Shown: positions 1 through 64,000 of the stretch, in pieces
Layout of the letters: each line of letters starts with the position of its first letter
Numbering within the stretch: position 1 is the stretch's first letter
IMG/VR virus record: IMGVR_UViG_3300032245_000902
Coordinates: 1-64,000 of that record
DNA: 64,000 nt
Source: a virus
Taxonomy: Duplodnaviria > Caudoviricetes
Direction: 5' to 3' (one strand)
Notes under the pieces: model-generated
What the model was told of the DNA's origin: nothing
Databases searched by the model: none
What the model saw: only the letters and a program-made list of their open reading frames with translations
Made by a program: the position numbers and the translations under genes

Positions 1-810
1 AGCGGCGATATCTGCACAGCTAAAGTTTTCAAACACAAACCAAAAGAAAGAGCAATGGTTAAGGATTTCTTTAAGCGTTGTTCATTTCAATTTCCTCATG
101 TTGTATATGTAATGGGTAACCATGAGCATTATGACTTTGATATTGCTATCACTTATGATAGACTAAAAGCTGAATTGGCTGATTTGCCAAATATTCATTT
201 GCTTGAAAAGGAAACATGGGAACATAATGGCATCACTTTTGTTGGTGGCACATTGTGGACTGATATGAATAAAGGCGATTCATTGACCTTATGGCATTGT
301 GGACAGCGTATGAATGACTTTCGGTTAATCACAAATAGTAATCGTAAGACACATCACAAGAATGTAATCTATGTTAAGAATCCTGATGGCTCAGGTATGC
401 ATCTGAAAGATTCTGATGGTAATTTGGTTGTTGATAGAATCGACCACTATGAGAAACCATCAAGGTGGTCAGCAGAAGATTCTGTGGAAGACCATAAAAA
501 GATGTTGGACTATATCAATATTGTTACTCAGGATAAAACCAAGAGTTATGTTGTGGTGACACACCATGCACCGAGCAGTGAGAGTGTTGCTGAGTGTTAC
601 AAAGGCGATACACTAATGAATGGTGCGTTTCGTTCTGATTTGAGTGAATTCATTTTAGATAGACCACAGATTAAAATGTGGACTCATGGTCATATGCACA
701 ACATGAGTAACTATTGGATTGGTGACACCAGAGTTGTTTGTAATCCTCGTGGCTATATTAAATATGAAAGTTGTGCAAACTTCTTTCAGTTAAAATATAT
801 GGAGATTTAA
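1..810 (+). CDS. Calcineurin-like metallophosphoesterase (5' partial)
   Basis: Frame is open from base 1 (SGDICT...). Motifs GD, GNHEHY, VTHHAP, WTHGHMH, CNPRGY. Confidence 0.9.
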   Translation, partial: SGDICTAKVFKHKPKERAMVKDFFKRCSFQFPHVVYVMGNHEHYDFDIAITYDRLKAELADLPNIHLLEKETWEHNGITFVGGTLWTDMNKGDSLTLWHCGQRMNDFRLITNSNRKTHHKNVIYVKNPDGSGMHLKDSDGNLVVDRIDHYEKPSRWSAEDSVEDHKKMLDYINIVTQDKTKSYVVVTHHAPSSESVAECYKGDTLMNGAFRSDLSEFILDRPQIKMWTHGHMHNMSNYWIGDTRVVCNPRGYIKYESCANFFQLKYMEI

Positions 811-811
811 A

Positions 812-1162
812 TTGGGAATGTTCGACACTATATTATATGAGGGTAAGGAGTATCAGACAAAAGATACTCCATCTCAATTCTTGGATAATTATAAAATTGA
901 ACACGACCAAGATTCTGGTCACCAATACCTATGGCGGGAAGAACATGATTCTAAATGGGTTGAAGATGAAGGTCTTTTTGGTGGTAGTATAGTGGAATTC
1001 AATCAACGCTGGGTATGTTGTCATGAGTTTGATGGTAACATCCGATTCTATCGGCCTGCATTAGAAGATAAACATGAATCATGGAAACAGGACGCATGGA
1101 TAGAATATTCTGCCTTGTTTATGGATGGTAAATTATTAAGAATCAAAGAAATTAAAAAATGA
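812..1162 (+). CDS. Hypothetical phage protein (MGMFD.../YQTKD type)
   Basis: 116-aa ORF abutting both neighbours; TTG start, alternative ATG at 818. Confidence 0.7.
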   Translation: MGMFDTILYEGKEYQTKDTPSQFLDNYKIEHDQDSGHQYLWREEHDSKWVEDEGLFGGSIVEFNQRWVCCHEFDGNIRFYRPALEDKHESWKQDAWIEYSALFMDGKLLRIKEIKK

Positions 1163-2007
1163 AAAAAGTATTGGTAACAGGAAGTTCTGGTTATATCGGC
1201 CAACACCTTGTAAAACTCCTTAGACGGGAAGGTTACGAGGTTTTTGGTATTGATAAATCTCGAGCATGGAATGATTACTTACACCGTGATAACTTTTTGG
1301 AATTTGATATTCGTTATGATTTACCACAATGGATGTTTACATTGAATGATTGGTCATATGAGTATGATGCTGTTGTTCATTTGGCTGCATTGGTGCGAGT
1401 GAATGAATCAATAGAGAAACCAACAGAGTATTATACAACCAATTTAAATGGCACCATCAATGTATTGGAAGATATTCCGTGTAAGAACTTCATCTTTGCT
1501 TCAACTGGTGCGGCCGCCAATCCTGTGGTGCCGTATTCATTATCTAAACGATGTGCAGAAGATGCTGTAAAAGAATGGAGAAAAGATAAAGATTATACAA
1601 TATTCCGTTTTTATAATGTGATTGGTACTGATGGTGTATCACCAACCAATCCTGATGGTTTGTTTTCTAATCTAATCAATGCAGAAAAGACAGGCACATT
1701 TAATCTGTTTGGTAACGATTACAATACACCTGATGGTACTTGTGTCAGAGATTATGTCCATGTTATGGAAATATGCCGTGCAATTCAATTGGCAATCAAA
1801 ACGCCAGCCAATAGTTTACAGAATCTAGGACACGGCATTGGTCATTCGGTATTGGAGATGGCAACCACATACCAAGAGGTGAACAATTGCAAATTTGATA
1901 TAAACTATTGCCAAAGGCGTGACGGTGATTTAGAATATAGTGTATTAGACAATGTGTCGCCTTACATGAAAGAGTTGTATAACTTTGAGGAACTAATGAA
2001 AAAATGA
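1159..2007 (+). CDS. galE: NAD-dependent epimerase/dehydratase, UDP-glucose 4-epimerase-like
   Basis: VLVTGSSGYIG Rossmann motif, VVHLAA, YSLSK catalytic YxxxK, FRFYNV, DGTCVRDYVHV. Confidence 0.85.
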   Translation: MKKVLVTGSSGYIGQHLVKLLRREGYEVFGIDKSRAWNDYLHRDNFLEFDIRYDLPQWMFTLNDWSYEYDAVVHLAALVRVNESIEKPTEYYTTNLNGTINVLEDIPCKNFIFASTGAAANPVVPYSLSKRCAEDAVKEWRKDKDYTIFRFYNVIGTDGVSPTNPDGLFSNLINAEKTGTFNLFGNDYNTPDGTCVRDYVHVMEICRAIQLAIKTPANSLQNLGHGIGHSVLEMATTYQEVNNCKFDINYCQRRDGDLEYSVLDNVSPYMKELYNFEELMKK

Positions 2008-2645
2008 AAGTATACTTATCAAACTACCGCAACCATTGGTTGTCACCTTATACTATACTCAAAACGATTTGCTTTTGGGAAAAAGATGAGGATCGAATCT
2101 ACAATTTAAATGATGATGTGAATAATCCATATGTAAAGTGGGTTAACTTTTTAAATCCTATTTGTGAAGTGTGGCAAAAGATTTTAGACTTCATTCATCC
2201 ACGGTTTAACTATGTAAAGCTTGACCGATGGGATACATGGTCAATGGATCACACCTTGGCTTACATCATTCATCCAATGTTAGTTCAATTAAATAAAACT
2301 AAACACGGTGCACCATATACGGAAGATGATGATGTACCAGAGTACCTGCGTAGCTACATGGCACAACCAAAAGAGAATGAATGGGACACCGACAGTTTAC
2401 ATTTTATGCGGTGGGATTGGATTCTCAATGAAATGATTTGGGCATTTGAACAAGAACTCAAAGATGATGATGAATCACAATTCTTTGACGATTCGGAATG
2501 TGGTGACGAAAAGTTTCCATGGAATAAAGATGGCCAGTATGTAAGTAAATTGAAATTAGATAAAGAAGGTTTAGAGGCACACCAGAAGCGAAAGGCAAAT
2601 GGTTTTAGATTATTTGGTAGATACTACCAAAACTTGTGGGATTAA
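2004..2645 (+). CDS. Hypothetical phage protein
   Basis: 213-aa Trp-rich ORF with ATGA overlap to the upstream gene. Confidence 0.8.
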   Translation: MKVYLSNYRNHWLSPYTILKTICFWEKDEDRIYNLNDDVNNPYVKWVNFLNPICEVWQKILDFIHPRFNYVKLDRWDTWSMDHTLAYIIHPMLVQLNKTKHGAPYTEDDDVPEYLRSYMAQPKENEWDTDSLHFMRWDWILNEMIWAFEQELKDDDESQFFDDSECGDEKFPWNKDGQYVSKLKLDKEGLEAHQKRKANGFRLFGRYYQNLWD

Positions 2646-2647
2646 TT

Positions 2648-2866
2648 ATGAACAATAAACCAGTAGCGTGGAGAAATCTATGCGTAGGTAACATAGGTGA
2701 AGATTCTGAATGGATTTATAACGAAATCGGTCAAGGCGAACCACTCTACACCCATCCAGCAAAGTTACTAACAGATGAGGAAATAATGGAGTTGTCCTAT
2801 ATGACCAGCGACAACGACCCTATTCCATTTGTCAGAGCAATACTAAGAAAGGCACAAGAGAAATGA
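2648..2866 (+). CDS. Hypothetical phage protein (PVAW...PLYTHP...LTDEEI type)
   Basis: ATG at 2648 within the track ORF 2636-2866; motif pattern common in small phage proteins. Confidence 0.65.
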   Translation: MNNKPVAWRNLCVGNIGEDSEWIYNEIGQGEPLYTHPAKLLTDEEIMELSYMTSDNDPIPFVRAILRKAQEK

Positions 2867-3099
2867 TACCGTATATTGGATACATTCAAGCCAAAAGGTC
2901 TTTGGCATTGGCAAAAGAAACCATCGCTATGATGGGCGATTCTACCAATTATATGTTAGAGGCACAGAAAGATATGCTTGAATTGGAAGTGGAACATTTC
3001 CGTGAGGCATCTGTCAAGTTTACCATAGTTCTATTGACTGTGATTGTGTTTTGTGTTACACTAGTATATCTATTCGATAAAGGAATATTCCATGTTTGA
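2863..3099 (+). CDS. Small hypothetical membrane protein
   Basis: C-terminal hydrophobic helix; overlaps both neighbours. Confidence 0.65.
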   Translation: MIPYIGYIQAKRSLALAKETIAMMGDSTNYMLEAQKDMLELEVEHFREASVKFTIVLLTVIVFCVTLVYLFDKGIFHV

Positions 3100-3343
3100 T
3101 AAATTACACAATTGGGCTGTCAAGAATACAATCAATATTTTGATATTTTTAATATTGTTATCTGCTGTTATTACAGTCTATAATTTGGTTGATGTGGTTC
3201 GTAAACCCGCAACTATCAATATTATTGAAGGCAGTATTCAACACCGATTGGTTTGGTCAGCTAAAGGTGAATGTTTTTTTGTCAGGCCATTTTCAAATGA
3301 AACTGTATATTTAATCCGTGTTAATGATTGTGATAAGAAATGA
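3092..3343 (+). CDS. Small hypothetical membrane-anchored protein
   Basis: N-terminal TM segment; AAGGA upstream of the start. Confidence 0.65.
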   Translation: MFDKLHNWAVKNTINILIFLILLSAVITVYNLVDVVRKPATINIIEGSIQHRLVWSAKGECFFVRPFSNETVYLIRVNDCDKK

Positions 3344-3501
3344 AACCAAATAAAGATTTTAAATTAAGTAAATCAGCAAAGCGACGTTTAGCTACCATGT
3401 CATCAAGTGTTCGTGGTTTATGGAAGAAACTATATATTGAAGCAGAGTTAGCTGAGAAGCAAGCAAAGTTTGCAAAAATTCGTGAACCTAAAGGAGAGTA
3501 A
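3340..3501 (+). CDS. Small basic hypothetical protein, 53 aa (not in the ORF track)
   Basis: Read by hand: MKPNKDFKLSKSAKRRLATMSSSVRGLWKKLYIEAELAEKQAKFAKIREPKGE. ATGA overlap upstream; fills the gap and contains the SD of the next gene. Confidence 0.7.
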   Translation: MKPNKDFKLSKSAKRRLATMSSSVRGLWKKLYIEAELAEKQAKFAKIREPKGE

Positions 3502-3503
3502 TA

Positions 3504-3773
3504 ATGAGTTTATTTGTTGAAGTGTTTTCTGTTGAAAAACAATGTATGGTGATTGTGAATTTAGATACAGTTATTGAGATTGCACCCTTATCGATTGGTG
3601 GTTGTGCTATTTTCTTTGCTGATGGTACTGGTGGTAAAATATCAATGCGTGTGAAAGAAGATTATAACCTTTTCAAACAATTTGTTTTGCAAACAGTATC
3701 AACAGAAGATATTGAAAAGAAATTTGGTAAAACAAAAGTCAAAGATTTAACAATGGATATTCCTAAGTTGTAA
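3504..3773 (+). CDS. Hypothetical protein
   Basis: 89-aa ORF preceded by AAGGAG. Confidence 0.75.
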   Translation: MSLFVEVFSVEKQCMVIVNLDTVIEIAPLSIGGCAIFFADGTGGKISMRVKEDYNLFKQFVLQTVSTEDIEKKFGKTKVKDLTMDIPKL

Positions 3774-4057
3774 TGAACGATTTATTATATAATGTATTTG
3801 ATTGGATTCGTGATGATTGGAAGTCAGGTAGGGTTAGGTTCGTTGTTGAAATATTGGCGTGGGCAATCTCCATTGGATGTTCTATTACAATGGCTCTCAC
3901 CGTTCCTAACCCACCGTTACTCATCTTATATCCAATCTGGATTGCTGGGTGTGCTATGTACCTGTGGTGTGCTTTTACTCGCAAATCTTTTGGGATGGTT
4001 GCTAATTACTTGTTACTTACTACTATTGATACAATCGGCTTAATTAGAATGCTATGA
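3773..4057 (+). CDS. Small multi-pass membrane protein
   Basis: Three hydrophobic segments; TAATG coupling to the upstream gene. Confidence 0.7.
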   Translation: MNDLLYNVFDWIRDDWKSGRVRFVVEILAWAISIGCSITMALTVPNPPLLILYPIWIAGCAMYLWCAFTRKSFGMVANYLLLTTIDTIGLIRML

Positions 4058-4641
4058 ATATTTTTTACCTTGATAATGATCCTGTGAAGTGTGCAGAAAT
4101 GCACGTTGATAAACATTGCATAAAGATGATACTTGAATATGCTCAATTACTTTCTACCGCACACCGTGTGCTTGACGGTGTTCTTACTGATGGTGTATCT
4201 CAGTCTGGTCGCAAACGGAAGCTATATGTTCTCTCTGATAACCGTGATTCGATATTGTATTCTGCCACCCATATTAATCATCCTTCTGCTGTATGGTGCA
4301 GACAATCTGATTCAAACTATATTTGGTTGAGTAAACTATTATTGGCCTGTTGTAAAGAATATACCTATCGTTATGGTAAAGTGCATAAATGTGAAGAAAG
4401 TGGTTTAGTCAAAGCATTGTTTCATAATACACCAAAAAATATTCCAAAAGGGGGTTTTACAGGTCCAACACCTGCCATGCCTGATGAATGTAAAGTACCA
4501 GGGGATGCCTTACAATCCTATCATAACTACTATGTGATGAAAAAACAACATTTGTGGTCATGGAAAGGAAAGATAAATAGTAGGACAGAACCTAAATGGT
4601 TTACTAAAATGGTTGAACCCTTATCTTATGGATACTCTTAA
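4054..4641 (+). CDS. Pyrimidine dimer DNA glycosylase / DenV-related protein
   Basis: MNIFYLD..P..CA..H.DKH..KM..E..QLLSTAH, THINHP..VW, EY..RYGKVH, P.AMPD signature. Confidence 0.75.
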   Translation: MNIFYLDNDPVKCAEMHVDKHCIKMILEYAQLLSTAHRVLDGVLTDGVSQSGRKRKLYVLSDNRDSILYSATHINHPSAVWCRQSDSNYIWLSKLLLACCKEYTYRYGKVHKCEESGLVKALFHNTPKNIPKGGFTGPTPAMPDECKVPGDALQSYHNYYVMKKQHLWSWKGKINSRTEPKWFTKMVEPLSYGYS

Positions 4642-4919
4642 TGCCAGCATATGAATTTTTAAATAAAGATACAAATGAGATTGAAACTCACATCATGTCT
4701 TATACTGTTTACGACCAATTCAAAGTGGATAATCCACACCTAGAACGATTTATCTCAGCAAAAAATCTTCCTGTTTTTGGTGACGGCACTCGTATGTCGG
4801 TACCAGGAATTGGACAGCCTCATGCCGCTTTTGAACATGGGGTTATTCAAAGAATGAAAGAAACCATTCCTGGTAATACTATGTCTGGTCACAAGACGAA
4901 AAAACCAAGAGAATGGTAA
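4641..4919 (+). CDS. Hypothetical protein (MPxYEF start, degenerate FmdB-like)
   Basis: TAATG coupling; late-promoter-like GATAAATA at 4572-4579. Confidence 0.7.
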   Translation: MPAYEFLNKDTNEIETHIMSYTVYDQFKVDNPHLERFISAKNLPVFGDGTRMSVPGIGQPHAAFEHGVIQRMKETIPGNTMSGHKTKKPREW

Positions 4920-4944
4920 TATTTTTGTACAGGAAGTGGTAATC

Positions 4945-5331
4945 ATGGATTTTAATTTTACAACATTAAATTATGATATAGATTTTACATATTGTTTTCC
5001 ATATGGCCTACATGACATACCGCAAATTGAGGTTCTAAGTGGTGATTATCTTGGATTAAAATTCGATTTGAAATCTTCTGCTGTATCTAGTAAATATGAA
5101 AATAATCAAATTAAACATGCATTATCGTATGAATATGTTATACACAATATGTGGCTAAATGTATCAAAACAACAATTTGACGGTAAACATATCACATTAA
5201 ATGAAAAAGACCAAAATGTCATACACAATTTGGTGTACAATTACATCAAACATTTTACAGAAGAACAAACCAAAATTAGTGTATCACAAAGTTCAAATAT
5301 AGATAAAAAAATAACAAATTATATAGTATAA
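4945..5331 (+). CDS. Hypothetical protein
   Basis: AGGAAG 8 nt before ATG 4945; track ORF 4936-5331. Confidence 0.6.
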   Translation: MDFNFTTLNYDIDFTYCFPYGLHDIPQIEVLSGDYLGLKFDLKSSAVSSKYENNQIKHALSYEYVIHNMWLNVSKQQFDGKHITLNEKDQNVIHNLVYNYIKHFTEEQTKISVSQSSNIDKKITNYIV

Positions 5332-5334
5332 ATA
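5327..5334 (+). promoter_or_regulatory. T4-type late promoter (TATAAATA)
   Basis: Exact T4 gp55 consensus 36 nt upstream of the ATG at 5371. Confidence 0.75.
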
Positions 5335-5370
5335 TATCGTTATGTATATATTAAACTTTAGGGGCATTGG

Positions 5371-6417
5371 ATGACAACACCATCGGGTCAAATATCATTA
5401 AGTCAAGTAAATACTGAACTAGGCTTTTCTGCGGCCGCAACGATTACAATGAATGATACTGTAGTTCGAAGCCTTGCTGGTGTGCCTAGTGGTCAGATTA
5501 CTATGGCCAACTTGCAAAATAAATCTTCAGCATGGACAGGCACAATCTCTAGCAACCAGCAGCAGATGGATCTTTATTCTTTTGCAACCGGTAACGGATA
5601 TCCAGGTTCTGGTGTAGCTCAAATTACAGTAGCACCAGGTGTTTATATTTGGTCTGACAGTACCGGCGCTGCAGCCATGACAATTCCTAGTGGTTTTGGT
5701 GCTGGTAATTTAACCCTTACTAATAACGGTTACATCATGGGTAAGGGAGGCCGAGGCGGTAACGGCTCTGTTCCTGAAAACGGACTTCCTGGTGGACCAG
5801 CAATTAGTATTAGTCAACCTGTGACCATTAACAACACTAACGGCAGCGCATACATTGGTGGTGGTGGTGGTGGCGCTGGTTCTGGTAGAGCAGCAACACC
5901 AGTCTATGCGGGTGGCGGTGGTGGTGTTGGTGGTGGTGATGGTGGAAATGGTGGTGGTACTCCTGGTGCCGGCGGTACTGGTGGTTCTATTGGAAATTCT
6001 GGTACACCAAACGGAAACGGTGCTGGTGGTGGCGGTGGTGGCGGTAGAGTATTTCCAGGTTCCGCATCAGCTGGCGGATTCACCGGTGGTCAGGGTTGGC
6101 CTGGTGGTGGTAATGGTGGTAGAGTAGGTGTTGTAAATCCACGAACCGCAACAATCTCACAAGCATCTGGTGGTGGCGGTGGTGGTTGGGGTGCTGCAGG
6201 AGGCCAAGGATTATTTTTAATTTCACCAAGCGGGCCAGCAAATGCATCGGGTATTGGTGGTTCCGGCAACAACGTTGGTGGACCCGCATTTGCTGGAGTT
6301 GGTGGAACTAGCAATCCTCGTCCTGGAGGTAGTGGTGGTCCAGCTGTAAGTTTAAATGGAAATTCAGTAACATGGGTTAGTGGCGACACTGCCAGAGTAT
6401 GGGGATCAGTATCATAG
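5371..6417 (+). CDS. Glycine-rich tail fibre adhesin, gp38-like (T2/S16 type)
   Basis: NNGYIMGKGGRGG, AYIGGGGGG, several GGGGG runs, GGGGGGWGAAGG and C-terminal GGPAV...VTW...VWGSVS fit the polyglycine adhesin layout. Confidence 0.75.
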   Translation: MTTPSGQISLSQVNTELGFSAAATITMNDTVVRSLAGVPSGQITMANLQNKSSAWTGTISSNQQQMDLYSFATGNGYPGSGVAQITVAPGVYIWSDSTGAAAMTIPSGFGAGNLTLTNNGYIMGKGGRGGNGSVPENGLPGGPAISISQPVTINNTNGSAYIGGGGGGAGSGRAATPVYAGGGGGVGGGDGGNGGGTPGAGGTGGSIGNSGTPNGNGAGGGGGGGRVFPGSASAGGFTGGQGWPGGGNGGRVGVVNPRTATISQASGGGGGGWGAAGGQGLFLISPSGPANASGIGGSGNNVGGPAFAGVGGTSNPRPGGSGGPAVSLNGNSVTWVSGDTARVWGSVS

Positions 6418-6435
6418 GAAAAAATAGGAAAAAAT

Positions 6436-7347
6436 ATGAAAAAATACACATTAGAAAGCCGTGTTACGGGATTAAGAGAAGAATTTGAGTCTTTTTCAGA
6501 TGCAGAAAAAAGACAAGAAGAACTTTATAAAGAATATATTTTAGATTCTCAGTATCTATTTAATATTTGTATACAAGAGTCTAAAAACGGACAAGATTGG
6601 TCACAAACACTTTGCGACAAAAATGGCAATCCAATTCGAATCATTGACGATTGGTTTTATCTACCAATTAATACCGGTATTTGGGGTGATGCGACTGTTA
6701 TGCAGTTGGGCCCTACAGTTTCTATGGGGACACAAAAAGAAGATGATATTTGGTTGTGGATTGACAACGGTCCCAGTTATAATTCCGGTGGTCAAGGACT
6801 GTTAAGCCAATACGAAAACGCTTCTGGTAAGGTTCTTCTTGGTGGATTAGGTTTGGGTATGTTAGCACTCTTATTAGATAATAAACCAGAGGTTACAGAG
6901 GTTACCGTTGTTGAAATAAATCAAAACGTAATTGATGCATTTAATTCCAATAATTGGAAGACAAGTAAAGTTAATATTGTTTGTGCAGATATTTTAACGT
7001 TTGAAGGATCTGGTTATGATTGGGTGTTATTGGACCATTACAACCAAACACAAAGTATTGAACTATACAATACTTATTTGGAACATATGTCTATCATTAA
7101 TCAAAATATTTCATATAATAATTTAGATTTATTTGCTTGGGAAGATGCATACTATTATTGGTTGGAACAAGAAGGTAAAGAACGTGGATTAGAAAGTTAT
7201 ACCGAGTTTGCTAATACTCTAAACCTACCAATATATTCGATTGAAACTCTAAATAAATATTATAATGCTTATCTATCTAATGGATTACCTGTCAACACCA
7301 ATTTAGTAAACGCTTTAAGATCGGTGTATGAATTAAACAACGAATAA
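6436..7347 (+). CDS. Class I SAM-dependent methyltransferase (spermidine-synthase-like) with an extra N-terminal domain
   Basis: GKVLLGGLGLG motif I, VTVVEIN motif II, IVCADI, YDWVLLD. Confidence 0.75.
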   Translation: MKKYTLESRVTGLREEFESFSDAEKRQEELYKEYILDSQYLFNICIQESKNGQDWSQTLCDKNGNPIRIIDDWFYLPINTGIWGDATVMQLGPTVSMGTQKEDDIWLWIDNGPSYNSGGQGLLSQYENASGKVLLGGLGLGMLALLLDNKPEVTEVTVVEINQNVIDAFNSNNWKTSKVNIVCADILTFEGSGYDWVLLDHYNQTQSIELYNTYLEHMSIINQNISYNNLDLFAWEDAYYYWLEQEGKERGLESYTEFANTLNLPIYSIETLNKYYNAYLSNGLPVNTNLVNALRSVYELNNE

Positions 7348-7372
7348 CATATGTGAAGAAGGTATTTTTATT

Positions 7373-8011
7373 ATGGCAACTAAAAAACAATCAACAAAAT
7401 CTCCATCAACACCTTCAGAAATTTTGAATTCTTATGGTGCTTTATTTTGTAAAGATATTGTGTCCAAAGAAATGAGTAATTTTTTAACTCATGTATTACT
7501 AAGAAAATATGGTGTTGATGGTAGAGAAGGTGATGAACAAATACCAAATGCTCTTTCTTTAATTGATCATGATTTATTTTTAGAAACGTTACAAGAACAA
7601 ATTTGGCCAAAATTGGAATATATTTTAGGTGAAGAATTACTTCCAACATATTCTTATTCAAGACTATACAGTAACGGAGATATCTTAGAAAAACACACCG
7701 ATAGGCCGGCATGTGAAATAAGTATCACGGTACAATTGGGACGGTCACATAACTATGCGTGGCCAATTTATATGGGTGATTATAGATATGATTTGGTGGA
7801 AGGTGATGGTGTAATTTATAGAGGTTGTGATGTAGCTCATTGGCGTAATCCTTGTGATGGGCCAGATAATTACTATTCCGGCCAAGTGTTTTTCCATTTT
7901 GTAAGAAAAAACGGAAAAAACGCAAAACAGTTTTGTGATCCATCCAACAGAAAAGTAAATCCAAAAACTTTTTTTGTTAAAAATAGAACTCACCTAATGA
8001 ATTTAAAATGA
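7373..8011 (+). CDS. 2OG-Fe(II) oxygenase
   Basis: LPTYSYSRLY...L..HTDRPACEISIT, GDGVIYRG...HWR, QVFFHFV. Confidence 0.85.
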   Translation: MATKKQSTKSPSTPSEILNSYGALFCKDIVSKEMSNFLTHVLLRKYGVDGREGDEQIPNALSLIDHDLFLETLQEQIWPKLEYILGEELLPTYSYSRLYSNGDILEKHTDRPACEISITVQLGRSHNYAWPIYMGDYRYDLVEGDGVIYRGCDVAHWRNPCDGPDNYYSGQVFFHFVRKNGKNAKQFCDPSNRKVNPKTFFVKNRTHLMNLK

Positions 8012-8039
8012 ATTTTATGATTGAATATATAGAAAGATA

Positions 8040-8639
8040 ATGATGATTGCACCTATTCCTCCAAGAACACATACTGTAGAAGCTCCAGTAGCATATTGGG
8101 ATAGTTTTCTAACCCAACAAGACGTTGATACCATTTTATCTTTGCCGCAATGGCATGATTGTGAACCCGGTCAAATTGGTAAAACCAACGATGGAATTAT
8201 AGATACAAACATACGAAATAGTGGCATTGTTTGGTTTACTCCTTGTGAAAAAACAAACCATATCTGGTTAAAAATTACTAATGCTATCGCAGAAGTGAAC
8301 AATCAATTTTTTCACTTTGATTTAAAAGGATGTTACGAACCAGCACAATTATCAATTTATAGAGCTAAAGATAAAGAACATTATGGTTGGCATGTGGACC
8401 ATGGTATGGATACTTTGACTCCACGAAAACTATCAATGTCACTCTTATTAAGTGATACTAATGAATTTAAAGGTGGAGAACTTGAAGTTAAGACAATTAA
8501 TGATGATCCGTTAACACTAGACCAACGGCAGGGTAGAGCCTGGTTCTTTCCTTCATACACACTACATAGAGTAACACCGGTGACAAAAGGTGTGAGGCGT
8601 TCATTGGTTCTTTGGGTTGGTGGGCCTCCTTTTAAATAA
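8040..8639 (+). CDS. 2OG-Fe(II) oxygenase (PKHD/prolyl-hydroxylase-like)
   Basis: YGWHVD, RKLSMSLLLS, FKGGEL, FPSYTLHRVTPVTKGVRRSLVLW. Confidence 0.9.
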   Translation: MMIAPIPPRTHTVEAPVAYWDSFLTQQDVDTILSLPQWHDCEPGQIGKTNDGIIDTNIRNSGIVWFTPCEKTNHIWLKITNAIAEVNNQFFHFDLKGCYEPAQLSIYRAKDKEHYGWHVDHGMDTLTPRKLSMSLLLSDTNEFKGGELEVKTINDDPLTLDQRQGRAWFFPSYTLHRVTPVTKGVRRSLVLWVGGPPFK

Positions 8640-8653
8640 TATGAAAGCACATA

Positions 8654-10108
8654 ATGATATTTGAAATACACGCAGAAAGAAGTGCCAACGATAAAAAGAT
8701 TTTTTATTACGATAACATGACCAACACACTAAAAGATAGTGATGGCAATGTTTTTGAATATCCAAAAGAATCCTACTCAAAACCCGAGCAAAAAGAATTC
8801 AAACCATTTGATAAAAATAATCCATTGGTTAAATCGAAGTTAATAACTCATTTAAAGATTCAAATGGGTTTAAGTTGTAATTATTCATGTGATTATTGTT
8901 CCCAAAAATTCGTAGAAAGACCAAAAGAAACATCCAAAAAAGATATTGATGCATTTTTGGAAAAACTGGAAGTATTGGAGTTTGATGAACAAAAAGGATT
9001 AAAAATTGAATTTTGGGGTGGTGAACCTTTTGTTTATTGGAAAACCATGAAACCTTTGGCCGAAGCTTTAAGAGAAAAGTTTACAACATGGGTCAGAAAA
9101 CCACAATTCTCAGTAATTACAAACGGATCAATTTTAACCGATGATATTATTGATTGGTTAATGATGATGAATTTTAGTGTATCAATATCCCATGATGGAC
9201 CAGGTCAATATGTTAGGGGTCCGGATCCTTTCGATGATCCGGAACAAAAGAATAGACTTATTGGTTTCTATCGCATGATGACCAGATTGAAAAAAAGTAT
9301 TAGTTTCAATCCAATGATGAATTCTAAAAACAAAAGTCGTAAAGAAGTTCGTGACTGGTTTGTTAATATGATAGGTGATGAAAATGTCCAATTGGGTGAA
9401 GGTGGTATTGTAGATGCTTATGATGAAGATGGCATCACAAACTCATTACAATCTTTACAAGAACATTTTGAATATCGTAGAACTTCATTCTCTGATTTCT
9501 ACACTATGGGTCAAAAACTAAACTTTGTTGGCCAATTCAGTAAGATTGATGATTTAACTCGCAGAATATTGACGCATGAAGAAGCCAAATATCTGAATCA
9601 AAAATGTGGTATGGATGATGAACACACATTGGCAATTGATCTGCGTGGTAATGTTATGACCTGTCAGAATGTGAGTGCGTTAGAAGATTCTAAGAATGGT
9701 GAATCACATTTGGGCGGCACATTAGATGATTATGAAAATGTTAAATTAAAATCTTCTACACATTGGTCGAATCGTAAAGAATGTTCTGGTTGTCCAGTTC
9801 TTCATATTTGCAAAGGTGCTTGTATGTTCCTAGACAAGAAGTTTTGGGATATCTCCTGTGCAAATGCCTACTCAGATAATGTTCCATTGTTTGCTATATC
9901 TCTAACTAATATAACCAATGGATATGTTCCAACATTAATTAAGGCTGAAGGTTTACCATTGGAACGACAAGATATTTTTGGTACTATCTTTGAACATAAA
10001 GAAGATATCAAAAAGAAAATTATTCCAATTAAAGTTGTTAGTGAAAAAATTGGTGAGATTGAAGGTGTTGAGGTTTACGGCCGTGCGAAAATTGTTGAAA
10101 CAAAATGA
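8654..10108 (+). CDS. Radical SAM protein with SPASM domain
   Basis: CNYSCDYC, FWGGEP, ITNGS, ISHDGP; complete 7-Cys SPASM motif C-x13-G-x4-C...CSGC-x5-C-x3-C...C. Confidence 0.95.
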   Translation: MIFEIHAERSANDKKIFYYDNMTNTLKDSDGNVFEYPKESYSKPEQKEFKPFDKNNPLVKSKLITHLKIQMGLSCNYSCDYCSQKFVERPKETSKKDIDAFLEKLEVLEFDEQKGLKIEFWGGEPFVYWKTMKPLAEALREKFTTWVRKPQFSVITNGSILTDDIIDWLMMMNFSVSISHDGPGQYVRGPDPFDDPEQKNRLIGFYRMMTRLKKSISFNPMMNSKNKSRKEVRDWFVNMIGDENVQLGEGGIVDAYDEDGITNSLQSLQEHFEYRRTSFSDFYTMGQKLNFVGQFSKIDDLTRRILTHEEAKYLNQKCGMDDEHTLAIDLRGNVMTCQNVSALEDSKNGESHLGGTLDDYENVKLKSSTHWSNRKECSGCPVLHICKGACMFLDKKFWDISCANAYSDNVPLFAISLTNITNGYVPTLIKAEGLPLERQDIFGTIFEHKEDIKKKIIPIKVVSEKIGEIEGVEVYGRAKIVETK

Positions 10109-10833
10109 TTGACGTAATATTATATGTTGTATTGGTATCACATATAACAATGGCTTTTGTGTCACTCTATTTGCATAGACACCTAACACACAGACACTTT
10201 ATATTAAATAATACTTTTAGACATATCATTCGTTTTTATTTGTGGTTAACCGATGGAGTTATTGCAAAGACATGGGTTGCACAACACAGAAAACACCATA
10301 GATATACGGATGTTCAAGGTGATCCACATTCACCTTTAATTATTGGAAAATGGAAGGTAATTTATACCAGTCTAATACCAAATTATGTTAAGTTATATGG
10401 TTATTATGATACCGATTGGGCACTAGAATATTATAGTAAAGGAACTCCGGATGATTGGATAGAAAAAAATATCTATGAAAAATATCCTAGGGTTGGTTTA
10501 AATATATTTTTGTTAATTAATATTTGTTTGTTCGGATTGGTTCCTGGATTTTTGGCATGGTTAGTTCATCTATTTTGGGTACCTTTTTGCACCACAGCCT
10601 CAATTACAGGTTTTGCTCATTTGTTTGGTTACAAACATCCCGATTCATCCGATAATAGCCACAATTTATTTCCAATAGGTGTATTGTTATGTGGAGATGA
10701 ATTACATAATAATCATCATAAGCAGCCTAATAATCCAAATTTTGCACACCGTTGGTTTGAATTTGATTTAACATATTGGTATGCTAGAATTTTTGCAAAG
10801 ATGGGTCTTTTGACCTTTACAAAAAATGATTGA
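10105..10833 (+). CDS. Membrane fatty-acid desaturase family protein (Delta9-like), copy 1
   Basis: His boxes HRHLTH, HRKHH, HNNHH; DPHSP; FEFD; TM helices. Confidence 0.9.
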   Translation: MIDVILYVVLVSHITMAFVSLYLHRHLTHRHFILNNTFRHIIRFYLWLTDGVIAKTWVAQHRKHHRYTDVQGDPHSPLIIGKWKVIYTSLIPNYVKLYGYYDTDWALEYYSKGTPDDWIEKNIYEKYPRVGLNIFLLINICLFGLVPGFLAWLVHLFWVPFCTTASITGFAHLFGYKHPDSSDNSHNLFPIGVLLCGDELHNNHHKQPNNPNFAHRWFEFDLTYWYARIFAKMGLLTFTKND

Positions 10834-11545
10834 ATATTTCATTTTGTATGTATTGATTACAACACATATCACAACAGTATTTTTTAGTTTGTATGTACAT
10901 AGGAGTTTAGCACACAAGCAATTTGAATTTCATCCTAAAATGGTTTCATTTATAAAATTTTGGTTGTGGTTGACCGATGGTTCCGGTGTGAGAGAATGGG
11001 TTGCAATACACCACGACCATCATAAGTATTCGGATAAAAAAGGTGACCCACATTTCTCATTTGTATCTGGATCAATATGGAACAGATTAAAGTCTATATT
11101 TGTTGTGTCGTTAAAATCCATATTTTTAGGTTATAGAAACTTTGCTACCGACCAACAAATTCAGTCATATGCAAATCACGTGTCTGGTGATTGGACTGAA
11201 AAATATCAAAGAATTGGTATTTTTATTTTACTAATTTTGAATATTATTCTGTTTGGTTATTGGGGCATATTGTCGTGGTTAATACAGATATCTTGGGCAA
11301 CCATTTGGTTAACAGTAATTGTGGCTATTGGAGCTCACCATTTTGGTTATCGTGAAAACGATTCTGATGATAACAGTAGAAATTTATGGCCTTTGGCAAT
11401 ACTGGTTGCAGGTGAAGAATTACACCACAATCACCACAAAAATACGAAAAATCCAAACTATAGAAATAAATGGTTTGAATTAGACTTAGGATGGCAATAC
11501 ATAAAAGTTCTAAGATTATTAGGATTAATTAAGATAAATACTTGA
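10826..11545 (+). CDS. Membrane fatty-acid desaturase family protein (Delta9-like), copy 2
   Basis: His boxes HRSLAH, HHDHH, HHNHH; GEELH; FELDLGW. Confidence 0.9.
   Translation: MIEYFILYVLITTHITTVFFSLYVHRSLAHKQFEFHPKMVSFIKFWLWLTDGSGVREWVAIHHDHHKYSDKKGDPHFSFVSGSIWNRLKSIFVVSLKSIFLGYRNFATDQQIQSYANHVSGDWTEKYQRIGIFILLILNIILFGYWGILSWLIQISWATIWLTVIVAIGAHHFGYRENDSDDNSRNLWPLAILVAGEELHHNHHKNTKNPNYRNKWFELDLGWQYIKVLRLLGLIKINT
11533..11540 (+). promoter_or_regulatory. Putative late promoter (GATAAATA)
   Basis: One mismatch to TATAAATA, 26 nt upstream of ATG 11567. Confidence 0.55.
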
Positions 11546-11566
11546 AAATAGTAAAAAGGTGAAAAA

Positions 11567-12469
11567 ATGACATTACCAGCTTCAGGACAAATAGGAATAT
11601 CAGATATTAATGTGGAAATAGGTCAAGCACCAACCTATTCCTCAAGCCTGAATTTTTTAAATAATCTGATTAAACCGGCCCAAAGACCAGCAGTTCCGGC
11701 CATTTCAGGTTTTTATTCTAAATCCTACTACCAAAGCACCACCGAAGGAAATTGTAATGCTGGAAATTGCAATTGTTCTGCTAATTGTGGTAATGTCAAC
11801 TGCAATCAATGTGCTTATGTCAGCACAATTAATTGTTCAAATTGTGATACACAATCTTGGTTACAAAGTGGAACAAACTGTGCATGTACCTACAATTGCA
11901 CATATGCTGAAACAAGTTATGCGTGTAATTGTACCTGTGCTTGTAGTAAAATTATTTGTACCAAATTATTCCAAATGGGTATGATGCCTTACGGTATATT
12001 TGTTGCAGACCAAGAATATGGTGAATGGCTTAAGAAGAATGACCGTGTTGTTTACAGAGGATATATTCGTTGGGCTAAAACTGTTACTGCATGGATGGAC
12101 GAAAAGGGTCCAGATTTCATGTTATGGGTATCTAAAGAAAACCGTAAACAAAAACAAAAAGAAGCAACCACAAAGTGGGCTCATTTAATTGTAACCCCTT
12201 GGTCTCACCACATGGCATATCTAATGGGTGCAGTTAAAACTGATGATGAAGTTGGTCGTTTATTAATGAAGATTGGTCGACCAATTTGCCGAGCTGTATT
12301 CTTACTACCAAAAGACTATGAATTGGGTTTATTGGGTTCATACATGATGTGGACACTATGTTTAGGTAGTTATGGCCTATCTAGTGCATATGTAAAAACC
12401 AAGACAAAATTAAAATCATTAAAAAATAATTTTATCAATAAAATTAAATTACTTTATCAAGGTCAATAA
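11567..12469 (+). CDS. Asn/Cys-rich protein: adhesin-like N-terminus, 15-Cys core, KIICT C-terminal domain; candidate radical SAM substrate
   Basis: N-terminus resembles ORF 5371; residues 63-126 hold 15 Cys; AAGGTG upstream of the start. Confidence 0.8.
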   Translation: MTLPASGQIGISDINVEIGQAPTYSSSLNFLNNLIKPAQRPAVPAISGFYSKSYYQSTTEGNCNAGNCNCSANCGNVNCNQCAYVSTINCSNCDTQSWLQSGTNCACTYNCTYAETSYACNCTCACSKIICTKLFQMGMMPYGIFVADQEYGEWLKKNDRVVYRGYIRWAKTVTAWMDEKGPDFMLWVSKENRKQKQKEATTKWAHLIVTPWSHHMAYLMGAVKTDDEVGRLLMKIGRPICRAVFLLPKDYELGLLGSYMMWTLCLGSYGLSSAYVKTKTKLKSLKNNFINKIKLLYQGQ

Positions 12470-12470
12470 T

Positions 12471-12827
12471 ATGACAAACTTTACTGCCGCTAATACAGAA
12501 ATTTTATCACCTAAAGATTTTGTCATACAAGATGTTGATGTTTATACTGAACACATGGATTATTATTTTGATGTTCAAATAAATGAAACAGCAAAACAAT
12601 TTTCTCCAGAAGAAAAAGATGAAATGTTTCACATGTTTCATGAACATTCTGATATCATTAAAAAATTAATTCACGCAAAAATTCCTTTGGTTGAATATGT
12701 GTTAGGAAATCCTTGGCCTCCAAAAGAAATTTTTGAAGATCCAAAATATGCACACATTAAAGTAAGAGAGTATGACTGTTGGTTAATTGCTGCATATGAA
12801 GAATGGAAAAAGTCTAAAGGGCTATAA
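12471..12827 (+). CDS. Hypothetical acidic protein
   Basis: 118-aa ORF starting 1 nt after the Cys-rich gene. Confidence 0.75.
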   Translation: MTNFTAANTEILSPKDFVIQDVDVYTEHMDYYFDVQINETAKQFSPEEKDEMFHMFHEHSDIIKKLIHAKIPLVEYVLGNPWPPKEIFEDPKYAHIKVREYDCWLIAAYEEWKKSKGL

Positions 12828-12841
12828 TTAAAAATAATATT

Positions 12842-13432
12842 ATGAACATAGTGAGAAATGATTGGTGGACTACACCAGTCTGGGAAATACAAACAGACTT
12901 TGACGAAAAATTTAATAATAATTTACTCAGAGAAGCAAATTCAAGTAACCACATTAATGTATGGAATAATGATACACCATGTATCAATGAACTGAAACAA
13001 TATACTATAGATATTGTAACACAACTGGCATCTCCTTACATCTCTCAAAACTTCCGAGATTTTACATTTTGGCACACTAATGGGTGGATAAATTATCTAC
13101 ACCCAGGTAAACATATGCCTATACATGGCCATGGTGGACCTAAGATTGCTTTGACATATTACATTAAAGCTCAAGAAAATTCTGGTGATTTACTTCTGAT
13201 TGATCCTAGAGGTGGTTGTGATTGGGACAATGGTACTGATGGAGTAAACGGTACAAAGTTCAAAAGAATTAAACCAGCAGAAAGTAAATTGGTATTTTTT
13301 CCTGGTTTTGTTTTACACACAATAGAATCCAATCAATCAAGTGAAACACGAGTATCTTTGTCCAGCAATTTAGGAACATTTGATAGTGATAATGTAACAA
13401 AGAAATTATACGATTCACTTAAAAATGAATAA
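12842..13432 (+). CDS. Putative 2OG-Fe(II) oxygenase (TIGR02466-like)
   Basis: W.N......HGH, YYIK, SGDL...DPR, LVFFP.F..H....N.S...RVSLS.N. Confidence 0.85.
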   Translation: MNIVRNDWWTTPVWEIQTDFDEKFNNNLLREANSSNHINVWNNDTPCINELKQYTIDIVTQLASPYISQNFRDFTFWHTNGWINYLHPGKHMPIHGHGGPKIALTYYIKAQENSGDLLLIDPRGGCDWDNGTDGVNGTKFKRIKPAESKLVFFPGFVLHTIESNQSSETRVSLSSNLGTFDSDNVTKKLYDSLKNE

Positions 13433-13973
13433 TCTATTTTGTAAACTAAACAAAAATTTTCTGATTAATGATTATGTTGTCTATGATATGCAACAACAAT
13501 TTGGTCAAGAAGATAATGGTGAATTCATTGGTATTCGGTATAGTAATGTTGATTTTAAAAATAAAAATGATATTATGAATATAATACCTAGAGCTTATCA
13601 CTCTTGTTTTTTTATGACAATCATGCGGATTAATACAACAATACCACCTCACACCGATAGTGGTATCAAATCAACAATTAATTTTTATATTAAAACAGAT
13701 GATTGTATCACACAATTTTATAAGTATAAAACAAACACACCAAAAAAACGGCAAATTGAAAATCAAACAAACGGTTACATATTTGATATAAATGATTTGG
13801 AAGAAATGGATTCTTTTCTTGCCAAACCTACCGAAGCATGGGTATTAAATGTATCAGAACCACATTCAGTTATACCAAAATATGAATTTAAAGATAGATT
13901 AGCTATTGCCTTATCTTCAGAATTAGATTATAATACGGTGTGTGATATATTAAAAGAAGAAGGACACCTGTAA
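13425..13973 (+). CDS. Cupin / 2OG-Fe(II) oxygenase-like protein
   Basis: IPPHTD, INFY, WVLNVSEPHSV, RLAIALS (HxD...H...R). Confidence 0.7.
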   Translation: MNNLFCKLNKNFLINDYVVYDMQQQFGQEDNGEFIGIRYSNVDFKNKNDIMNIIPRAYHSCFFMTIMRINTTIPPHTDSGIKSTINFYIKTDDCITQFYKYKTNTPKKRQIENQTNGYIFDINDLEEMDSFLAKPTEAWVLNVSEPHSVIPKYEFKDRLAIALSSELDYNTVCDILKEEGHL

Positions 13974-14755
13974 TGTTTTATGAAAAATTAGATTTTATTG
14001 AGTTTGATTTGGAAAAATTAAGAGATGATGTGAGAAACCATGTCTTTACTTTAGGCAACCAAGTATTACAAGGTGAAGAATTTGAAACTCCACAATATCA
14101 TGGATTTGGTGGTTGGAGTTTGTTAAGTAGAACTGGTGAATGGCAAGATGGTTTTGAATTCTTCCAAACTGGTGAGAATGAGGAATTTCAAGATGATTTT
14201 TTCCCTAAAGGTCAAAATAATTTTAAAGTATTAAAATATTTAAATGTTGCACATTCAATGGAGTATAAAAATCCTACACAGGCTTGTGTTGGTGAAATAA
14301 AAAATGTGATAGACCAAATTGAATCTTATGGTTTTTATCCTAGAAGAGCAAGAGTAACTTGCTTGCAAGCTGGTTGTAAATCATTGGTGCATAGTGATGG
14401 ACCACAATCAGAATATATTGCTCGTATTCACATACCTTTGTTTACAAATAAAAAGTGTGTTTTCATATGTGATGGTGTGGATTTACACATGGAAGCCGGA
14501 TCAGTTTACATGGTGTGGGTAAACACATGGCACCAAATAAGAAATGATTCAGATGAAGATAGATATCACATTATCATTGATGCTTATGATACAAAACATA
14601 TAACAAAGAATTTTAAATATGAAGGTGATATTAAACAGTTGGAACAATATGCAGAAGAATATAGAAAAAATTTAAATGAAACAATTGTTACTGAAGAAGA
14701 TATTATAAAATTTGAAAAGATAAAAGAAAAGTATATAACAAAAAATGACATTTAA
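13973..14755 (+). CDS. Aspartyl/asparaginyl beta-hydroxylase-like oxygenase
   Basis: RARVTCL..G.....HSD, RIHIPLFTN, HMEAGSVY.V.....HQIRN.S.EDRYHIIID. Confidence 0.8.
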   Translation: MFYEKLDFIEFDLEKLRDDVRNHVFTLGNQVLQGEEFETPQYHGFGGWSLLSRTGEWQDGFEFFQTGENEEFQDDFFPKGQNNFKVLKYLNVAHSMEYKNPTQACVGEIKNVIDQIESYGFYPRRARVTCLQAGCKSLVHSDGPQSEYIARIHIPLFTNKKCVFICDGVDLHMEAGSVYMVWVNTWHQIRNDSDEDRYHIIIDAYDTKHITKNFKYEGDIKQLEQYAEEYRKNLNETIVTEEDIIKFEKIKEKYITKNDI

Positions 14756-15413
14756 TTACTGCCCACCTAAATCATTACCAGACTTAAAGTCCGAAACCTT
14801 TCCTGACGGCAAGAGATACTATACATTAGAAGATGGTACAAAACTTCCATCGGTTACTACTGTGCTTGGCGCCCAAAAGAAGGCAGGTATTATGGCATGG
14901 CGTAAGAAGGTGGGTGAAGAAGAAGCTAACCGAGTATCGAGAATTGCAACAGGTCGTGGTACCGCAGTCCATACATTATGTGAGAATTATTTAAACAATA
15001 ATGATTTAGGTTCTGCAATGCCAGATGCACTTGAAATGTTCCTATCTCTCAAGCCATTACTTAATCGTATCAACAACATACATTACCAAGAGTGTGCATT
15101 GTGGTCCAAACAATTGGAGATGGCGGGTAGGGTTGATTGTATTGCTGAGTTCGATGGCAAGTTATCTGTGATTGACTTTAAGACCTCCAAGCGTGCCAAG
15201 ACAGAGGCACACATTGAGGATTACTTCTGGCAAACAACCGCATATGCCTTGATGTATGAGGAGATGATTGGTACACCTATTGATGATATCATTATTATTA
15301 TGGCTGTGGAGAATGACCTGCCATTAATATTTAAACAGAAAACCGCTGACCACATACCTGGATTGGTGAAAGCAATAAATTATTACAAAGAGAGTTCTAC
15401 AAAGCATAAATAA
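14745..15413 (+). CDS. PD-(D/E)XK exonuclease of T4-like phages
   Basis: PSVTTVL, RGT.VH...E, AGRVDCIAE, VIDFKTS, Q..AY. Confidence 0.85.
   Translation: MTFNYCPPKSLPDLKSETFPDGKRYYTLEDGTKLPSVTTVLGAQKKAGIMAWRKKVGEEEANRVSRIATGRGTAVHTLCENYLNNNDLGSAMPDALEMFLSLKPLLNRINNIHYQECALWSKQLEMAGRVDCIAEFDGKLSVIDFKTSKRAKTEAHIEDYFWQTTAYALMYEEMIGTPIDDIIIIMAVENDLPLIFKQKTADHIPGLVKAINYYKESSTKHK
15405..15412 (+). promoter_or_regulatory. Putative late promoter (CATAAATA)
   Basis: One mismatch to consensus; directly precedes a structured leader and ORF 15470. Confidence 0.55.
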
Positions 15414-15469
15414 AACACCAGCAACACACAAACCGCTGGTATACACACAACACACAGAAGGAGAAGTAA

Positions 15470-15748
15470 ATGAGTATGACACCCTACGAGATACGGCTAG
15501 AACTCTTAAAAATGGCCAAAGATATGCTCTCTGATGAGTATTACGGCAAAAGAGAAATTATATCAAACCAGTGGTCAACCAAGGTAGAAGAATCCAAAAT
15601 TAATGGAACAACTTCACCAGAACATCCAGGTTACCCATCATTCCCCACCGAAGAAGAAATTGTAAAGAAAGCGGAAGCTCTTAATCAATTTGTTTCTCAA
15701 ACCCCTCCACAACCTGAAGTTAAAATAAAATCGAAAACGAATTCGTAA
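15470..15748 (+). CDS. Hypothetical phage protein (PYEIRLELLKMA...A..L..FV type)
   Basis: Strong AAGGAG SD; 92 aa. Confidence 0.85.
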   Translation: MSMTPYEIRLELLKMAKDMLSDEYYGKREIISNQWSTKVEESKINGTTSPEHPGYPSFPTEEEIVKKAEALNQFVSQTPPQPEVKIKSKTNS

Positions 15749-15801
15749 TTGGAGACCAAGGCGGTCAGATGTTTGGCCGCCGTAATCAAAAAGGAAGAAA
15801 G

Positions 15802-16353
15802 ATGTCTTTCAACAAAAAAGTAACAAACAAGTTTTTAATTGGCACATCAATATTTTTAATTATAATTAATTTATTGGTACCTGCTGCCCAAGCGTATGCA
15901 CAAAATAACGAAAACTCAGTTGAGGTCGTTAGTGCCCATTTCAATTCAGAACTACAATGTCTTGCTGAAAATGTTTACTATGAATCATCCAAAGAATCAT
16001 TCGAAGGTAAACTAGCAGTAGCACAGGTCACAATGAACCGTGTAAATTCTGGTAAATTTCCATCCACAATTTGTGGTGTGGTAAAACAAAAGAGTGTCAT
16101 CAATGGTGTAATGGTATGCCAGTTCTCCTGGTTTTGTAATCAAGCATATATCAAACTGGTTCGTAACCCATACCAATGGGAAGAATCTTTGGTGGTTGCG
16201 AGAAAAGCCTTGACATCCGCCATTGCCCATGATACACTATATCATTCGAAAGCAATGTATTTCCATGCCAATTATGTTAATCCTAATTGGAACTTGACAA
16301 AGGTTACACAGATTGGTAACCATATATTTTATAAAGAGAAGAATAGAATTTAA
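15802..16353 (+). CDS. Cell wall hydrolase, SleB/Hydrolase_2 family, with N-terminal signal or TM segment
   Basis: CLAENVYYES, AVAQVTMNRV, FPSTICGVV.Q, CQFSW, YFHA.YV.P.W, IGNHIFY; AAGGAAG before ATG 15802. Confidence 0.9.
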   Translation: MSFNKKVTNKFLIGTSIFLIIINLLVPAAQAYAQNNENSVEVVSAHFNSELQCLAENVYYESSKESFEGKLAVAQVTMNRVNSGKFPSTICGVVKQKSVINGVMVCQFSWFCNQAYIKLVRNPYQWEESLVVARKALTSAIAHDTLYHSKAMYFHANYVNPNWNLTKVTQIGNHIFYKEKNRI

Positions 16354-16354
16354 T

Positions 16355-16576
16355 ATGCCAACTAAAGATGAGATCCGTGATTTTAGTATATTAGTAGAAG
16401 AACTTTCAACCAGATATCGTTGCAATAGAATGGATGCAATACTACAACATTGTAAAGATACTGGTTTGGAAGTTGAAGTGGCATCCACATTAATTTCTTC
16501 TGCATTGAAAGCAAAGATTAAAGAAGAAGCACAAGAATTAAATTTGATTAAGAAAAGTTCAAAGCTACCTATATGA
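16355..16576 (+). CDS. 33: Late transcription co-activator gp33
   Basis: F...VE.......MDAI..C....LE.E....LIS..LK.KI..EA..LN; lies upstream of gp59 and gp32; ATG at 16355. Confidence 0.85.
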   Translation: MPTKDEIRDFSILVEELSTRYRCNRMDAILQHCKDTGLEVEVASTLISSALKAKIKEEAQELNLIKKSSKLPI

Positions 16577-17148
16577 TTGAATTGGTACAAGTTACCACAC
16601 AAGAACAAAAGAATATTGTCAAAGAAATAATTGAAACTCATCACTCTTATGTGGCATCCAATTCATCGGTTGGTCGCAGAATAGATTGGCTGATTTATAT
16701 TGATGATGATATGTTGGGTGAGTGTATTGGTATGATTGGTGTTGGTTCATCTGTCTACCCACCACCCAAAGATATACTGAATTATCTTGGTGTATCAAAA
16801 TTTGAATACAAAGACCAGTTTAATAACATCGCCAACAACTGGAGGTTCTGTTTCTCTAAGTCGATTAAGAACGCAGGCACACAAGTATTAAAACAATTAC
16901 GGCAGAAGGCACCAATCGCATGGAAACAAAAATATGGTGATGATTTAAAACACATCATTACATTTGTTGGTGCAGGTAAGAATGGTGCAGTATACTTGGC
17001 AGATAATTGGAAGAAGATTGGTGAAACGGCAGGATTACCGGCACACAAAAGCAGTTCTATGAAATGGCATGATAATGCCGAATTGAAAAAGTTATTTGTT
17101 AAACCAACAGGCGAAAACAAAAAGATTATATTGATTAAATCGTTATGA
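16573..17148 (+). CDS. Mom-like / DUF4338 (DruA-like) GNAT-fold protein, possible DNA-modifying enzyme
   Basis: HHSY.....GR, NNWRF, and GAVY.A.NW..IG.T.G motif. Confidence 0.6.
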   Translation: MIELVQVTTQEQKNIVKEIIETHHSYVASNSSVGRRIDWLIYIDDDMLGECIGMIGVGSSVYPPPKDILNYLGVSKFEYKDQFNNIANNWRFCFSKSIKNAGTQVLKQLRQKAPIAWKQKYGDDLKHIITFVGAGKNGAVYLADNWKKIGETAGLPAHKSSSMKWHDNAELKKLFVKPTGENKKIILIKSL

Positions 17149-17765
17149 CAGAAAATACAGGTTTTGCGGCATACTCATTGTGGAATGCTTTAAAGTTACA
17201 TTTTACTTCCGATTCTTATGATTACTTTAAGTATAACGGAAAAACAAATGTATCTAAGCAGACATTTACCACTAACAAATCAAAATACCAATTCTATAAA
17301 CTATCTCGTAAATATGATTTGGAAGAATTAAAGAATTTCTATATTGCCAACTTTATAAAAGGCAATGGTGATTGGGTAGGTGACCTATTACAAGATGGTG
17401 ATGAGAACTATGCCAAGTGGCAAAAAATCCAACAGAGCTTGACATATACCTTTGAAAATGATATAATCTATATGTTTGATAGTGTTGATGGTGCTGAGTT
17501 CTGGCACATTGATGATTACTTCAAACCCATCGATGGTGGTTGGCCAATGTTAATTACCAAGATGATGCACGAAAAGATTTCATTAGAAACAGTTTGTATG
17601 TTAGTTGATATACTTGGTTGTATGCCAAAATGGGAAAAACAAATTACTGAAGATATTATTTGGCCGACACACCGAAGAATTATAAAGAAATATACACCGT
17701 TTATACAATACGATAAAGAAAAGTGTAAACAAATGTTAAAAGAGAAGATTAAACAATATGCCTGA
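17145..17765 (+). CDS. 59: Helicase loader gp59
   Basis: ALKLHFTS..YDYFKYNGK, F.KLSRKY, ISLET, KKY.PF. Confidence 0.9.
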   Translation: MTENTGFAAYSLWNALKLHFTSDSYDYFKYNGKTNVSKQTFTTNKSKYQFYKLSRKYDLEELKNFYIANFIKGNGDWVGDLLQDGDENYAKWQKIQQSLTYTFENDIIYMFDSVDGAEFWHIDDYFKPIDGGWPMLITKMMHEKISLETVCMLVDILGCMPKWEKQITEDIIWPTHRRIIKKYTPFIQYDKEKCKQMLKEKIKQYA

Positions 17766-18249
17766 AACAAAAATTACTAAGATTTACCTAGACATGGACG
17801 GTGTGATTGCCGACTTTGACAAAAGGTACAAAGCTCGGTATAAGATGGAACCAAAAGAGGCAGAACAACACAAAGAGTTTGATAAGTTCTTTACGCAGTT
17901 TATTAATGATGAAGAATTTGCAACATTGGATTTAATGCCTGATGCCATGGAACTAATCAATTATTTGAGAAGTCTAAAAGTACCAACCGAGATACTATCA
18001 TCTAGTGCCTCAGAGAAAAGAGATCCACAGATTCGACCACAAAAGATGGAATGGTTGAAGAAGAACAACATTGAGTTTCCTGCCATTATTGTACCAGGTA
18101 AAAGGCACAAGAAGGATTACTCAAACAAGAATACACTATTGATTGATGATACTCCGGTAAATATCGACCAATGGCGTAGAGAAGGTGGTGTTGGTATACT
18201 TCATACCGATGCACAAACAACCATTAATATTTTGAAGATGTATGTTTGA
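17758..18249 (+). CDS. HAD-superfamily 5'(3')-deoxyribonucleotidase
   Basis: IYLDMDGVIADF, K..W, LLIDD...NI..W...GG.GI.H. Confidence 0.85.
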   Translation: MPETKITKIYLDMDGVIADFDKRYKARYKMEPKEAEQHKEFDKFFTQFINDEEFATLDLMPDAMELINYLRSLKVPTEILSSSASEKRDPQIRPQKMEWLKKNNIEFPAIIVPGKRHKKDYSNKNTLLIDDTPVNIDQWRREGGVGILHTDAQTTINILKMYV

Positions 18250-18274
18250 CAATGGATAAATATTGTGATATAGT
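18246..18274 (+). promoter_or_regulatory. Sigma70-type promoter for gene 32, with an embedded late-promoter-like GATAAATA
   Basis: TTGACA (18246-18251), 17-nt spacer ending in TGn, TATAGT (18269-18274); GATAAATA at 18255-18262. Confidence 0.75.
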
Positions 18275-18347
18275 AGTTGATTATGAGCAGTAATTTGAAA
18301 GTAGTTTATATTCCGTTAATACTCCGTTTAATACGAAAGGCAACATC

Positions 18348-19241
18348 ATGAGTTTTGCAAATCTAAAACGCCAATCTGGCAATCTCGATAAATTATCTAA
18401 AGCAATCGAGGCACTCTCCCAAACATCCGAAGGTAGTTCAGAGAAATCTGATAACTTTTGGCGTCCAGAAGTAGACAAAGCAGGTAATGGCATGGCCACT
18501 ATCCGTTTTCTCCCAGCATCCGAAAAAGATGGTGAAGATGGTCTACCTTGGGTAAAAATCTTCTCACATGGTTTTCAAGGACCTGGTGGTTGGTTAATTG
18601 ATAATTGTTTGACAACAAAGAATCAACAATGTCCTGTGTGTGAACACAACTCTACATTATGGAATTCAGGCATCGAAGCGAACAAAGACGTAGTTCGTAA
18701 ACAAAAGCGTAAATTGAATTACATCGCCAATGTGTATATTGTTTCTGACCCTAAGCATCCAGAAAACGAAGGCAAAATCAAACTGTTTAAGTTTGGTAAG
18801 AAAATCTTTGACAAGGTTACTGAAGCCATGAATCCACAGTTTGAAGATGAAACACCAATCAATCCATTTGATTTGTGGAAAGGTGCTAACTTCAAGTTAA
18901 AGATTCGTAAGGTAGAAGGTTATCAGAACTACGATAAGTCTGAGTTTGATTCACCATCCGCATTATCTGATGATGATGGTAAGTTGGAACAAATCTGGAA
19001 AGATTCTTTTTCACTTAAAGAATTGACTGATGACAAAGAGTTCAAGTCTTATGATACTCTTAAAGGTCGCCTTGACAAGGTACTCGGTTTGAATGGTGAA
19101 GCACCACGCACAACCGTAGAACAAGTTAAAGCAAAGACCTTTGATGCACCTAAAGCTAAGGCAGAAGATTCACCATTTAAAGATGATACATCTGAAGATG
19201 ATGATATGGCTTACTTTGCGAAGTTGGCTGAAGAAGATTAA
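18348..19241 (+). CDS. 32: Single-stranded DNA-binding protein gp32
   Basis: DKAGNG.A.IRFLP, HGFQGPGGW, CLTT....CPVC, FGKKIFDK, NYDKSEF, acidic tail. Confidence 0.97.
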   Translation: MSFANLKRQSGNLDKLSKAIEALSQTSEGSSEKSDNFWRPEVDKAGNGMATIRFLPASEKDGEDGLPWVKIFSHGFQGPGGWLIDNCLTTKNQQCPVCEHNSTLWNSGIEANKDVVRKQKRKLNYIANVYIVSDPKHPENEGKIKLFKFGKKIFDKVTEAMNPQFEDETPINPFDLWKGANFKLKIRKVEGYQNYDKSEFDSPSALSDDDGKLEQIWKDSFSLKELTDDKEFKSYDTLKGRLDKVLGLNGEAPRTTVEQVKAKTFDAPKAKAEDSPFKDDTSEDDDMAYFAKLAEED

Positions 19242-19260
19242 ACCTACTAATCTTGGTTTG

Positions 19261-19284
19261 AACCCACCGAAAGGTGGGTTTTTT
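19261..19284 (+). terminator. Rho-independent terminator between convergent genes
   Basis: AACCCACC-GAAA-GGTGGGTT followed by TTTT. Confidence 0.9.
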
Positions 19285-19289
19285 ATTGG

Positions 19290-20558
19290 TTAAACTACTC
19301 TAGTGCTGGATAATATCATGCTCTGGAATGTTGGCTCTTGATTTCTAACAGATGGCATTGGAATTTTTCCTTTGCCCTCTGCATAACTTTTAACTGAATT
19401 GTTATTGATAATGGAAGTAGGATCCTCTTTACTTTCAGGAATATTTGCATCCAAATTTTCTTTTTGAACTGTATTAAACACCTGATTAACTTTAGGAATA
19501 GATTCTACTGCTGATGCTGATGGTGATGATACAACCGATTCACCAGGAGATAATGATGCGGCTGGTGACGATGAAGATGATGAACCGCTTGGTGAAGTTG
19601 GTGATGGTTTGGCCGGTTCTGCTGTAGGTGATTCAGCAACAGCAGGTGATTCGGCCTTAGCCATTTGTTTTGCTCTTGTTTCTGAGCGATATGGAATACC
19701 ATCTTCATCAACAGCATTAAATCCATTATCCCTATCTTTTTGTGTCAATCCTGTTTTATCATCAAAACCAATAGAAGCCAAATACGCTTTTTCTTCTACG
19801 CCTTGTTTTTTAAAGTCAAACATTCCTGCTTTAATCGTTTTATTTTTATAAGCTTCACGAAGCAATACGGCTTTTCTACTGGCAACTTCATCGGATCTAA
19901 CTTCTTGTATAGCAGCACCTATTCCACCATCTGTTTGACCTGCATTTAAAATACCTTTATTGGTTCCTTCTGCATCTTTATCATTAAACAACATATACAT
20001 TGTTGCAAGGCCTAATAGTAAACCTAAACCAAGTGGTGTGGCCATAAAAAATTTACCAATACTGATTAACATTTTAGCAACACCAAGCAAATCACCCAAC
20101 AAACCATCATCACCACTATCATCATTTATTTTGGTTGCTGTGGTATTATTAACTACAGTTGTTGCGCCACCTCCTGCATTACCAAGTGCTTTAAGAAATT
20201 CATCATTTTGTTTTTTTCTTTCAATACTTTGTTCTTCTCTGAATTGATTTTTCTTTTCATCAGACTTTAATTTATCTTCATAATTTTTTTTAAGTAAATT
20301 ATGGATGCTCATTAAAGATTCCATTACTTTACTGTCAGATTCTAAATTAGGAATTTTGGTGGCTTTTGTTGTATCTTTCTTTGCAGTAGCAGCTGGACCA
20401 CTTTGTTTAAATGTATTTTTAATTACATCTTCTGTGAACCACCTGTCATTACCCAAAGATGAAGTTAGTAGTCGTGCAAAGGCAACAACATCCATTCTTG
20501 TTGCAATTTGTTTTGTATATGCGGATGCTTTTGGTTTAGTAGTTTTTTTAGTTGCCAT
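19290..20558 (-). CDS. Baseplate hub / tape-measure-like protein
   Basis: Downstream of gp26/gp51; helical, Gly/Leu hydrophobic stretch, low-complexity Ser/Pro linker. Confidence 0.55.
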   Translation of the reverse strand: MATKKTTKPKASAYTKQIATRMDVVAFARLLTSSLGNDRWFTEDVIKNTFKQSGPAATAKKDTTKATKIPNLESDSKVMESLMSIHNLLKKNYEDKLKSDEKKNQFREEQSIERKKQNDEFLKALGNAGGGATTVVNNTTATKINDDSGDDGLLGDLLGVAKMLISIGKFFMATPLGLGLLLGLATMYMLFNDKDAEGTNKGILNAGQTDGGIGAAIQEVRSDEVASRKAVLLREAYKNKTIKAGMFDFKKQGVEEKAYLASIGFDDKTGLTQKDRDNGFNAVDEDGIPYRSETRAKQMAKAESPAVAESPTAEPAKPSPTSPSGSSSSSSPAASLSPGESVVSSPSASAVESIPKVNQVFNTVQKENLDANIPESKEDPTSIINNNSVKSYAEGKGKIPMPSVRNQEPTFQSMILSSTRVV

Positions 20559-22004
20559 TTAACCTTTTAACTTTCTTTGATAAGCATTAGTATCATCTGA
20601 CTCATTTGAAGAACCTGATGGTGAGCTTCCTGTAGTAGTTGTTTTATTATTATTTACTGTAATTGATGGTTTATCTTGGTTTGCAGCAGCGTCAGCTTTT
20701 AAATTTTTGTTTTCTGTTGAGGCTGAATTTATTTTGTCACCAGATAATGCACTAGAATATGCATCAACTTTTGATAAAAGTTCTGCACCAATACCCACAT
20801 CCAAATTTAATCTTTTGCCACCTACAGCTTGTGTTATTACTCTATTTGCTGTTTGTTGATCCGTAAACTCATTTAATTTTTTTAGACCAACATTTTTTAT
20901 CATGTAGTTGGCTACAATTTTTCTATTTACTTCAGGATCGTTGGCTAAATCCGGGTTTGTAGCTAATTCAGGTACTCCAATTTCTTTTGCCGTAGATTCG
21001 TATTGTCCTCTGAATGTCAATCCAATAGAACCTCGTCCACGATATTTGAAACCATCTTCTGGTTCTTTATTACCGTATTGGCCGCCATATATAAAATTTC
21101 CTAATTTTTCTGGATTTTTAATATATTGACTTGCTTCTTCATCACTCATTTTACCAAATTTACTAGGAAATACTTTTTTTAATCTGTCAACAGTAGTATA
21201 GTTCATGTTCTCAGATTCTAATTTGAAACCACTCTCTTTACCTACGTTAGCCATGATTGCCGTTTGGGCATATGAATTTGTAATACCAGCTGCAACAAGG
21301 CCTGAAGTCAGTCCTGCGATAACTCCGGCATTGGCTGCAACTTGACCAGTAATACCTTTACTTGCAGTAACCGGAGCTCTTGGTGCTGATGGTGCTGCCG
21401 TTGTAGGTTTGGGTGCTGGCACAGGTTCTGCTTTTGGAGTAGGTTTAGGTACTTCTTTGGGAGCTTTTGTTGCTGAAGGTTTAGGTGCTTCAGTAATTTT
21501 TTCAGGCGGTGCCTTAGTTTCAGGTTTTGCTTTTTCTTTTTCTATAACTTTTTCTGATTCTTTTTCTTTTTTTTCTTCTTTAACTTTTTTCTTTTTTGGT
21601 TTTCTTCCACCTAAAGCTTCAATAATTTTTTTATTTCTATCTTGTTCTTCAATGTAGGCCAATTGATAATCAACCAAATCAAGTTCAGATTGTAATTTTT
21701 CGTATGATTGTATTTTGGCTAATAGGTCGTAGATTGAACCTAATGCTTGTACCGTAGTTTGTGGTGTTGCATCAGAAATTGAAGATTTACCAATACGAGA
21801 AGATCCTAAAACGGTTGAAGATGTTAAAGGTGATACTTTTTTGTCTTGTTTTGATTTTTCAAAAGCAATAGTTTCTGAAGGCCTATTATCTTCAGCTTCT
21901 TTTATACCACCAGTTTTGCCATTTGCTCCCATATTATATTGATAATCGGAAGATGAACCACCTGGTGGATTCAACCATTTGTTTTGTTTAAAATAGGACT
22001 TCAT
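20559..22004 (-). CDS. Hub / tape-measure-like protein with a GH19 chitinase/lysozyme-like domain
   Basis: AIMANVGKESGF...ENMNY, YG...GN....DGFKYRGRG.I.LT....Y, L..NPDL. Confidence 0.75.
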   Translation of the reverse strand: MKSYFKQNKWLNPPGGSSSDYQYNMGANGKTGGIKEAEDNRPSETIAFEKSKQDKKVSPLTSSTVLGSSRIGKSSISDATPQTTVQALGSIYDLLAKIQSYEKLQSELDLVDYQLAYIEEQDRNKKIIEALGGRKPKKKKVKEEKKEKESEKVIEKEKAKPETKAPPEKITEAPKPSATKAPKEVPKPTPKAEPVPAPKPTTAAPSAPRAPVTASKGITGQVAANAGVIAGLTSGLVAAGITNSYAQTAIMANVGKESGFKLESENMNYTTVDRLKKVFPSKFGKMSDEEASQYIKNPEKLGNFIYGGQYGNKEPEDGFKYRGRGSIGLTFRGQYESTAKEIGVPELATNPDLANDPEVNRKIVANYMIKNVGLKKLNEFTDQQTANRVITQAVGGKRLNLDVGIGAELLSKVDAYSSALSGDKINSASTENKNLKADAAANQDKPSITVNNNKTTTTGSSPSGSSNESDDTNAYQRKLKG

Positions 22005-22007
22005 TTA

Positions 22008-22202
22008 CTATCTTCTTTGTCTTTCTTTAATCTTCTGATTTTCTTCTTCAATATATTGAATCAACAAAGATATGTAAATATCCCTTTCCCAAGGCATCAT
22101 ATTTTCAAGTTCGGTCAAGCTATACTTATGGTGTTGCATTAACGAAAAATTCGTTTTGTAATAATTACTCAGATTGTCATGACGAAATGTTAACCGAAAA
22201 AA
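22008..22202 (-). CDS. 51: gp51-like hub assembly chaperone, probably entered by -1 frameshift from gp26 (nearest in-frame ATG 22139)
   Basis: NYYKTNFSLMQHHKYSLTELENMMPWERDIY is the gp51 signature of T4-like phages. Confidence 0.8.
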   Translation of the reverse strand, partial: FFRLTFRHDNLSNYYKTNFSLMQHHKYSLTELENMMPWERDIYISLLIQYIEEENQKIKERQRR

Positions 22203-22915
22203 TTTTCTAACCCTTCCACCTCTATCGTGTGGTGAAAGCCACACTTACTACAAGTCATTTCAAGTTTATCTCTTAACTTTGGTAGATTTTGGAAGAAATG
22301 TTCTACTTTATTAAATTGTTCTTGGTTCATTGTTTCAACAAACTCAAGCATTTCGCCTGGTTGTGCCTCATGGCCATAATGAAACTGTTCACCATCATAG
22401 ATATACTCAATCGATTGAGCAACCATATTAAAAGTTAGGTCATTAACATCTTTAATATTTAAAGAATCTTTAACAACACCAAACTCTGGATATTTAAGTT
22501 TGATTACAATTCTATCTGTTAGTTTAATTTCTGGACTAATATCTTCTGGAAGATTAACTGTAATCTTGGTTAAATCTATATTGCTTTCCATGGTGTTACC
22601 ACATTCTACACCATCAACCTCATTATTACAACGATATCGAGATTCAACAATCTCACCAACCGATTTGGCTCTTAATTGTAGAAAGTAATATTCAATATCC
22701 GTGACTGGTAATTTATATACATCAATGTCTTGTGTGATTGTGCAGTTACTTAAAATATCAAAGATGCATTGATGAACAGTTTTGGAATCATTAGATTCGA
22801 TTGCCATCAATAAGTTTCTTTGTTCTTTAACTAAGAAAGGCCGAAACTTAATTTTCTTTTTTGAAACCGGCAATTCAATCTCGTAAGACGGCACGTCAAG
22901 TTTTGGTAAAGCCAT
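22190..22915 (-). CDS. 26: Baseplate hub subunit / chaperone gp26
   Basis: MALPK...P.Y...LP, FRPFLVKE, D.EY.FLQLRAKSVGE, C..C, EGL.NFF. Confidence 0.92.
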   Translation of the reverse strand: MALPKLDVPSYEIELPVSKKKIKFRPFLVKEQRNLLMAIESNDSKTVHQCIFDILSNCTITQDIDVYKLPVTDIEYYFLQLRAKSVGEIVESRYRCNNEVDGVECGNTMESNIDLTKITVNLPEDISPEIKLTDRIVIKLKYPEFGVVKDSLNIKDVNDLTFNMVAQSIEYIYDGEQFHYGHEAQPGEMLEFVETMNQEQFNKVEHFFQNLPKLRDKLEMTCSKCGFHHTIEVEGLENFFG

Positions 22916-22938
22916 TTTATTTTCACTCCATTTTAAAA

Positions 22939-23604
22939 TTATCTACGGAAAGTAGATGATATATCATTTATAAGATTATTAACACCTGAACCAGCAGCAC
23001 CAACAGCATTACCACCAAGGCCACCAATAATATTGTTGACTGCGTTGATACCAGCATCAACCAACTCCATACCAAGTGCTTGTAGAGAATTGTTCTGCCA
23101 ATAGGTATATGCAAAAGTTACATTGAGTTTATGGTAACCATCAGACGACCAATCTAAATCCATTTGATTTATTGAAATAGGATAAGCATCATAAAGATTA
23201 ACAGAATAGGATATCTGATTGGTGACATCATATTGGTTGACTGTGATAACTGTTGAATAATCACCTTTGTATCGCATATTGTTGTTATATAAAGGATTGA
23301 TATAGTTTAACCATGCATCAAAAAAAATCTTCTGTGTCATGTCATCATCAATAATAAATGTCATATCAATATCGGTATAGGTGTTTAGATATGGATACTT
23401 TTCAATTGGTCCGTATGTTTTTTGTTCAGCCGTAGCAAATGTTCTACCGGGTAGATTAGCATTTTCACAACGATATGTGAGAGATTTTGCTGATTTGATG
23501 TATGGTATCAATGTCAAAGGAATAGGAATATTCACATCAAACTTGTGTGGACGAGATAAATCTTTCTGAAAACTCGATTTAAAGTCGTTAATATTGCCAG
23601 CCAT
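22939..23604 (-). CDS. 54: Baseplate tail-tube initiator gp54-like (tube fold)
   Basis: C....LPG, YGP....P, F..W, V.QYD, AYP.......L, V.F.Y..W; position between gp2 and gp26. Confidence 0.7.
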   Translation of the reverse strand: MAGNINDFKSSFQKDLSRPHKFDVNIPIPLTLIPYIKSAKSLTYRCENANLPGRTFATAEQKTYGPIEKYPYLNTYTDIDMTFIIDDDMTQKIFFDAWLNYINPLYNNNMRYKGDYSTVITVNQYDVTNQISYSVNLYDAYPISINQMDLDWSSDGYHKLNVTFAYTYWQNNSLQALGMELVDAGINAVNNIIGGLGGNAVGAAGSGVNNLINDISSTFRR

Positions 23605-23613
23605 TTTAATTCC

Positions 23614-24198
23614 TTATCGTATCTGTTCTAATGATTCTTGCCACACTTTAGCAGTGGAAGCTTTTCTAAACTGTTGTATTGGCAAGAATGCCGCAATATC
23701 CCACTCATTTGGCTGCACGGCAAGTATTTTTGACTGAACATGGTTCGTCAAATACTTTTTAAAACATGGTTTAAACTCTTTAAACCGTCTGGAGGCGTTT
23801 AGTATGTCATAGGTGACATTCATACGCTGTATATCTTTATTGCCGTCAACCACCGCAAAATCCATCAATTTATCCAAAAAGGCAACTCGATACTGGATTG
23901 GTAAATAATGTAGGTTTAATCCGGTAAAGTGGTCTTTTTGAATGTCTAATACCAATACCAAAGGGAATCGGTCATAATATGGTAAGTCTGCCTTTGTTTT
24001 CGGATCATAATAGAAGAAATATAAACCGCCATTATAGAAATGGTTACCTCTATTCTCCCGTGCAATCGTAGAAGCGATGCCTGTGGTATTACCAAGGTCG
24101 CCAATCTTTTTGGTCATCCAACGATAAGAGTCACGGCTCATCGTTTGAAGTTCCGAAGCAGTTTTTTGTTTTGCGAGTTGTGTTAGTTTAGATGCCAT
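23614..24198 (-). CDS. 2: DNA end protector protein gp2
   Basis: YFFYYDPK.K..LPYYD.FPL, GLNLHYL, C.K.YL..HV.S; ACTAAATA on the minus strand at 24203-24210. Confidence 0.9.
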   Translation of the reverse strand: MASKLTQLAKQKTASELQTMSRDSYRWMTKKIGDLGNTTGIASTIARENRGNHFYNGGLYFFYYDPKTKADLPYYDRFPLVLVLDIQKDHFTGLNLHYLPIQYRVAFLDKLMDFAVVDGNKDIQRMNVTYDILNASRRFKEFKPCFKKYLTNHVQSKILAVQPNEWDIAAFLPIQQFRKASTAKVWQESLEQIR

Positions 24199-24209
24199 TG
24201 ATTATTTAG

Positions 24210-24644
24210 TTACAGTCCTAGATGGTCTTCCGTGATTACTTGAAACTCCCAACCACGGTCTAGACAATATTCCTGAGCAGCCCTCCATTTGGCGGAGTTA
24301 ACTCCATAGGTGGTCACTTCCGTAATATATCTCTTAGTGATTCTTTTCTGTGGTTCTGGTGGTTGAGATTGTTTCTTTGGTTTAACCTCAAGTAATAAGG
24401 TTTTTAATTTACCATCTTTAGTTCTCATTTTCACAAGAAAGTCTGGAAAATATCGATGCCAACGACCATCCACAGGAGATTTATAGGGAATGATAAGTTC
24501 TTCCGAAGCCCAAGAAATAATATTGGGATTTTTATCGAGCCAATCCATCACCAGGCACTCCCACGAAGAGCGGTAGATGATATTGTTATAGTCCCCAGCA
24601 TATTTTTGGGGGTTAGAGGGTGTAAATCGTCCGGAATACGCCAT
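24210..24644 (-). CDS. 4: Head completion nuclease gp4
   Basis: Y.G.F.P.NP.KY.G, YRSSWE, W.SEE..IPY, HRYFPDF, EVKP..Q, N.AKW.AA. Confidence 0.93.
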   Translation of the reverse strand: MAYSGRFTPSNPQKYAGDYNNIIYRSSWECLVMDWLDKNPNIISWASEELIIPYKSPVDGRWHRYFPDFLVKMRTKDGKLKTLLLEVKPKKQSQPPEPQKRITKRYITEVTTYGVNSAKWRAAQEYCLDRGWEFQVITEDHLGL

Positions 24645-24649
24645 AAATA
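24642..24649 (+). promoter_or_regulatory. Putative late promoter (CATAAATA) for the gp48-gp53-gp5 unit
   Basis: Overlaps the complement of the gp4 start codon; 34 nt upstream of ATG 24684. Confidence 0.6.
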
Positions 24650-24683
24650 TACTATTATGTATCTTTCTTTTTAGGACAACCTA

Positions 24684-25625
24684 ATGGCTATCATTTCTAT
24701 ACCAACATCCATCGGTGGTGTATCAATACCAGGTAATATCATTAATGGTCCCCTCGGAGCATTGTTTGGTAATAAATTTGGTTTAAACAGTTATCAATAT
24801 CCTAGGGATTTAGGTTCAGCCACAAAAGGTCATATTGTTCAATTTTCAGTTAATGAAATTGACCCTATTACTTATGAAGAGGCCAAGGCGTTTATTGCTA
24901 AAGGTACATCGATTGAAGGTTTAAAAGAACAATTCAATTCTGTTAAAAACTTTTTTTCTGGTGATGCACAAAAAACTTTAAATTTCAAACCGAAAAAGAA
25001 ACGAAAAGTTGCAACCATCTCTTTATATATTCCTGATACCTTAAATTTTGATTATAAAGCTGGTTATAGTAATTTATCTTTGTTGAAAGTGGCTGAAGAA
25101 GTTTCGTCAGCTATAACACCCGGTAAAAAAGGAAATCCTATCTTAAATACTTTAGGTAAGATGGGTAGTGCTGGTCTAACAGCTGCACAATCTAATGCGG
25201 GAAAACTTGCACTCTCTACACAAGGCCTTGCAATTAATCCGCAACAACAATTATTATTTGATGGTATTGATTTTAGAACTTATCAAATGGCATTTACTTT
25301 CACACCATATTCTCGCCAAGAAGCTGAAACTGTGAAAGAAATTATTAAACTGTTTCGTTATCATGCTGCACCACAAATTACAACAGCAGCTGCTGGTATG
25401 TTTTTTGTACCTCCATCGACATTTGATTTAGACTTCTTATTTAATGGTCAGAGAAATGGAAATGTAACCCGTGTGGCAGAAAGCGTCATTGAAAGTATTG
25501 ATGTCAACTATGCACCGAATGGTTGGGCTGCACACGATGATGGTGCACCGGTACAAACAACATTGACAATGAATTTTAAAGAAATCGAACTCATCGACAA
25601 AGATAAAATTAAGGCAGGATATTAA
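24684..25625 (+). CDS. 48: Baseplate tail-tube cap gp48
   Basis: YP.DL, I.LY.P, NP....LF.G..FR...F.F.P.S..EA..V..II..F, V.Y.P.G, P....LT..F.E. Confidence 0.88.
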   Translation: MAIISIPTSIGGVSIPGNIINGPLGALFGNKFGLNSYQYPRDLGSATKGHIVQFSVNEIDPITYEEAKAFIAKGTSIEGLKEQFNSVKNFFSGDAQKTLNFKPKKKRKVATISLYIPDTLNFDYKAGYSNLSLLKVAEEVSSAITPGKKGNPILNTLGKMGSAGLTAAQSNAGKLALSTQGLAINPQQQLLFDGIDFRTYQMAFTFTPYSRQEAETVKEIIKLFRYHAAPQITTAAAGMFFVPPSTFDLDFLFNGQRNGNVTRVAESVIESIDVNYAPNGWAAHDDGAPVQTTLTMNFKEIELIDKDKIKAGY

Positions 25626-26224
25626 TGCAATACTTTGACACACTACCAAAAATAATTCAAACCGATAATGTTGGTGTTTCACGAGTATTCACCAATATTA
25701 TGGCACGAGCCAGTATTATACCTGATGTATTAAAGAATCCTCTTGTTTACTACTCATATGATATACAAGAAGGTGATACACCAGAAATTATTGCATACAA
25801 ATACTATGGCGATTCTTATCGGTATTGGATTGTTCTATTTGCAAATGAACTATTAGACCCACAATGGTCATGGCCAATGGATTCTACTGTATTTGATAAT
25901 TATATGGCAGAAAAATATCCGTCTGGTAATACAACAACTACAGTTTACAGTTATGAAAAGAAATTAACTCAAACAGATAATTCTACTAATACAGTAACAA
26001 TCAACACGATTGATGTAAATCAAACAGAATACAACACCATTGTTGAAAATACACAAACATATTTTATTGGTAATTCTACTGTGACTGTTGCAACCACAAA
26101 AAGAATTATTACTATCTATGATTATGAATATGAGTTAAATGAATCAAAAAGAAAGATAAACATATTGAACTCGGTCTATGTTGACCAAATGGAATCACAA
26201 TTTAAATCATTGATGTCACAATAA
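25625..26224 (+). CDS. 53: Baseplate wedge protein gp53
   Basis: YF...P, Y.I.EGD.PE.IA.K.YGD....WIVL..N...DP...WP, YE...NE.KR.I. Confidence 0.9.
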   Translation: MQYFDTLPKIIQTDNVGVSRVFTNIMARASIIPDVLKNPLVYYSYDIQEGDTPEIIAYKYYGDSYRYWIVLFANELLDPQWSWPMDSTVFDNYMAEKYPSGNTTTTVYSYEKKLTQTDNSTNTVTINTIDVNQTEYNTIVENTQTYFIGNSTVTVATTKRIITIYDYEYELNESKRKINILNSVYVDQMESQFKSLMSQ

Positions 26225-26225
26225 T

Positions 26226-27614
26226 ATGGAAAATAATCAACAAGTTCCAGTAGTTGAATCTCCTGGTGCTTATTACCCTCAAGATTTTTCGATACAGACA
26301 CTCAATCTGTTGACCGCAAGTGGCCAACGATTTGAGTTAAAGAAACTATTGGTTGAACTGTCGTATTTTGAGGACATCTACAGCTTTGTTACTTCTGGTT
26401 ATATTACATTGGTTGATGCACAAGGATTCTTAGAACTCTTTCAGTTGACCGGTAATGAATATATTGAAATCAACTTTGGTAAAATACGAACAGGTGACAA
26501 CTCAACCGACCAACTGTTTAGAATTTATAAAACCAGTGATAGAAAACCTAGTGGTAACATGAATAGTGAGGTATACACTCTTTACTTCTGTTCTGAAGAA
26601 TTGTTACTATCCGAACAAGTTAAAATCAGTAAATCATATACTGGCACAGAAATATCCAAAATTATTGAAAATATTTTGGTTGAAAAATTAAAAGTAAAGA
26701 AGAAAAATATACAAGTAATAGAACAGACAATTGGTATGTATGACTTTGTTCTACCTCGTTTAAAACCATTTGAAGCTATTAGTTGGTTGTCCACTTATGC
26801 AAGGCCAAAGGTAACAGGCACAGTAGGTGCTGATATGTTATTTTTTGAAACCAAGAATGGTTTTAATTACAGGTCATTACAATCCATGTTCAAAGAACCG
26901 ATTTATAGTACCTATCGATATCAGGCTAAGAACATTGAAGATTCAATACAGGACTTTCAAGAAAAGACTGTCACCGTATTGGATTATGAGTTTGTCAAAA
27001 CCTACGATACACTAGAAGATATTAATTCTGGTACATTTGCCAATAAGTTAATTTCAATTGATCCATTGGCAAGAACATATAAAACTACCGAATTTAATTA
27101 TAGTGATTACTTTGAAAAGAAAAAAACATCCTCTCTCAATAAAAATGATGTATTGGTGCCATTAAAAAATAGATTAGGTAAAACACAAAACGAATCTTAT
27201 GATTCTCGTATTAAAGTATTAACTTCTAATGCTTCACAGAATGAATTACAATATGTTAAAAATATCCCTGGTTCTGTTGCAAAAAATATTGCCATTGAGA
27301 ATTATATACCTTTAAGAACAGCGCAACTTGGTCTGGCGAATTATACCGTAGTTAAAATTACCATACCAGGTGATCCTGGTATTACTGCTGGTCGAACCAT
27401 TGACTTTAATCTATTGACATTGAAACCTTCAAGCAACAAAAAAGAGTTGGATAGATATTATTCAGGAACATATTTGGTGAGTGCAGTAAGACATATTATT
27501 AGTTCTGGTGGTGCTTATCAAACAGTTTTAGAAATTACCAAAGACAGTTCACCAACAGCATACTCACAGATTGATAATAATAGTCCTGAATTTAGGAAAG
27601 CGGTAGATGAATAA
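26226..27614 (+). CDS. Baseplate hub protein (gp27-like)
   Basis: Between gp53 and gp5; FEDI, FFET..GF.YRS, IPG......G, SG.YLV..VRH. Confidence 0.7.
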   Translation: MENNQQVPVVESPGAYYPQDFSIQTLNLLTASGQRFELKKLLVELSYFEDIYSFVTSGYITLVDAQGFLELFQLTGNEYIEINFGKIRTGDNSTDQLFRIYKTSDRKPSGNMNSEVYTLYFCSEELLLSEQVKISKSYTGTEISKIIENILVEKLKVKKKNIQVIEQTIGMYDFVLPRLKPFEAISWLSTYARPKVTGTVGADMLFFETKNGFNYRSLQSMFKEPIYSTYRYQAKNIEDSIQDFQEKTVTVLDYEFVKTYDTLEDINSGTFANKLISIDPLARTYKTTEFNYSDYFEKKKTSSLNKNDVLVPLKNRLGKTQNESYDSRIKVLTSNASQNELQYVKNIPGSVAKNIAIENYIPLRTAQLGLANYTVVKITIPGDPGITAGRTIDFNLLTLKPSSNKKELDRYYSGTYLVSAVRHIISSGGAYQTVLEITKDSSPTAYSQIDNNSPEFRKAVDE

Positions 27615-28536
27615 CTTTTTAGGCAAAGACGGATTTAATTGGTGGTACGGTGTCGTTGAGGACAATGCTGATCCTCTAAAGACTGGCCGTGTGCGTGTTC
27701 GTATATTTGGTTATCATACTGACAACTTACAAGAGTTACCCACTAAAGATTTACCATGGGCTCAACCATCGTTATCACCTAGTAATTCAAAGACATTTAG
27801 TCCACCACGATTAGGTGATTATGTGATGGGATTCTTTTCTGATGGTGAATCCGCACAGGCACCAGTTATCATGGGTGTATTTCCTGGTTTTGAAACATCT
27901 TATGATAAATCAAAAGGGTTTTCACCACAAAGTAATTTAAAACCTGCAACACCACCAACAGGTCAAATACAATATCAAGTGGGTCAACCAACATTGGCAC
28001 CATTGGCACGAGGTGTTGTGGCTAATACCGCCATCTCACAGGCGAATTCTAATTTGGCTCATGTGTGTGATATACCGGCAGGTATCAAGTTTGAAATTGC
28101 AAAATTAACAATATCAGTAAGTGGTTTGATTAATACATTACGAACAACAATTGAAGGTTTATGGGCATCATCTACTGCTTCACCATTTGTAGATGAGATT
28201 CGTAATGCCATCAAAACAATTAAAGCAAAAGTAAAACAAATACAAAAGTTTATTCGTGACCAATTAGAACCATTAAAAGATATACAGGCATTTATACAAT
28301 CATTAAGAGATTTGATTCAATATATTGCCACACTACCAACACGAATTGCTGCTTTTCTAAAACAATGTTTGAGTGAAGCAACGAAAGGTATTTCTGATGC
28401 AATTAATGTTGGTAAAGATATTGCTAAAGAAATAGAAGGCATTCGTCAAGACCAATTAGCGGTTGTTCTGGATAAACAATTATCTATTGAAAATGAAAAA
28501 GCATCATCACCAGTGAAAAATTTTGAGAAACCATAA
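27607..28536 (+). CDS. 5: Central spike gp5, N-terminal part (OB fold plus helical domain)
   Basis: WW.GVVED..DP...GRVRVRIFG.H, LP...LPWA, V.GFF.DG..AQ.P.IMG. Confidence 0.88.
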   Translation: MNNFLGKDGFNWWYGVVEDNADPLKTGRVRVRIFGYHTDNLQELPTKDLPWAQPSLSPSNSKTFSPPRLGDYVMGFFSDGESAQAPVIMGVFPGFETSYDKSKGFSPQSNLKPATPPTGQIQYQVGQPTLAPLARGVVANTAISQANSNLAHVCDIPAGIKFEIAKLTISVSGLINTLRTTIEGLWASSTASPFVDEIRNAIKTIKAKVKQIQKFIRDQLEPLKDIQAFIQSLRDLIQYIATLPTRIAAFLKQCLSEATKGISDAINVGKDIAKEIEGIRQDQLAVVLDKQLSIENEKASSPVKNFEKP

Positions 28537-29276
28537 TGACAATATACGCATGGACTGAACCTGAATCAGCAGCTAACACCGATTATCAACCGATATATCC
28601 GTATAATACAATTCAGCAAACTGAAGGGGGCCACTCATTTGAAATGGATGATACGCCAACTCGTGAGCGTGTTCGTATACAACACCGTTCTGGATCATTT
28701 ATTGAAATGCATCCCAATGGTGATGAGGTACACAAGATTATTGGTAAAGGTTATGAAATTATTGCCTCTGATAAAGATGTATTGATTAAAGGCATTTGTA
28801 ATATCACTATACAAGGCGATTCTGTTCTTAATGTTCAAGGTGATGCATACACACAGATTGATGGCAATGCTTACGAGAATATTAAAGGTAGTGTAAAACA
28901 GATTGTGCAAGGTGATTCACGACAGATTGTCAACGGTGATATTGATATTGATGCATCTGGTGACATTAATCTTGGTGCTTCAACAGTTAATATCAATGCA
29001 GACTTGATGGTTCGTGGTGACATTGGTTGTTCACAGTCAATACAGGCTGATGGTAACATTACCGCTAAGATTTCATTGTCGGCCACTAAGTCTGTTGAAA
29101 CGATTGGTTATATGATTGCTGGCACCACGATTGATGCTGGTGTTTCAATGTTTGCACCAATGGTATCTGATTTGTTTGGTTCGGTGCAAATGTTCCGTAT
29201 GAAGGTCAATCAACACGTTCATATTGGCAACAAAGGATTTCCAACTTCACCACCAACTAGACCAATGGAGACATAA
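28536..29276 (+). CDS. 5: Central spike gp5, C-terminal beta-helix part
   Basis: YPYN....T.GGH..E.DDTP..ER....HRSG...E..P.G, 8-residue V/IxG repeats, terminal HVH. Confidence 0.88.
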   Translation: MTIYAWTEPESAANTDYQPIYPYNTIQQTEGGHSFEMDDTPTRERVRIQHRSGSFIEMHPNGDEVHKIIGKGYEIIASDKDVLIKGICNITIQGDSVLNVQGDAYTQIDGNAYENIKGSVKQIVQGDSRQIVNGDIDIDASGDINLGASTVNINADLMVRGDIGCSQSIQADGNITAKISLSATKSVETIGYMIAGTTIDAGVSMFAPMVSDLFGSVQMFRMKVNQHVHIGNKGFPTSPPTRPMET

Positions 29277-30076
29277 TGGGAAGCATATATGGTCGTTTAG
29301 GATTTAATTTTGACACCGCCAACTTTAATGGTGATGATACCCTTACACCTGGTGTTCTGAATTTTCTCAGTAATTCTTCAATTGACTTATCAACATGGCA
29401 AATTGATGATATTGCAAATACTGCTGTAGGTGGTTATTATGAAAATCCGTATAATGATAATATCGGTGAATTAGCTGTTTTTATAACCGGTATTGGTGCA
29501 TATGCTAACACAGAAACTTATGGTTATGATAATCCAGATTTAGCAAACACTATGTCAGCAGTTGTAAACACCGCACAAACAGCACTTACAAATTTTACTA
29601 ATCATACAAACAATCTATCTGGTGTAACACAATCATCCAACACGGCTGCTTATCCTGATTTAAATTCTGGCCTTGGTGTTGGCCGGCAGATATTACAGAT
29701 TGTGAATAAATCAGATGGTGTGCAAAATAATGTGCCAATTCTTGGTAACTTCACGAGCCTGTATGTTGCCAATACAATTGCGGCCTACGCTAATACAATT
29801 CGCAACGATTACATTACATTAGTGGATTCATTCTTTGGTGCAAACAGTAACATATCAAACTCAGCAATGAACACAATTATTTCAGATGTTCAAACATTTA
29901 CCAATGAAATTAATGCACGAACTAGTGGTGACATTACATTTTATACTAATTCATATGAAATATTGAACGAATACTTGTATGTGTTACAATTCTCCAATAC
30001 TGGTGCAACACAAAACAGTTTAATTGAAATTGTTGGCACAGATAAATTAAAAGATGATTTAGGATTGACGACATGA
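29276..30076 (+). CDS. Hypothetical virion-associated protein
   Basis: TAATG-coupled to gp5-C; acidic, Asn/Thr-rich. Confidence 0.7.
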   Translation: MGSIYGRLGFNFDTANFNGDDTLTPGVLNFLSNSSIDLSTWQIDDIANTAVGGYYENPYNDNIGELAVFITGIGAYANTETYGYDNPDLANTMSAVVNTAQTALTNFTNHTNNLSGVTQSSNTAAYPDLNSGLGVGRQILQIVNKSDGVQNNVPILGNFTSLYVANTIAAYANTIRNDYITLVDSFFGANSNISNSAMNTIISDVQTFTNEINARTSGDITFYTNSYEILNEYLYVLQFSNTGATQNSLIEIVGTDKLKDDLGLTT

Positions 30077-30924
30077 GTTATACAATAGCCGTACCTGCAT
30101 CTTCCATTCAAAAGACTTTGGATTACGGAATTCCATCAATCACTTCGGTTTCTGGTGGTGTTGCGGTAGCCAATGATACCGTTACAATCACATCGTCTTA
30201 TCCAAATTTACCAATAGTTGCGGATCCAGCATATGCACAGGCCAATGTGGCCACAGGTATTGCAACATCTAGTTATAGTCAGGCTAATACTGCCACAGGA
30301 ATTGCTGAAGCAGCTTATGCATTTGCAAATACTATTTCCGGTGGAGCTGCTGTAGATAATGTAGCTAGAGTTTTGGCGCAATCAGCTTATAATGCAGCCA
30401 ATTCAGCAAATAGTTATGCAAATACAATAAACTCCACATTAAGCTCTACTGTTATTTTTGTAAATGAATTTGCTCAATCCGCTTATAGTCAAGCCAATAG
30501 TTCATTAACTGCCACAGGAAACACATCAACATCTGTTCAATTTGGTTCTTTTGGTGTTGGAACAACAGCATCAGGTACCACAGGAGAAATTCGAGCTACA
30601 GATAACATTACGGCTTACTATTCTGATGATAGATTGAAAAAAAGATTAGGTATTATAGACAATGCTTTACAAAAAGTCAATACTCTAACTGGATTTTACT
30701 ACGAGGCAAATGAAACTGCACAATCTTTAGGTTATAAACCAAAAAGAGAGGTGGGTTTATCTGCTCAAGAAGTTCAAAAGATCCTTCCAGAAATTGTGGT
30801 TCCCGCACCAATTGATGAACAATATTTAACAATATACTACGAAAAAATTATACCTTTATTGGTCGAGGCAATTAAAGAATTAACTGAAAAAGTAGATAAT
30901 TTAGAAAAAAACATAAAAAGGTAA
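30073..30924 (+). CDS. Short fibre protein with peptidase S74 intramolecular chaperone
   Basis: AQSAYxxAN heptads; ITAYYSDDRLK, VGLSAQEVQKILPE.V, YEK..PLLVEAIKEL. Confidence 0.85.
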   Translation: MSYTIAVPASSIQKTLDYGIPSITSVSGGVAVANDTVTITSSYPNLPIVADPAYAQANVATGIATSSYSQANTATGIAEAAYAFANTISGGAAVDNVARVLAQSAYNAANSANSYANTINSTLSSTVIFVNEFAQSAYSQANSSLTATGNTSTSVQFGSFGVGTTASGTTGEIRATDNITAYYSDDRLKKRLGIIDNALQKVNTLTGFYYEANETAQSLGYKPKREVGLSAQEVQKILPEIVVPAPIDEQYLTIYYEKIIPLLVEAIKELTEKVDNLEKNIKR

Positions 30925-31006
30925 AAATTCGAAATTTTGTGTTCCGGCCCAAAAATTTTTTGGCACGATTTCAAATACTAAAAAAGCGTTTTTACTCCTA
31001 GAGCAG

Positions 31007-31014
31007 AATAAATA
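31007..31014 (+). promoter_or_regulatory. Putative late promoter (AATAAATA) for gp25
   Basis: Ends 5 nt before ATG 31020, so the transcript would be leaderless or nearly so. Confidence 0.5.
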
Positions 31015-31019
31015 AACAA

Positions 31020-31415
31020 ATGGCACTAACAATAACAAAAATATACTCCGATATCGATTTCACTTTTACCAAGAAACCGGTAACGGCCGATGTTGCCCTT
31101 AGTTACGATGACCAAGCGGTCATTCGTTCCATTCGTAACCTATTGTTGACGAATCACTTTGAAAGACCTTTTAATCCAGATTTAGGTTCAAATCTTAATG
31201 CCTTACTGTTTGAAATGGTATCACCTCTAACGGCTGCATCGTTGGAAAGAGAAATCAATACGATGATTGACAATTATGAACCAAGAGCCAGAGTAAATCA
31301 AGTGATTGTGACTCCTCTTCCAGACAATAATGCTTATAATGTATATCTCAGTTTCTATATTGAGAATGCCACATTACCGACAACAGTAACCCTACTTTTA
31401 GAGAGAAATAGATAA
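31020..31415 (+). CDS. 25: Baseplate wedge subunit gp25
   Basis: YSD.D..F, AV.RS.RNL.LT...ERPF.P..GS, I.NYEPR, L.R.R. Confidence 0.95.
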   Translation: MALTITKIYSDIDFTFTKKPVTADVALSYDDQAVIRSIRNLLLTNHFERPFNPDLGSNLNALLFEMVSPLTAASLEREINTMIDNYEPRARVNQVIVTPLPDNNAYNVYLSFYIENATLPTTVTLLLERNR

Positions 31416-31416
31416 A

Positions 31417-33492
31417 ATGGCAGGTGCTAATTCTAATATCCAAATGACCGATTTGGATTTCAATACAATTAAGAATAATCTAAAGACATACTTACAATCG
31501 CAAGATGTATTAAAAGATTATAACTATGAAGGTTCTGCACTTTCTACTTTATTAGATATTCTTGCTTATAATACACAGTATAGTGCATATTATTTGAATC
31601 AAGTGGGTAATGAGATGTTTTTGGACACAGCCATCCAAAGAGGATCAGTCATTTCTCATGCCAAACTATTAAACTATACACCACGGTCAGCCATTGCACC
31701 TACAGCCATAATTGATTTACAAGTAAACCAGGTAACTGGATCTTCGTTGACATTACCAAAGTTTACTCAGTTTATGTCAGAAGCTATTGAAGGTGTAAAC
31801 TATAACTTTGTTACTGCCGATTCATACACAGAAAACACTTCTGGTGGTGTGGTCAACTTTAATAATATCACTTTAAAACAAGGTTTGGCAACAACATTAA
31901 ACTTTACTGTTGATTCTATCAATAACCCATCATATACATTTGAAATACCTGATGAGAATGTAGACACATCAACAATTACTGTTACAGTTCAACAATCATC
32001 TTCAAATGCGGCCTCTGAAGTATATACTTTGGCCACTAATTTCTTGGCACTCACAGGTGATTCTAAAGTATACTTTTTACAAGAGAGTTTAACAAACACC
32101 TATCAAATCTATTTTGGTGATGGTGTTATTGGTAATAAATTAGTTGATGGTAATATTGTAACCGTATCGTATGTGGTAACATCAGGCACTTCTGCGGCTG
32201 ATGCCAATAATTTTGTATTGATGGATTCAATTTCAGGTTATTCAAATACATCTGTTTTCCCTGTAACAGCAGCAACAGCAGGTAACGATAGAGAAACAAT
32301 TGAATCTATTAAATTTCAGGCACCTAAATCTTATGCAGCACAAAATCGTGCCGTTACTAAAAACGATTACATTACCGCCATTCAACAAAATAGTTTAGGT
32401 ATTTCATTTGATGCAGTAAGTGTATGGGGTGGTGAAGAAAATTCTCCTCCTGTATATGGTCAAGTGTTTATTTCTTTAAAGCCAACAGGTGCTTTTAGTT
32501 TAACTCAATCACAGAAACAACAAATTACATCACAAGTTTTAAGTCCTATTTCTGTGGTAACAGTTACACCTACAATTGTTGATCCTGATTATACATACAT
32601 TCTTTTAACAGTTAATGTAGTATATGATCCAAATAAAACAAATCAAACATCAGCACAATTACAATCAGGTATCAAGTCAGCAATACAAGCATTTACAAAT
32701 AATACATTAAATACTTTTAATTCTACATTCAATACTTACGATTTACTGAATACAATCCAAACATACAGTACCTCTGTAATTACTAGTGAATACTCCATGA
32801 AACTGGAGAAAAAGTTTTTACCTAATTTAACCACACCAACAACATATAATCTCTATTATAATACACCACTTCAAGCAGGTCGTTTTTTAAGTGGTGTGGG
32901 TAGTTCACCTGGAATGAGTTTTAGAGATCCAGCTAATTTGGCCAACACGATTGACGGTGTTTATATTGAAGAAGTACCAACATCAACTAATGGAGTTGAA
33001 TCAATTTCGATTTTAAATCCTGGTTTTTCTTATCAAAGCACACCAACAGTTACTATCATGGGTGATGGCACAGGTGCAACTGCAACAGCCAAAATATCTG
33101 GTGGTTCTATACAAAGTGTTACAGTTACCAATTCAGGTAATGGATACACCAGTGCAATTGCAATGGTGACACCGGCTGCCGGTGATACAACAGGTCAATT
33201 AGCATCTCTTGTTGTTAATTTAGAAGGTCGTTACGGCACACTCAGAACATATTATTTTGATGATTCTGGTGTTAAAACTATTTTCAATTCAAATATTGGT
33301 ACAATTGATTATCAAGAGGGTGTCATTACATTGAACTCATTTAATCCACTTACAATCGATAATGATTTTGGTCAACTGTCTATAATGGCCACACCAACTA
33401 CAACAATTGTTTCTTCTTCATACAATCGAATTATTACTGTTGATCCTTTTGATCCAACAGCAATAACCGTTAACGTCACTGCCAAATCATGA
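31417..33492 (+). CDS. 6: Baseplate wedge subunit gp6
   Basis: LDF..IK.NL..YL, LLDILAYNT, NE.FLD.A..R.SV, FGDG..G, QNRAVT..DY, WGGE...PP.YG.V. Confidence 0.95.
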   Translation: MAGANSNIQMTDLDFNTIKNNLKTYLQSQDVLKDYNYEGSALSTLLDILAYNTQYSAYYLNQVGNEMFLDTAIQRGSVISHAKLLNYTPRSAIAPTAIIDLQVNQVTGSSLTLPKFTQFMSEAIEGVNYNFVTADSYTENTSGGVVNFNNITLKQGLATTLNFTVDSINNPSYTFEIPDENVDTSTITVTVQQSSSNAASEVYTLATNFLALTGDSKVYFLQESLTNTYQIYFGDGVIGNKLVDGNIVTVSYVVTSGTSAADANNFVLMDSISGYSNTSVFPVTAATAGNDRETIESIKFQAPKSYAAQNRAVTKNDYITAIQQNSLGISFDAVSVWGGEENSPPVYGQVFISLKPTGAFSLTQSQKQQITSQVLSPISVVTVTPTIVDPDYTYILLTVNVVYDPNKTNQTSAQLQSGIKSAIQAFTNNTLNTFNSTFNTYDLLNTIQTYSTSVITSEYSMKLEKKFLPNLTTPTTYNLYYNTPLQAGRFLSGVGSSPGMSFRDPANLANTIDGVYIEEVPTSTNGVESISILNPGFSYQSTPTVTIMGDGTGATATAKISGGSIQSVTVTNSGNGYTSAIAMVTPAAGDTTGQLASLVVNLEGRYGTLRTYYFDDSGVKTIFNSNIGTIDYQEGVITLNSFNPLTIDNDFGQLSIMATPTTTIVSSSYNRIITVDPFDPTAITVNVTAKS

Positions 33493-36299
33493 CCATTGCT
33501 AACGGCCAAAAAACATCACTACTAATACCATCACAACTTCCCGAATTTGTTCGGGATGAACCTGCGTATGCCAATTTTGTATTATTTCTACAGGCATACT
33601 ATGAATGGTTGGAACAAAATAATAATGTAGAAGATAGAACAAAAAATATTTTAAATTATATCGATATTGACAAAACATCGGCTGAATTTTTAGATTATTT
33701 CTATGAAGATTTTTTATCTTATTTTCCTGATGAAATTCTAGCAGACAAACAAAAGGTTGCTAAAATTGCAAGAGACCTTTATCAATCAAAAGGTACACAG
33801 GCGGCCTATCGTTTTCTTTTCAGAACATTATACAATACTGATGTGGAGTTCTTTTATACCAAAGACGCTGTTCTTCGTGCATCATCAGGTAAATGGTACA
33901 TTGCAAAAAGTTTAAAATTAGATTCAGATAATGTAAGCTTCTTAGATTGTGTCAATTATCGAATCTTTGGTGAAACATCCAAATCTATTGCAACAATTGA
34001 AAATGCAATTATTTCTGGTAACAAAATAGAAGTATTCATTTCTGATATTCAACGACTGTTTCAGTCTGGTGAGTTTGTTCGTGTAGTTGATGTTAATAAT
34101 CAAGATATATTATTTGATGGTCAACCACTCATTGCAAAAATTGTAGGTCAGATTAGTCAAATTCGTATCAACCCAAATTATCGTGGTCTATTATATCAAC
34201 CAGGCGATCCAGTTATTGTGTATGGAGGATTAAATTCGGCTAATGGTGAAGGTGCTACGGCTACTGTAAATGAGACCACTTCTGGATCACTTCAACGTAT
34301 TAAATTGGAATTTGGAGGTTATGGTTATCGTAATAATCCAAACACTATCATTACATTAACAAATGCACCAGGTGCGATTGTTACTGTTAATGGTTTAAAT
34401 CCTGCGGCTAATGGTGTTGCCAATGTTACTTTTGTACCAACAGATGTTATTTCTTTAAAACGATTAACACAGATAGGTGCTGCAGATTATGTTTTCTCTA
34501 ATGTGGCTTTAGCTAATGCAAACACCACTTTGGCCAATGCATTTACATATACTGGATTTTCTGCATTTCCTATTTCTTCTGTTTTAGTAGAAAATTCCGG
34601 CGGAGGAATTTCTTCTATACCATCAGTTGAGGCCACATCACAATATACAACTGATGTGTCAGGTAGTTTAGCTAACCTGAAAAATTTAGGTATTTTGGCA
34701 CCAATACAGATTATTTCTGCAGGCCAAGGTTATCAAAACAATGATATTATTTTATTTGCTGGTGGTTCTGGACTAGGAGCCAATGCCAAAGTAAGTTCTG
34801 TAGGAAGTAATGGACAAATATTATCTGTTGAATATACATACCCATCACAGAGATTGACCTATCCATTAGGTGGACTAGGTTATCGTGCTGGCGCTTTGCC
34901 GGTTGTAACAGTATCATCTGCAAATGTGGCGGCCGCTAATGCTGTATTGGTAGTTCCTGGAATATTAGGTGATGGAGCAACTTTCTCATCAATTGTGGAT
35001 CGTGTTGGTTCAATTACATCAATTAATATTTTAAATGCTGGTGAAGATTATGTAGCTACACCAAATGTTTCACTTAAAATTCAAGACATTGTTGTAGCCA
35101 ATTTAACAATTAATACTGTGCCTGTTGCCGGTGATATTGTATATCAAGGTGTAACATTAGCCAACTCAACTTATCAAGCTACAGTAGATTCAACTTCATT
35201 ACTAGCGCCTTTTGGTGATCCATTACAATCACTATACCGTTTAAGAGTATATGGTTATACATCATCTCCTAATCCAAGTCAAGTTATCCGTATTGCGAAT
35301 AGTTCAACTATAATGTCTATGACTGGTACCTATTCAGCCATCAATACTGCAACACGATTTGATTCTACAGGTTTAATTACATATGGTGATGGTACTGCTC
35401 GTGCAGATGCCTCATTCTTAAATGGTCTGGTAATTAGTCAAGGACAATACCTCGATACAACTGGTCAACCAAGTTCATTTGATGTTCTACAAAGTGAAAT
35501 CTATAACAATTTTACATATCAAATTACATTAGAAAAAGAAATTGCAAAGTATAGAGATACATTGCTGAATTTACTACATCCAACCGGTATGAAGGTCATT
35601 GGTCGGTATGCAATGAAATCTAATGATGCAATTGATTTGACCACCGTTTCAGCATTAGACACAGGTTTCCCATTAGGTTATTATACTGGAGATCCTGGTT
35701 CTTATGTAACCATGTCATCTACATGGAACAATTATAGTAATAACATTGTTAACTTTAAATCACTTGTTGGTGCCAACTTAGAAAACATTGTATTACCAAA
35801 TAGTAGTCTGTCTATTACATTGACCAACGGATTCCAAATATTCTCTGAAGTGTCTGAGATTTATGGTAACGGAGCCAACAATGTTGTTCTCAGAGATAAT
35901 GTTTGGTTAACCTATGCAAATGTTGCTTATGTGACAGCAAATGCTGGCAGTAACGTCATAAATATAACATCATTGACAGGTTCTTATAACATTGTTAACG
36001 GTGGCGCTTACAGTAATACACAGTATCCACTCAAAGATATCGTGTTTGCTGGTGATAAAGTGTTGGTAGCTAACAATACTGAAAAAACGGTACAAAGTGT
36101 TAACTGGACTGGTGGTACAGTTACTTTGACCAGTAATTTGGCCAACACAGTTAATTCATTAATGTCGGTACAGAGAACAGTTAATACAACAGATGTCATT
36201 ATATACGGACCTGTTGGCCAACAATATTCACCTGAGTTAATCACACAGGATGGAGATACAATTGCAACACAAGATAACAACGTCATTATACTAGGGTAA
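33489..36299 (+). CDS. 7: Baseplate wedge initiator gp7-like
   Basis: SQLPEFV....F..FL.AYYEWLE, Y.SKGT......LFR.LY, LLHPTG; follows gp6. Confidence 0.75.
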   Translation: MTIANGQKTSLLIPSQLPEFVRDEPAYANFVLFLQAYYEWLEQNNNVEDRTKNILNYIDIDKTSAEFLDYFYEDFLSYFPDEILADKQKVAKIARDLYQSKGTQAAYRFLFRTLYNTDVEFFYTKDAVLRASSGKWYIAKSLKLDSDNVSFLDCVNYRIFGETSKSIATIENAIISGNKIEVFISDIQRLFQSGEFVRVVDVNNQDILFDGQPLIAKIVGQISQIRINPNYRGLLYQPGDPVIVYGGLNSANGEGATATVNETTSGSLQRIKLEFGGYGYRNNPNTIITLTNAPGAIVTVNGLNPAANGVANVTFVPTDVISLKRLTQIGAADYVFSNVALANANTTLANAFTYTGFSAFPISSVLVENSGGGISSIPSVEATSQYTTDVSGSLANLKNLGILAPIQIISAGQGYQNNDIILFAGGSGLGANAKVSSVGSNGQILSVEYTYPSQRLTYPLGGLGYRAGALPVVTVSSANVAAANAVLVVPGILGDGATFSSIVDRVGSITSINILNAGEDYVATPNVSLKIQDIVVANLTINTVPVAGDIVYQGVTLANSTYQATVDSTSLLAPFGDPLQSLYRLRVYGYTSSPNPSQVIRIANSSTIMSMTGTYSAINTATRFDSTGLITYGDGTARADASFLNGLVISQGQYLDTTGQPSSFDVLQSEIYNNFTYQITLEKEIAKYRDTLLNLLHPTGMKVIGRYAMKSNDAIDLTTVSALDTGFPLGYYTGDPGSYVTMSSTWNNYSNNIVNFKSLVGANLENIVLPNSSLSITLTNGFQIFSEVSEIYGNGANNVVLRDNVWLTYANVAYVTANAGSNVINITSLTGSYNIVNGGAYSNTQYPLKDIVFAGDKVLVANNTEKTVQSVNWTGGTVTLTSNLANTVNSLMSVQRTVNTTDVIIYGPVGQQYSPELITQDGDTIATQDNNVIILG

Positions 36300-36302
36300 T
36301 AA

Positions 36303-38576
36303 ATGTCTACAGTAAAAATAACAGACCTGCCAGTCATATCACATTTAAATGCCGATACGGCTAACACCATATTTGTTGGTGTGGATTTGCCTACGGATGT
36401 AACAGGAAGAATTTCTGCATCTGTCCTTGCAGACGGCCTGTATGAAAACAAAGCTCTTAAAGTTGGTTTACCTGATATTATATTTCCAAATGTAATTGCA
36501 CAATTTGCTGGTTCAGGTAATCCATATCTACAAGTTAATGCACAGAATACTGATAAAAACAGTTCAATGGATTATGTGGCAACGGCAGACATTGGTACAA
36601 CTGCCAATAACTTTATTGATATGGGTATTAATAATTCATTGTATAATGATTCAAATTTTTCTGCACAAAAAGCCTTAGATGGTTATTTGTATGTTCACGG
36701 TTCAGTCGATTCATCTTCCGATGGTAATTTAATTATTGGTACCATATCATCTGGTGCCAATGTGGTCTTTGCTGTAGGCGGTCAAAAGTCTGCCAATGTT
36801 GTGGCTACTATTTCTCGTTATGGTCTTTCAATGAATGGTGCAAGTTACATTAAATTTGCTGATGGTTCTATTCAGTCTGTGGCGGCTGCACCATCAAATT
36901 ATGCACAATCCGCATTTGATAAAGCTAATACCGCATCAGCCAATACAATTATTACACAAGGTGTTGATGCGACTCAGAATACAAACATTACTGCCGTAAA
37001 TAACTATGCGGCTAACGCTTACACCAAAGCCAATACTAATGCCATTGATATTACAGTAATTCAAGGTGTTGACCTTGCTCAAAATACTAAAATTGGTGCT
37101 GTGGAAACATATGCTAGTTCTGCTTACGCTAAAGCAAATACTAATGCTGATGCCATAACTGTAATTCAAGGTGTTGATAATACCCAAAATACCAATATTA
37201 CTAATGTTAATACATTTGCTCAGTCTGGATACAACCAAGCCAATGCTGCAACAGCTTCTGCTCAATCTGCATACAACACTGCCAATAACGCTTCTTCTAA
37301 TACCATCTACACCCAAGGTGTTGATGCAACACAGAACACCAACATTACTGCGGTTAACAACTATGCAGCCTCTGGTTATGCTAAGGCAAATACAGCAGTT
37401 CAAAACACCGCAATTGTTCAATTACAATCATTGACCCTTACAGGTAATTTGATTGCCAATTCTGTTGGACAAAGTATTTCTGTTGATAATTTTACTTCTA
37501 ATACTGCAATATTTAATAGAAATTTAATTGTTCAAGGTACAATTACTGCCAATACTTTGTTAGGTAATGTATTTTTCTCAAACGTAACCACAGTAACAAC
37601 CCAAGCAAATAGTATTCAATGGTTTGCACAAACACAATCGCCATCACAAACTGATGGTCAAGTATGGTATTCTGCGAATACTATTTCTTTGATACAAGAT
37701 ACTGATGTTGCTGGAGATAGACCTGCAATTTCTAAAGTGTTGTTTGAGAGAGTTTATAATAATACAGGTTCAGCAATTCCAAATAGTTCTTGGGTTCGAT
37801 TGGCTGGTGGTGTAACTTCAAATTCTGTTCCATTCATTCAATTAGCTGATGCAACTTCAGCTGCCAATTCACAAGTTGAAGGATTTATTAAAGTAGGAAT
37901 TGCAGCCGGTGCGTATGGTTTTGTATACACCAGAGGTATTGTTGAGGGTATGGATGCATCTGCTTTTGGAACCAATGGTCAATTATTATTCCTATCAACC
38001 ACTCCTGGCCAAGCAAGCAACATTGCACCAACTGAAGCCAACTCTGTTGTTTCTGTTGCTAAAATTCTTTCAAACGGTTCTGCCAACGGCAAACTACAAA
38101 TTGCAGTTCAATCATTACAAGCTTATGGTAAACCCAACGGCGCCATTTTATTTTCTAACAATAACTTAATTCAAGCAAGTAATACATTATTCATTAATGA
38201 ATCTCTTGGTCAATTAAATGTTTCAAGTATGGTATATGCAGCTAACGGAATTATTAATAGGTCAAATACATACACCGGTACACAAACTGCAATTACAGTT
38301 AATATGACCACAGAAACATGGGTGAGAGCTACTGTTGGTGCATCATTAACTATTACACCAACAGGATTTGGTCCAGGTTATGAAACAGAAGTGGTGATTA
38401 TTAATCCTAATACTGGTGGTGGCGCAGCAAGAACAATTACTCATGGATGTTCTGCAACCAATTCATCGGTTGGTGCAACGACATTCTCTTTGGGTGGCAC
38501 AACAACTGCTTTTGTTAAATACTATTCTTTCGATGGTGATTTAGCAAACACCTATGCTAAGATATCCTACAGCTAA
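36303..38576 (+). CDS. Baseplate-associated fibre / structural protein
   Basis: KITDLP start, QGVDxxQNT and AYxxAN repeats shared with other fibres, G.....G.L.LS.TPG head domain. Confidence 0.75.
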   Translation: MSTVKITDLPVISHLNADTANTIFVGVDLPTDVTGRISASVLADGLYENKALKVGLPDIIFPNVIAQFAGSGNPYLQVNAQNTDKNSSMDYVATADIGTTANNFIDMGINNSLYNDSNFSAQKALDGYLYVHGSVDSSSDGNLIIGTISSGANVVFAVGGQKSANVVATISRYGLSMNGASYIKFADGSIQSVAAAPSNYAQSAFDKANTASANTIITQGVDATQNTNITAVNNYAANAYTKANTNAIDITVIQGVDLAQNTKIGAVETYASSAYAKANTNADAITVIQGVDNTQNTNITNVNTFAQSGYNQANAATASAQSAYNTANNASSNTIYTQGVDATQNTNITAVNNYAASGYAKANTAVQNTAIVQLQSLTLTGNLIANSVGQSISVDNFTSNTAIFNRNLIVQGTITANTLLGNVFFSNVTTVTTQANSIQWFAQTQSPSQTDGQVWYSANTISLIQDTDVAGDRPAISKVLFERVYNNTGSAIPNSSWVRLAGGVTSNSVPFIQLADATSAANSQVEGFIKVGIAAGAYGFVYTRGIVEGMDASAFGTNGQLLFLSTTPGQASNIAPTEANSVVSVAKILSNGSANGKLQIAVQSLQAYGKPNGAILFSNNNLIQASNTLFINESLGQLNVSSMVYAANGIINRSNTYTGTQTAITVNMTTETWVRATVGASLTITPTGFGPGYETEVVIINPNTGGGAARTITHGCSATNSSVGATTFSLGGTTTAFVKYYSFDGDLANTYAKISYS

Positions 38577-38588
38577 TAAATACATACT

Positions 38589-39953
38589 ATGGCAAATAAA
38601 GACCTTCTAACATATAATGCAAAAGTAACTCAAGTTGAGCAAGACTATTTTGCTCCTGTGGCCTCGGTTACTGGTACTACCACACCAGTTAGCACACTCT
38701 ATTGTTTTATGTCCCGTGTTTTACCATGGACAAATGATATTGATCCACCACAACCAACTCAAGACCAAAAATCATTAAAGCAAATTTACAAAAATATATT
38801 TGCCGTTAAAAAAATCAATTCATCAGGTATTAGTCCTGTTATCCAAAGGATTGATTGGGATTCTGGTGAAAAATATGATTATTATCAAGATGATGTTGAT
38901 ATGTTTGCACTCAATCCATCAGGCACATTGGTAAAACGATTCTACATTCGTAATCGATATGACCAAGTGTTTAAGTGTTTGTGGAATAACAATGATGCTG
39001 ACTCAACCGATGAACCATTTTTCCAACCAGGTACTTACGGCACCAATAACATTTATAAAGGTGCTGATGGTTATAAGTGGAAGTATATGTATACCATTGA
39101 TGTGGGTCGTAAAACAACATTTATGGATGCAACTTGGATGCCAGTTCCTGTGGTCAAAACAGCACCATCACCAAACGATACATCATCGGGATATGGTGAC
39201 ATTGAAGTAATCAATGTGGTGACTGGTGGTTCTGGATATGATCCAGCAAACTCTGTTGTTAATCTTATTATTACTGGTGATGGAACCGGCACCACAGGTA
39301 CTATCTCAACTTCTAATGGTATCATTACTGATATTGTTGTAACCAATCCAGGATCCGATTACACTTTTGCAAATGTGTCTGTGACTTCAGCAGCAGGTTC
39401 AAACGCAACCTTCATCGCTCCTGTCAGTCCTATTGGCGGTCATGGTTACGATTCTGTATCTGAATTGGGTTGTTCTCATGTAATGGTGACTGCTGAATTT
39501 AATGGCAGTGAAGATGGATTAATACCAACAAATATCGATTTCAGGCAAGTTGGTTTGTTGGTCAATCCTACTGCACTTAGTACCTACCCCAATCCAGCCA
39601 ACGGCAGCATTTACAAAACTTCAACTGACTTTGTAGTGGCACCTGGATTTGGTAGTTATACTTCTGATGAAGTTGTTTATCAAGGTTCTTCTGCAAATAC
39701 CGCAACATTTACTGGTACTGTATTAAGCTTTGATGCAGGATCCAATGTATTACGCTTGATAAATACATCAGGTACACAAACACTCAATGCACCAATTTTT
39801 GGTGCTTCGTCATCAACAGCAAGAACAGTATTAAGTGTTAGCACCCCAGATTTTATTACTTTCTCCGGATTCATGACATATATTGAAAACAGAGAAAGTA
39901 TTCAGAGAAGTGCAGACGGAATAGAACAATTTAAATTTGTATTAGGATACTAA
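38589..39953 (+). CDS. 8: Baseplate wedge subunit gp8
   Basis: R.DW.SG..YD.Y, VFKCL.N, DGYKWKYMY.I, FRQVGL..NP, YIENR..I.R; AATAAATA at 38575-38582. Confidence 0.9.
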   Translation: MANKDLLTYNAKVTQVEQDYFAPVASVTGTTTPVSTLYCFMSRVLPWTNDIDPPQPTQDQKSLKQIYKNIFAVKKINSSGISPVIQRIDWDSGEKYDYYQDDVDMFALNPSGTLVKRFYIRNRYDQVFKCLWNNNDADSTDEPFFQPGTYGTNNIYKGADGYKWKYMYTIDVGRKTTFMDATWMPVPVVKTAPSPNDTSSGYGDIEVINVVTGGSGYDPANSVVNLIITGDGTGTTGTISTSNGIITDIVVTNPGSDYTFANVSVTSAAGSNATFIAPVSPIGGHGYDSVSELGCSHVMVTAEFNGSEDGLIPTNIDFRQVGLLVNPTALSTYPNPANGSIYKTSTDFVVAPGFGSYTSDEVVYQGSSANTATFTGTVLSFDAGSNVLRLINTSGTQTLNAPIFGASSSTARTVLSVSTPDFITFSGFMTYIENRESIQRSADGIEQFKFVLGY

Positions 39954-39956
39954 AAA

Positions 39957-42900
39957 ATGCCGCTTAATTTTAATGTTGAACCATATTATGATGACTTTGA
40001 TCCTGCCAAAAATTATCACAGGATTCTATTCAAACCTGGTTTTGCCGTTCAAGCTCGTGAACTAACACAATCACAAACTATTCTACAAGACCAAGTTACT
40101 AAATTTGCTGACAACATTTTTAAACAGAATACACCTGTAACTGGCGGACAATTAACAACCAATTTTCAATGTAGTTATATTAAACTACAAGAAACTTATA
40201 ATAATGCAGCCATTAATGTTGATGAATTTAACAATAAAGTTATTCAAAATGCTTCTGGTTCAGTATTAGCCAAAGTTATTGCAGTTGTTGAAGCCACCGG
40301 TACAGGCGGTGCTGGTGATCCACCTACATTAATTGTTTCGTATAAATCAGGTGAACAGTTTCAAAGCAATGATGTTATCTATGACAATGGATCCAATCTG
40401 GCTGCACAAGCCATCAGCGCTAATGCTACAGGTTTAAGTTCAGCAGTTTCAATTTCACAAGGCGTGTTCTATGTTTCAGACAACTACACAAGGTCTGATG
40501 GCATTACAATTTCTACTGGTGCATTTGTTCAAGTTAATCCTCAAACAATTGTTGTTGACAAATATGACAACACACCATCAAATCGTGTTGGTTTAAATAT
40601 TACTGAAACAATTGTTGATTATGTTAATGACCCTTCTTTATTAGATCCTGCTATTGGTGCTTCTAACTATCAGGCGCCCGGTGCTGACCGATATAAAATT
40701 ACTTTAACATTAGAAAGTCGTTCACTATCATTTGGTGACGATGATAGCTTTATTGAATTACTTCGTGTTGAAAATGGACAGACTGTCAAGTTGGTTAATG
40801 AAACAGTTTACAATGTAATTGATGATTACTTTGCCAAACGTACCAATGACACTAATGGTGACTTCATTGTTAATGATTATAATTTGACACCAAAAGCCAA
40901 TACAGTTAATTCTGCAAAATATGATTTAGGTATTTCAAAAGGTATTTCTTATGTTCGTGGTTATCGTTTAGAAAATCAATCTGATGTAACTCTAACAAAC
41001 GACCGAGCAAGATTACAATCTGATGTAACCAACAATCCGACTTTTGTTGATTATGGTAATTATTTCTATGTCAATTCAGCCAATGGTGTATTTGATGTTA
41101 CAACTTCACCACAAGTTGATTTTCACACAGTTGATAAAACAGCTATTGTAACAACAAATCAATCATCATATAATTCTACTCGTGCTGCTACGGCTTATAT
41201 TCGTAATATGATATATGATAGCACATCAAATACTGCCAATGGTTCTGCATACATTTATAAGGCTTATGTTTACAATATTCAAAATCAAACATTATCAGCC
41301 AATGTTTCACAAATTGCACCAGTCAATGCAAACAATAGTTACATAAGATTGCCTAATACCAATCAATTTTCAAATGTGGCCAATGCCTATACTGGAGTAA
41401 CAGTCAGTATCGATGCAGGTACTTCTGCTGGTGATTTTAGAACAATTACAACCTACGATGCAGCTGCTAAGATTGCATATGTTGACCAACCATTTACTGT
41501 AACATTGGCCAACAACTCGGTGTTTACTCTCCGTTTTGATACAACTGATTTTGAAACAATGATTAAGAGTACCTCTGGTACACCTTATTCTATCACAGCT
41601 AACGCTGCAATCAACAATCTAAACAAAGTAAACAATGTTGCAGAAGGTGATGTTGTTTTACAAAACCCAAATGCCCCAGAATTATTGTTTACAATTGGTA
41701 ATCCTTTTGTATCCTATGCAAATAGTTCTTCATATACTACAACACAGGTGTTCCGTAATGTTTCGTTCACAACATCAGGCGGAAACATTGTTGCACAGTT
41801 AACATTTGGTTCTGCACCCACATCAACACTTCGTTTCTTAGGTAACGGCACATTATCATCTGATGCTGTGTCACAAAACTTCCAAATTATTGTTACCAAT
41901 CCTTTGTCGAGTGGTCTAAGAGTTGGTCAATTGTTACCATGGAATCAAGGTAGTAGAACTTGTGCAATCACAGGTTCAGGTGGTACAGCCACATTCACAA
42001 CACCAACATCCGATTTAGGTCCATTCACCGCAACAATCATTGCTAAAGCTTTTGTAAGTAATGGTAATGACACCAACTTTGTATTGAAAGCCAAAAATTT
42101 GGTTGAAGGTAATACAACAGGCGTAAACATTACAGGTACAACTGTTGACACATACACCAAAGTTGATTTAACAAATGGTCAAGTATATGTTGCAAATACT
42201 GGAATTGTTGCTCCTGGTCAACCACAAAAACTATACATTACAGATGCAAAACGTATAGTTAAAATCATTGATACAAAATCTCCTGGCACAGCTGCAACAA
42301 ATGCTATGTTGACCAATCCAATCTATGATGTTACATCTAGATTTACATTTGATAATGGTCAACGAGATTCATACTATGACTTTGCTAGTATCACATTAGG
42401 CGTGGGTCAACCACAAATTGATGGTAATTTATTGGTTATATTAGATTACTATTCAACCACTGGTGGTGACGGATACTATTCTGTCATGTCATATTTGTCA
42501 CCAGTATCATCTGCACCAGAGAGTTATGCTGAGATTCCATCTTACATGGCTTCTAGTGGCAATTACTACCAGTTAAGAGATTCTTTGGACTTTAGACCAT
42601 CATTAATTAATGCTCAGAGTTCATTTATAATCCGCACTTCAAGTTCTGGTTCAGGTGCAGCAGGTGCATATATTCCTGTAGACTTAACTGAATTTGAATC
42701 CAATTATGGATTCTATCTTGGTCGTTTTGACAAATTGGTATTGAGTAAAGACCGTGCTTTTGAAATTGTTCAAGGCACACCATCAACCAATCCAATTCTA
42801 CCAATTGAACCAGATGGTTCGTTGGTGATTGCAAACCTTTATCACGACCCATACACCGCATATATTCCAGGTGAAGCCACAGGTGTATTGCCAAGTTTAT

Positions 42901-45900
42901 CTATTGAGCGTGTCAAACACAAACGTTGGTTGATGCGTGATATTTCTGATTTGGAAACTCGTGTTAACAATATTGAATACTATACAGCACTCAATATGTT
43001 AGAAAAAGGTGCATCTTCTTTACAGATTCCTGATGGCAACGGATTAAATCGTTTTAAAAATGGTATTTTAGTTGATGATTTCTCTAGTTATGCTGCAGCT
43101 GATACTGCTAGTTCCGATTATTTGGCAACAATCAATCGTAGAACAAAACAGATGACTGCATCACAAGCTGTTCAGAACTTCCCATTGCAATCATTGTCAC
43201 TAGTATATAATATGGGCCAGTTGGATGCTACAAGTGCAAACAATCTTGGTTATAATATTTCTCAGAGCTCTACATCAAACTTCTTTACATTACCATACTC
43301 CACATCTAATGTGGTAACACAAAGAATTGCTTCACGCACAGTTAATTTAAACCCATTCTCTGTATCATTGAATTCTGGTGTATTAACACTCAGTCCTCCA
43401 ATGGACAATTGGGTTGATACACAAAAATCACCTGACCTGTTGATTGTAGATCCAAATTTACAAGTATATCGTGCAAGTGACCAAGTTAATGTGTTACAAG
43501 TAGGTGATTGGAAAACAACTGTTGCAACATCAACCGATAATGTGGTTGCGGCTGGTCGTAACTGGCGTGTCAATCAAGTTACCACATATACAACAGAACA
43601 ACAAAAGGTTGTGTTAGGTAACTACGACAAACTTAATTCGAGTTATGTTGAAACTGCTGGTTTCATTACTGATGTCAGTATTTTGCCATATATCCGTTCA
43701 CAATTCTTATTCTTTAACACTTATGGTCTAACAGTTAATACCAATGTTAATGCGTATTTTGACGGTGTAAGTGTTAATAAGTATGTTCGCAAACCAAATA
43801 TCATTGAATTGACCGGTGTAACTGGTTCATTTAAAGATGGTGATATTATTGGTTATTATTCTGCTGGTAATTTTAGACCTGCTGCCAAAGTTGTTTCTTA
43901 CTATGTTAATCCAGCTGCCAATACAACTGCTCGCCTCTATGTTGTTGGTGATATTGTTGGTCAAACATTTACTGCGGGTGGCGTATTACAAAATGCTCAA
44001 TTTAATGCTGCTGGTCAATATCAGTCAACTACAGCACAAGGAACCATTGCATCGTTTAGACATAACTCTGGTCAAGTCGTTAATGCCAATACATCAACAT
44101 CTATTACATTAGGTGCCACAGCATCTACAACTGATATCTATACAGGTAACACAATTTATATTATTAATGGCACGGGTGTTGGCCAATCTGCAACTATTAC
44201 TGCATACAATGGTGCAACTAAGTTGGCAAACCTAAGTTCTTCTATTACAACTGCCAATGGCGACATCTATTCAATTGGTACAATGAAAACCAATGAAGCG
44301 GGTATGATTTCAGGTATCTTTGCATTACCAGGCGGAGTATTCCATACAGGTCAAAGAACATTTAGAGTTGATAACTCAATTGGTGGTAATATTAGTTCTG
44401 CACAGACTTTTGCAGAGGCCACATTCTATGCTTCTGGTTTACAACAGACTAAACAAGGTGTAAACTATGCATCTTCAATTGACTCTGCCAAAAATACTTT
44501 CACACAAAGTAATGAAAGAACCAACATCACTTCTTATACTTACACAACAGTATGGGATCCAGTCGCACAAACATTTATTATTGATAAAGAAAACTATCCA
44601 AATGGTGTCTTTGTTGATTCAATTAAATTATTCTTTGCAACAAAAGCTGATGAGTTCTCACCAGTAACATTGTCTATTGTTGGTACACTCAACGGATATC
44701 CAAATGGTGAAACATTGGATAATTCTCAAGTTACATTGACATCAGAGAATATTAATGTATCAAGCAATCCACATTATTTGGATCCTACCACATATACTGT
44801 GTTTAAGTTCCCAGCACCAGTATATTTGGAATCTAACAAATTATATGCTGTCATTGTAAAATGTCCAACATCTAATGATTACACAATTTATACTGCACAA
44901 AATGGTGACACAGCAATTTCATCTTCTGTTAAGAATTTGCCAAGTGACCCAACACCAACAACAATAACAAAGATTAACTCTGCACCATATGTTGGTTCAT
45001 TATTCTTATCACAGAATTCACAAACATGGACTGCGGATCAAAACGAATCAATGATGTTTACAATGGATCGTTGTGTGTTCTCTGTTGGTACTCAACCTAC
45101 ATTACAGTTTGTAGTGCCAAATCGTTTACCATATCGTAAATTAACAGAACAAGATATTTCATACTATCTAAGTCCAAACACGATTAATACATCCATCTCC
45201 TCGGCAGCCAATACTAATGTGGTCGTTGATGCATTTAATATTTCAACATCTGACTTTGTGCCGGGTAGCACATCACTCAGTTACACATATGGTGCCACAT
45301 TAAATTCAACTAAGACAGCTGCACCAACACAGTCAGTTACTCCTGGTAAATATGGTACACCAATGTATGATGACATCTATCTAAATGATGGATTAGGTGA
45401 GCGTGTATTGGCAGCTAACTCCAATACATCATTCTCATTGTATGCTAACATGACCACAGTAGATGATGCTGTGTCACCAATGATTTCAGATGATGGATTA
45501 GGTGTATATACTATCACATGGAACATTAATAACTTAGAGTTATCTAATAGTATGATTACTGTGGCCAATGGTGGTTCTGGTTACAATGTTAATACAACTT
45601 CTGTAACCATCACATCCAATACAGGTACTGGTGCAACTGCAACTGCCAATGTGGTTGGTGGAGTAATTAAAAACATTTATATTACAAATGGTGGTTCTGG
45701 TTATGCAACAACACCAATAATTAGAGTTGCAGATGCCAACTCCTCACCAGGAATTGGTGCAACAGTTACAGTAGCAGGCGAAACATCACCAGCTGGTGGT
45801 AACGGCCAAACACGATACATTACTAAGAAAGTTATTTTGGATCAAGGATTTGATTCAGGTGATTTACGAGTATACTTTACTGCTTATCGTCCAGTCAATA

Positions 45901-46220
45901 CAAACATCTATGTTTACTATAAGATTCTTTCTAGAAGTGATACACAGACATTTGATTCTGGTAGCTGGCAGTTAATGTCGTTAATTAATAACACCAGTTC
46001 ATTGTATTCACCAACACGAGATAGCACTTATGAATTTGTAGCTGCACCTGGTGCTGATGGTGTTGCACAGAACTATGTTGAATATACTAGTGGTGTAACA
46101 GGTCAAACATACAACAATTTTAGTCAGTTTGCAATCAAGATTGTATTGGCAACATCTGATAAAACAGCAGTACCATTCTTATCAGATATTCGTGCAATCG
46201 CTTTACCATCGGCGGTGTAA
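39957..46220 (+). CDS. Large virion structural protein (DUF4815 / VrlC-like)
   Basis: FNV.PYYDDFD..KN..RILFKPG.AVQARELTQ.Q, APGADR, RFKNG..VD.F, DP.AQTF, SLF.SQN..TW; 2087 aa. Confidence 0.85.
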   Translation: MPLNFNVEPYYDDFDPAKNYHRILFKPGFAVQARELTQSQTILQDQVTKFADNIFKQNTPVTGGQLTTNFQCSYIKLQETYNNAAINVDEFNNKVIQNASGSVLAKVIAVVEATGTGGAGDPPTLIVSYKSGEQFQSNDVIYDNGSNLAAQAISANATGLSSAVSISQGVFYVSDNYTRSDGITISTGAFVQVNPQTIVVDKYDNTPSNRVGLNITETIVDYVNDPSLLDPAIGASNYQAPGADRYKITLTLESRSLSFGDDDSFIELLRVENGQTVKLVNETVYNVIDDYFAKRTNDTNGDFIVNDYNLTPKANTVNSAKYDLGISKGISYVRGYRLENQSDVTLTNDRARLQSDVTNNPTFVDYGNYFYVNSANGVFDVTTSPQVDFHTVDKTAIVTTNQSSYNSTRAATAYIRNMIYDSTSNTANGSAYIYKAYVYNIQNQTLSANVSQIAPVNANNSYIRLPNTNQFSNVANAYTGVTVSIDAGTSAGDFRTITTYDAAAKIAYVDQPFTVTLANNSVFTLRFDTTDFETMIKSTSGTPYSITANAAINNLNKVNNVAEGDVVLQNPNAPELLFTIGNPFVSYANSSSYTTTQVFRNVSFTTSGGNIVAQLTFGSAPTSTLRFLGNGTLSSDAVSQNFQIIVTNPLSSGLRVGQLLPWNQGSRTCAITGSGGTATFTTPTSDLGPFTATIIAKAFVSNGNDTNFVLKAKNLVEGNTTGVNITGTTVDTYTKVDLTNGQVYVANTGIVAPGQPQKLYITDAKRIVKIIDTKSPGTAATNAMLTNPIYDVTSRFTFDNGQRDSYYDFASITLGVGQPQIDGNLLVILDYYSTTGGDGYYSVMSYLSPVSSAPESYAEIPSYMASSGNYYQLRDSLDFRPSLINAQSSFIIRTSSSGSGAAGAYIPVDLTEFESNYGFYLGRFDKLVLSKDRAFEIVQGTPSTNPILPIEPDGSLVIANLYHDPYTAYIPGEATGVLPSLSIERVKHKRWLMRDISDLETRVNNIEYYTALNMLEKGASSLQIPDGNGLNRFKNGILVDDFSSYAAADTASSDYLATINRRTKQMTASQAVQNFPLQSLSLVYNMGQLDATSANNLGYNISQSSTSNFFTLPYSTSNVVTQRIASRTVNLNPFSVSLNSGVLTLSPPMDNWVDTQKSPDLLIVDPNLQVYRASDQVNVLQVGDWKTTVATSTDNVVAAGRNWRVNQVTTYTTEQQKVVLGNYDKLNSSYVETAGFITDVSILPYIRSQFLFFNTYGLTVNTNVNAYFDGVSVNKYVRKPNIIELTGVTGSFKDGDIIGYYSAGNFRPAAKVVSYYVNPAANTTARLYVVGDIVGQTFTAGGVLQNAQFNAAGQYQSTTAQGTIASFRHNSGQVVNANTSTSITLGATASTTDIYTGNTIYIINGTGVGQSATITAYNGATKLANLSSSITTANGDIYSIGTMKTNEAGMISGIFALPGGVFHTGQRTFRVDNSIGGNISSAQTFAEATFYASGLQQTKQGVNYASSIDSAKNTFTQSNERTNITSYTYTTVWDPVAQTFIIDKENYPNGVFVDSIKLFFATKADEFSPVTLSIVGTLNGYPNGETLDNSQVTLTSENINVSSNPHYLDPTTYTVFKFPAPVYLESNKLYAVIVKCPTSNDYTIYTAQNGDTAISSSVKNLPSDPTPTTITKINSAPYVGSLFLSQNSQTWTADQNESMMFTMDRCVFSVGTQPTLQFVVPNRLPYRKLTEQDISYYLSPNTINTSISSAANTNVVVDAFNISTSDFVPGSTSLSYTYGATLNSTKTAAPTQSVTPGKYGTPMYDDIYLNDGLGERVLAANSNTSFSLYANMTTVDDAVSPMISDDGLGVYTITWNINNLELSNSMITVANGGSGYNVNTTSVTITSNTGTGATATANVVGGVIKNIYITNGGSGYATTPIIRVADANSSPGIGATVTVAGETSPAGGNGQTRYITKKVILDQGFDSGDLRVYFTAYRPVNTNIYVYYKILSRSDTQTFDSGSWQLMSLINNTSSLYSPTRDSTYEFVAAPGADGVAQNYVEYTSGVTGQTYNNFSQFAIKIVLATSDKTAVPFLSDIRAIALPSAV

Positions 46221-46221
46221 T

Positions 46222-46443
46222 ATGGCAATTGTAAAAATACCTGGCACAACTTATATAAGGGATACAAATACTATGGCTCTTATTAACACCGATGTTGCTG
46301 GATTAGAAGATTATAGAATGAAATCGACTCTGATTAATAACCAAAAATCAGAAATAAATAAAGTAAAAAATGAAATCAATGAAATACGAGGTGATGTAAA
46401 AGTCATCAAAGAATTATTGATGCAATTATCTGGAAAACAATAA
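46222..46443 (+). CDS. Small coiled-coil protein following the DUF4815-like gene
   Basis: ATG at 46222; RD..T.A.IN motif and C-terminal heptads. Confidence 0.8.
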   Translation: MAIVKIPGTTYIRDTNTMALINTDVAGLEDYRMKSTLINNQKSEINKVKNEINEIRGDVKVIKELLMQLSGKQ

Positions 46444-47909
46444 TGGCTAATACAGTTTCTTATTTAAGTTTTGCCAATACATTTGGTGATTGGGTCGTTG
46501 TAACGAATTCTCTGGCACGAGAGAGTAACGACTTTGCGGCTAATAATTATATTAAGCCAACAGGTACACTCTTTTTAAATTCACCTTCATTAGGCTTACA
46601 AGTAGCAAATAATGCCATTGTTGCTGGTCAATTACAGGTACAAGGTACTGGTTCTGGTGCTTATGTCCAAAACAACTTGCGAGTTGATGGCCAAGTTACT
46701 TTTCAAAATACTACATTAGGATTAACCAATACTGGTGATATGGTAGTAGGTGGCAGTCTATCTGTTGGTGGAAACTTTATTATTACAGGTAGCACCATCA
46801 ATAGTTCTAATAGTTTTACATTAAATGCAAATAATATTGTTGGTAGTAATACAACATTCAATGTGTATCGTGGTTCATCTGGTGCCAATGCTTCTATTTT
46901 ATGGAATGAAAATGTTGACCAATGGCAGATATTGAATAATAATGATTCAATATACTATAAGATTTTAACGACCAATGATGTGACATCTTCATTGTTATCT
47001 ACAAGTTCCAATACAGCGGCCTCAGCAGCAGCGGCCAATACATTGAATAGTTCGATTACAGCACAAAATATTGCATTGCAAAACACCATTATTACTGCAA
47101 ATACTTCTATGAAGTCGTATGTAGATAATGCTAATACATCTATGAAATCCTATGTGGATTCCAATTTTGGTTTAATTGCTGGTATTAATGTAACACAAAA
47201 CGCATCAATCATTATTGCACAAGGTGTAGATAATACTCAAAATACACAGATTTCTGGTATTCAAGGTGTGGATTTGGCACAGAATTCAGCCATTAGTATT
47301 ATTCAGGGAGTTGATCTTACACAAAACACCAACATTACTTCTGTTAATAACTTTGCTGGTAGTGCTTATACGACTGCCAATGGTGCAAATGGTCTGGCTG
47401 CTGGTGCTTTTGCAGCTGCCAACACTAAAGTCGCTTCGATTACTGGTACATCCAATCAGGTTACTGTAACTGGCACCACCACACCAACACTATCATTACC
47501 ACAAAATATTAATACTGGTGCTTCAGTTCAATTTGGTTCTTTTGGTGTAGGAACAGCAGCTTCAGGTACCACAGGAGAAATTCGTGCTACAGGAGATATA
47601 TTTGGTTATTATTCAGACGATAGATTAAAAACAAAACTAGGCAATATTGAAAATGCTTTAGATAAGTTAATGACTCTAAATGGTTTCTACTACCAACCAA
47701 ATGAAACTGCACAAGCTTTAGGTTATAAAGTAAGAGATGAGGTTGGTTTATCAGCTCAAGAAGTGCAAAAAGTTTTACCTGAAGTAGTGGCGCCAGCTCC
47801 AATTGATGAACAGTATTTAACGATTAAATATGAAAAAGTTATTCCTCTTTTGGTTGAAGCCATCAAAGAACTTAAATTAGAGATTAATGAACTAAAAAAA
47901 TCTAAGTAA
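46443..47909 (+). CDS. Fibre protein with peptidase S74 chaperone
   Basis: NTF..W...TN start, QGVDxxQN repeats, YYSDDRLK...[11 protein letters not shown]...LLVEAIKEL. Confidence 0.85.
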   Translation: MANTVSYLSFANTFGDWVVVTNSLARESNDFAANNYIKPTGTLFLNSPSLGLQVANNAIVAGQLQVQGTGSGAYVQNNLRVDGQVTFQNTTLGLTNTGDMVVGGSLSVGGNFIITGSTINSSNSFTLNANNIVGSNTTFNVYRGSSGANASILWNENVDQWQILNNNDSIYYKILTTNDVTSSLLSTSSNTAASAAAANTLNSSITAQNIALQNTIITANTSMKSYVDNANTSMKSYVDSNFGLIAGINVTQNASIIIAQGVDNTQNTQISGIQGVDLAQNSAISIIQGVDLTQNTNITSVNNFAGSAYTTANGANGLAAGAFAAANTKVASITGTSNQVTVTGTTTPTLSLPQNINTGASVQFGSFGVGTAASGTTGEIRATGDIFGYYSDDRLKTKLGNIENALDKLMTLNGFYYQPNETAQALGYKVRDEVGLSAQEVQKVLPEVVAPAPIDEQYLTIKYEKVIPLLVEAIKELKLEINELKKSK

Positions 47910-47956
47910 ACTTTTGGCAACTAAATACCTAAGAAACATTATATACAGGATATAAG

Positions 47957-48298
47957 ATGGCAGCAGCATATCAGGAACTATTTCTAGAACAAGGTACAAC
48001 ATTTACGACCAATATTACATTAGATGATATTGATGGAATCCCTTTTGATTTGACTGGTGTTATCGCCAAAAGTCAAATCCGTAAGTCATATTATTCAGCC
48101 AATACAACTGCTCAATTTACTACCACCATTAACTCTCCTAATACAGGAGTTATTCTATTGTCTTTATCAGCACCAGTCACAGCCAATATTGCGGCTGGCC
48201 GATATGTATATGATGTGGCAATTAAAGACACCGCTAATACCGTAACTAGGGTATTAGAAGGAGTCGTGAATGTTATTCCTCAAGTCACTAAGTTTTAA
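47957..48298 (+). CDS. Small Ig-like virion adaptor protein (BppU-N-like)
   Basis: L..EQG.TF, DLTG....SQ.RKSY, G...LSL....T..I..GRY.YDV, R..EG...V.P.VT; ACTAAATA at 47920-47927. Confidence 0.75.
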   Translation: MAAAYQELFLEQGTTFTTNITLDDIDGIPFDLTGVIAKSQIRKSYYSANTTAQFTTTINSPNTGVILLSLSAPVTANIAAGRYVYDVAIKDTANTVTRVLEGVVNVIPQVTKF

Positions 48299-48307
48299 GG
48301 AACTTTC

Positions 48308-48532
48308 ATGCCAGGACAAGTAATCGGAACAGTTAATGTTCAAGTAAACAAACAACAAAACCAAACTGTTCGTCAGTTAAACTATGGTATACGGTCACTC
48401 AAAGGATCTACCGACCTGTCTTTAACTGATGTGCAAGATGGTGATGTTATAACTTATCAAGCTAATACTAATAGTTTTAAGACTCAATCGATTGGAGAAT
48501 TGAATCCAGATTTAGATGCGGGATTCTTTTAA
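48308..48532 (+). CDS. Small fibre-associated protein ending LDAGFF
   Basis: AAGGA SD; DG.VI.Y motif; terminal DAGFF. Confidence 0.75.
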   Translation: MPGQVIGTVNVQVNKQQNQTVRQLNYGIRSLKGSTDLSLTDVQDGDVITYQANTNSFKTQSIGELNPDLDAGFF

Positions 48533-48729
48533 TGGCCAATACAGTCATTCAAATCCTTCGTTCTTATGCAAATACAAGACCAACATCTTTAGATGACGGT
48601 GAATTAGCATATTCGTTTGCTTCCAATACACTTTTTATTGGTACATCGAATAACCAGATTGTACAAATAGGTGGACCAAATTTTATCGCCAATGTTAGTC
48701 CTAATCTGATTGACGGCGGTGGATTTTAA
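48532..48729 (+). CDS. Minimal fibre adaptor: GELAY N-domain plus terminal DGGGF
   Basis: MANTVIQILRS...L..GELAYS....LFIG; ends IDGGGF; TAATG coupling. Confidence 0.75.
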   Translation: MANTVIQILRSYANTRPTSLDDGELAYSFASNTLFIGTSNNQIVQIGGPNFIANVSPNLIDGGGF

Positions 48730-48780
48730 TAAATAGATCAAAGTGGTAAAACATTAAACATAATAAAAGAGAGAAAATAA

Positions 48781-50586
48781 ATGGCAAATACCAACATTTT
48801 AATCAAACGTTCCAATTCAGTTGGAAGACCAGGATCATTACTTGCTGGCGAATTAGCCTACTCGTATGCATCCAATACCATCTTTATTGGATCACCTACC
48901 GGCAACGGTGTTGTCAATGTTGGTGGTCAATACTACACTTCCCAGGTCGATAATGCGACCGCTGCAGCCACAGGATTAACTCTAGTTCGGCGTGATGCGA
49001 CAGGTAATGCAGCATTTAATTTCATTACTGCAAACATCATTGGTACTATTCAAGGTACCGCAAATGCTGCTGTTCAATTAGAGAATTCTAGAAACTTCTC
49101 AATTAGCGGTGGTGATATCACCGCTTCAGCCGTTGGTTTTAATGGTACCGCTGATGTAACTCTCAATACTTCTCTTAATGCGGTTCCTGGCCTTGGTGCT
49201 GGTACATACGGTTCTACAACAGCGATTCCAGTTATTCAAGTGGCCGCTAACGGTCGTGTAATGAATGTTACAACCGCAGCAATTACAACATCATTTACTG
49301 TTGCCGGCGATAGTGGTACTCCACAGACTGTTTCTGGTGGTGACACATTAACACTTGTTGGTGGTGCTGGTATTACTTCTGTTGCAAGTGCAACCGATAC
49401 AGTAACTTTTGATGTTGATAATACTGTTGTTCGTGCCAATGCATTTACTGGTGGCACACAGACAATCAACACCAATTTAACGATTGGTTCAGGAAAAGAT
49501 TTAACTGTTACGGGTAACTTAATCATTACAGGTAACGTAGTATCAGAAAACGTTACGCAATTTGCTATTCAAGATCCATTACTTGTTCTTGGTATTGGTA
49601 ACTATTACACCGATACAAAAGATATTGGTTTCGCAGCACACTATAATGATGGTTCAAATGCTCACACCGGTTTGATTCGTGATTCTAATGCTAGTAAAGA
49701 ATATTATTTCTTTGAAGGTTATATACCCGACGTTGATGCAAACAACAACGTAAATATTACCGACCCATCATTTAGAAAATCAAATGTTCATGTTAACTAC
49801 CTTAAAGGTAATGTAGTTGCAAACACAATATCAACCGATACAATTACTACGACAGGTAATGTAACAATTGGTGGCAATTTAATAGTTGCTCAAGACATTG
49901 TAATTGATGACCTACAAGTTGATGTAATTACTGCAAATACATTAACACTCACCAATGCTCTTACAGTACCAAATGGTGGTACAGGTAAAACATCATTTAC
50001 TTCTGGTCAAATTGTTATTGGTTCTGGTGTAAATGGTCTTACACAAATTGCTAACTCAACTGTTGCTGTTGGTCAAACTTTTGGATCAGCCTCTTCTGTT
50101 GCTGCCTTTGAAACTGATGTATATGGCCGTGTTGTTGCTGTATCAAATACATCTATTGCAATTGATGCTTCTGCAATTACTTCAGGTACATTACCAATTG
50201 CTCGTGGCGGCACAAACGGCACATCATTTACTGATAACCAAATTACGTATTTTGATGGCACAAAGATTGCTTCTTTAGCAAACACCACATATACACAGAC
50301 AGGCACTTTAGCTTCGAATAACACAATTACATCGATTACTGTTGATGGATTTGGAAGATTTACTGCTGCTACTGTGGGTGCAATTTCTGGTTTGACAGTT
50401 GCACAAGGCGGTACAGGATTATCTACAATTACACAAAACGGTATTACATACGGAAATGGAACAGGTAATTTAGGAGTAACAGCTGCGGCCGGTACTGCTG
50501 ATCAAACTTGGTCTAATCAGATATTAACAGTTACTAATGCTGGTGTTCCTGTGTGGACAACATCATTAGATGGAGGTCAGTTTTAA
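48781..50586 (+). CDS. Tail fibre protein (GELAY N-domain, L.V..GGTG repeats, terminal DGGQF)
   Basis: Thr/Gly/Asn-rich; D..GR and GGTG fibre motifs; AATAAATA at 48728-48735. Confidence 0.85.
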   Translation: MANTNILIKRSNSVGRPGSLLAGELAYSYASNTIFIGSPTGNGVVNVGGQYYTSQVDNATAAATGLTLVRRDATGNAAFNFITANIIGTIQGTANAAVQLENSRNFSISGGDITASAVGFNGTADVTLNTSLNAVPGLGAGTYGSTTAIPVIQVAANGRVMNVTTAAITTSFTVAGDSGTPQTVSGGDTLTLVGGAGITSVASATDTVTFDVDNTVVRANAFTGGTQTINTNLTIGSGKDLTVTGNLIITGNVVSENVTQFAIQDPLLVLGIGNYYTDTKDIGFAAHYNDGSNAHTGLIRDSNASKEYYFFEGYIPDVDANNNVNITDPSFRKSNVHVNYLKGNVVANTISTDTITTTGNVTIGGNLIVAQDIVIDDLQVDVITANTLTLTNALTVPNGGTGKTSFTSGQIVIGSGVNGLTQIANSTVAVGQTFGSASSVAAFETDVYGRVVAVSNTSIAIDASAITSGTLPIARGGTNGTSFTDNQITYFDGTKIASLANTTYTQTGTLASNNTITSITVDGFGRFTAATVGAISGLTVAQGGTGLSTITQNGITYGNGTGNLGVTAAAGTADQTWSNQILTVTNAGVPVWTTSLDGGQF

Positions 50587-50624
50587 TTGATGACTATATA
50601 ATTTTTTTATAATAGGAGTTTGAA

Positions 50625-51200
50625 ATGGGCAATGAAAAATATTTGAATTATTATGTAGAGATATTAACCAGTACAATGACCGATGCGGTTATTAGGAATA
50701 TATCTCTACAATCCAATGCACGAGTTACTGAAGATGTTATTAACGAACAAGTTAAAAAAAATAATGAATATGAAAATGTTATTGAAGGTTTAAAAAATGA
50801 ATTAGAATTAATTAAAATTGATAAAAATCAAGAGTCTGATTCTAAAATTTTAAATCTAGAAAATATTATTAAAGGCCATATAGAAAGAATTGGTGACTTA
50901 GAAAAACAACTAAATGATTTAAATAATTTAAAAAATGAATATGAAAATGTTAAACATCAAGTAGGTCACCTTGACACTTTTAGAAATGAGTTAAATAAAG
51001 AACGTGAGAATCATAAACAAACTCATAATGACTATGAATTAAAAATTGAAGAATTAAATAATCAAATTGAGTATTTGCAATTAACTCCTGCCAAACGTAA
51101 AAAAATAGACGAAGAAAAAGATAAAGGTTTAGAAATAACAAATCAGTCGTCAGTTTTACCTTTAATAGACGATACAACGAAAGATGGCGGAAGTTTTTAA
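50625..51200 (+). CDS. Coiled-coil protein ending DGGSF
   Basis: AGGAG SD; long heptad pattern; terminal KDGGSF. Confidence 0.8.
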   Translation: MGNEKYLNYYVEILTSTMTDAVIRNISLQSNARVTEDVINEQVKKNNEYENVIEGLKNELELIKIDKNQESDSKILNLENIIKGHIERIGDLEKQLNDLNNLKNEYENVKHQVGHLDTFRNELNKERENHKQTHNDYELKIEELNNQIEYLQLTPAKRKKIDEEKDKGLEITNQSSVLPLIDDTTKDGGSF

Positions 51201-51206
51201 AAATAG

Positions 51207-52277
51207 ATGGCAAATACAATATTACAGGTAAAAAAATCAGGCGTAACAGGTAACGTACCTTCTTCACTAGCATATGGTGAGTTGGCGTTAAACTACGCTG
51301 ACGGAAAACTGTATTATCGTGATTCTAACAATGCAATCACTTTTATTCAGAGTGGTTCAACAACTGATTCATTTGCAACCATCAACGCAAATAGTTCGTT
51401 AATTCTTGCTACATCTCCAACCGATACTTTATCTATTGCTGCTGGTAATAATATTACCATTTCGGCTTGCACCGTATCAAAAACAATTACAATTAATGCA
51501 ACTGCATCTAGTACAACAGGTGCCACAGGACCAACTGGACCAACCGGACCAACTGGACCAACCGGACCAACTGGACCTAGTGGATCTCAAGGTGCCACAG
51601 GACCAACTGGACCTAGTGGATCTGAAGGTGCCACAGGACCAACTGGACCAACTGGACCTAGTGGATCTGGTGGATCTTTAGAGATTGTAAATGATAATAG
51701 TTCAAATAATGTTTACTATATTAACTTTGCCAATAATACTTCTGGTAACACAAATACTTTATTCACCTCAAATAATAATTTAACATTCAATCCGAGTACA
51801 GGTGTATTAAATGTTAAATCTTTAGATGTAACGGCAAATTCAAATATATCATCAAAAAGTTATAGTGCTACAGGAACAGGTCAAGTTGTAATTGATTTTT
51901 TTCCTAAAACAGTTTACAGAAGTGCTTTTTATCAAATACAAATTGAATCAAGTTTAAATTATCATATATTAAATTTAAATATATTACAAAATGGAAGTAA
52001 TACATTTAGTTCAGTTTTTGGAGAAGTATATTCAACAAGTTCTTTAGGAAGTTTTTCGTCAGATATTGTTGGAAATAATGTAAGATTACTTTTTACACCT
52101 TCACTGGATGGAACAATAGTAACATTCATTAGAAATGCAATTGCTCAGTCATCAGCTATTCCTAATGTTCCATCAGCTGATTTAGGTTACATTGGTCAAC
52201 CAGTTACAATTACATTTGATGCTGGATTAGATGATGAAGAAGTTACAGATTCCTTTGATTATGGATCCGTACCGTAA
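51207..52277 (+). CDS. Fibre protein with GELA N-domain, short collagen segment and YRSAxY domain
   Basis: [11 protein letters not shown]...GELALNY.DGKLY; about 17 G-X-Y triplets; ends DLGYI...DAG...FDYGSVP. Confidence 0.85.
51519..51669 (+). repeat. Collagen-coding tandem repeats (ggaccaac[t/c]; ggtgccacaggaccaactggacctagtggatct)
   Basis: Directly visible 9-bp and about 36-bp units. Confidence 0.85.
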
Positions 52278-52313
52278 TAAATACTACATAAAATAAGATT
52301 TTTAGGATAAAGA

Positions 52314-55300
52314 ATGAGCACACAACTACAACTTAGAAGAGGCAATACGGCACAAACCGCTGTATTTACCGGAGCAATTGGAGAGGTTACTGTTGACACA
52401 GACCAAAAAACTCTTACTGTTCATGATGGCGTTACTCTTGGTGGTAACTATATTGTCAATAAATCTCAGGTTGATGCTAACTTATCAATTATTCAAGGTA
52501 TAAACAACAGCCAAAATACCACGATTACAGCAGTTAACAATTTTGCTGCTAGTGCTTATAATACCGCTAATGGTGCCAATGGTCTGGCTGCTGGTGCATA
52601 TAACCAAGCAAATACAAATGCTGGTGCGATTACTTTGGTTCAAGGTACTGACGCTACACAGAATACTCGTTTGAATAGTATTGAAACCATCAATACAAAT
52701 CAAAACACTCGGATGTCTATCATCGAGAGTGTTGATAATACACAAAATACTCGATTAAATTCTATTGAGACCGTTAATGTAGACCAAAATACGGCAATCA
52801 GTATCATACAAGGTGTGAATTTAGGTCAAAATACCACAATTACAGCCGTTAATAACTTTGCTCAAGCAGCTTATAATACTGCAAATAATAAATTTAATTC
52901 CAGTGGTGGTACAATCTCTGGTGATGTTGCTGTCACAGGTAATTTAACTGTAACTGGCCAAACATTCTATGCAAATGTAACCAATATTAATGTTGATGAT
53001 AGTTTTATAACATTAAATGCAAACACGGTAGGAAGTCCTGTTTTTGATGCTGGTATTGAAATTGATCGTGGTACAGCAAATAATGTTTTACTTTATTGGA
53101 ATGAATTTAGTAAAACTTGGGATTATACAGATGACTTACAAAATGATGAAACTATAGCTTCACAGACTTATGTTGGTTCAAGTATATCTTCAAGTATAAC
53201 TCCAGTCAATCAATATGCTCAGTCAGCATACAATCAAGCTAATTCTGCCAATAGTCTTGCAGGCACAGCTTATACAACCGCTTTAGGTGCCAATGGTTTG
53301 GCTGCTGGTGCTTTTAATAAAGCAAATACTTCGTTACAAAATTCTGGTACACAAACACTTAACGGCAATTTAATCATTAATGGTTCAACCAACACAACAG
53401 AATGGGCCAATACATCCAATGCGTATGTAAGTAATAAATTATACGCTGGTATTGCGCCACAACTCTCTACACCTTTACCAGATTTAATTGCACAATTTAC
53501 AGGCAATGTTGCATCGTATGTTCAAATTAACGCTGAGAATATTGATCCAGTAGGCACCGCTGATTATGTGGCCACTGCTGATGTAGGCACAGATACATCA
53601 TTCTATATAAACTTAGGTATTGAAAACTCACAAGCTGGTGAAGGTGCTTTTTATCCACTAGATGGATATCTAATAGTTCAAGGTAACACCGGCCAAGTTG
53701 GTGGTAATCTTATTATAGGAACAACTTCACAAACGCCAGGACAACACACTAAGATTGTTGCTGGTGGTGAAGAAGAATCCAATGTTGTTATACAATTTAA
53801 TGACGATTTATCAACTATATTTTATGGTAATGCAATACCTTCAGTAACTAACTCACAATACTTAGGAAGTTCAACTAAACGTTGGCATAGTTTATATGTT
53901 GGTCCTGGTTCTGTTGATATTGATAATATTGTATTAAGTAATAATAATGGAAAACTTGTAATATCTGGTGCTTCAGACATTGTTATTTCTGGTTCAAGTG
54001 TACCTTCAACAGGTGATATTTCAAATAAAGCAAATAATGCCTATGATAGAGCTAATGCCGCTTTTGCTTCATCTAATGCAGTAAATGGTTATGCACAATC
54101 AGCTTATGCAACAGCTAATGGTGCCAATGGACTGGCTGCTGGTGCTTTTAATACTGCCAATGGTGCTAATGGACTGGCTGCTGGTGCTTTTAATACTGCC
54201 AATGGTGCTAATGGACTGGCTGCTGGTGCATATGCACAAGCAAATACAGGAACAAGTATAGCAGAAGCAGCTTTTGCTTTTGCTAACACTTTATCCGGAG
54301 GCTCTGCAACCGATAATGTAGCAAGAACTTTGGCACAATCTGCCTATAATTCTAGTAACCTAGTAAATCAATTTGCTGCTGGTGCTTTCAATACCGCCAA
54401 CGGTGCCAATGGTTTAGCTGCTGGTGCTTTCAACCAAGCAAACACCAATGCTGGTGCAATCAGCATTATTCAAGGTGTCAATTTAGGTCAAAATACCACC
54501 ATCACTGCTGTTAACAACTATGCTGCGAGTGCTTATGCTACCGCTAATAGCAAATTTAATTCATCTGGTGGAACAATCTCAGGTGATGTAAATGTTACTG
54601 GTAATTTAAGTGTTACTGGAACAACATTCTACGCAAACACAGAACAACTACATGTTAAAGATAACATCATTACATTGAATTCAAATGTAACTGGTGTTCC
54701 AACACTTGATGCTGGTATTGAAGTTAATCGTGGAAGTGAAACGAACACAGTATTGAAATGGAGTGAAACAGATCATGCGTGGGAATTCACTAACGATGGT
54801 ACAAATTTCTTTAGAATTGCTGATACAGGTAGGGTAAATTCTGCGTTTGCTTTAGCAAATACCAATGCTGGTGCCATAGCTATTATTCAAGGTGTCAATT
54901 TAGGTCAGAATACCACAATTACAGCAGTTAACGACTTTGCTGCTGGTGCTTTCAATACCGCCAACGGTGCTAATGGTTTAGCTGCTGGTGCTTTCAACCA
55001 AGCAAACACCAATGCTGGTGCCATAGCTATTATTCAAGGTGTTGATTTGGCACAGAATACCGCAATCACAGCAGTCAACAACTTTGCCGTTAGTGCTTAT
55101 AACCAAGCAAACACCAATGCTGGTGCCATAGCTATTATTCAAGGTGTTGATTTGGCACAAAATTCAGCCATCAGCATTATTCAAGGTGTAGACCTTACAC
55201 AGAATACCAATATTACTGCTGTTAATAACTATGCCGTTAGTGCTTTCAATACCGCCAACGGTGCCAATGGTTTAGCTGCTGGTGCTTATGCACAAGCAAA

Positions 55301-57692
55301 CACAGCATACTCATATGCAACTGGAGTAGAAGTAATTGCTCAAAATGCTTATAATAGAGCTAATGCTGCTTTTGCTTCTTCTAATGCGGTAAATCAATTT
55401 GCTCAATCGGCTTTCAATACTGCCAATGGTGCTAATGGACTGGCTGCTGGTGCTTATGCACAAGCAAATACAAATGCTGGTGCAATTTCTATTATTGAAG
55501 GTGTAAATTCAACACAGAATACTAGAATCAATAGTATTGAAACAATCAACATCAACCAAAATACTAGCATTAGCATTATTCAAGGTGTTGATCTTACTCA
55601 AAATACACAAATTGCTGGTATTCAAGGTGTTGATTTGGCACAAAATTCAGCCATTAGTATTATTCAAGGTGTTGATTTAGCACAGAATACAAATATTACC
55701 GCTGTTAATAACTATGCTGCTAGTGCTTTCAATACCGCCAACGGTGCCAATGGTCTGGCTGCTGGTGCTTTTAACACAGCTAATGGTGCTAATGGTTTAG
55801 CTGCTGGTGCTTATGCACAAGCGAATACCAATGCAGGTGCAATCAGCATTATTCAAGGTGTGAATTTAGCACAGAATAACAATATTACTGCTGTTAATAA
55901 TTTTGCTCAGTCAGCATACGATACCGCTAATGGTGCAAATGGTTTAGCTGCTGGTGCTTATGCGGCCGCCAACAGTAAGTTTAGTTCTTCTGGTGGCACA
56001 ATTACTGGTTCTGTTACTGTTACAAACGATTTAACTGTTAATGGTAATGTTTCTTTCGTAGGTAATGTTACTTCTGTTACTGTTACAGGTAATACTGGTC
56101 AATTCTTTGGTTATGCAGCTAACGGTTTTAACGCTTTGTATGCTGGTATTCCAGTAGGTTACTTAATTGAACCACAAATGGTTACACAGTTGAGTAGTGA
56201 CTATGATGGATACGCCGGATTTAATATGCAAAATATTAATACTGGCGCCAACTCATCATCAGACTATTTTATTACGGCCGATAATGGATCTCCATTAGAT
56301 GGATTTTTGGATTTAGGTCTTGCAGGTAGTAACTATAGTTATGAAGGTTATACTTTATTAGGTCCAAACGATGGTTATTTGATTGTGTCTGGTAATACTG
56401 CCACAGGTGGTGGTGATCTAGTGTTTGGAACACAACTTCAAAATGATATCATATTTACAGTAAACGGAATCAATACTGAAAATGAAGTTGCTAGATTTAC
56501 TTCTGCTAACAATTTAGTAATCAAGTCAAATAATCCAAGTTCATCAAACTCAACAGGATCATTACAAGTTATTGGTGGCGTTGGTGTTGCTGGTAACGTT
56601 TATGCAGATGCATTATATTCTGGACAAACAAATATATTAACATATGCACAAGGTGTTAATACCAGTCAAAATACTAGAATGTCTATTATTGAAGGTGTTG
56701 ATTTAGCACAAAATTCAGCCATCAGCATTATTCAAAGTGTTGATCTTACTCAAAATACCAATATTACCGCTGTTAATAATTATGCTGTTTCCGCTTATGC
56801 ACAAGCAAATACTAATGCTGGTGCGATAGTTATTATTCAAGGTGTAAATTCAACACAGAATACTCAAATTGCTGGTATTCAAGGTGTGGATTTGGCACAG
56901 AATTCAGCTATTAGTATCATTCAGGGAGTTGATCTTACACAAAACACCAACATTACTTCTGTAAACCAATATGCGGCTTCTGCATATGCACAGGCAAACA
57001 ATTCTTTAAACTTGTCAACAGGTGGTGTTGTTGCTGGTAATGTAACTGTAAATTCAGTTATCGCTAACAACTCAATTTACTCACCAGTAATACATTCACC
57101 TGCTGCAGCATCCAAATTAGAATTGACCGATATTGGCCTTGTTGGTATTACTGTTGCTAGCCAAACATATTACTTTGGTGCTTCTGGTATAGAATCGAGT
57201 CAAGGTCTTTTTGGTGGTTCATTTGGTCGAAATAGATTATCACTAAACAACGAAACGAATTTGTCATCTACCAATTATGATACTGTAAAGATTCAAACAG
57301 GTACAGATGGCAATATACAAAATGAATTTACATTCGCCAACAATACAGTTACATTACCTGGCGCAATCATTCAGACCAATGCGGCCAGAACAAGTAATAC
57401 ATTTACTACAGGTTCTACTTCACAAGTTACTGTTGATTCATTCTCAGCTTCCACATATCGTTCTGCCAAGTATCAAGTTCAAATTACATCCGGTGTAGGA
57501 TACCATGTAATCGAATTAAGAGTTGTTCATAATGGTACAACAACATATCTTGCACAATATGGTGAAATTATAACCGATGTATCATTAGGAACTTTTGATG
57601 CTGATATTTCTGGTGGTAATGTAAGATTGTTATTTACTGGTGCAAATGCAGTTTCAGTAGTTAAGTTAGTCCGTGACGCCATAAATATTTAA
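52314..57692 (+). CDS. Long repetitive tail fibre protein with Mtd-N / hyaluronidase-like N-domain
   Basis: QLRRG.......FTGA.GE.TVDTD...L..HDG start; many ANGANGLAAGA and IIQGVDLxQN repeats; 1792 aa; AATAAATA at 52276-52283. Confidence 0.88.
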   Translation: MSTQLQLRRGNTAQTAVFTGAIGEVTVDTDQKTLTVHDGVTLGGNYIVNKSQVDANLSIIQGINNSQNTTITAVNNFAASAYNTANGANGLAAGAYNQANTNAGAITLVQGTDATQNTRLNSIETINTNQNTRMSIIESVDNTQNTRLNSIETVNVDQNTAISIIQGVNLGQNTTITAVNNFAQAAYNTANNKFNSSGGTISGDVAVTGNLTVTGQTFYANVTNINVDDSFITLNANTVGSPVFDAGIEIDRGTANNVLLYWNEFSKTWDYTDDLQNDETIASQTYVGSSISSSITPVNQYAQSAYNQANSANSLAGTAYTTALGANGLAAGAFNKANTSLQNSGTQTLNGNLIINGSTNTTEWANTSNAYVSNKLYAGIAPQLSTPLPDLIAQFTGNVASYVQINAENIDPVGTADYVATADVGTDTSFYINLGIENSQAGEGAFYPLDGYLIVQGNTGQVGGNLIIGTTSQTPGQHTKIVAGGEEESNVVIQFNDDLSTIFYGNAIPSVTNSQYLGSSTKRWHSLYVGPGSVDIDNIVLSNNNGKLVISGASDIVISGSSVPSTGDISNKANNAYDRANAAFASSNAVNGYAQSAYATANGANGLAAGAFNTANGANGLAAGAFNTANGANGLAAGAYAQANTGTSIAEAAFAFANTLSGGSATDNVARTLAQSAYNSSNLVNQFAAGAFNTANGANGLAAGAFNQANTNAGAISIIQGVNLGQNTTITAVNNYAASAYATANSKFNSSGGTISGDVNVTGNLSVTGTTFYANTEQLHVKDNIITLNSNVTGVPTLDAGIEVNRGSETNTVLKWSETDHAWEFTNDGTNFFRIADTGRVNSAFALANTNAGAIAIIQGVNLGQNTTITAVNDFAAGAFNTANGANGLAAGAFNQANTNAGAIAIIQGVDLAQNTAITAVNNFAVSAYNQANTNAGAIAIIQGVDLAQNSAISIIQGVDLTQNTNITAVNNYAVSAFNTANGANGLAAGAYAQANTAYSYATGVEVIAQNAYNRANAAFASSNAVNQFAQSAFNTANGANGLAAGAYAQANTNAGAISIIEGVNSTQNTRINSIETININQNTSISIIQGVDLTQNTQIAGIQGVDLAQNSAISIIQGVDLAQNTNITAVNNYAASAFNTANGANGLAAGAFNTANGANGLAAGAYAQANTNAGAISIIQGVNLAQNNNITAVNNFAQSAYDTANGANGLAAGAYAAANSKFSSSGGTITGSVTVTNDLTVNGNVSFVGNVTSVTVTGNTGQFFGYAANGFNALYAGIPVGYLIEPQMVTQLSSDYDGYAGFNMQNINTGANSSSDYFITADNGSPLDGFLDLGLAGSNYSYEGYTLLGPNDGYLIVSGNTATGGGDLVFGTQLQNDIIFTVNGINTENEVARFTSANNLVIKSNNPSSSNSTGSLQVIGGVGVAGNVYADALYSGQTNILTYAQGVNTSQNTRMSIIEGVDLAQNSAISIIQSVDLTQNTNITAVNNYAVSAYAQANTNAGAIVIIQGVNSTQNTQIAGIQGVDLAQNSAISIIQGVDLTQNTNITSVNQYAASAYAQANNSLNLSTGGVVAGNVTVNSVIANNSIYSPVIHSPAAASKLELTDIGLVGITVASQTYYFGASGIESSQGLFGGSFGRNRLSLNNETNLSSTNYDTVKIQTGTDGNIQNEFTFANNTVTLPGAIIQTNAARTSNTFTTGSTSQVTVDSFSASTYRSAKYQVQITSGVGYHVIELRVVHNGTTTYLAQYGEIITDVSLGTFDADISGGNVRLLFTGANAVSVVKLVRDAINI
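54114..54229 (+). repeat. 42-bp tandem repeat, about 3 copies (ANGANGLAAGAFNT)
   Basis: gccaatggtgctaatggactggctgctggtgcttttaatact repeated in tandem. Confidence 0.85.
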
Positions 57693-57721
57693 TATTAATA
57701 CAATGTAGAAGGTGGTTTATT

Positions 57722-58297
57722 ATGAGAGGTGATTGGTGCTATTTTGGCAGGCATTTTTCGAAAGAAACCTGCCAAAAAATACTTGATTTAGGATTAAAAA
57801 AATCTTCTAAAGATGCTGTCTTGGGTGTTGATGGTAATACCCAAGACAATGATTGGCGAAGAAGTAAAGTTCGTTTTATTCAAGCAAATGATCCTGAATT
57901 TCAATTTCTTTTTGATGAAATTTGGAAAATGGGTATGCAAGCCAACCGTGATTGGTTCAATTTTCATGTCACCAATTTGTCATTTATTCAACTAGCCGAA
58001 TATGATTCTTCATATCAAGGCGAATACAAAAAACACCACGATGTATTCTGGATTAACAACGATAAATACCATCGTAAGTTAACTTGTGTTATTCAATTGT
58101 CTGACCCCAATGATTATGAAGGTGGTGATTTTGAGTTGTTTGATTTGACAGGTGGTCAATATCCAAATAAAGAAGATTTGCGCCAACAAGGTACAGCAAT
58201 ATTCATTCCTTCTTTCACTCCACATCAAGCACATCCAGTAACAAAAGGTACGAGATATTCTATTGCAGTTTGGTTTGAAGGTCCTAAATGGGTATAA
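57722..58297 (+). CDS. 2OG-Fe(II) oxygenase (PKHD/prolyl-hydroxylase-like)
   Basis: YKKHHD, RKLTCVIQLSDP.DYEGG, IPSF.PH...PVTKG.RYS...W; CATAAATA at 57680-57687. Confidence 0.9.
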   Translation: MRGDWCYFGRHFSKETCQKILDLGLKKSSKDAVLGVDGNTQDNDWRRSKVRFIQANDPEFQFLFDEIWKMGMQANRDWFNFHVTNLSFIQLAEYDSSYQGEYKKHHDVFWINNDKYHRKLTCVIQLSDPNDYEGGDFELFDLTGGQYPNKEDLRQQGTAIFIPSFTPHQAHPVTKGTRYSIAVWFEGPKWV

Positions 58298-58300
58298 AAT

Positions 58301-58857
58301 ATGAATGATTATGAGTTTGAAAAAGATTATTGGGGTGATTGTTGTAATACATTTGATGAGGACCAAAAGCATTATGTTTATGGCCGTTTGATGGGATTAC
58401 ATCGAGAACATTATTCATTTGATGTTTTTGGTAAATCAATTCTTGATATTGGTGGTGGTCCAACCTCTATGTTATTAAAAACTAAAAACCTTATAAAAGG
58501 TAAAGTGGTTGATCCAATTAAATATCCAAATTGGACAATGCTGCGTTATTTGGAAAAAAATATAGAAGTGAAAGTTGAACCGGGTGAAAATTTAAATGAG
58601 ATTGATAATAGTTGGGATGAAGTTTGGATCTACAACTGTTTACAACATGCTGAAGATCCAGAAAAAATTATACATAAGGCTTTAAAATCTGGCAAAGTAT
58701 TAAGATTTTTTGAATGGATTGATGTGCCTGCACACGAAGGACATCCGCATGAACTTACAGAAGAAAATTTAAATAAATGGATTGGTGCAAGAGGTATGAC
58801 TACAAGATTATCCGAATCTGGATGTTATGGCAGAGCATATTATGGAGTATTCACACG

Positions 58858-58861
<4 letters not shown>
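58301..58861 (+). CDS. Class I SAM-dependent methyltransferase
   Basis: SILDIGGGP, VDP, GE.L, WD.V..YNCLQH..DP. Confidence 0.85.
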
Positions 58862-61414
<2,553 letters not shown>

Positions 61415-61417
61415 CAA

Positions 61418-62788
61418 ATGTCCAATTCTAATTTTGTAGTTAAAAACGGTTTAAGTGTCAATACTGCAAGCATCATTGATTCTTCTGGTAATTGGACAGG
61501 TGCACCTTCAAACAACCCAGGTTCAACAGGACCAAACGGAACAACAGGCAGCCAAGGAACTAACGGACCAAACGGACTGCAAGGTAGTCTTGGACCATCG
61601 GGCAACCAAGGCAATACTGGACCAACAGGACCTACAGGTGAAAGCCCAACAGGATCAAATGGTCCAACAGGACTTTCAGGATCACAAGGCACAAATGGAC
61701 CAACCGGCGATATTGGAAGTTCTGGTACTAATGGACCAACAGGAACAACCGGCAGTCAAGGTTCTCTCGGACCTACTGGTCTAAGTCCTACTGGTGTTAC
61801 TGGTCCAACAGGAAATGCTGGAACATCAGGCACTTTAGGTGTGACTGGTCCAAACGGACCTCAAGGCAATTTAGGTCCAGCAGGAACAACCGGCGTAAAC
61901 GGCATCACTGGAGCATCAGGCCCAAGTCCTATTGGCCCAACAGGTAATACTGGTCCTACAGGTAGCAATGGTCCTACCGGTCCTACTGGTCCAAGTCCTA
62001 CTGGTGTAACAGGTCCTACAGGTCCTACTGGACCTACAGGTGCAGATGGTTTATCTGGTGTTGGTGCAACCGGTTCAATAGGTCCTACCGGTACAACAGG
62101 AACTACAGGTAGCAATGGTCCTACCGGTCCTACTGGTCCAAGTCCTACTGGTGTAACAGGTCCTACCGGTCCTCAAGGTTCTCTCGGTCCTACTGGTCCA
62201 AGTCCTACTGGTGTAACAGGTCCTACAGGTCCTACTGGACCTACAGGTGCAGATGGTTTATCTGGTGTTGGTGCAACAGGCAGTGCAGGTCCTACAGGAC
62301 CCACAGGACCTAATGGGCCAACTGGAGGAACAACAACAGCAGACGATTCAAACATCAATTCGTTGGGTGTTGGTGCAGCTGCAACAGGTACTGCGGGTGA
62401 AATTGTTGCAACAAACAATATTACCGCATACTACTCCGATAAAAGATTAAAAGACAATATTCAACAAATTGAAAATGCTTTACAATTAGTAAATCAAATT
62501 TCAGGCGTTTTCTATACACAAAGTAAATTTGCAGAACAGTTTGGTTATACGGATTATCGTAAACAAGTTGGTGTTATTGCACAAGAAATACAAGCAATTA
62601 TGCCTGAAGCGGTTGCTATCGCTCCGTTTGATATGAACAAAGAAGGTAACAGTAAGTCTGGTGAAAATTACTTAACTGTTCGTTACGAAAGATTGGTACC
62701 ATTATTAATTGAGGCCATTAAAGAACGCCAGGTGCAAATAAATACTATTAAACAAAAACTGAAAGAAAAACATGGCAACCGTTACTAA
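61418..62788 (+). CDS. Second collagen-like fibre with peptidase S74 chaperone
   Basis: Same [10 protein letters not shown] start and chaperone as ORF 60029; interrupted G-X-Y repeats. Confidence 0.9.
61978..62277 (+). repeat. Exact 93-bp direct repeat (61978-62070 and 62185-62277)
   Basis: Compared base by base: cggtcctactggtccaagt...ggtgttggtgcaac is identical in both copies. Confidence 0.85.
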
Positions 62789-63545
62789 TCGAGAACAATT
62801 TACCGACTACTGCCTGAGAAAACTTGGTTTTCCTGTTATTGAAGTTAACGTAGATCCAGACCAAGTTCAGGATCGTGTTGACGATGCGTTACAATATTTT
62901 CAAGACTACCATTTTGATGGCCTGCAGAAAACATATTACATCCATAAAATCACACAAGAAGATGTCAATAATAGATATCTTGATTTGAGTGATGTAAGAG
63001 ATAACGCCAATGTTGCAACACAAGTTGTAGGTGTTACTCGTATATTTCCACTTCAAGATTCCCAATCAAGCATTAATATGTTTGACTTGCGATATCAATT
63101 AAGACTGAATGAGTTGTATGACTTTACTTCAGCCTCATACATCAACTATACCATGACAATGCAACATCTTCGTATGCTTGAACAATTGTTTACTGGTGAA
63201 GTTCCAATTCGTTATCAACGACATACAGAAAAACTGTTTGCTGATTGGGCATGGGGTGACCAAGAAGCTCCAGTTGGCCAACCAGTTATTGTTGATTGTT
63301 ACACCACTATTAATCCTAATGCATACAGTCGAGTGTGGGACGACCGTTGGTTGAAGCGTTATGCAACTGCTCTAATTAAACGACAATGGGGTGAGAATCT
63401 TAAAAAGTTTGGTAATATCCAATTACCAGGTGGTGTCGTATTAAATGGCGACAAAATCTTTGAAGAAGCTATGAATGAAATTGATGACCTCGAAAAAGAT
63501 ATGGAAAATAATTATGGTGGTGTTCTTGAATTCTTTATGAACTAA
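62772..63545 (+). CDS. 13: Neck protein gp13
   Basis: YCLRKLG.PVIE.NV...Q..D..D.A.Q....YH.DG, WLK.YATAL.K.QWG.NL.KF, LPGG..LNG; AATAAATA at 62737-62744. Confidence 0.95.
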
Positions 63546-63557
63546 TCAAACGGCACA

Positions 63558-64000
63558 ATGGCTACTTCACAATACTTTAATAATTACAATTCTCGCTTTC
63601 AAGAACAAAGGCTCGTGGAAGACCTCATCGTTGAATCCATAAAGATTATGGGATTCGATGGAATGTATCTGCCTAATGACAACGATGTGGCTCGTGATTT
63701 GTTGTTTGGTGAAGATCCAGTTAAGAAGTTTCAATCGGCATTTCCTGTTGAGATGTATCTTTCAGAAGCACTCAACTATAACGGTGAAAAAGAATTCTTT
63801 TCTAAATTTGGTCTTGAGATTAAGAACCACACTAAGGTACTTTTAACCAAGAGAACCTTTTCTCAAAGAGTACCACAAAATATTTTTCAAAGGCCAAGAG
63901 AAGGTGATTTAATTTGGATTCCATTTTTAAATGGCACAGGTGAATTGTATGAGATTACATTTACCGACCAAGACAAAGACTTCTATATGCTTGGCCGACC
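63558..64000 (+). CDS. 14: Neck protein gp14 (3' partial)
   Basis: Read by hand: MATSQYFNNY...EQRLVEDLIVESIKIMGFD..YLP...FSKFGLEI...RPREGDLI; open to the window end. Confidence 0.92.
   Translation, partial: MATSQYFNNYNSRFQEQRLVEDLIVESIKIMGFDGMYLPNDNDVARDLLFGEDPVKKFQSAFPVEMYLSEALNYNGEKEFFSKFGLEIKNHTKVLLTKRTFSQRVPQNIFQRPREGDLIWIPFLNGTGELYEITFTDQDKDFYMLGR

Follow-up and report, generated by a model that had tools for sequence, protein, structure and literature searches.

The conserved core of the gene region described here appears, from comparison of related loci, to be a two-gene unit consisting of a radical SAM/SPASM enzyme (8654; genes are referred to by their first position) and an Asn-Cys-rich protein (11567). 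The unit lies in a 64 kb window, the whole stretch of DNA that was analyzed, which is a piece of a T4-like aquatic myophage (Table 1). From gene families, adjacency counts, promoters and domain layouts we infer an enzyme–substrate relation, its chemistry and a location in the virion. The best explanation, which we hold to be probable, is that the 8654 maturase acts on the late, fibre-type protein 11567 via its Asn-Cys segment. The conserved unit is smaller and far more widespread than the earlier note proposed: of its interpretation, the pairing of enzyme and Cys-rich protein is retained, while the reading of 9.4 kb as a single tailoring pathway is not.

Table 1 Features of the region, with positions in the 64 kb window
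Feature	Position	Strand	Remark
Late-promoter-like TATAAATA, T4-type	5327..5334	+	37 nt 5' of gp38-like gene
Glycine-rich gp38-like protein, S-G-x-I..S..N.E.G N-terminal motif	5371..6417	+	Pfam GP38, PHROG
Class I SAM methyltransferase, possible, weak	6436..7347	+	MTS, phrog_15480
2OG-Fe(II) oxygenase-like protein	7373..8011	+	phrog_2954 at 1.4e-42
2OG-FeII_Oxy_3 oxygenase	8040..8639	+	PF13640, 55.6 bits vs cut-off 27
Radical SAM/SPASM maturase (predicted), conserved enzyme of the system	8654..10108	+	PF04055, TIGR04085
FA_desaturase-family membrane protein A	10105..10833	+	PF00487, 48.5 bits
FA_desaturase-family membrane protein B	10826..11545	+	PF00487, 52.5 bits
Late-promoter-like ATAAATA	11534..11540	+	27 nt before Cys-rich gene 11567
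N-terminal part of Cys-rich protein, motif common with 5371	11567..11722	+	
Asn-Cys-rich segment, proposed substrate	11723..11947	+	residues 53-127
Helical C-terminal domain of Cys-rich protein	11948..12469	+	pLDDT, all-helical model
118-aa protein, frequent companion	12471..12827	+	
2OG-FeII_Oxy_5 oxygenase, companion	12842..13432	+	PF13759, 48.7 bits
182-aa protein, constant companion of long form	13425..13973	+	31/31 long-form loci
Asp/Asn beta-hydroxylase-like (AspH-like) oxygenase	13973..14755	+	PF05118 (Asp_Arg_Hydrox), 40.7 bits vs cut-off 22.6

Pairing of enzyme and Asn-Cys motif in phages and prophages

Viral contigs yielded at least 568 loci with relatives of 8654, and genome contigs at least 214. 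The earlier note had suggested inspecting the neighbourhoods of such homologues for Cys-rich genes, and the association was borne out: of 54 non-redundant close loci, 50 had a Cys/Asn-motif gene beside the 8654-type enzyme. By BLASTP, 72 of 80 related loci encode a homologue of 11567, either adjacent to the enzyme or parted from it by desaturase genes only. The close loci come from T4-like phages that resemble one another, so common descent may account for part of this synteny. Among distant loci, a C-x-C-x-C motif was found at or near the C-terminus of the same-strand upstream gene in 61/76, and a wider motif (...NCNCNC-type end) in a same-strand upstream gene in 56/66 non-redundant loci; 62 of the 822 called genes carried the motif. 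The distant partners that were tested matched tail-fibre PHROGs (for locus L148, phrog_9851 at 2.7e-200). In bacterial genomes, 60 of 78 loci had an upstream motif ORF, for instance in Limnohabitans prophages; one such locus (L333, Limnohabitans parvus) has the look of a prophage end, with tail-fibre matches and an integrase. Misses fell mostly on truncated contigs, with two true ones (L165 and L168), where the roughly 6.9 kb preceding the enzyme gene contained no motif gene.

Phages with unrelated backbones shared the pairing, as did prophages, and the order of the genes varied. A side tail fibre of Ralstonia phage RSP15 (Ackermannviridae) ends in NCQCGN, and in Achromobacter phage JWF (tape measure, J-type fibre) an N-C repeat immediately precedes a Hint domain, a layout shared by locus L151. 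The distant partner fibres lack the N-terminus common to 5371 and 11567, so that this N-terminus is apparently not needed for recognition. The findings support the view that 8654-type enzymes and Cys-rich proteins behave as putative enzyme–substrate pairs. Our literature searches returned no description of a pairing between a radical SAM enzyme and an Asn-Cys fibre protein.

The predicted maturase and its possible chemistry

Both domains of 8654 scored above their cut-offs (PF04055, 37.1 bits vs 29.5 in Pfam; SPASM domain TIGR04085, 35.1 bits vs 27), confirming the one radical SAM/SPASM enzyme reported before. Cys75, Cys79, Cys82 and seven further Cys were invariant in 44 sequences. The top curated models were all peptide maturases (PapB, QhpD, geopeptide, nif11-like and YhhB, then CcpM and SCIFF), and the nearest solved chains were 8vpo and CteB (5wgg). 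As 8654 scored far under every curated equivalog cut-off, its reaction type is not fixed by these matches, and the enzyme appears to stand outside any characterised family. In the proposed target, residues 53-131 of 11567 hold 16 Cys and 13 Asn, and in 58 non-identical Cys/Asn domains (the window's own and 57 relatives) Asn precedes 711 of 998 Cys. AlphaFold pLDDT was <50 across residues 53-127; from residue 131 on, where the model is all-helical, 10-residue blocks had pLDDT values of 74-93.

We propose that the maturase would target the Asn-Cys-rich segment (residues ~53-127), with an auxiliary Fe-S cluster of the enzyme binding substrate Cys, and would then form covalent cross-links. By precedent of NxxcB, PapB and QhpD these would most likely be Cys-to-Asn thioethers. 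NxxcB places a Cys-to-Asn beta-thioether inside an NxxC motif, and PapB and CteB form beta- and gamma-thioethers, according to the portions of PMC9389541 available to us; N-C-N-C contains the N-x-x-C spacing that NxxcB is described there as using. Such thioethers could staple the segment in the reducing cytoplasm, where disulfides would be of no help.

The comparison with known systems shows likenesses and limits. With ranthipeptide/SCIFF-type maturases (PapB, CteB) and NxxcB, 8654 shares a radical SAM core and a seven-Cys SPASM domain; PapB was its best NCBIfam match (E=7e-24), and, as in ranthipeptide/SCIFF-type clusters, the enzyme gene adjoins that of a Cys-rich, here putative, substrate. 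Unlike those systems, the present one is hosted by phages, its scores lie far below the equivalog cut-offs (PapB 84.6 bits vs 340; 55 vs 425), its motif is C-terminal or mid-protein, and its putative substrates span 80 to >1000 aa and are tail fibres where tested, instead of short leader–core peptides. QhpD introduces Cys thioether cross-links to Asp/Glu. The QhpD/QhpC system likewise combines a radical SAM/SPASM enzyme with a structural protein subunit as target (predicted here) and not a secreted peptide. QhpD was the second-best NCBIfam match (E=1e-21), but at 77.2 bits vs a cut-off of 453; moreover, the substrate is unrelated, a quinone cofactor context is missing here, and the acceptor would be Asn. 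The JWF homologue of 8654 is annotated in GenBank as an anaerobic sulfatase-maturating enzyme, likewise a SPASM radical SAM protein directed at a Cys of a full-length protein (as predicted here), yet TIGR03942 gave 49.5 bits vs a cut-off of 349. The sulfatase motif, C-x-P/A-x-R, was not seen in the 18 Cys contexts of 11567.

C-x-C repeats are typical metal ligands, and T4 fibres contain His-x-His metal sites. The Asn-Cys repeats might thus bind metal or Fe-S at the fibre axis, the enzyme performing another Cys or backbone modification. Several partner fibres are His-rich just before the tail, and the placement of 8654 within no characterised equivalog would fit. We nevertheless regard this reading as unlikely, given that the motif co-occurs very specifically with the 8654 SPASM family, that the curated models scoring best are peptide maturases directed at Cys, and that Asn is conserved as well as Cys.

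Promoters, companion genes and the extent of the unit

The earlier note had described a 9.4 kb same-strand island starting at a perfect T4 late promoter, an observation that was partly confirmed. The genes are indeed co-oriented and TATAAATA is present, but this 8-mer occurs once in the 64 kb window vs 8.7 copies in shuffles and is therefore not above chance by itself. The island limits are arbitrary, since between 55 and 19241 the ORFs of >=130 aa are all + strand, save for one 135-aa ORF (16237-16644) that overlaps + strand ORFs. Unlike the 8-mer alone, the 7-mer ATAAATA is informative: 18/18 copies in the window are on the + strand (34 copies were expected on both strands), and nine are followed, at a distance of 27-58 nt, by the start of a gene (5371, 11567, 15470, 24684, 48781, 52314, 57722, 60029 and 62772). 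This strand bias and placement point to a second late-type promoter at 11534, so that both genes with the shared N-terminus are preceded by one. In related loci, ATAAATA was located <=100 nt upstream of the homologue of the Cys-rich gene in 57/73 cases, mostly at 24-33 nt, and none was found before the 118, 182, AspH, PDDEXK and desA genes.

The downstream genes follow the form of the Cys protein. Short forms lack the helical C-terminal domain. The AspH-like and 182-aa genes were present in 31/31 long-form and 0/12 short-form loci, 2OG-FeII_Oxy_5 (12842) in 30/31 long-form loci and the 118-aa protein, for which Pfam, PHROG and NCBIfam gave no family match, in 17/31; the AspH-like, 182-aa and 2OG-FeII_Oxy_5 genes are companions of the long form alone. 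In the reverse test, all 32 AspH loci with >=6 kb of upstream sequence also contained enzyme and Cys gene. The PF13759 family recurs between fibre and radical SAM genes in distant phages (L093, L148), with a 2OG-FeII_Oxy_5-type gene in just 20/66 distant loci; in the commonest distant arrangement, most loci have no gene between the Ig-like and radical SAM genes. Oxygenases are thus dispensable to the pairing. In the T4-like lineage, the putative substrate carries a helical domain and would be co-transcribed from the late promoter with the 118-aa, 2OG-FeII_Oxy_5, 182-aa and AspH-like genes, companions whose probable role is hydroxylation or processing of the long form.

Of five 2OG-Fe(II)/cupin oxygenases claimed previously, 8040, 12842 and 13973 exceeded Pfam cut-offs, whereas 7373 and 13425 are recognised by PHROG or Atlas comparison only. 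Protein 7373 had no Pfam match, and in the Atlas structure search it reached TM 0.82 to 2OG-FeII_Oxy_3 clusters. The 182-aa protein 13425 is probably a double-stranded beta-helix oxygenase: its sequence shows H-T-D and a later His, and the Atlas search gives scores of 0.89-0.91, as a lead only, to Asp_Arg_Hydrox (13% of members) or 2OG-FeII_Oxy_3 clusters. The two desaturases noted before were both above the PF00487 cut-off (A also matched DesA_fam at 247.7 bits, under the cut-off of 400). They are occasional cluster members, found within the cluster in 18/75 related loci and outside it in 0/75, and such enzymes would thus join it in roughly one relative in four. Iyer et al. 2010 (PMC2938197) reported, in the text available to us, bacterial beta-hydroxylase-family dioxygenases next to phage tail-collar proteins and glycine-rich peptides. 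Those neighbourhoods likewise link AspH-type/2OG dioxygenases, as predicted peptide modifiers, to fibre-like and glycine-rich proteins, but in that text they come without a radical SAM/Asn-Cys pairing and without a phage virion context.

Upstream of the enzyme, 4936-8639, which includes genes 5371, 6436, 7373 and 8040, appears from locus comparison to be a lineage-specific insertion outside the conserved system. Protein 5371 matched tail-fibre PHROGs and, below cut-off, Pfam GP38 (E=0.0075); it has 1352 homologues, and PF05268 is annotated in 120/120 among those listed. The SAM methyltransferase named in the earlier note is a weak assignment (6436; Pfam MTS 16.8 bits, under the cut-off of 23; phrog_15480 methyltransferase 5.2e-7). 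A single late pathway in which all enzymes of the 9.4 kb jointly mature receptor-binding tips, including the gp38-like adhesin, could account for the co-orientation of all genes behind a late-type promoter and for the N-terminus common to the two non-enzyme proteins. This similarity, also claimed before, is real (11/19 residues identical, pairwise E=0.008): in scans of the window and of the 90.9 kb contig, 5371 and 11567 were the only matches at called-gene starts, a looser scan of the contig adding a few in non-coding frames. Loci L050 and L053 even fuse N-terminal motif, glycine-rich part and Cys/Asn domain in one protein, and in Pelagibacter phage HTVC008M the N-terminal-motif protein stands beside five oxygenase-type genes (four 2OG-Fe(II) oxygenases and one 'ferrochelatase'). 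The distribution of the genes makes a single pathway rather improbable, however. Homologues of 5371, 7373 and 8040 occurred in 0/80 related loci, and 6436 only as a fragment-like match in L009; all four genes were absent from the 31 long-form loci. Conversely, 26 loci with gp38-like homologues had no radical SAM, 7373, 8040 or 2OG-FeII_Oxy_5 gene nearby, the sole trace being a 68-aa methyltransferase-like fragment in L259, and by BLASTP 5371 did not match the glycine-rich part of L050.

The Cys-rich protein and phage fibres

Whether 11567 belongs to the virion is less evident from the protein itself. It had no tail-fibre family match among Pfam, PHROG and NCBIfam profiles, and the gene occupies a variable region outside the baseplate/fibre module, which begins near 24 kb. 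Its C-terminal domain begins with K-I-I-C-T-K-L and closes with a hydrophobic helix. Together with the integral-membrane desaturase-family enzymes of the cluster, these traits would suit a membrane-tethered or released RiPP-like product directed against the host envelope or competitors, with the N-terminus as leader. We consider such a product quite unlikely: distant partners are tail fibres that do without this N-terminus, 11567 has a late-type promoter as structural genes do, and its N-terminal motif and C-domain are each seen within fibre/baseplate modules of other phages. Thus, HTVC008M and Vibrio phage MS02 have N-terminal motif matches adjacent to genes of the tail fibre or baseplate, and larger phage proteins adjoining fibre genes end in the same helical domain, which in P0099 follows a Hint domain. 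Since this enzyme family partners ...NCNCNC-ended tail fibres in other phages and prophages, the modified element is probably a host-binding fibre end.

That the region merely assembles unrelated auxiliary metabolic genes at a hypervariable site, adjacency being synteny by descent, is very improbable: phages of unrelated backbone, and prophages too, show the pairing in differing gene orders, and the AspH reverse test was positive throughout. In favour of this reading, 25 cyanophage records contain relatives of 12842 while no cyanophage record matched the radical SAM enzyme, and the part of a survey available to us (PMC7029224) treats the radical SAM cassettes of pelagimyophages, and their desaturase and 2OG genes, as variable content.

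T4 tips (the gp38 adhesin, with its glycine-rich motifs, and gp37/gp12) owe their stability to chaperones and bound metal ions; to our knowledge they have no dedicated modifying enzyme, and we know of no enzyme gene accompanying gp38. The present region resembles T4-type fibre tips in its gp38-like protein 5371, in late promoter control and in the fibre ends of relatives, with their abundance of His, Asn and Cys. The recurrent pairing of a predicted maturase with Asn-Cys-rich fibre proteins suggests that phages may enzymatically cross-link their host-binding fibres.

The radical SAM/SPASM protein and its Asn-Cys-rich neighbour

Genes for T4-type baseplate and fibre proteins lie in the later part of the window, and the nearest cultured relatives of a gp6-like wedge protein are found in the Pelagibacter phages HTVC008M and Mosig and in the Methylophilales phage Melnitz (~40% identity). 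On these grounds, we assigned the window to a T4-like aquatic myophage. The assembly is a single contig of 90.9 kb, and a megablast comparison of the island with nucleotide records matched no phage record. Between positions 55 and 19241, ORFs of at least 130 aa all lie on the plus strand, with the exception of one ORF that overlaps plus-strand ORFs. Downstream of the cluster, the gene for a SleB-type cell wall hydrolase is kept in most related loci. A homologue of the DruA-like protein with 88% identity is encoded in L016.

The earlier note had described two proteins with a common N-terminus, each followed by tailoring enzymes. The resemblance of the glycine-rich protein 5371 and the Asn-Cys-rich protein 11567 was confirmed: 11 of their first 19 residues are identical, and motif scans of the window and the whole contig gave only these two hits at gene starts. 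As for the enzymes, the radical SAM and SPASM domains, two desaturases and three oxygenases scored above curated cut-offs; the methyltransferase match was weak, gene 13425 ('182') provided only a lead, and 7373 was oxygenase-like by PHROG and by Atlas structure.

Protein 8654 possesses a radical SAM core (PF04055, 37.1 bits; cut-off 29.5) with the C-x3-C-x2-C motif typical of the superfamily, and the three cysteines (Cys75, Cys79, Cys82) were invariant across 44 sequences. In SPASM enzymes, seven C-terminal cysteines in a set motif coordinate two auxiliary 4Fe-4S clusters. Residues 318-393 of 8654 matched this domain (TIGR04085, 35.1 bits; cut-off 27), and Cys318, 337, 377, 380, 386, 390 and 402 were likewise invariant in the 44 sequences. 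Among curated families, 8654 came closest to peptide maturases, thioether-forming ones included, and every score fell far short of its NCBIfam equivalog cut-off (PapB 84.6 against 340 bits, QhpD 77.2 against 453, CcpM 61.3 against 500, SCIFF 55 against 425). Two distant homologues (L333 and L081) also stayed under the cut-offs of these four families. 8654 is therefore a SPASM maturase whose family is uncharacterised.

Features of the window and of retrieved loci (genes with a single number are named by start coordinate)
Sequence	Position	Feature	Match or remark
Window	4936-8639	Insertion	131-aa ORF, glycine-rich protein, methyltransferase-like gene, two oxygenases
Window	5327-5334	T4-type late-promoter-like sequence (TATAAATA) before 5371	
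Window	5371	Glycine-rich gp38-like protein	
Window	8654-10108	Radical SAM/SPASM enzyme	
Window	10105, 10826	Fatty-acid-desaturase-type proteins	PF00487, 48.5 and 52.5 bits (cut-off 29.7); His boxes visible
Window	11534-11540	T4-type late-promoter-like sequence (ATAAATA) before 11567	
Window	11567-12469	Asn-Cys-rich protein	
Window	11948-12469	Helical C-domain of 11567	
Window	12471	118-aa gene	
Window	13425	'182' gene	
Window	13973	AspH-like protein, Asp/Asn beta-hydroxylase family	PF05118, 40.7 bits (cut-off 22.6)
Window	15769-16353	SleB-type cell wall hydrolase	PF07486, E=4.4e-25; hydrophobic stretch at N-terminus
Window	16237-16644	135-aa ORF overlapping plus-strand ORFs	
Window	16573-17148	191-aa protein matching the Druantia defence protein DruA	PF14236, 36.3 bits (cut-off 27)
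Window	24643, 48729, 52277, 57681, 59985, 62738	Example ATAAATA sites	
L085 (Pelagibacter phage HTVC008M)	5001-9764	gp065 with the shared N-terminal motif, after baseplate wedge genes	Adjoins five opposite-strand oxygenase-type genes: four annotated 2OG-Fe(II) oxygenase, one 'ferrochelatase'
L093 (also L157, L170)	2868-3648	Three tandem genes ending N-C-N-C-x-C-N-C	Upstream of Ig-like, oxygenase and radical SAM genes
L114	7277-8221	TRAP-type periplasmic solute-binding protein DctP, two genes after the radical SAM gene	PF03480, E=9.5e-43
L333 (Limnohabitans parvus II-B4)	1964-11579	N-C-ended fibre-like gene, three unknown genes, 2OG oxygenase, radical SAM gene, serine integrase (in this order)	

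The homologues of 11567 fell into three forms. The long form (~300 aa), present in the window, consists of the N-terminal motif, the Asn-Cys-rich segment and a domain beginning K-I-I-C-T-K-L. The short form (126-173 aa), of which L070 gives an example, ends after the Asn-Cys segment, and its gene lies upstream of the enzyme gene. In L050 and L053, a protein of ~365 aa starts with the N-terminal motif and continues through a glycine-rich part into the Asn-Cys segment; BLASTP revealed no match between 5371 and the fusion protein of L050, and an argument from this fusion therefore draws on domain order and composition only. In 58 non-identical sequences (the window and 57 relatives), the Asn-Cys segment showed medians of 78.5 residues, 16 Cys and 18 Asn, and 711 of the 998 cysteines directly followed an Asn.

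An AlphaFold model of 11567 built from 33 sequences reached a mean pLDDT of 69.8, with the Asn-Cys segment below 50. Residues 130-297 were modelled as all-helical (10-residue blocks from residue 131 at pLDDT 74-93), and Cys131 of this C-domain is invariant. A Hint/intein-like identity of the domain was rejected, since the model is all-helical, whereas a Hint fold is all-beta and starts at a nucleophilic Cys. A Foldseek search of the PDB with the protein model gave nothing at E<=0.001. The best rows of a VIA wide search for the C-domain were NEL-type E3 ligase domains of SlrP and SspH1, whose Z scores (7.5 and 6.7) are below significance for helical folds, and we base no conclusion on them. Among predicted viral structures the C-domain terminates larger phage proteins, one of them a 616-residue entry, and tblastn matched it to a 616-aa protein of Synechococcus phage SynMITS9220M01 whose gene is next to a 'fiber protein' gene. 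P0102 and P0103 carry the domain after glycine-rich stretches, and in the metagenome protein P0099 (367 aa) a Hint domain is directly followed by the K-K-I-I-C-T-K-L helical domain, which is thus a module able to follow a self-cleaving element. No tail-fibre family of Pfam, PHROG or NCBIfam matched 11567. Indirect support for a possible role in the virion came from its late-type promoter, from the occurrence of its N-terminal motif and C-domain in fibre modules elsewhere, and from the distant partners of the enzyme, which are tail-fibre proteins.

The enzyme NxxcB forms a beta-thioether from Cys to Asn within N-x-x-C, and the links made by PapB and CteB are related to it (PMC9389541). Because the best matches of 8654 are maturases, the conserved unit of the putative substrate is an Asn-Cys pair and NxxcB sets a precedent, we propose that 8654 would staple the Asn-Cys segment by Cys-Asn thioether links; other reactions on Cys are possible. 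When 8654 was modelled in complex with the first 130 residues of the Cys protein, SAM and three 4Fe-4S clusters, the score of 0.12 stayed below the mark of 0.32, and we count the model neither for nor against the proposal.

Recurrence of the pairing in phages and bacterial genomes

The strongest result was obtained by comparison: one large family of phage radical SAM/SPASM enzymes, itself uncharacterised, is specifically paired with Asn-Cys-repeat fibre-type proteins. Searching IMG/VR with protein 8654 yielded 109 confirmed loci, of which 80 were kept. BLASTP of the window proteins against the locus ORFs found a Cys-protein homologue in 72 of the 80. Of the remaining eight, four represent a distant group, and in four the contig is cut off, either starting within the enzyme gene (two) or stopping at it or shortly beyond (two). 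The Cys gene adjoined the enzyme gene on either side, or desaturase genes alone stood between the two. Adjacency of maturase and motif gene, the arrangement of RiPP-like systems, was conserved among loci carrying the enzyme in 50 of 54 close and 56 of 66 distant viral loci (wider motif, duplicates removed) and in 60 of 78 genome loci. The four close misses comprise three truncated contigs and L067, a gene-caller artefact with the Cys ORF present. Of the ten distant misses, eight offer <2.1 kb of sequence ahead of the enzyme gene, which leaves L165 and L168 as true misses. Motif genes shared the strand of the enzyme in 112 of 113 cases. The radical SAM regular expression gave no match to the true genes of L023, L073, L077, L078, L083, L140, L158 and L167.

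Beyond the close relatives, tblastn against cultured phages revealed enzyme homologues with 42-44% identity in Achromobacter phages JWF (gp030) and 2-1 and in Ralstonia phage RSP15 (ORF045, with ORF048 as the fibre gene). In RSP15 and JWF, the enzyme gene is situated just downstream of tail-fibre genes; the side tail fibre of RSP15 has a C-terminal N-C-x-C tail, and gp028 of JWF contains an N-C repeat with a Hint domain immediately after it. A profile scan matched 592 stretches, at least 568 of which encode relatives of the enzyme. An enzyme gene was recognisable in 76 of 79 such loci (L093-L171), and 61 of these 76 showed an upstream same-strand gene with C-x-C-x-C at or near the C-terminus, typically ...NCNCNC; the motif was carried by 67 of 872 called genes. 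The distant partners tested matched tail-fibre PHROG families. The putative substrates ranged from 81 to 1082 aa; a RiPP cluster in the strict sense would have a short leader-core precursor, an enzyme with an element that recognises the leader, and proteolysis that frees a small product. Some phages possess three tandem genes of 81-107 aa, each with the motif at its end. In L151 and L156, 163 more residues follow the motif, as in JWF, and in L151, where the sequence was read, these form a Hint domain. Self-cleavage by Hint would place the motif at the C-terminus in proteins of the L151/JWF type, and together the Hint-fused and short forms suggest that a free C-terminal end matters.

Distant loci showed further recurrent neighbours. 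A 240-320-aa protein with a weak Ig-like match is encoded between the fibre and enzyme genes, and no such gene was found in the contig of the window. Many of the loci L094-L146 have genes of ~100, 315 and 345 aa at the positions seen in L114, the one locus covered by the family scan.

In the genome collection, at least 214 loci were confirmed and 80 kept, many of them from Limnohabitans, Polynucleobacter and other Burkholderiales, isolates included. In 60 of the 78 loci with a recognisable enzyme ORF, we detected a same-strand ORF with C-x-C-x-C and at least two N-C pairs, mostly upstream of the enzyme gene and with an N-C-rich tail at its end. The neighbours in Limnohabitans parvus II-B4 (L333) matched tail-fibre families and a serine integrase, consistent with a prophage end in this cultured freshwater bacterium.

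Predicted late promoters, companion oxygenases and the insertion

A T4-type late promoter reads TATAAATA or NATAAATA and stands a short distance ahead of a late gene. The earlier note placed a perfect late promoter at 5327. The 8-mer is indeed there and is the sole copy of TATAAATA in 64 kb, where 8.7 would be expected, and therefore it proves nothing by itself. The shorter ATAAATA was more informative: its 18 copies (34 expected, and thus under-represented) all lie on the plus strand, and nine of them are located 27-58 nt before gene starts, including those of 5371, 11567 and several structural genes. ATAAATA is probably the late promoter core of this phage, and its placement fits a NATAAATA late promoter. 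Of 73 related loci, 57 have ATAAATA no more than 100 nt ahead of the Cys-gene homologue, most of them at a distance of 24-33 nt. The 118, '182', AspH, PDDEXK and desA genes had no copy upstream, and the Cys gene with the genes after it therefore looks like a predicted late operon. Upstream of the enzyme gene, ATAAATA was present in 15 of 78 loci; lying before the Cys-gene promoter in most relatives, this gene may be expressed earlier. Sigma-70-like sites were at chance level, and the promoter and terminator scan revealed no convincing plus-strand terminator within the island.

The companion enzymes followed the form of the substrate. In the 31 enzyme-centred long-form loci with at least 5 kb downstream, '182' and AspH were never absent (31 of 31 each), 2OG-FeII_Oxy_5 was absent once (30 of 31), and 17 loci contained the 118-aa gene and 5 a desaturase. 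Twelve short-form loci with enough downstream sequence contained no AspH and no '182', and two of them had a 2OG-FeII_Oxy_5 gene. Thus, these oxygenases track the long form of the protein rather than the Asn-Cys segment itself. A reverse search from AspH confirmed 146 loci (80 kept). Where at least 6 kb of upstream sequence was available (32 non-redundant loci), the motif gene and the enzyme gene were both present without exception, a figure to which common descent contributes, as these loci share at least 58% identity with the query. In 13 of them, the enzyme gene was recognised by BLASTP and had no match to the radical SAM regular expression. No cultured phage record was matched by tblastn with the AspH-like protein at 1e-5. 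Distant phages lend independent support to the oxygenase link, with one to three PF13759 genes between the fibre and enzyme genes of L093 and L148, and in L333 a 2OG oxygenase gene directly precedes the enzyme gene. Of 75 non-redundant close loci, 18 have desaturase homologues, always within the cluster at varying positions and not once in its flanks; the DesA equivalog score was 247.7 bits (cut-off 400).

The earlier note had further interpreted the 9.4 kb from 5327 to 14755 as a single pathway that matures a virion adhesin. Its observations proved largely correct and its interpretation was supported in part, with the unity of the island being the part left unsupported. Relatives show the gene order 195-aa gene, 92-aa gene, enzyme gene, and in the window the insertion lies between the latter two. 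The glycine-rich protein, the methyltransferase, 7373 and 8040 were present in none of the 31 long-form loci. Our own scan gave 5371 a sub-threshold PF05268 match (16.6 bits, cut-off 25); a precomputed list assigns PF05268 to 5371 and to all of the 120 homologues listed, and the protein belongs to a very large gp38-like family. In 26 IMG/VR loci, homologues of 5371 often follow very large proteins and are sometimes arranged in tandem, with no radical SAM gene, 7373, 8040 or 2OG-FeII_Oxy_5 gene nearby. We therefore treat 5371 as a gp38-like adhesin gene that landed here; its modification by the adjacent enzymes finds no support in these comparisons. Among the same loci (L250-L275), several phages (L258, L259 and L271 among them) have two to four gp38-like glycine-rich genes per locus, often after proteins of >1000 aa.

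Possible implications for virion maturation

A literature search with coverage of few subscription journals found no paper in which phage fibres with Asn-Cys ends are connected with a radical SAM enzyme. In its text, a pelagimyophage survey records radical SAM cassettes within a 'host recognition cluster' without interpretation (PMC7029224), and a cyanophage paper labels a radical SAM maturase as an antibiotic-synthesis gene (PMC12801897). Iyer et al. 2010 predicted peptide-modifying dioxygenases beside bacterial tail-collar and glycine-rich proteins (PMC2938197).

Taken at its widest, our reading is that unrelated phage lineages and prophages of freshwater Betaproteobacteria may thioether-staple the Asn-Cys ends of receptor-binding fibres by a dedicated radical SAM/SPASM enzyme, often with 2OG/AspH-type oxygenases. 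We hold this tentatively, at somewhat below an even chance. If true, virion proteins matured by enzymes would form a new class, and some of the many 2OG oxygenase genes in aquatic phages that lack an explanation would acquire a structural role. Cultured material suited to a test exists in RSP15, JWF and the prophages carried by isolates of Limnohabitans and Polynucleobacter. As no curated maturase family includes these enzymes, they may also prove to perform a novel cross-linking chemistry, and on a very simple repeat motif. Should the pairing prove functional, host-recognition fibres would become substrates of radical SAM peptide maturases, and a virion part assembled in the reducing cytoplasm would receive a covalent, enzyme-made stabilisation. 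A different assignment would then be due to genes that carry the label 'anaerobic sulfatase maturase' or 'antibiotic synthesis' or count as auxiliary metabolic genes, and a role would be suggested for part of the 2OG-Fe(II), AspH-like and desaturase-like genes that fill the variable regions of aquatic myophages.

Follow-up and report, generated by a model that had tools for sequence, protein, structure and literature searches.

The window, by which we mean the whole 64,000-nucleotide stretch of DNA analyzed here, contains a gene for a radical SAM/SPASM enzyme and, downstream of it, a gene for a protein with a Cys- and Asn-rich module, which we call the carrier (Table 1). The source of the two genes is an uncultured T4-like phage.

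Table 1. Genes and protein features at the enzyme-carrier locus, with positions in the window.
Feature	Position	Strand	Remarks
Gly-rich 348-aa protein	5371..6417	+	Same N-terminal anchor motif as 11567-12469
Radical SAM/SPASM enzyme	8654..10108	+	484 aa; Pfam and NCBIfam domains, 10 invariant Cys, AF2 model
Enzyme layout, N-terminal part			Three-strand beta domain aa 1-28, linker, radical SAM barrel from about aa 66
Enzyme layout, remainder			SPASM domain aa 318-402, then C-terminal extension
Two tandem DesA-like fatty-acid desaturase paralogues	10105..11545	+	Pfam FA_desaturase and NCBIfam DesA_fam_desat matches below cutoff
Carrier of the Cys/Asn module, likely substrate	11567..12469	+	300 aa; homologues adjoin enzyme in 74/80 viral loci
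N-terminal 19-aa anchor motif	11567..11623	+	Common to Gly-rich protein 5371-6417
Cys/Asn-rich module, aa 62-126	11750..11944	+	65 aa, 15 Cys, 10 Asn-Cys, 13 Asn
All-helical C-terminal domain	11945..12469	+	AF2 pLDDT 79-93
118-aa acidic protein	12471..12827	+	7/9 anchored loci with pair, 0/35 without
2OG-Fe(II) oxygenase (2OG-FeII_Oxy_5)	12842..13432	+	Pfam E 1e-12; 9/9 loci with pair, 2/35 without
182-aa protein	13425..13973	+	7/9 loci with pair, 0/35 without
Asp/Asn beta-hydroxylase-like protein	13973..14755	+	Pfam Asp_Arg_Hydrox E 2.8e-10, 40.7 bits, cutoff 22.6

The enzyme contains exactly ten Cys residues, all invariant among 29 aligned homologues: C75, C79, and C82 form a CxxxCxxC motif, and C318, C337, C377, C380, C386, C390, and C402 match the seven-Cys SPASM pattern, which serves two auxiliary 4Fe-4S clusters. 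Pfam Radical_SAM (PF04055) matches residues 72 to 186 (E 4.7e-9, 37.1 bits versus a cutoff of 29.5), and the NCBIfam SPASM domain (TIGR04085) matches residues 318 to 393 (35.1 bits versus a cutoff of 27). The protein is a member of the radical SAM superfamily, which is defined by the CxxxCxxC cluster motif within a partial TIM barrel, and of its SPASM subgroup. In its AF2 model (mean pLDDT, 84), the first barrel strand comprises residues 66 to 74, and thus the N-terminal extension of about 65 aa is real. Cys count, alignment, and model reproduce exactly the CxxxCxxC motif, the seven SPASM Cys, and the extension described in the initial annotation.

The best NCBIfam matches of the enzyme are all peptide or protein maturases, led by PapB (7e-24) and QhpD (1e-21) and including SCIFF, CcpM, and TIGR04463. 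Among solved proteins, TigE, CteB, anSME, and ChlB are nearest in sequence and fold, with Foldseek matches to anSMEcpe, CteB, ChlB, and TigE at E values of 3e-12 to 5e-11. By these comparisons, the enzyme belongs with SPASM enzymes that modify proteins and peptides and not with those that act on small molecules; a grouping with enzymes for non-peptide substrates, which had been named as evidence against cross-linking of the core by this enzyme, was not seen. No curated NCBIfam family covers it, and the cutoff of every curated thioether-maturase family is far above its score. We rejected membership in the PapB ranthipeptide maturase family (NF047865; 84.6 bits versus a cutoff of 340), in QhpD (TIGR03906; 77.2 versus 453, N-terminal half only), in the CrpC-type family (TIGR04463; 52.7 versus 525), and among anaerobic sulfatase maturases (TIGR03942; 49.5 versus 349).

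The extension had been suspected of being a substrate-recognizing domain of the PqqD/RRE type. A canonical domain of this type is a winged helix-turn-helix with three strands and three helices before the core, whereas the AF2 model has a confident three-strand sheet (residues 3 to 10, 13 to 20, and 25 to 28; pLDDT, 93 to 96) and no helix before residue 95. A Pfam search with residues 1 to 69 gave no match at E values up to 1, and the alignment with CteB omits residues 1 to 60 of the phage enzyme and CteB's own residues 1 to 92. Because it is free of helices, without a Pfam match, and outside the CteB-aligned stretch, the extension is not a canonical PqqD/RRE domain, and the earlier suggestion does not hold as written.

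The carrier matches no Pfam, PHROG, or NCBIfam family. Its anchor motif is identical at 11 of 19 positions to that of the Gly-rich protein 5371-6417 (E 0.006 by BLASTP, as a single comparison), a regular expression for the anchor matches just these two ORFs in the window, and the motif is kept at the N terminus of carrier types A, B, and C. At 15 Cys per 65 aa, the Cys density of the module is unmatched in any other of the 84 stop-to-stop ORFs of at least 100 aa in the window; the second highest is 10 per 65 aa, in a frame that is absent from the listed ORFs of at least 200 aa. Residues 55 to 131 hold four NxxC and five CxC spacings, and GNC61-63, LQ99-100, NC110-111, C124, and C126 are invariant in 28 sequences. 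A recount confirmed the numbers first reported for residues 62 to 126 (15 Cys, 10 Asn-Cys, several NxxC). As a monomer, the module is predicted to be disordered (AF2 pLDDT, 31 to 36), while the rest of the carrier is predicted with confidence.

An invariant K-I-x-C junction (K128, I129, C131) opens the helical domain, which closes with a long hydrophobic-then-basic helix; in the AF2 model this terminal helix is membrane-like, an unexpected feature in a protein of the virion. The helical domain also forms the C terminus of other proteins, among them a 616-aa Synechococcus phage protein and an 886-aa DUF4815 protein, and is found in 53 of 80 viral loci and on a protein adjoining a "fiber protein" gene. 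It has no clear solved fold. We rejected a C-terminal Hint autoprocessing domain in the carrier, since this domain is all-helical and has no Hint match. Also rejected was a RiPP precursor peptide, that is, a short chain (under about 100 aa) with a released leader and core, since carriers range from 115 to more than 1,000 aa and include recognizable fiber proteins. The initial annotation had likewise placed the core within a 300-aa protein and not a short precursor, and relatives bear this out by placing the module or tail at the ends of fiber proteins. No protease or exporter gene was seen adjoining the pair in the Pfam and PHROG annotation.

The pairing of enzyme and carrier was followed in several sets of loci, some of which share contigs across seeds, so that the counts given here are not fully independent. 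The viral set comprised 80 IMG/VR loci seeded on the enzyme (43 to 90% identity), and an ORF was counted as a partner if it lay on the same strand and had 10 or more Cys, 4 or more Asn-Cys, and 2 or more CxC. A protein with an Asn-Cys run adjoins the enzyme in 76 of these loci: 74 have a partner so defined, and L081 and L082 have shorter NC-tailed ORFs. In the remaining four (L005, L011, L057, and L059), the enzyme lies at a contig end. The pairing holds though gene order and carrier vary, the carriers being proteins of about 300 aa downstream of the enzyme, proteins of 115 to 176 aa directly upstream, Gly-rich fusions of 366 to 371 aa upstream, or fiber proteins of 891 to 1,082 aa that end in NCNCNC about 1.9 kb upstream.

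The reverse test was seeded on DNA encoding NCNCNC-stop, which gave 80 loci, 43 of them ends of ORFs of at least 85 aa and 37 spurious frames. A same-strand enzyme gene lies 17 to 3,284 bp downstream of 28 of the 43 real ORFs (23 of the 25 with at least 2.5 kb of flank). The spurious-frame control gave no enzyme in 37 matches, 23 of which had enough flank. In 80 bacterial (prophage) loci seeded on the enzyme profile (31 to 70% identity), from Limnohabitans, Polynucleobacter, Burkholderia paludis, Rhodobacter, and others, an Asn-Cys run was present in 62, or in 62 of the 64 with enough upstream flank; 16 of the 18 loci without a run have at most 2,054 bp upstream. In 51 of the 62, no more than 12 aa separate the run from the C terminus. 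Finally, 44 relatives were anchored on the flanking gene 4054, each with 4.5 kb or more of downstream sequence: both genes are present in 9, both are absent from 35, and none has one alone. Exceptions to the pairing are prophage loci L269 and L273, which have full upstream flank, and reverse-test loci L146 and L158.

Elsewhere among phages, true tail fibers carry the Cys run as their C-terminal tail, in some cases followed by a Hint domain; there the module is the mature C-terminal end of the fiber. In Achromobacter phage JWF, the fiber-like gp28, whose record notes Phage T4 gp36, has an NC/DC ladder whose end coincides with the opening Cys of a Hint domain (Pfam Hom_end_hint, 308 to 344), and a 42%-identical enzyme is encoded two genes downstream. 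Besides JWF gp28, a true Hint domain comes after the run only in L212 and L278-L280. In Ralstonia phage RSP15, a "putative side tail fiber protein" has NCQCGN at its end, and an enzyme of 44% identity is encoded three genes after it. Because enzyme and module co-occur in both directions in unrelated phages and prophages and are present together or not at all, 8654-10108 and 11567-12469 very probably form a functional enzyme-substrate pair. The comparative genomics thus strongly supports the pairing of this enzyme with the carrier core in the initial annotation.

Other genes surround the pair, and the four directly downstream of the carrier (12471-14755) travel with it. The two desaturase genes sit between enzyme and carrier here and are present in only 12 of 80 viral loci, the gap being 4 to 43 bp in most of the others; they are not a conserved part of the enzyme-carrier pair. 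Downstream, 12471-12827 has no family at an E value of 0.01 or better. A 2OG-FeII_Oxy_5 relative of 12842-13432 is also encoded in L080, and tblastn places one in 23 of the 80 prophage loci. The product of 13425-13973 has no Pfam or NCBIfam match, and an HxD...H pattern spotted by eye suggests another oxygenase. A homologue of 13973-14755 is present in seven of the nine anchored loci with the pair and in none of the 35 without it. Upstream, 5371-6417 has a weak Pfam GP38 match (E 0.0075, below cutoff) and a PHROG tail-fiber match (1.1e-5), and in two relatives (L051 and L054) a single protein combines the anchor, the Gly-rich region, and the Cys module; 5371-6417 may be an alternative tip or adhesin protein.

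Several known maturases resemble parts of this system. QhpD, of the quinohemoprotein amine dehydrogenase system, is the second-best NCBIfam match of the enzyme, and its acceptors are Asp and Glu. It belongs to a cofactor pathway with QhpG and has no phage context, whereas 8654-10108 is phage-borne. The best match, to the ranthipeptide enzyme PapB, spans residues 65 to 392 and is nearly full length, and CteB (SCIFF) ranks with the best matches to solved sequences and folds. The substrates of PapB and CteB are Cys-rich like the module, but they are short peptides bound via an N-terminal RRE. The top fold match, anSME, makes an aldehyde and not a cross-link.

QhpD is reported to pre-form three intra-chain cross-links in QhpC, a subunit of a larger assembly (PMC7876137). 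In Methanococcus voltae, several ranthionine links on the 28.8-kDa Cys-rich protein CrpA are put in place by CrpC, a three-cluster radical SAM/SPASM enzyme (Dieter et al. 2026, PMC13692751). As here, the CrpC substrate is a Cys-rich protein encoded by an adjacent gene and not a short peptide, and its binding is described there as not resting on a canonical leader alone. In contrast, CrpC has a predicted RRE, which 8654-10108 lacks, and the CrpA motifs given there (CAGM, CAVD, CPLV) put Cys before the acceptor, unlike the Asn-Cys ladders (PMC13692751). The CrpC host is an archaeon without phage or fiber context, and "phage," "Asn," and "tail" do not occur in the text (PMC13692751). The streptococcal RaS-RiPP enzyme NxxcB joins a Cys sulfur to the beta-carbon of the Asn three residues upstream (NxxC) and tolerates Ala, Gln, and Asp as acceptor (PMC9389541). 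The carrier module contains this NxxC motif, and so does every NCNC unit of the tails, with x positions mostly N, A, and D; NxxcA, however, is a short leader-core peptide with one motif as described there, compared with 15 to 30 Cys on proteins of 115 to more than 1,000 aa here (PMC9389541). No NxxcB model is among the best 25 NCBIfam families for 8654-10108.

We consider it slightly more likely than not that 8654-10108 is a dedicated maturase of the module (about residues 55 to 127) in a fiber-tip or adhesin-type protein. The radical SAM cluster would split SAM to give a 5'-deoxyadenosyl radical, which would take a hydrogen from a residue beside a Cys bound by an auxiliary SPASM cluster. The outcome would be a thioether (carbon-sulfur) link, the likeliest acceptor being the beta-carbon of the residue three positions upstream. 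A series of such links along the ladder would convert the module, disordered as a bare chain, into a rigid knot that resists reduction and proteases. The pair is accompanied in T4-like relatives of this phage by three to four oxygenase-type genes, whose products would probably add changes such as hydroxylation. Cys-based thioether cross-linking of the module is our best guess, at an even chance, and we infer that its Cys are the modified atoms, that its links are intra- rather than inter-chain, and that the carrier is present in the virion. A fiber-tip role for this 300-aa protein in the virion is slightly favored. In 166 distinct (xC)n runs, a sample N-biased by selection, the x residue is N in 69%, A in 16%, and D in 8%; because 16% are Ala, an Asn-only link cannot be general. 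The long Ala-Cys stretches of some tails (e.g., in L064-L073 and L278-L280) are incompatible with Cys-Asn links.

Different chemistry on the same Cys was also weighed. The enzyme could oxidize the ladder Cys to formylglycine, as anSME does, giving aldehydes that might react further or bind a receptor. The anSMEcpe structure (4k36, E 3.4e-12) is the top Foldseek match, tied with CteB, and its product is not a thioether; anSME acts on whole proteins and has no RRE, 8654-10108 likewise lacks a canonical one, and the JWF homologue was named "anaerobic sulfatase-maturating enzyme" by its depositors. The anSME target motif, C-x-P/A-x-R, is nevertheless missing from the 16 Cys contexts at residues 63 to 131 of the carrier, no sulfatase lies nearby, and the anSME model scores below PapB, QhpD, and others in NCBIfam, which leaves formylglycine formation quite unlikely. 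We also regard as unlikely other radical chemistry on the module, namely, cyclophane C-C links at aromatic-Asn-Cys triplets, epimerization, or links between three fiber chains. Many NC runs come immediately after a Tyr or Phe (in the module, TYNC and SYNC; in tails, RYNC, YYYNC, and YFNC), and the cyclophane-forming YhhB (1e-17), FxsB, AmcB, XyeB, and GrrM are among the NCBIfam matches, but all cyclophane-family matches fall far short of their cutoffs, the run in many tails is not preceded by an aromatic residue, and Cys is the sole residue conserved throughout the runs.

Alternatively, the Cys ladder could be merely a metal-binding or disulfide element of fiber tips, with the enzyme acting on a different target, such as a lipid, a sugar, or another protein of the fiber module. 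CxC ladders typically serve as metal ligands, and the His-rich stretches directly before many NC tails resemble fiber-tip metal sites such as those of T4 gp37, where HxH motifs hold iron; the Cys could thus serve mainly to bind metal. A prophage clade has another conserved gene between fiber and enzyme, as the two desaturase genes separate the pair in this window, but the former is absent from the T4-like clade and the latter are rare. The Cys run is the only feature common to all carriers, enzyme and run are gained or lost together (0 of 44 loci with one alone), and Asn is a poor metal ligand, yet the commonest partner residue in the runs; on this evidence, we judge a purely metal-binding or disulfide role improbable.

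A literature search found no paper on the pairing of a radical SAM enzyme with an Asn-Cys fiber protein. The locus probably encodes a real, undescribed protein-maturation system of phage fiber tips, in which the kind of enzyme is known and its use on Asn-Cys fiber tips probably new. Since the pairing recurs at tail-fiber ends in many phages and prophages, the fiber tip is probably chemically modified. More tentatively, and with somewhat less than even confidence, many tailed phages and prophages may use a dedicated, uncurated radical SAM/SPASM family to staple the extreme C-terminal fiber or adhesin tip via thioether ladders, possibly joining three chains, with oxygenases that may add further changes. 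The range covered by this stapling reading runs from T4-like freshwater myoviruses to Burkholderiales and alphaproteobacterial prophages. If true, this would be the first case of a virion organelle for host recognition that undergoes covalent, RiPP-type maturation by an enzyme.

Every gene between positions 4000 and 18000 of the window lies on the + strand, in DNA of ~35% G+C, and the source record is a 90.9-kb viral contig with an estimated completeness of 53%. Since its baseplate wedge protein is 40 to 43% identical to the counterparts in Pelagibacter phage HTVC008M and Methylophilales phage Melnitz, we assign the contig to an uncultured T4-like myovirus. The initial annotation had credited the radical SAM/SPASM enzyme encoded by gene 8654 with a CxxxCxxC motif and all seven SPASM cysteines, and we found exactly ten Cys in its 484 residues, namely, C75, C79, C82, and seven in the SPASM pattern. 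All ten are invariant across 29 homologs, and the enzyme scores above the cutoffs of the Pfam Radical_SAM and NCBIfam SPASM domain models. The Cys- and Asn-rich module reported for the 300-aa product of gene 11567, the carrier, was likewise borne out: residues 62 to 126 comprise 65 aa with 15 Cys, 10 Asn-Cys pairs, and 13 Asn, the highest Cys density among the window's 84 open reading frames (ORFs) of at least 100 aa.

We seeded related loci with the enzyme in IMG/VR, taking the best 80 of 109 confirmed relatives, and the enzyme gene has a neighboring same-strand ORF with a minimum of 10 Cys, 4 Asn-Cys (NC), and 2 CxC in 74 of the 80. Another locus, L081, encodes a 395-aa fiber-like protein with an NC run at its end after a His-rich stretch, and L082 has, 3.4 kb upstream of the enzyme, three tandem ORFs of 81 to 88 aa, all with four NC/AC units in a row at the end; in the remaining four loci, the enzyme abuts the contig end. 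The three-ORF set of L082 resembles a multicopy precursor array. The carriers themselves take several forms: those of ~300 aa are encoded directly downstream of the enzyme, mostly 4 to 43 bp away, with gaps of ~1.45 kb in six loci, including the window, and ~0.75 kb in three; those of 115 to 176 aa are encoded directly upstream, with the module as the protein's end; those of 366 to 371 aa unite the same N-terminal motif, a Gly-rich region, and the Cys module; and in forms of 891 and 1,082 aa the NC run provides the last residues, the 891-aa protein also having CBM_5_12 and pectinesterase-like matches. The Cys module has a conserved core, found also in Polynucleobacter, Paraburkholderia, and Hyphomicrobiaceae contigs. 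When we queried shorter proteins with the module in a word-indexed homolog search, just 4 matches were returned and nothing was added. Runs of at least three xC units (any residue and then Cys), including NC, are present in just 126 of 8,109 ORFs of at least 80 aa across 160 enzyme-seeded loci. Across 166 distinct runs, Asn occupies 69% of the x positions, Ala 16%, and Asp 8%, in a sample biased by selection for NC. Two isolated phages have the pair of enzyme and NC-run protein. In Achromobacter phage JWF, a six-unit xC ladder in the fiber-like gp28 ends exactly at the start of a Hint domain and the enzyme homolog is encoded two genes downstream, and Ralstonia phage RSP15 encodes a "putative side tail fiber protein" that has a short NC/QC end and precedes the enzyme by three genes.

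The association was also found in the reverse direction. Scanning for DNA that encodes NCNCNC followed by a stop gave at least 118 stretches, 80 of which were made into loci; some of these lie on contigs of the forward set (e.g., L097 with L055 and L152 with L081). Among these 80, 43 matches end ORFs that are at least 85 aa long or cut by the locus end, and the enzyme is encoded on the same strand, 17 to 3,284 bp downstream, in 28 of the 43. Where the downstream flank spans 2.5 kb or more, the enzyme is present for 23 of 25 such ORF ends, the exceptions being L146 and L158. Among the 37 matches in short spurious frames of the same 80 loci, none had the enzyme, including the 23 with such a flank. 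In many fiber proteins of ~400 aa, the NC tail is immediately preceded by a His-rich stretch (L081, L093, L110, L113, L115, L116, L125, L127, L132, L136, L143, L145, L152, and L155), a likeness to metal-binding fiber tips.

A search of bacterial genomes with the enzyme profile gave relatives in Limnohabitans, Polynucleobacter, Burkholderia paludis MSh1, Paraburkholderia, Rhodobacter, Thalassobacter, and many MAGs. Among the best 80 of 125 relatives, 62 loci contain a same-strand run of at least three xC units, including NC, from -3.5 to +5 kb. Sixteen of the 18 loci lacking a run have at most 2,054 bp upstream; L269 and L273 have a full upstream flank yet no run. The run lies at most 12 residues from the C terminus in 51 of the 62. 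Behind it comes a Hint domain in L212 and L278 to L280 and a helical domain like that of the window's carrier in L202 and L203. The prophage and 40 to 47% identity clade has a different companion gene of ~240 to 325 codons between the NC-tailed fiber gene and the enzyme; its product ends in a G-[YF]-K-[YFW]-[WF] motif and matched no Pfam family, and tblastn placed relatives in up to 34 of the 80 genome loci. Of 80 prophage-clade loci, 23 also encode a 2OG-FeII_Oxy_5 relative.

We then used the flanking gene 4054 as an anchor. Within the best 80 of at least 599 anchored stretches, 44 loci extend 4.5 kb or more downstream, and 9 of these contain both genes of the pair (six of the nine on contigs already sampled in the forward set), 35 contain neither, and none contains one alone. 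Genes 12471, 13425, and 13973 (Asp/Asn beta-hydroxylase-like) accompany the pair in 7 of 9 loci and occur in 0 of 35 without it, and the 2OG-FeII_Oxy_5 gene 12842 does so in 9 of 9 and 2 of 35, respectively; for genes 12471 and 13425, Pfam at E values up to 1 gave nothing usable. From the both-or-neither counts and these cotraveling genes, we infer that the pair lies within a mobile cassette, here 8654 to 14755. It is bordered by the conserved genes 4054 and 4641 on one side and, on the other, by gene 14745, which is kept in nearly all of the 44 anchored relatives. The window has two further insertions: the block from gene 4936, missing in relatives, where gene 4641 leads directly into the enzyme, and two desaturases. 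The latter score 210 to 248 bits against a 385-position model with a cutoff of 400, covering only its first two-thirds, and we rejected them as members of the system because they are present in only 12 of 80 related loci.

Coordinates of features in the window and in related loci
Feature	Coordinates	Match or size	Remarks
Radical SAM/SPASM enzyme gene	8654-10108 (+)	484 aa	
Carrier gene	11567-12469 (+)	300 aa	
Helical domain of carrier	window 11945-12469; L003 4669-6519		
Gly-rich protein gene	5371-6417 (+)		
TATAAATA box	window 5327-5334		37 bp before gene 5371; none perfect before the pair
Inserted block	4936-8639		131-aa ORF; Gly-rich protein 5371; methyltransferase-like 6436; 2OG-Fe(II) oxygenase-type 7373 and 8040
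Two tandem DesA-like fatty-acid desaturase paralogs	10105-11545	239-242 aa	Overlap one another and the enzyme gene
PD-(D/E)XK nuclease-family gene	14745-15413	Pfam E 1.9e-8	Conserved right flank of variable island
Companion genes (examples)	L081 8979-9956; L080 8090-8815; L001 4314-5129		
His-rich, NC-tailed fiber gene	L081 7779-8966		
Tandem small ORFs	L082 3431-4211	81-88 aa each	

The enzymes form a distinct, moderately sized family: when 1.84 billion representatives were scanned in full with HMMER, the result was 282 members at E ≤ 1e-30 (counted as clusters at 50% identity), 904 at 1e-10, and 6,204 at 1e-3. The top NCBIfam families for the enzyme, PapB (84.6 bits, cutoff 340), QhpD, geopeptide, nif11, YhhB, CcpM, HxsB, SCIFF, DynA, and TIGR04463, are all peptide or protein maturases, and every score is far under its cutoff; no curated family claims the enzyme. 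Four bacterial homologs behaved in the same way, and neither the enzyme nor its partners are represented by a model in NCBIfam. The nearest solved sequences are TigE and CteB, and an AF2 model (pLDDT 84) matches anSMEcpe, CteB, ChlB, and TigE with E values of 3e-12 to 5e-11. A complex prediction for the enzyme with residues 40 to 135 of the carrier, run without controls, scored 0.00 and counts neither for nor against the pairing. Distant family members include fusions: P0087 (800 aa) joins two radical SAM/SPASM units in tandem, and P0092 and P0140 have an extra C-terminal domain of ~130 aa that by eye resembles an acetyltransferase. We excluded a canonical RRE as the N-terminal extension of the enzyme, since residues 3 to 28 are modeled as a confident three-strand sheet followed by a linker, with zero helices, Pfam at E values up to 1 gave no usable match to residues 1 to 69, and the extension falls outside the stretch alignable with CteB. 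Across the family, F17, Y19, D20, and N21 in its core vary little or not at all, which argues that the extension matters.

In the AF2 model of the carrier (28 homologs), pLDDT is 31 to 36 over residues 50 to 127, and residues 129 to 298 form a confident all-helical domain, whose long terminal helix is hydrophobic first and basic after. The junction K128-I129-x-C131 is invariant, and the domain that starts at this K-I-x-C is modular and found only in phages. It ends a 616-aa protein of Synechococcus phage SynMITS9220M01, where it is preceded by Ig-like and Gly-rich regions, a polyproline run (~35 residues), and an Arg run (8 residues), and it also ends an 886-aa DUF4815 protein. Foldseek found zero matches to the carrier model in the PDB at E ≤ 0.001, the protein atlas placed the C-terminal domain in unnamed viral clusters only, and Pfam at E values up to 1 gave nothing usable for it. 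An NEL E3-ligase fold (VIA-align wide; Z of 7.0 for SlrP, 6.8 for SspH1, and 5.1 for IpaH) was rejected and kept as a lead because these scores lie within helical-bundle noise, and a Hint domain or Cys-His protease was rejected because the domain is all-helical and has no invariant His. For the helical domain, conceivable roles are membrane tether, chaperone, and removable domain.

The first 19 residues of the carrier match the N terminus of the Gly-rich protein 5371, which has weak gp38 and tail-fiber matches. The T4 late-promoter box TATAAATA has one perfect copy in 64 kb, with 8.7 expected by chance; one-mismatch variants precede both 8654 and 11567 and have no value as proof. BLASTP gave no match between 5371 and the Gly-rich fusion protein of L054, and thus no sign of homology between their Gly-rich parts. 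Given the anchor common to the carrier and 5371, the fiber matches and promoter box of the latter, and the fiber context in relatives, the carrier is likely a putative fiber-tip protein or adhesin.

The Cys run is the sole feature common to all carriers, which makes Cys the likely target of the enzyme. Where radical SAM/SPASM enzymes modify Cys-rich cores, thioethers are the usual product. For NxxcB, PMC9389541 describes linkage of Cys to the beta-carbon of the NxxC Asn, with Ala, Gln, and Asp tolerated, and each NCNC of the carriers is likewise an NxxC. There is also precedent for a protein-size substrate, as CrpC is described as working on a whole 28.8-kDa protein (PMC13692751). Work cited in PMC13692751 is said to tell sactisynthases from ranthisynthases by "catalytic proximity residue" profiling. 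For these reasons, we favor thioether ladders as the predicted chemistry, with links that the enzyme may build along the Cys run.

An anSME-like oxidation or other radical chemistry would be alternative activities for the enzyme, and a further alternative is a Cys ladder that purely binds metal, for which the His-rich stretches ahead of many tails speak. Cross-linking and metal binding are compatible with each other.

We found no paper that pairs a radical SAM enzyme with Cys-tailed fiber proteins, and supplements might contain examples. Phage radical SAM genes are mentioned merely in passing in the portions of PMC12801897, PMC7029224, and PMC10783043 covered here, with pelagimyophages described as having radical SAM cassettes within the host-recognition cluster (PMC7029224). 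Supplemental Data set 1 of PMC13692751 ("similar BGCs across all domains of life") might list viral examples. Radical-SAM modification of any fiber protein was not found in the literature searched.

Host range is decided by phage fiber tips. If the predicted chemistry is correct, a widespread enzyme family would carry thioether chemistry of the RiPP type beyond small peptides and into virion proteins, and the odd Asn-Cys tails on hundreds of fiber genes would be explained. It would also warn that fiber proteins made without their enzyme may be immature and would offer a new handle to engineer stable receptor-binding tips.
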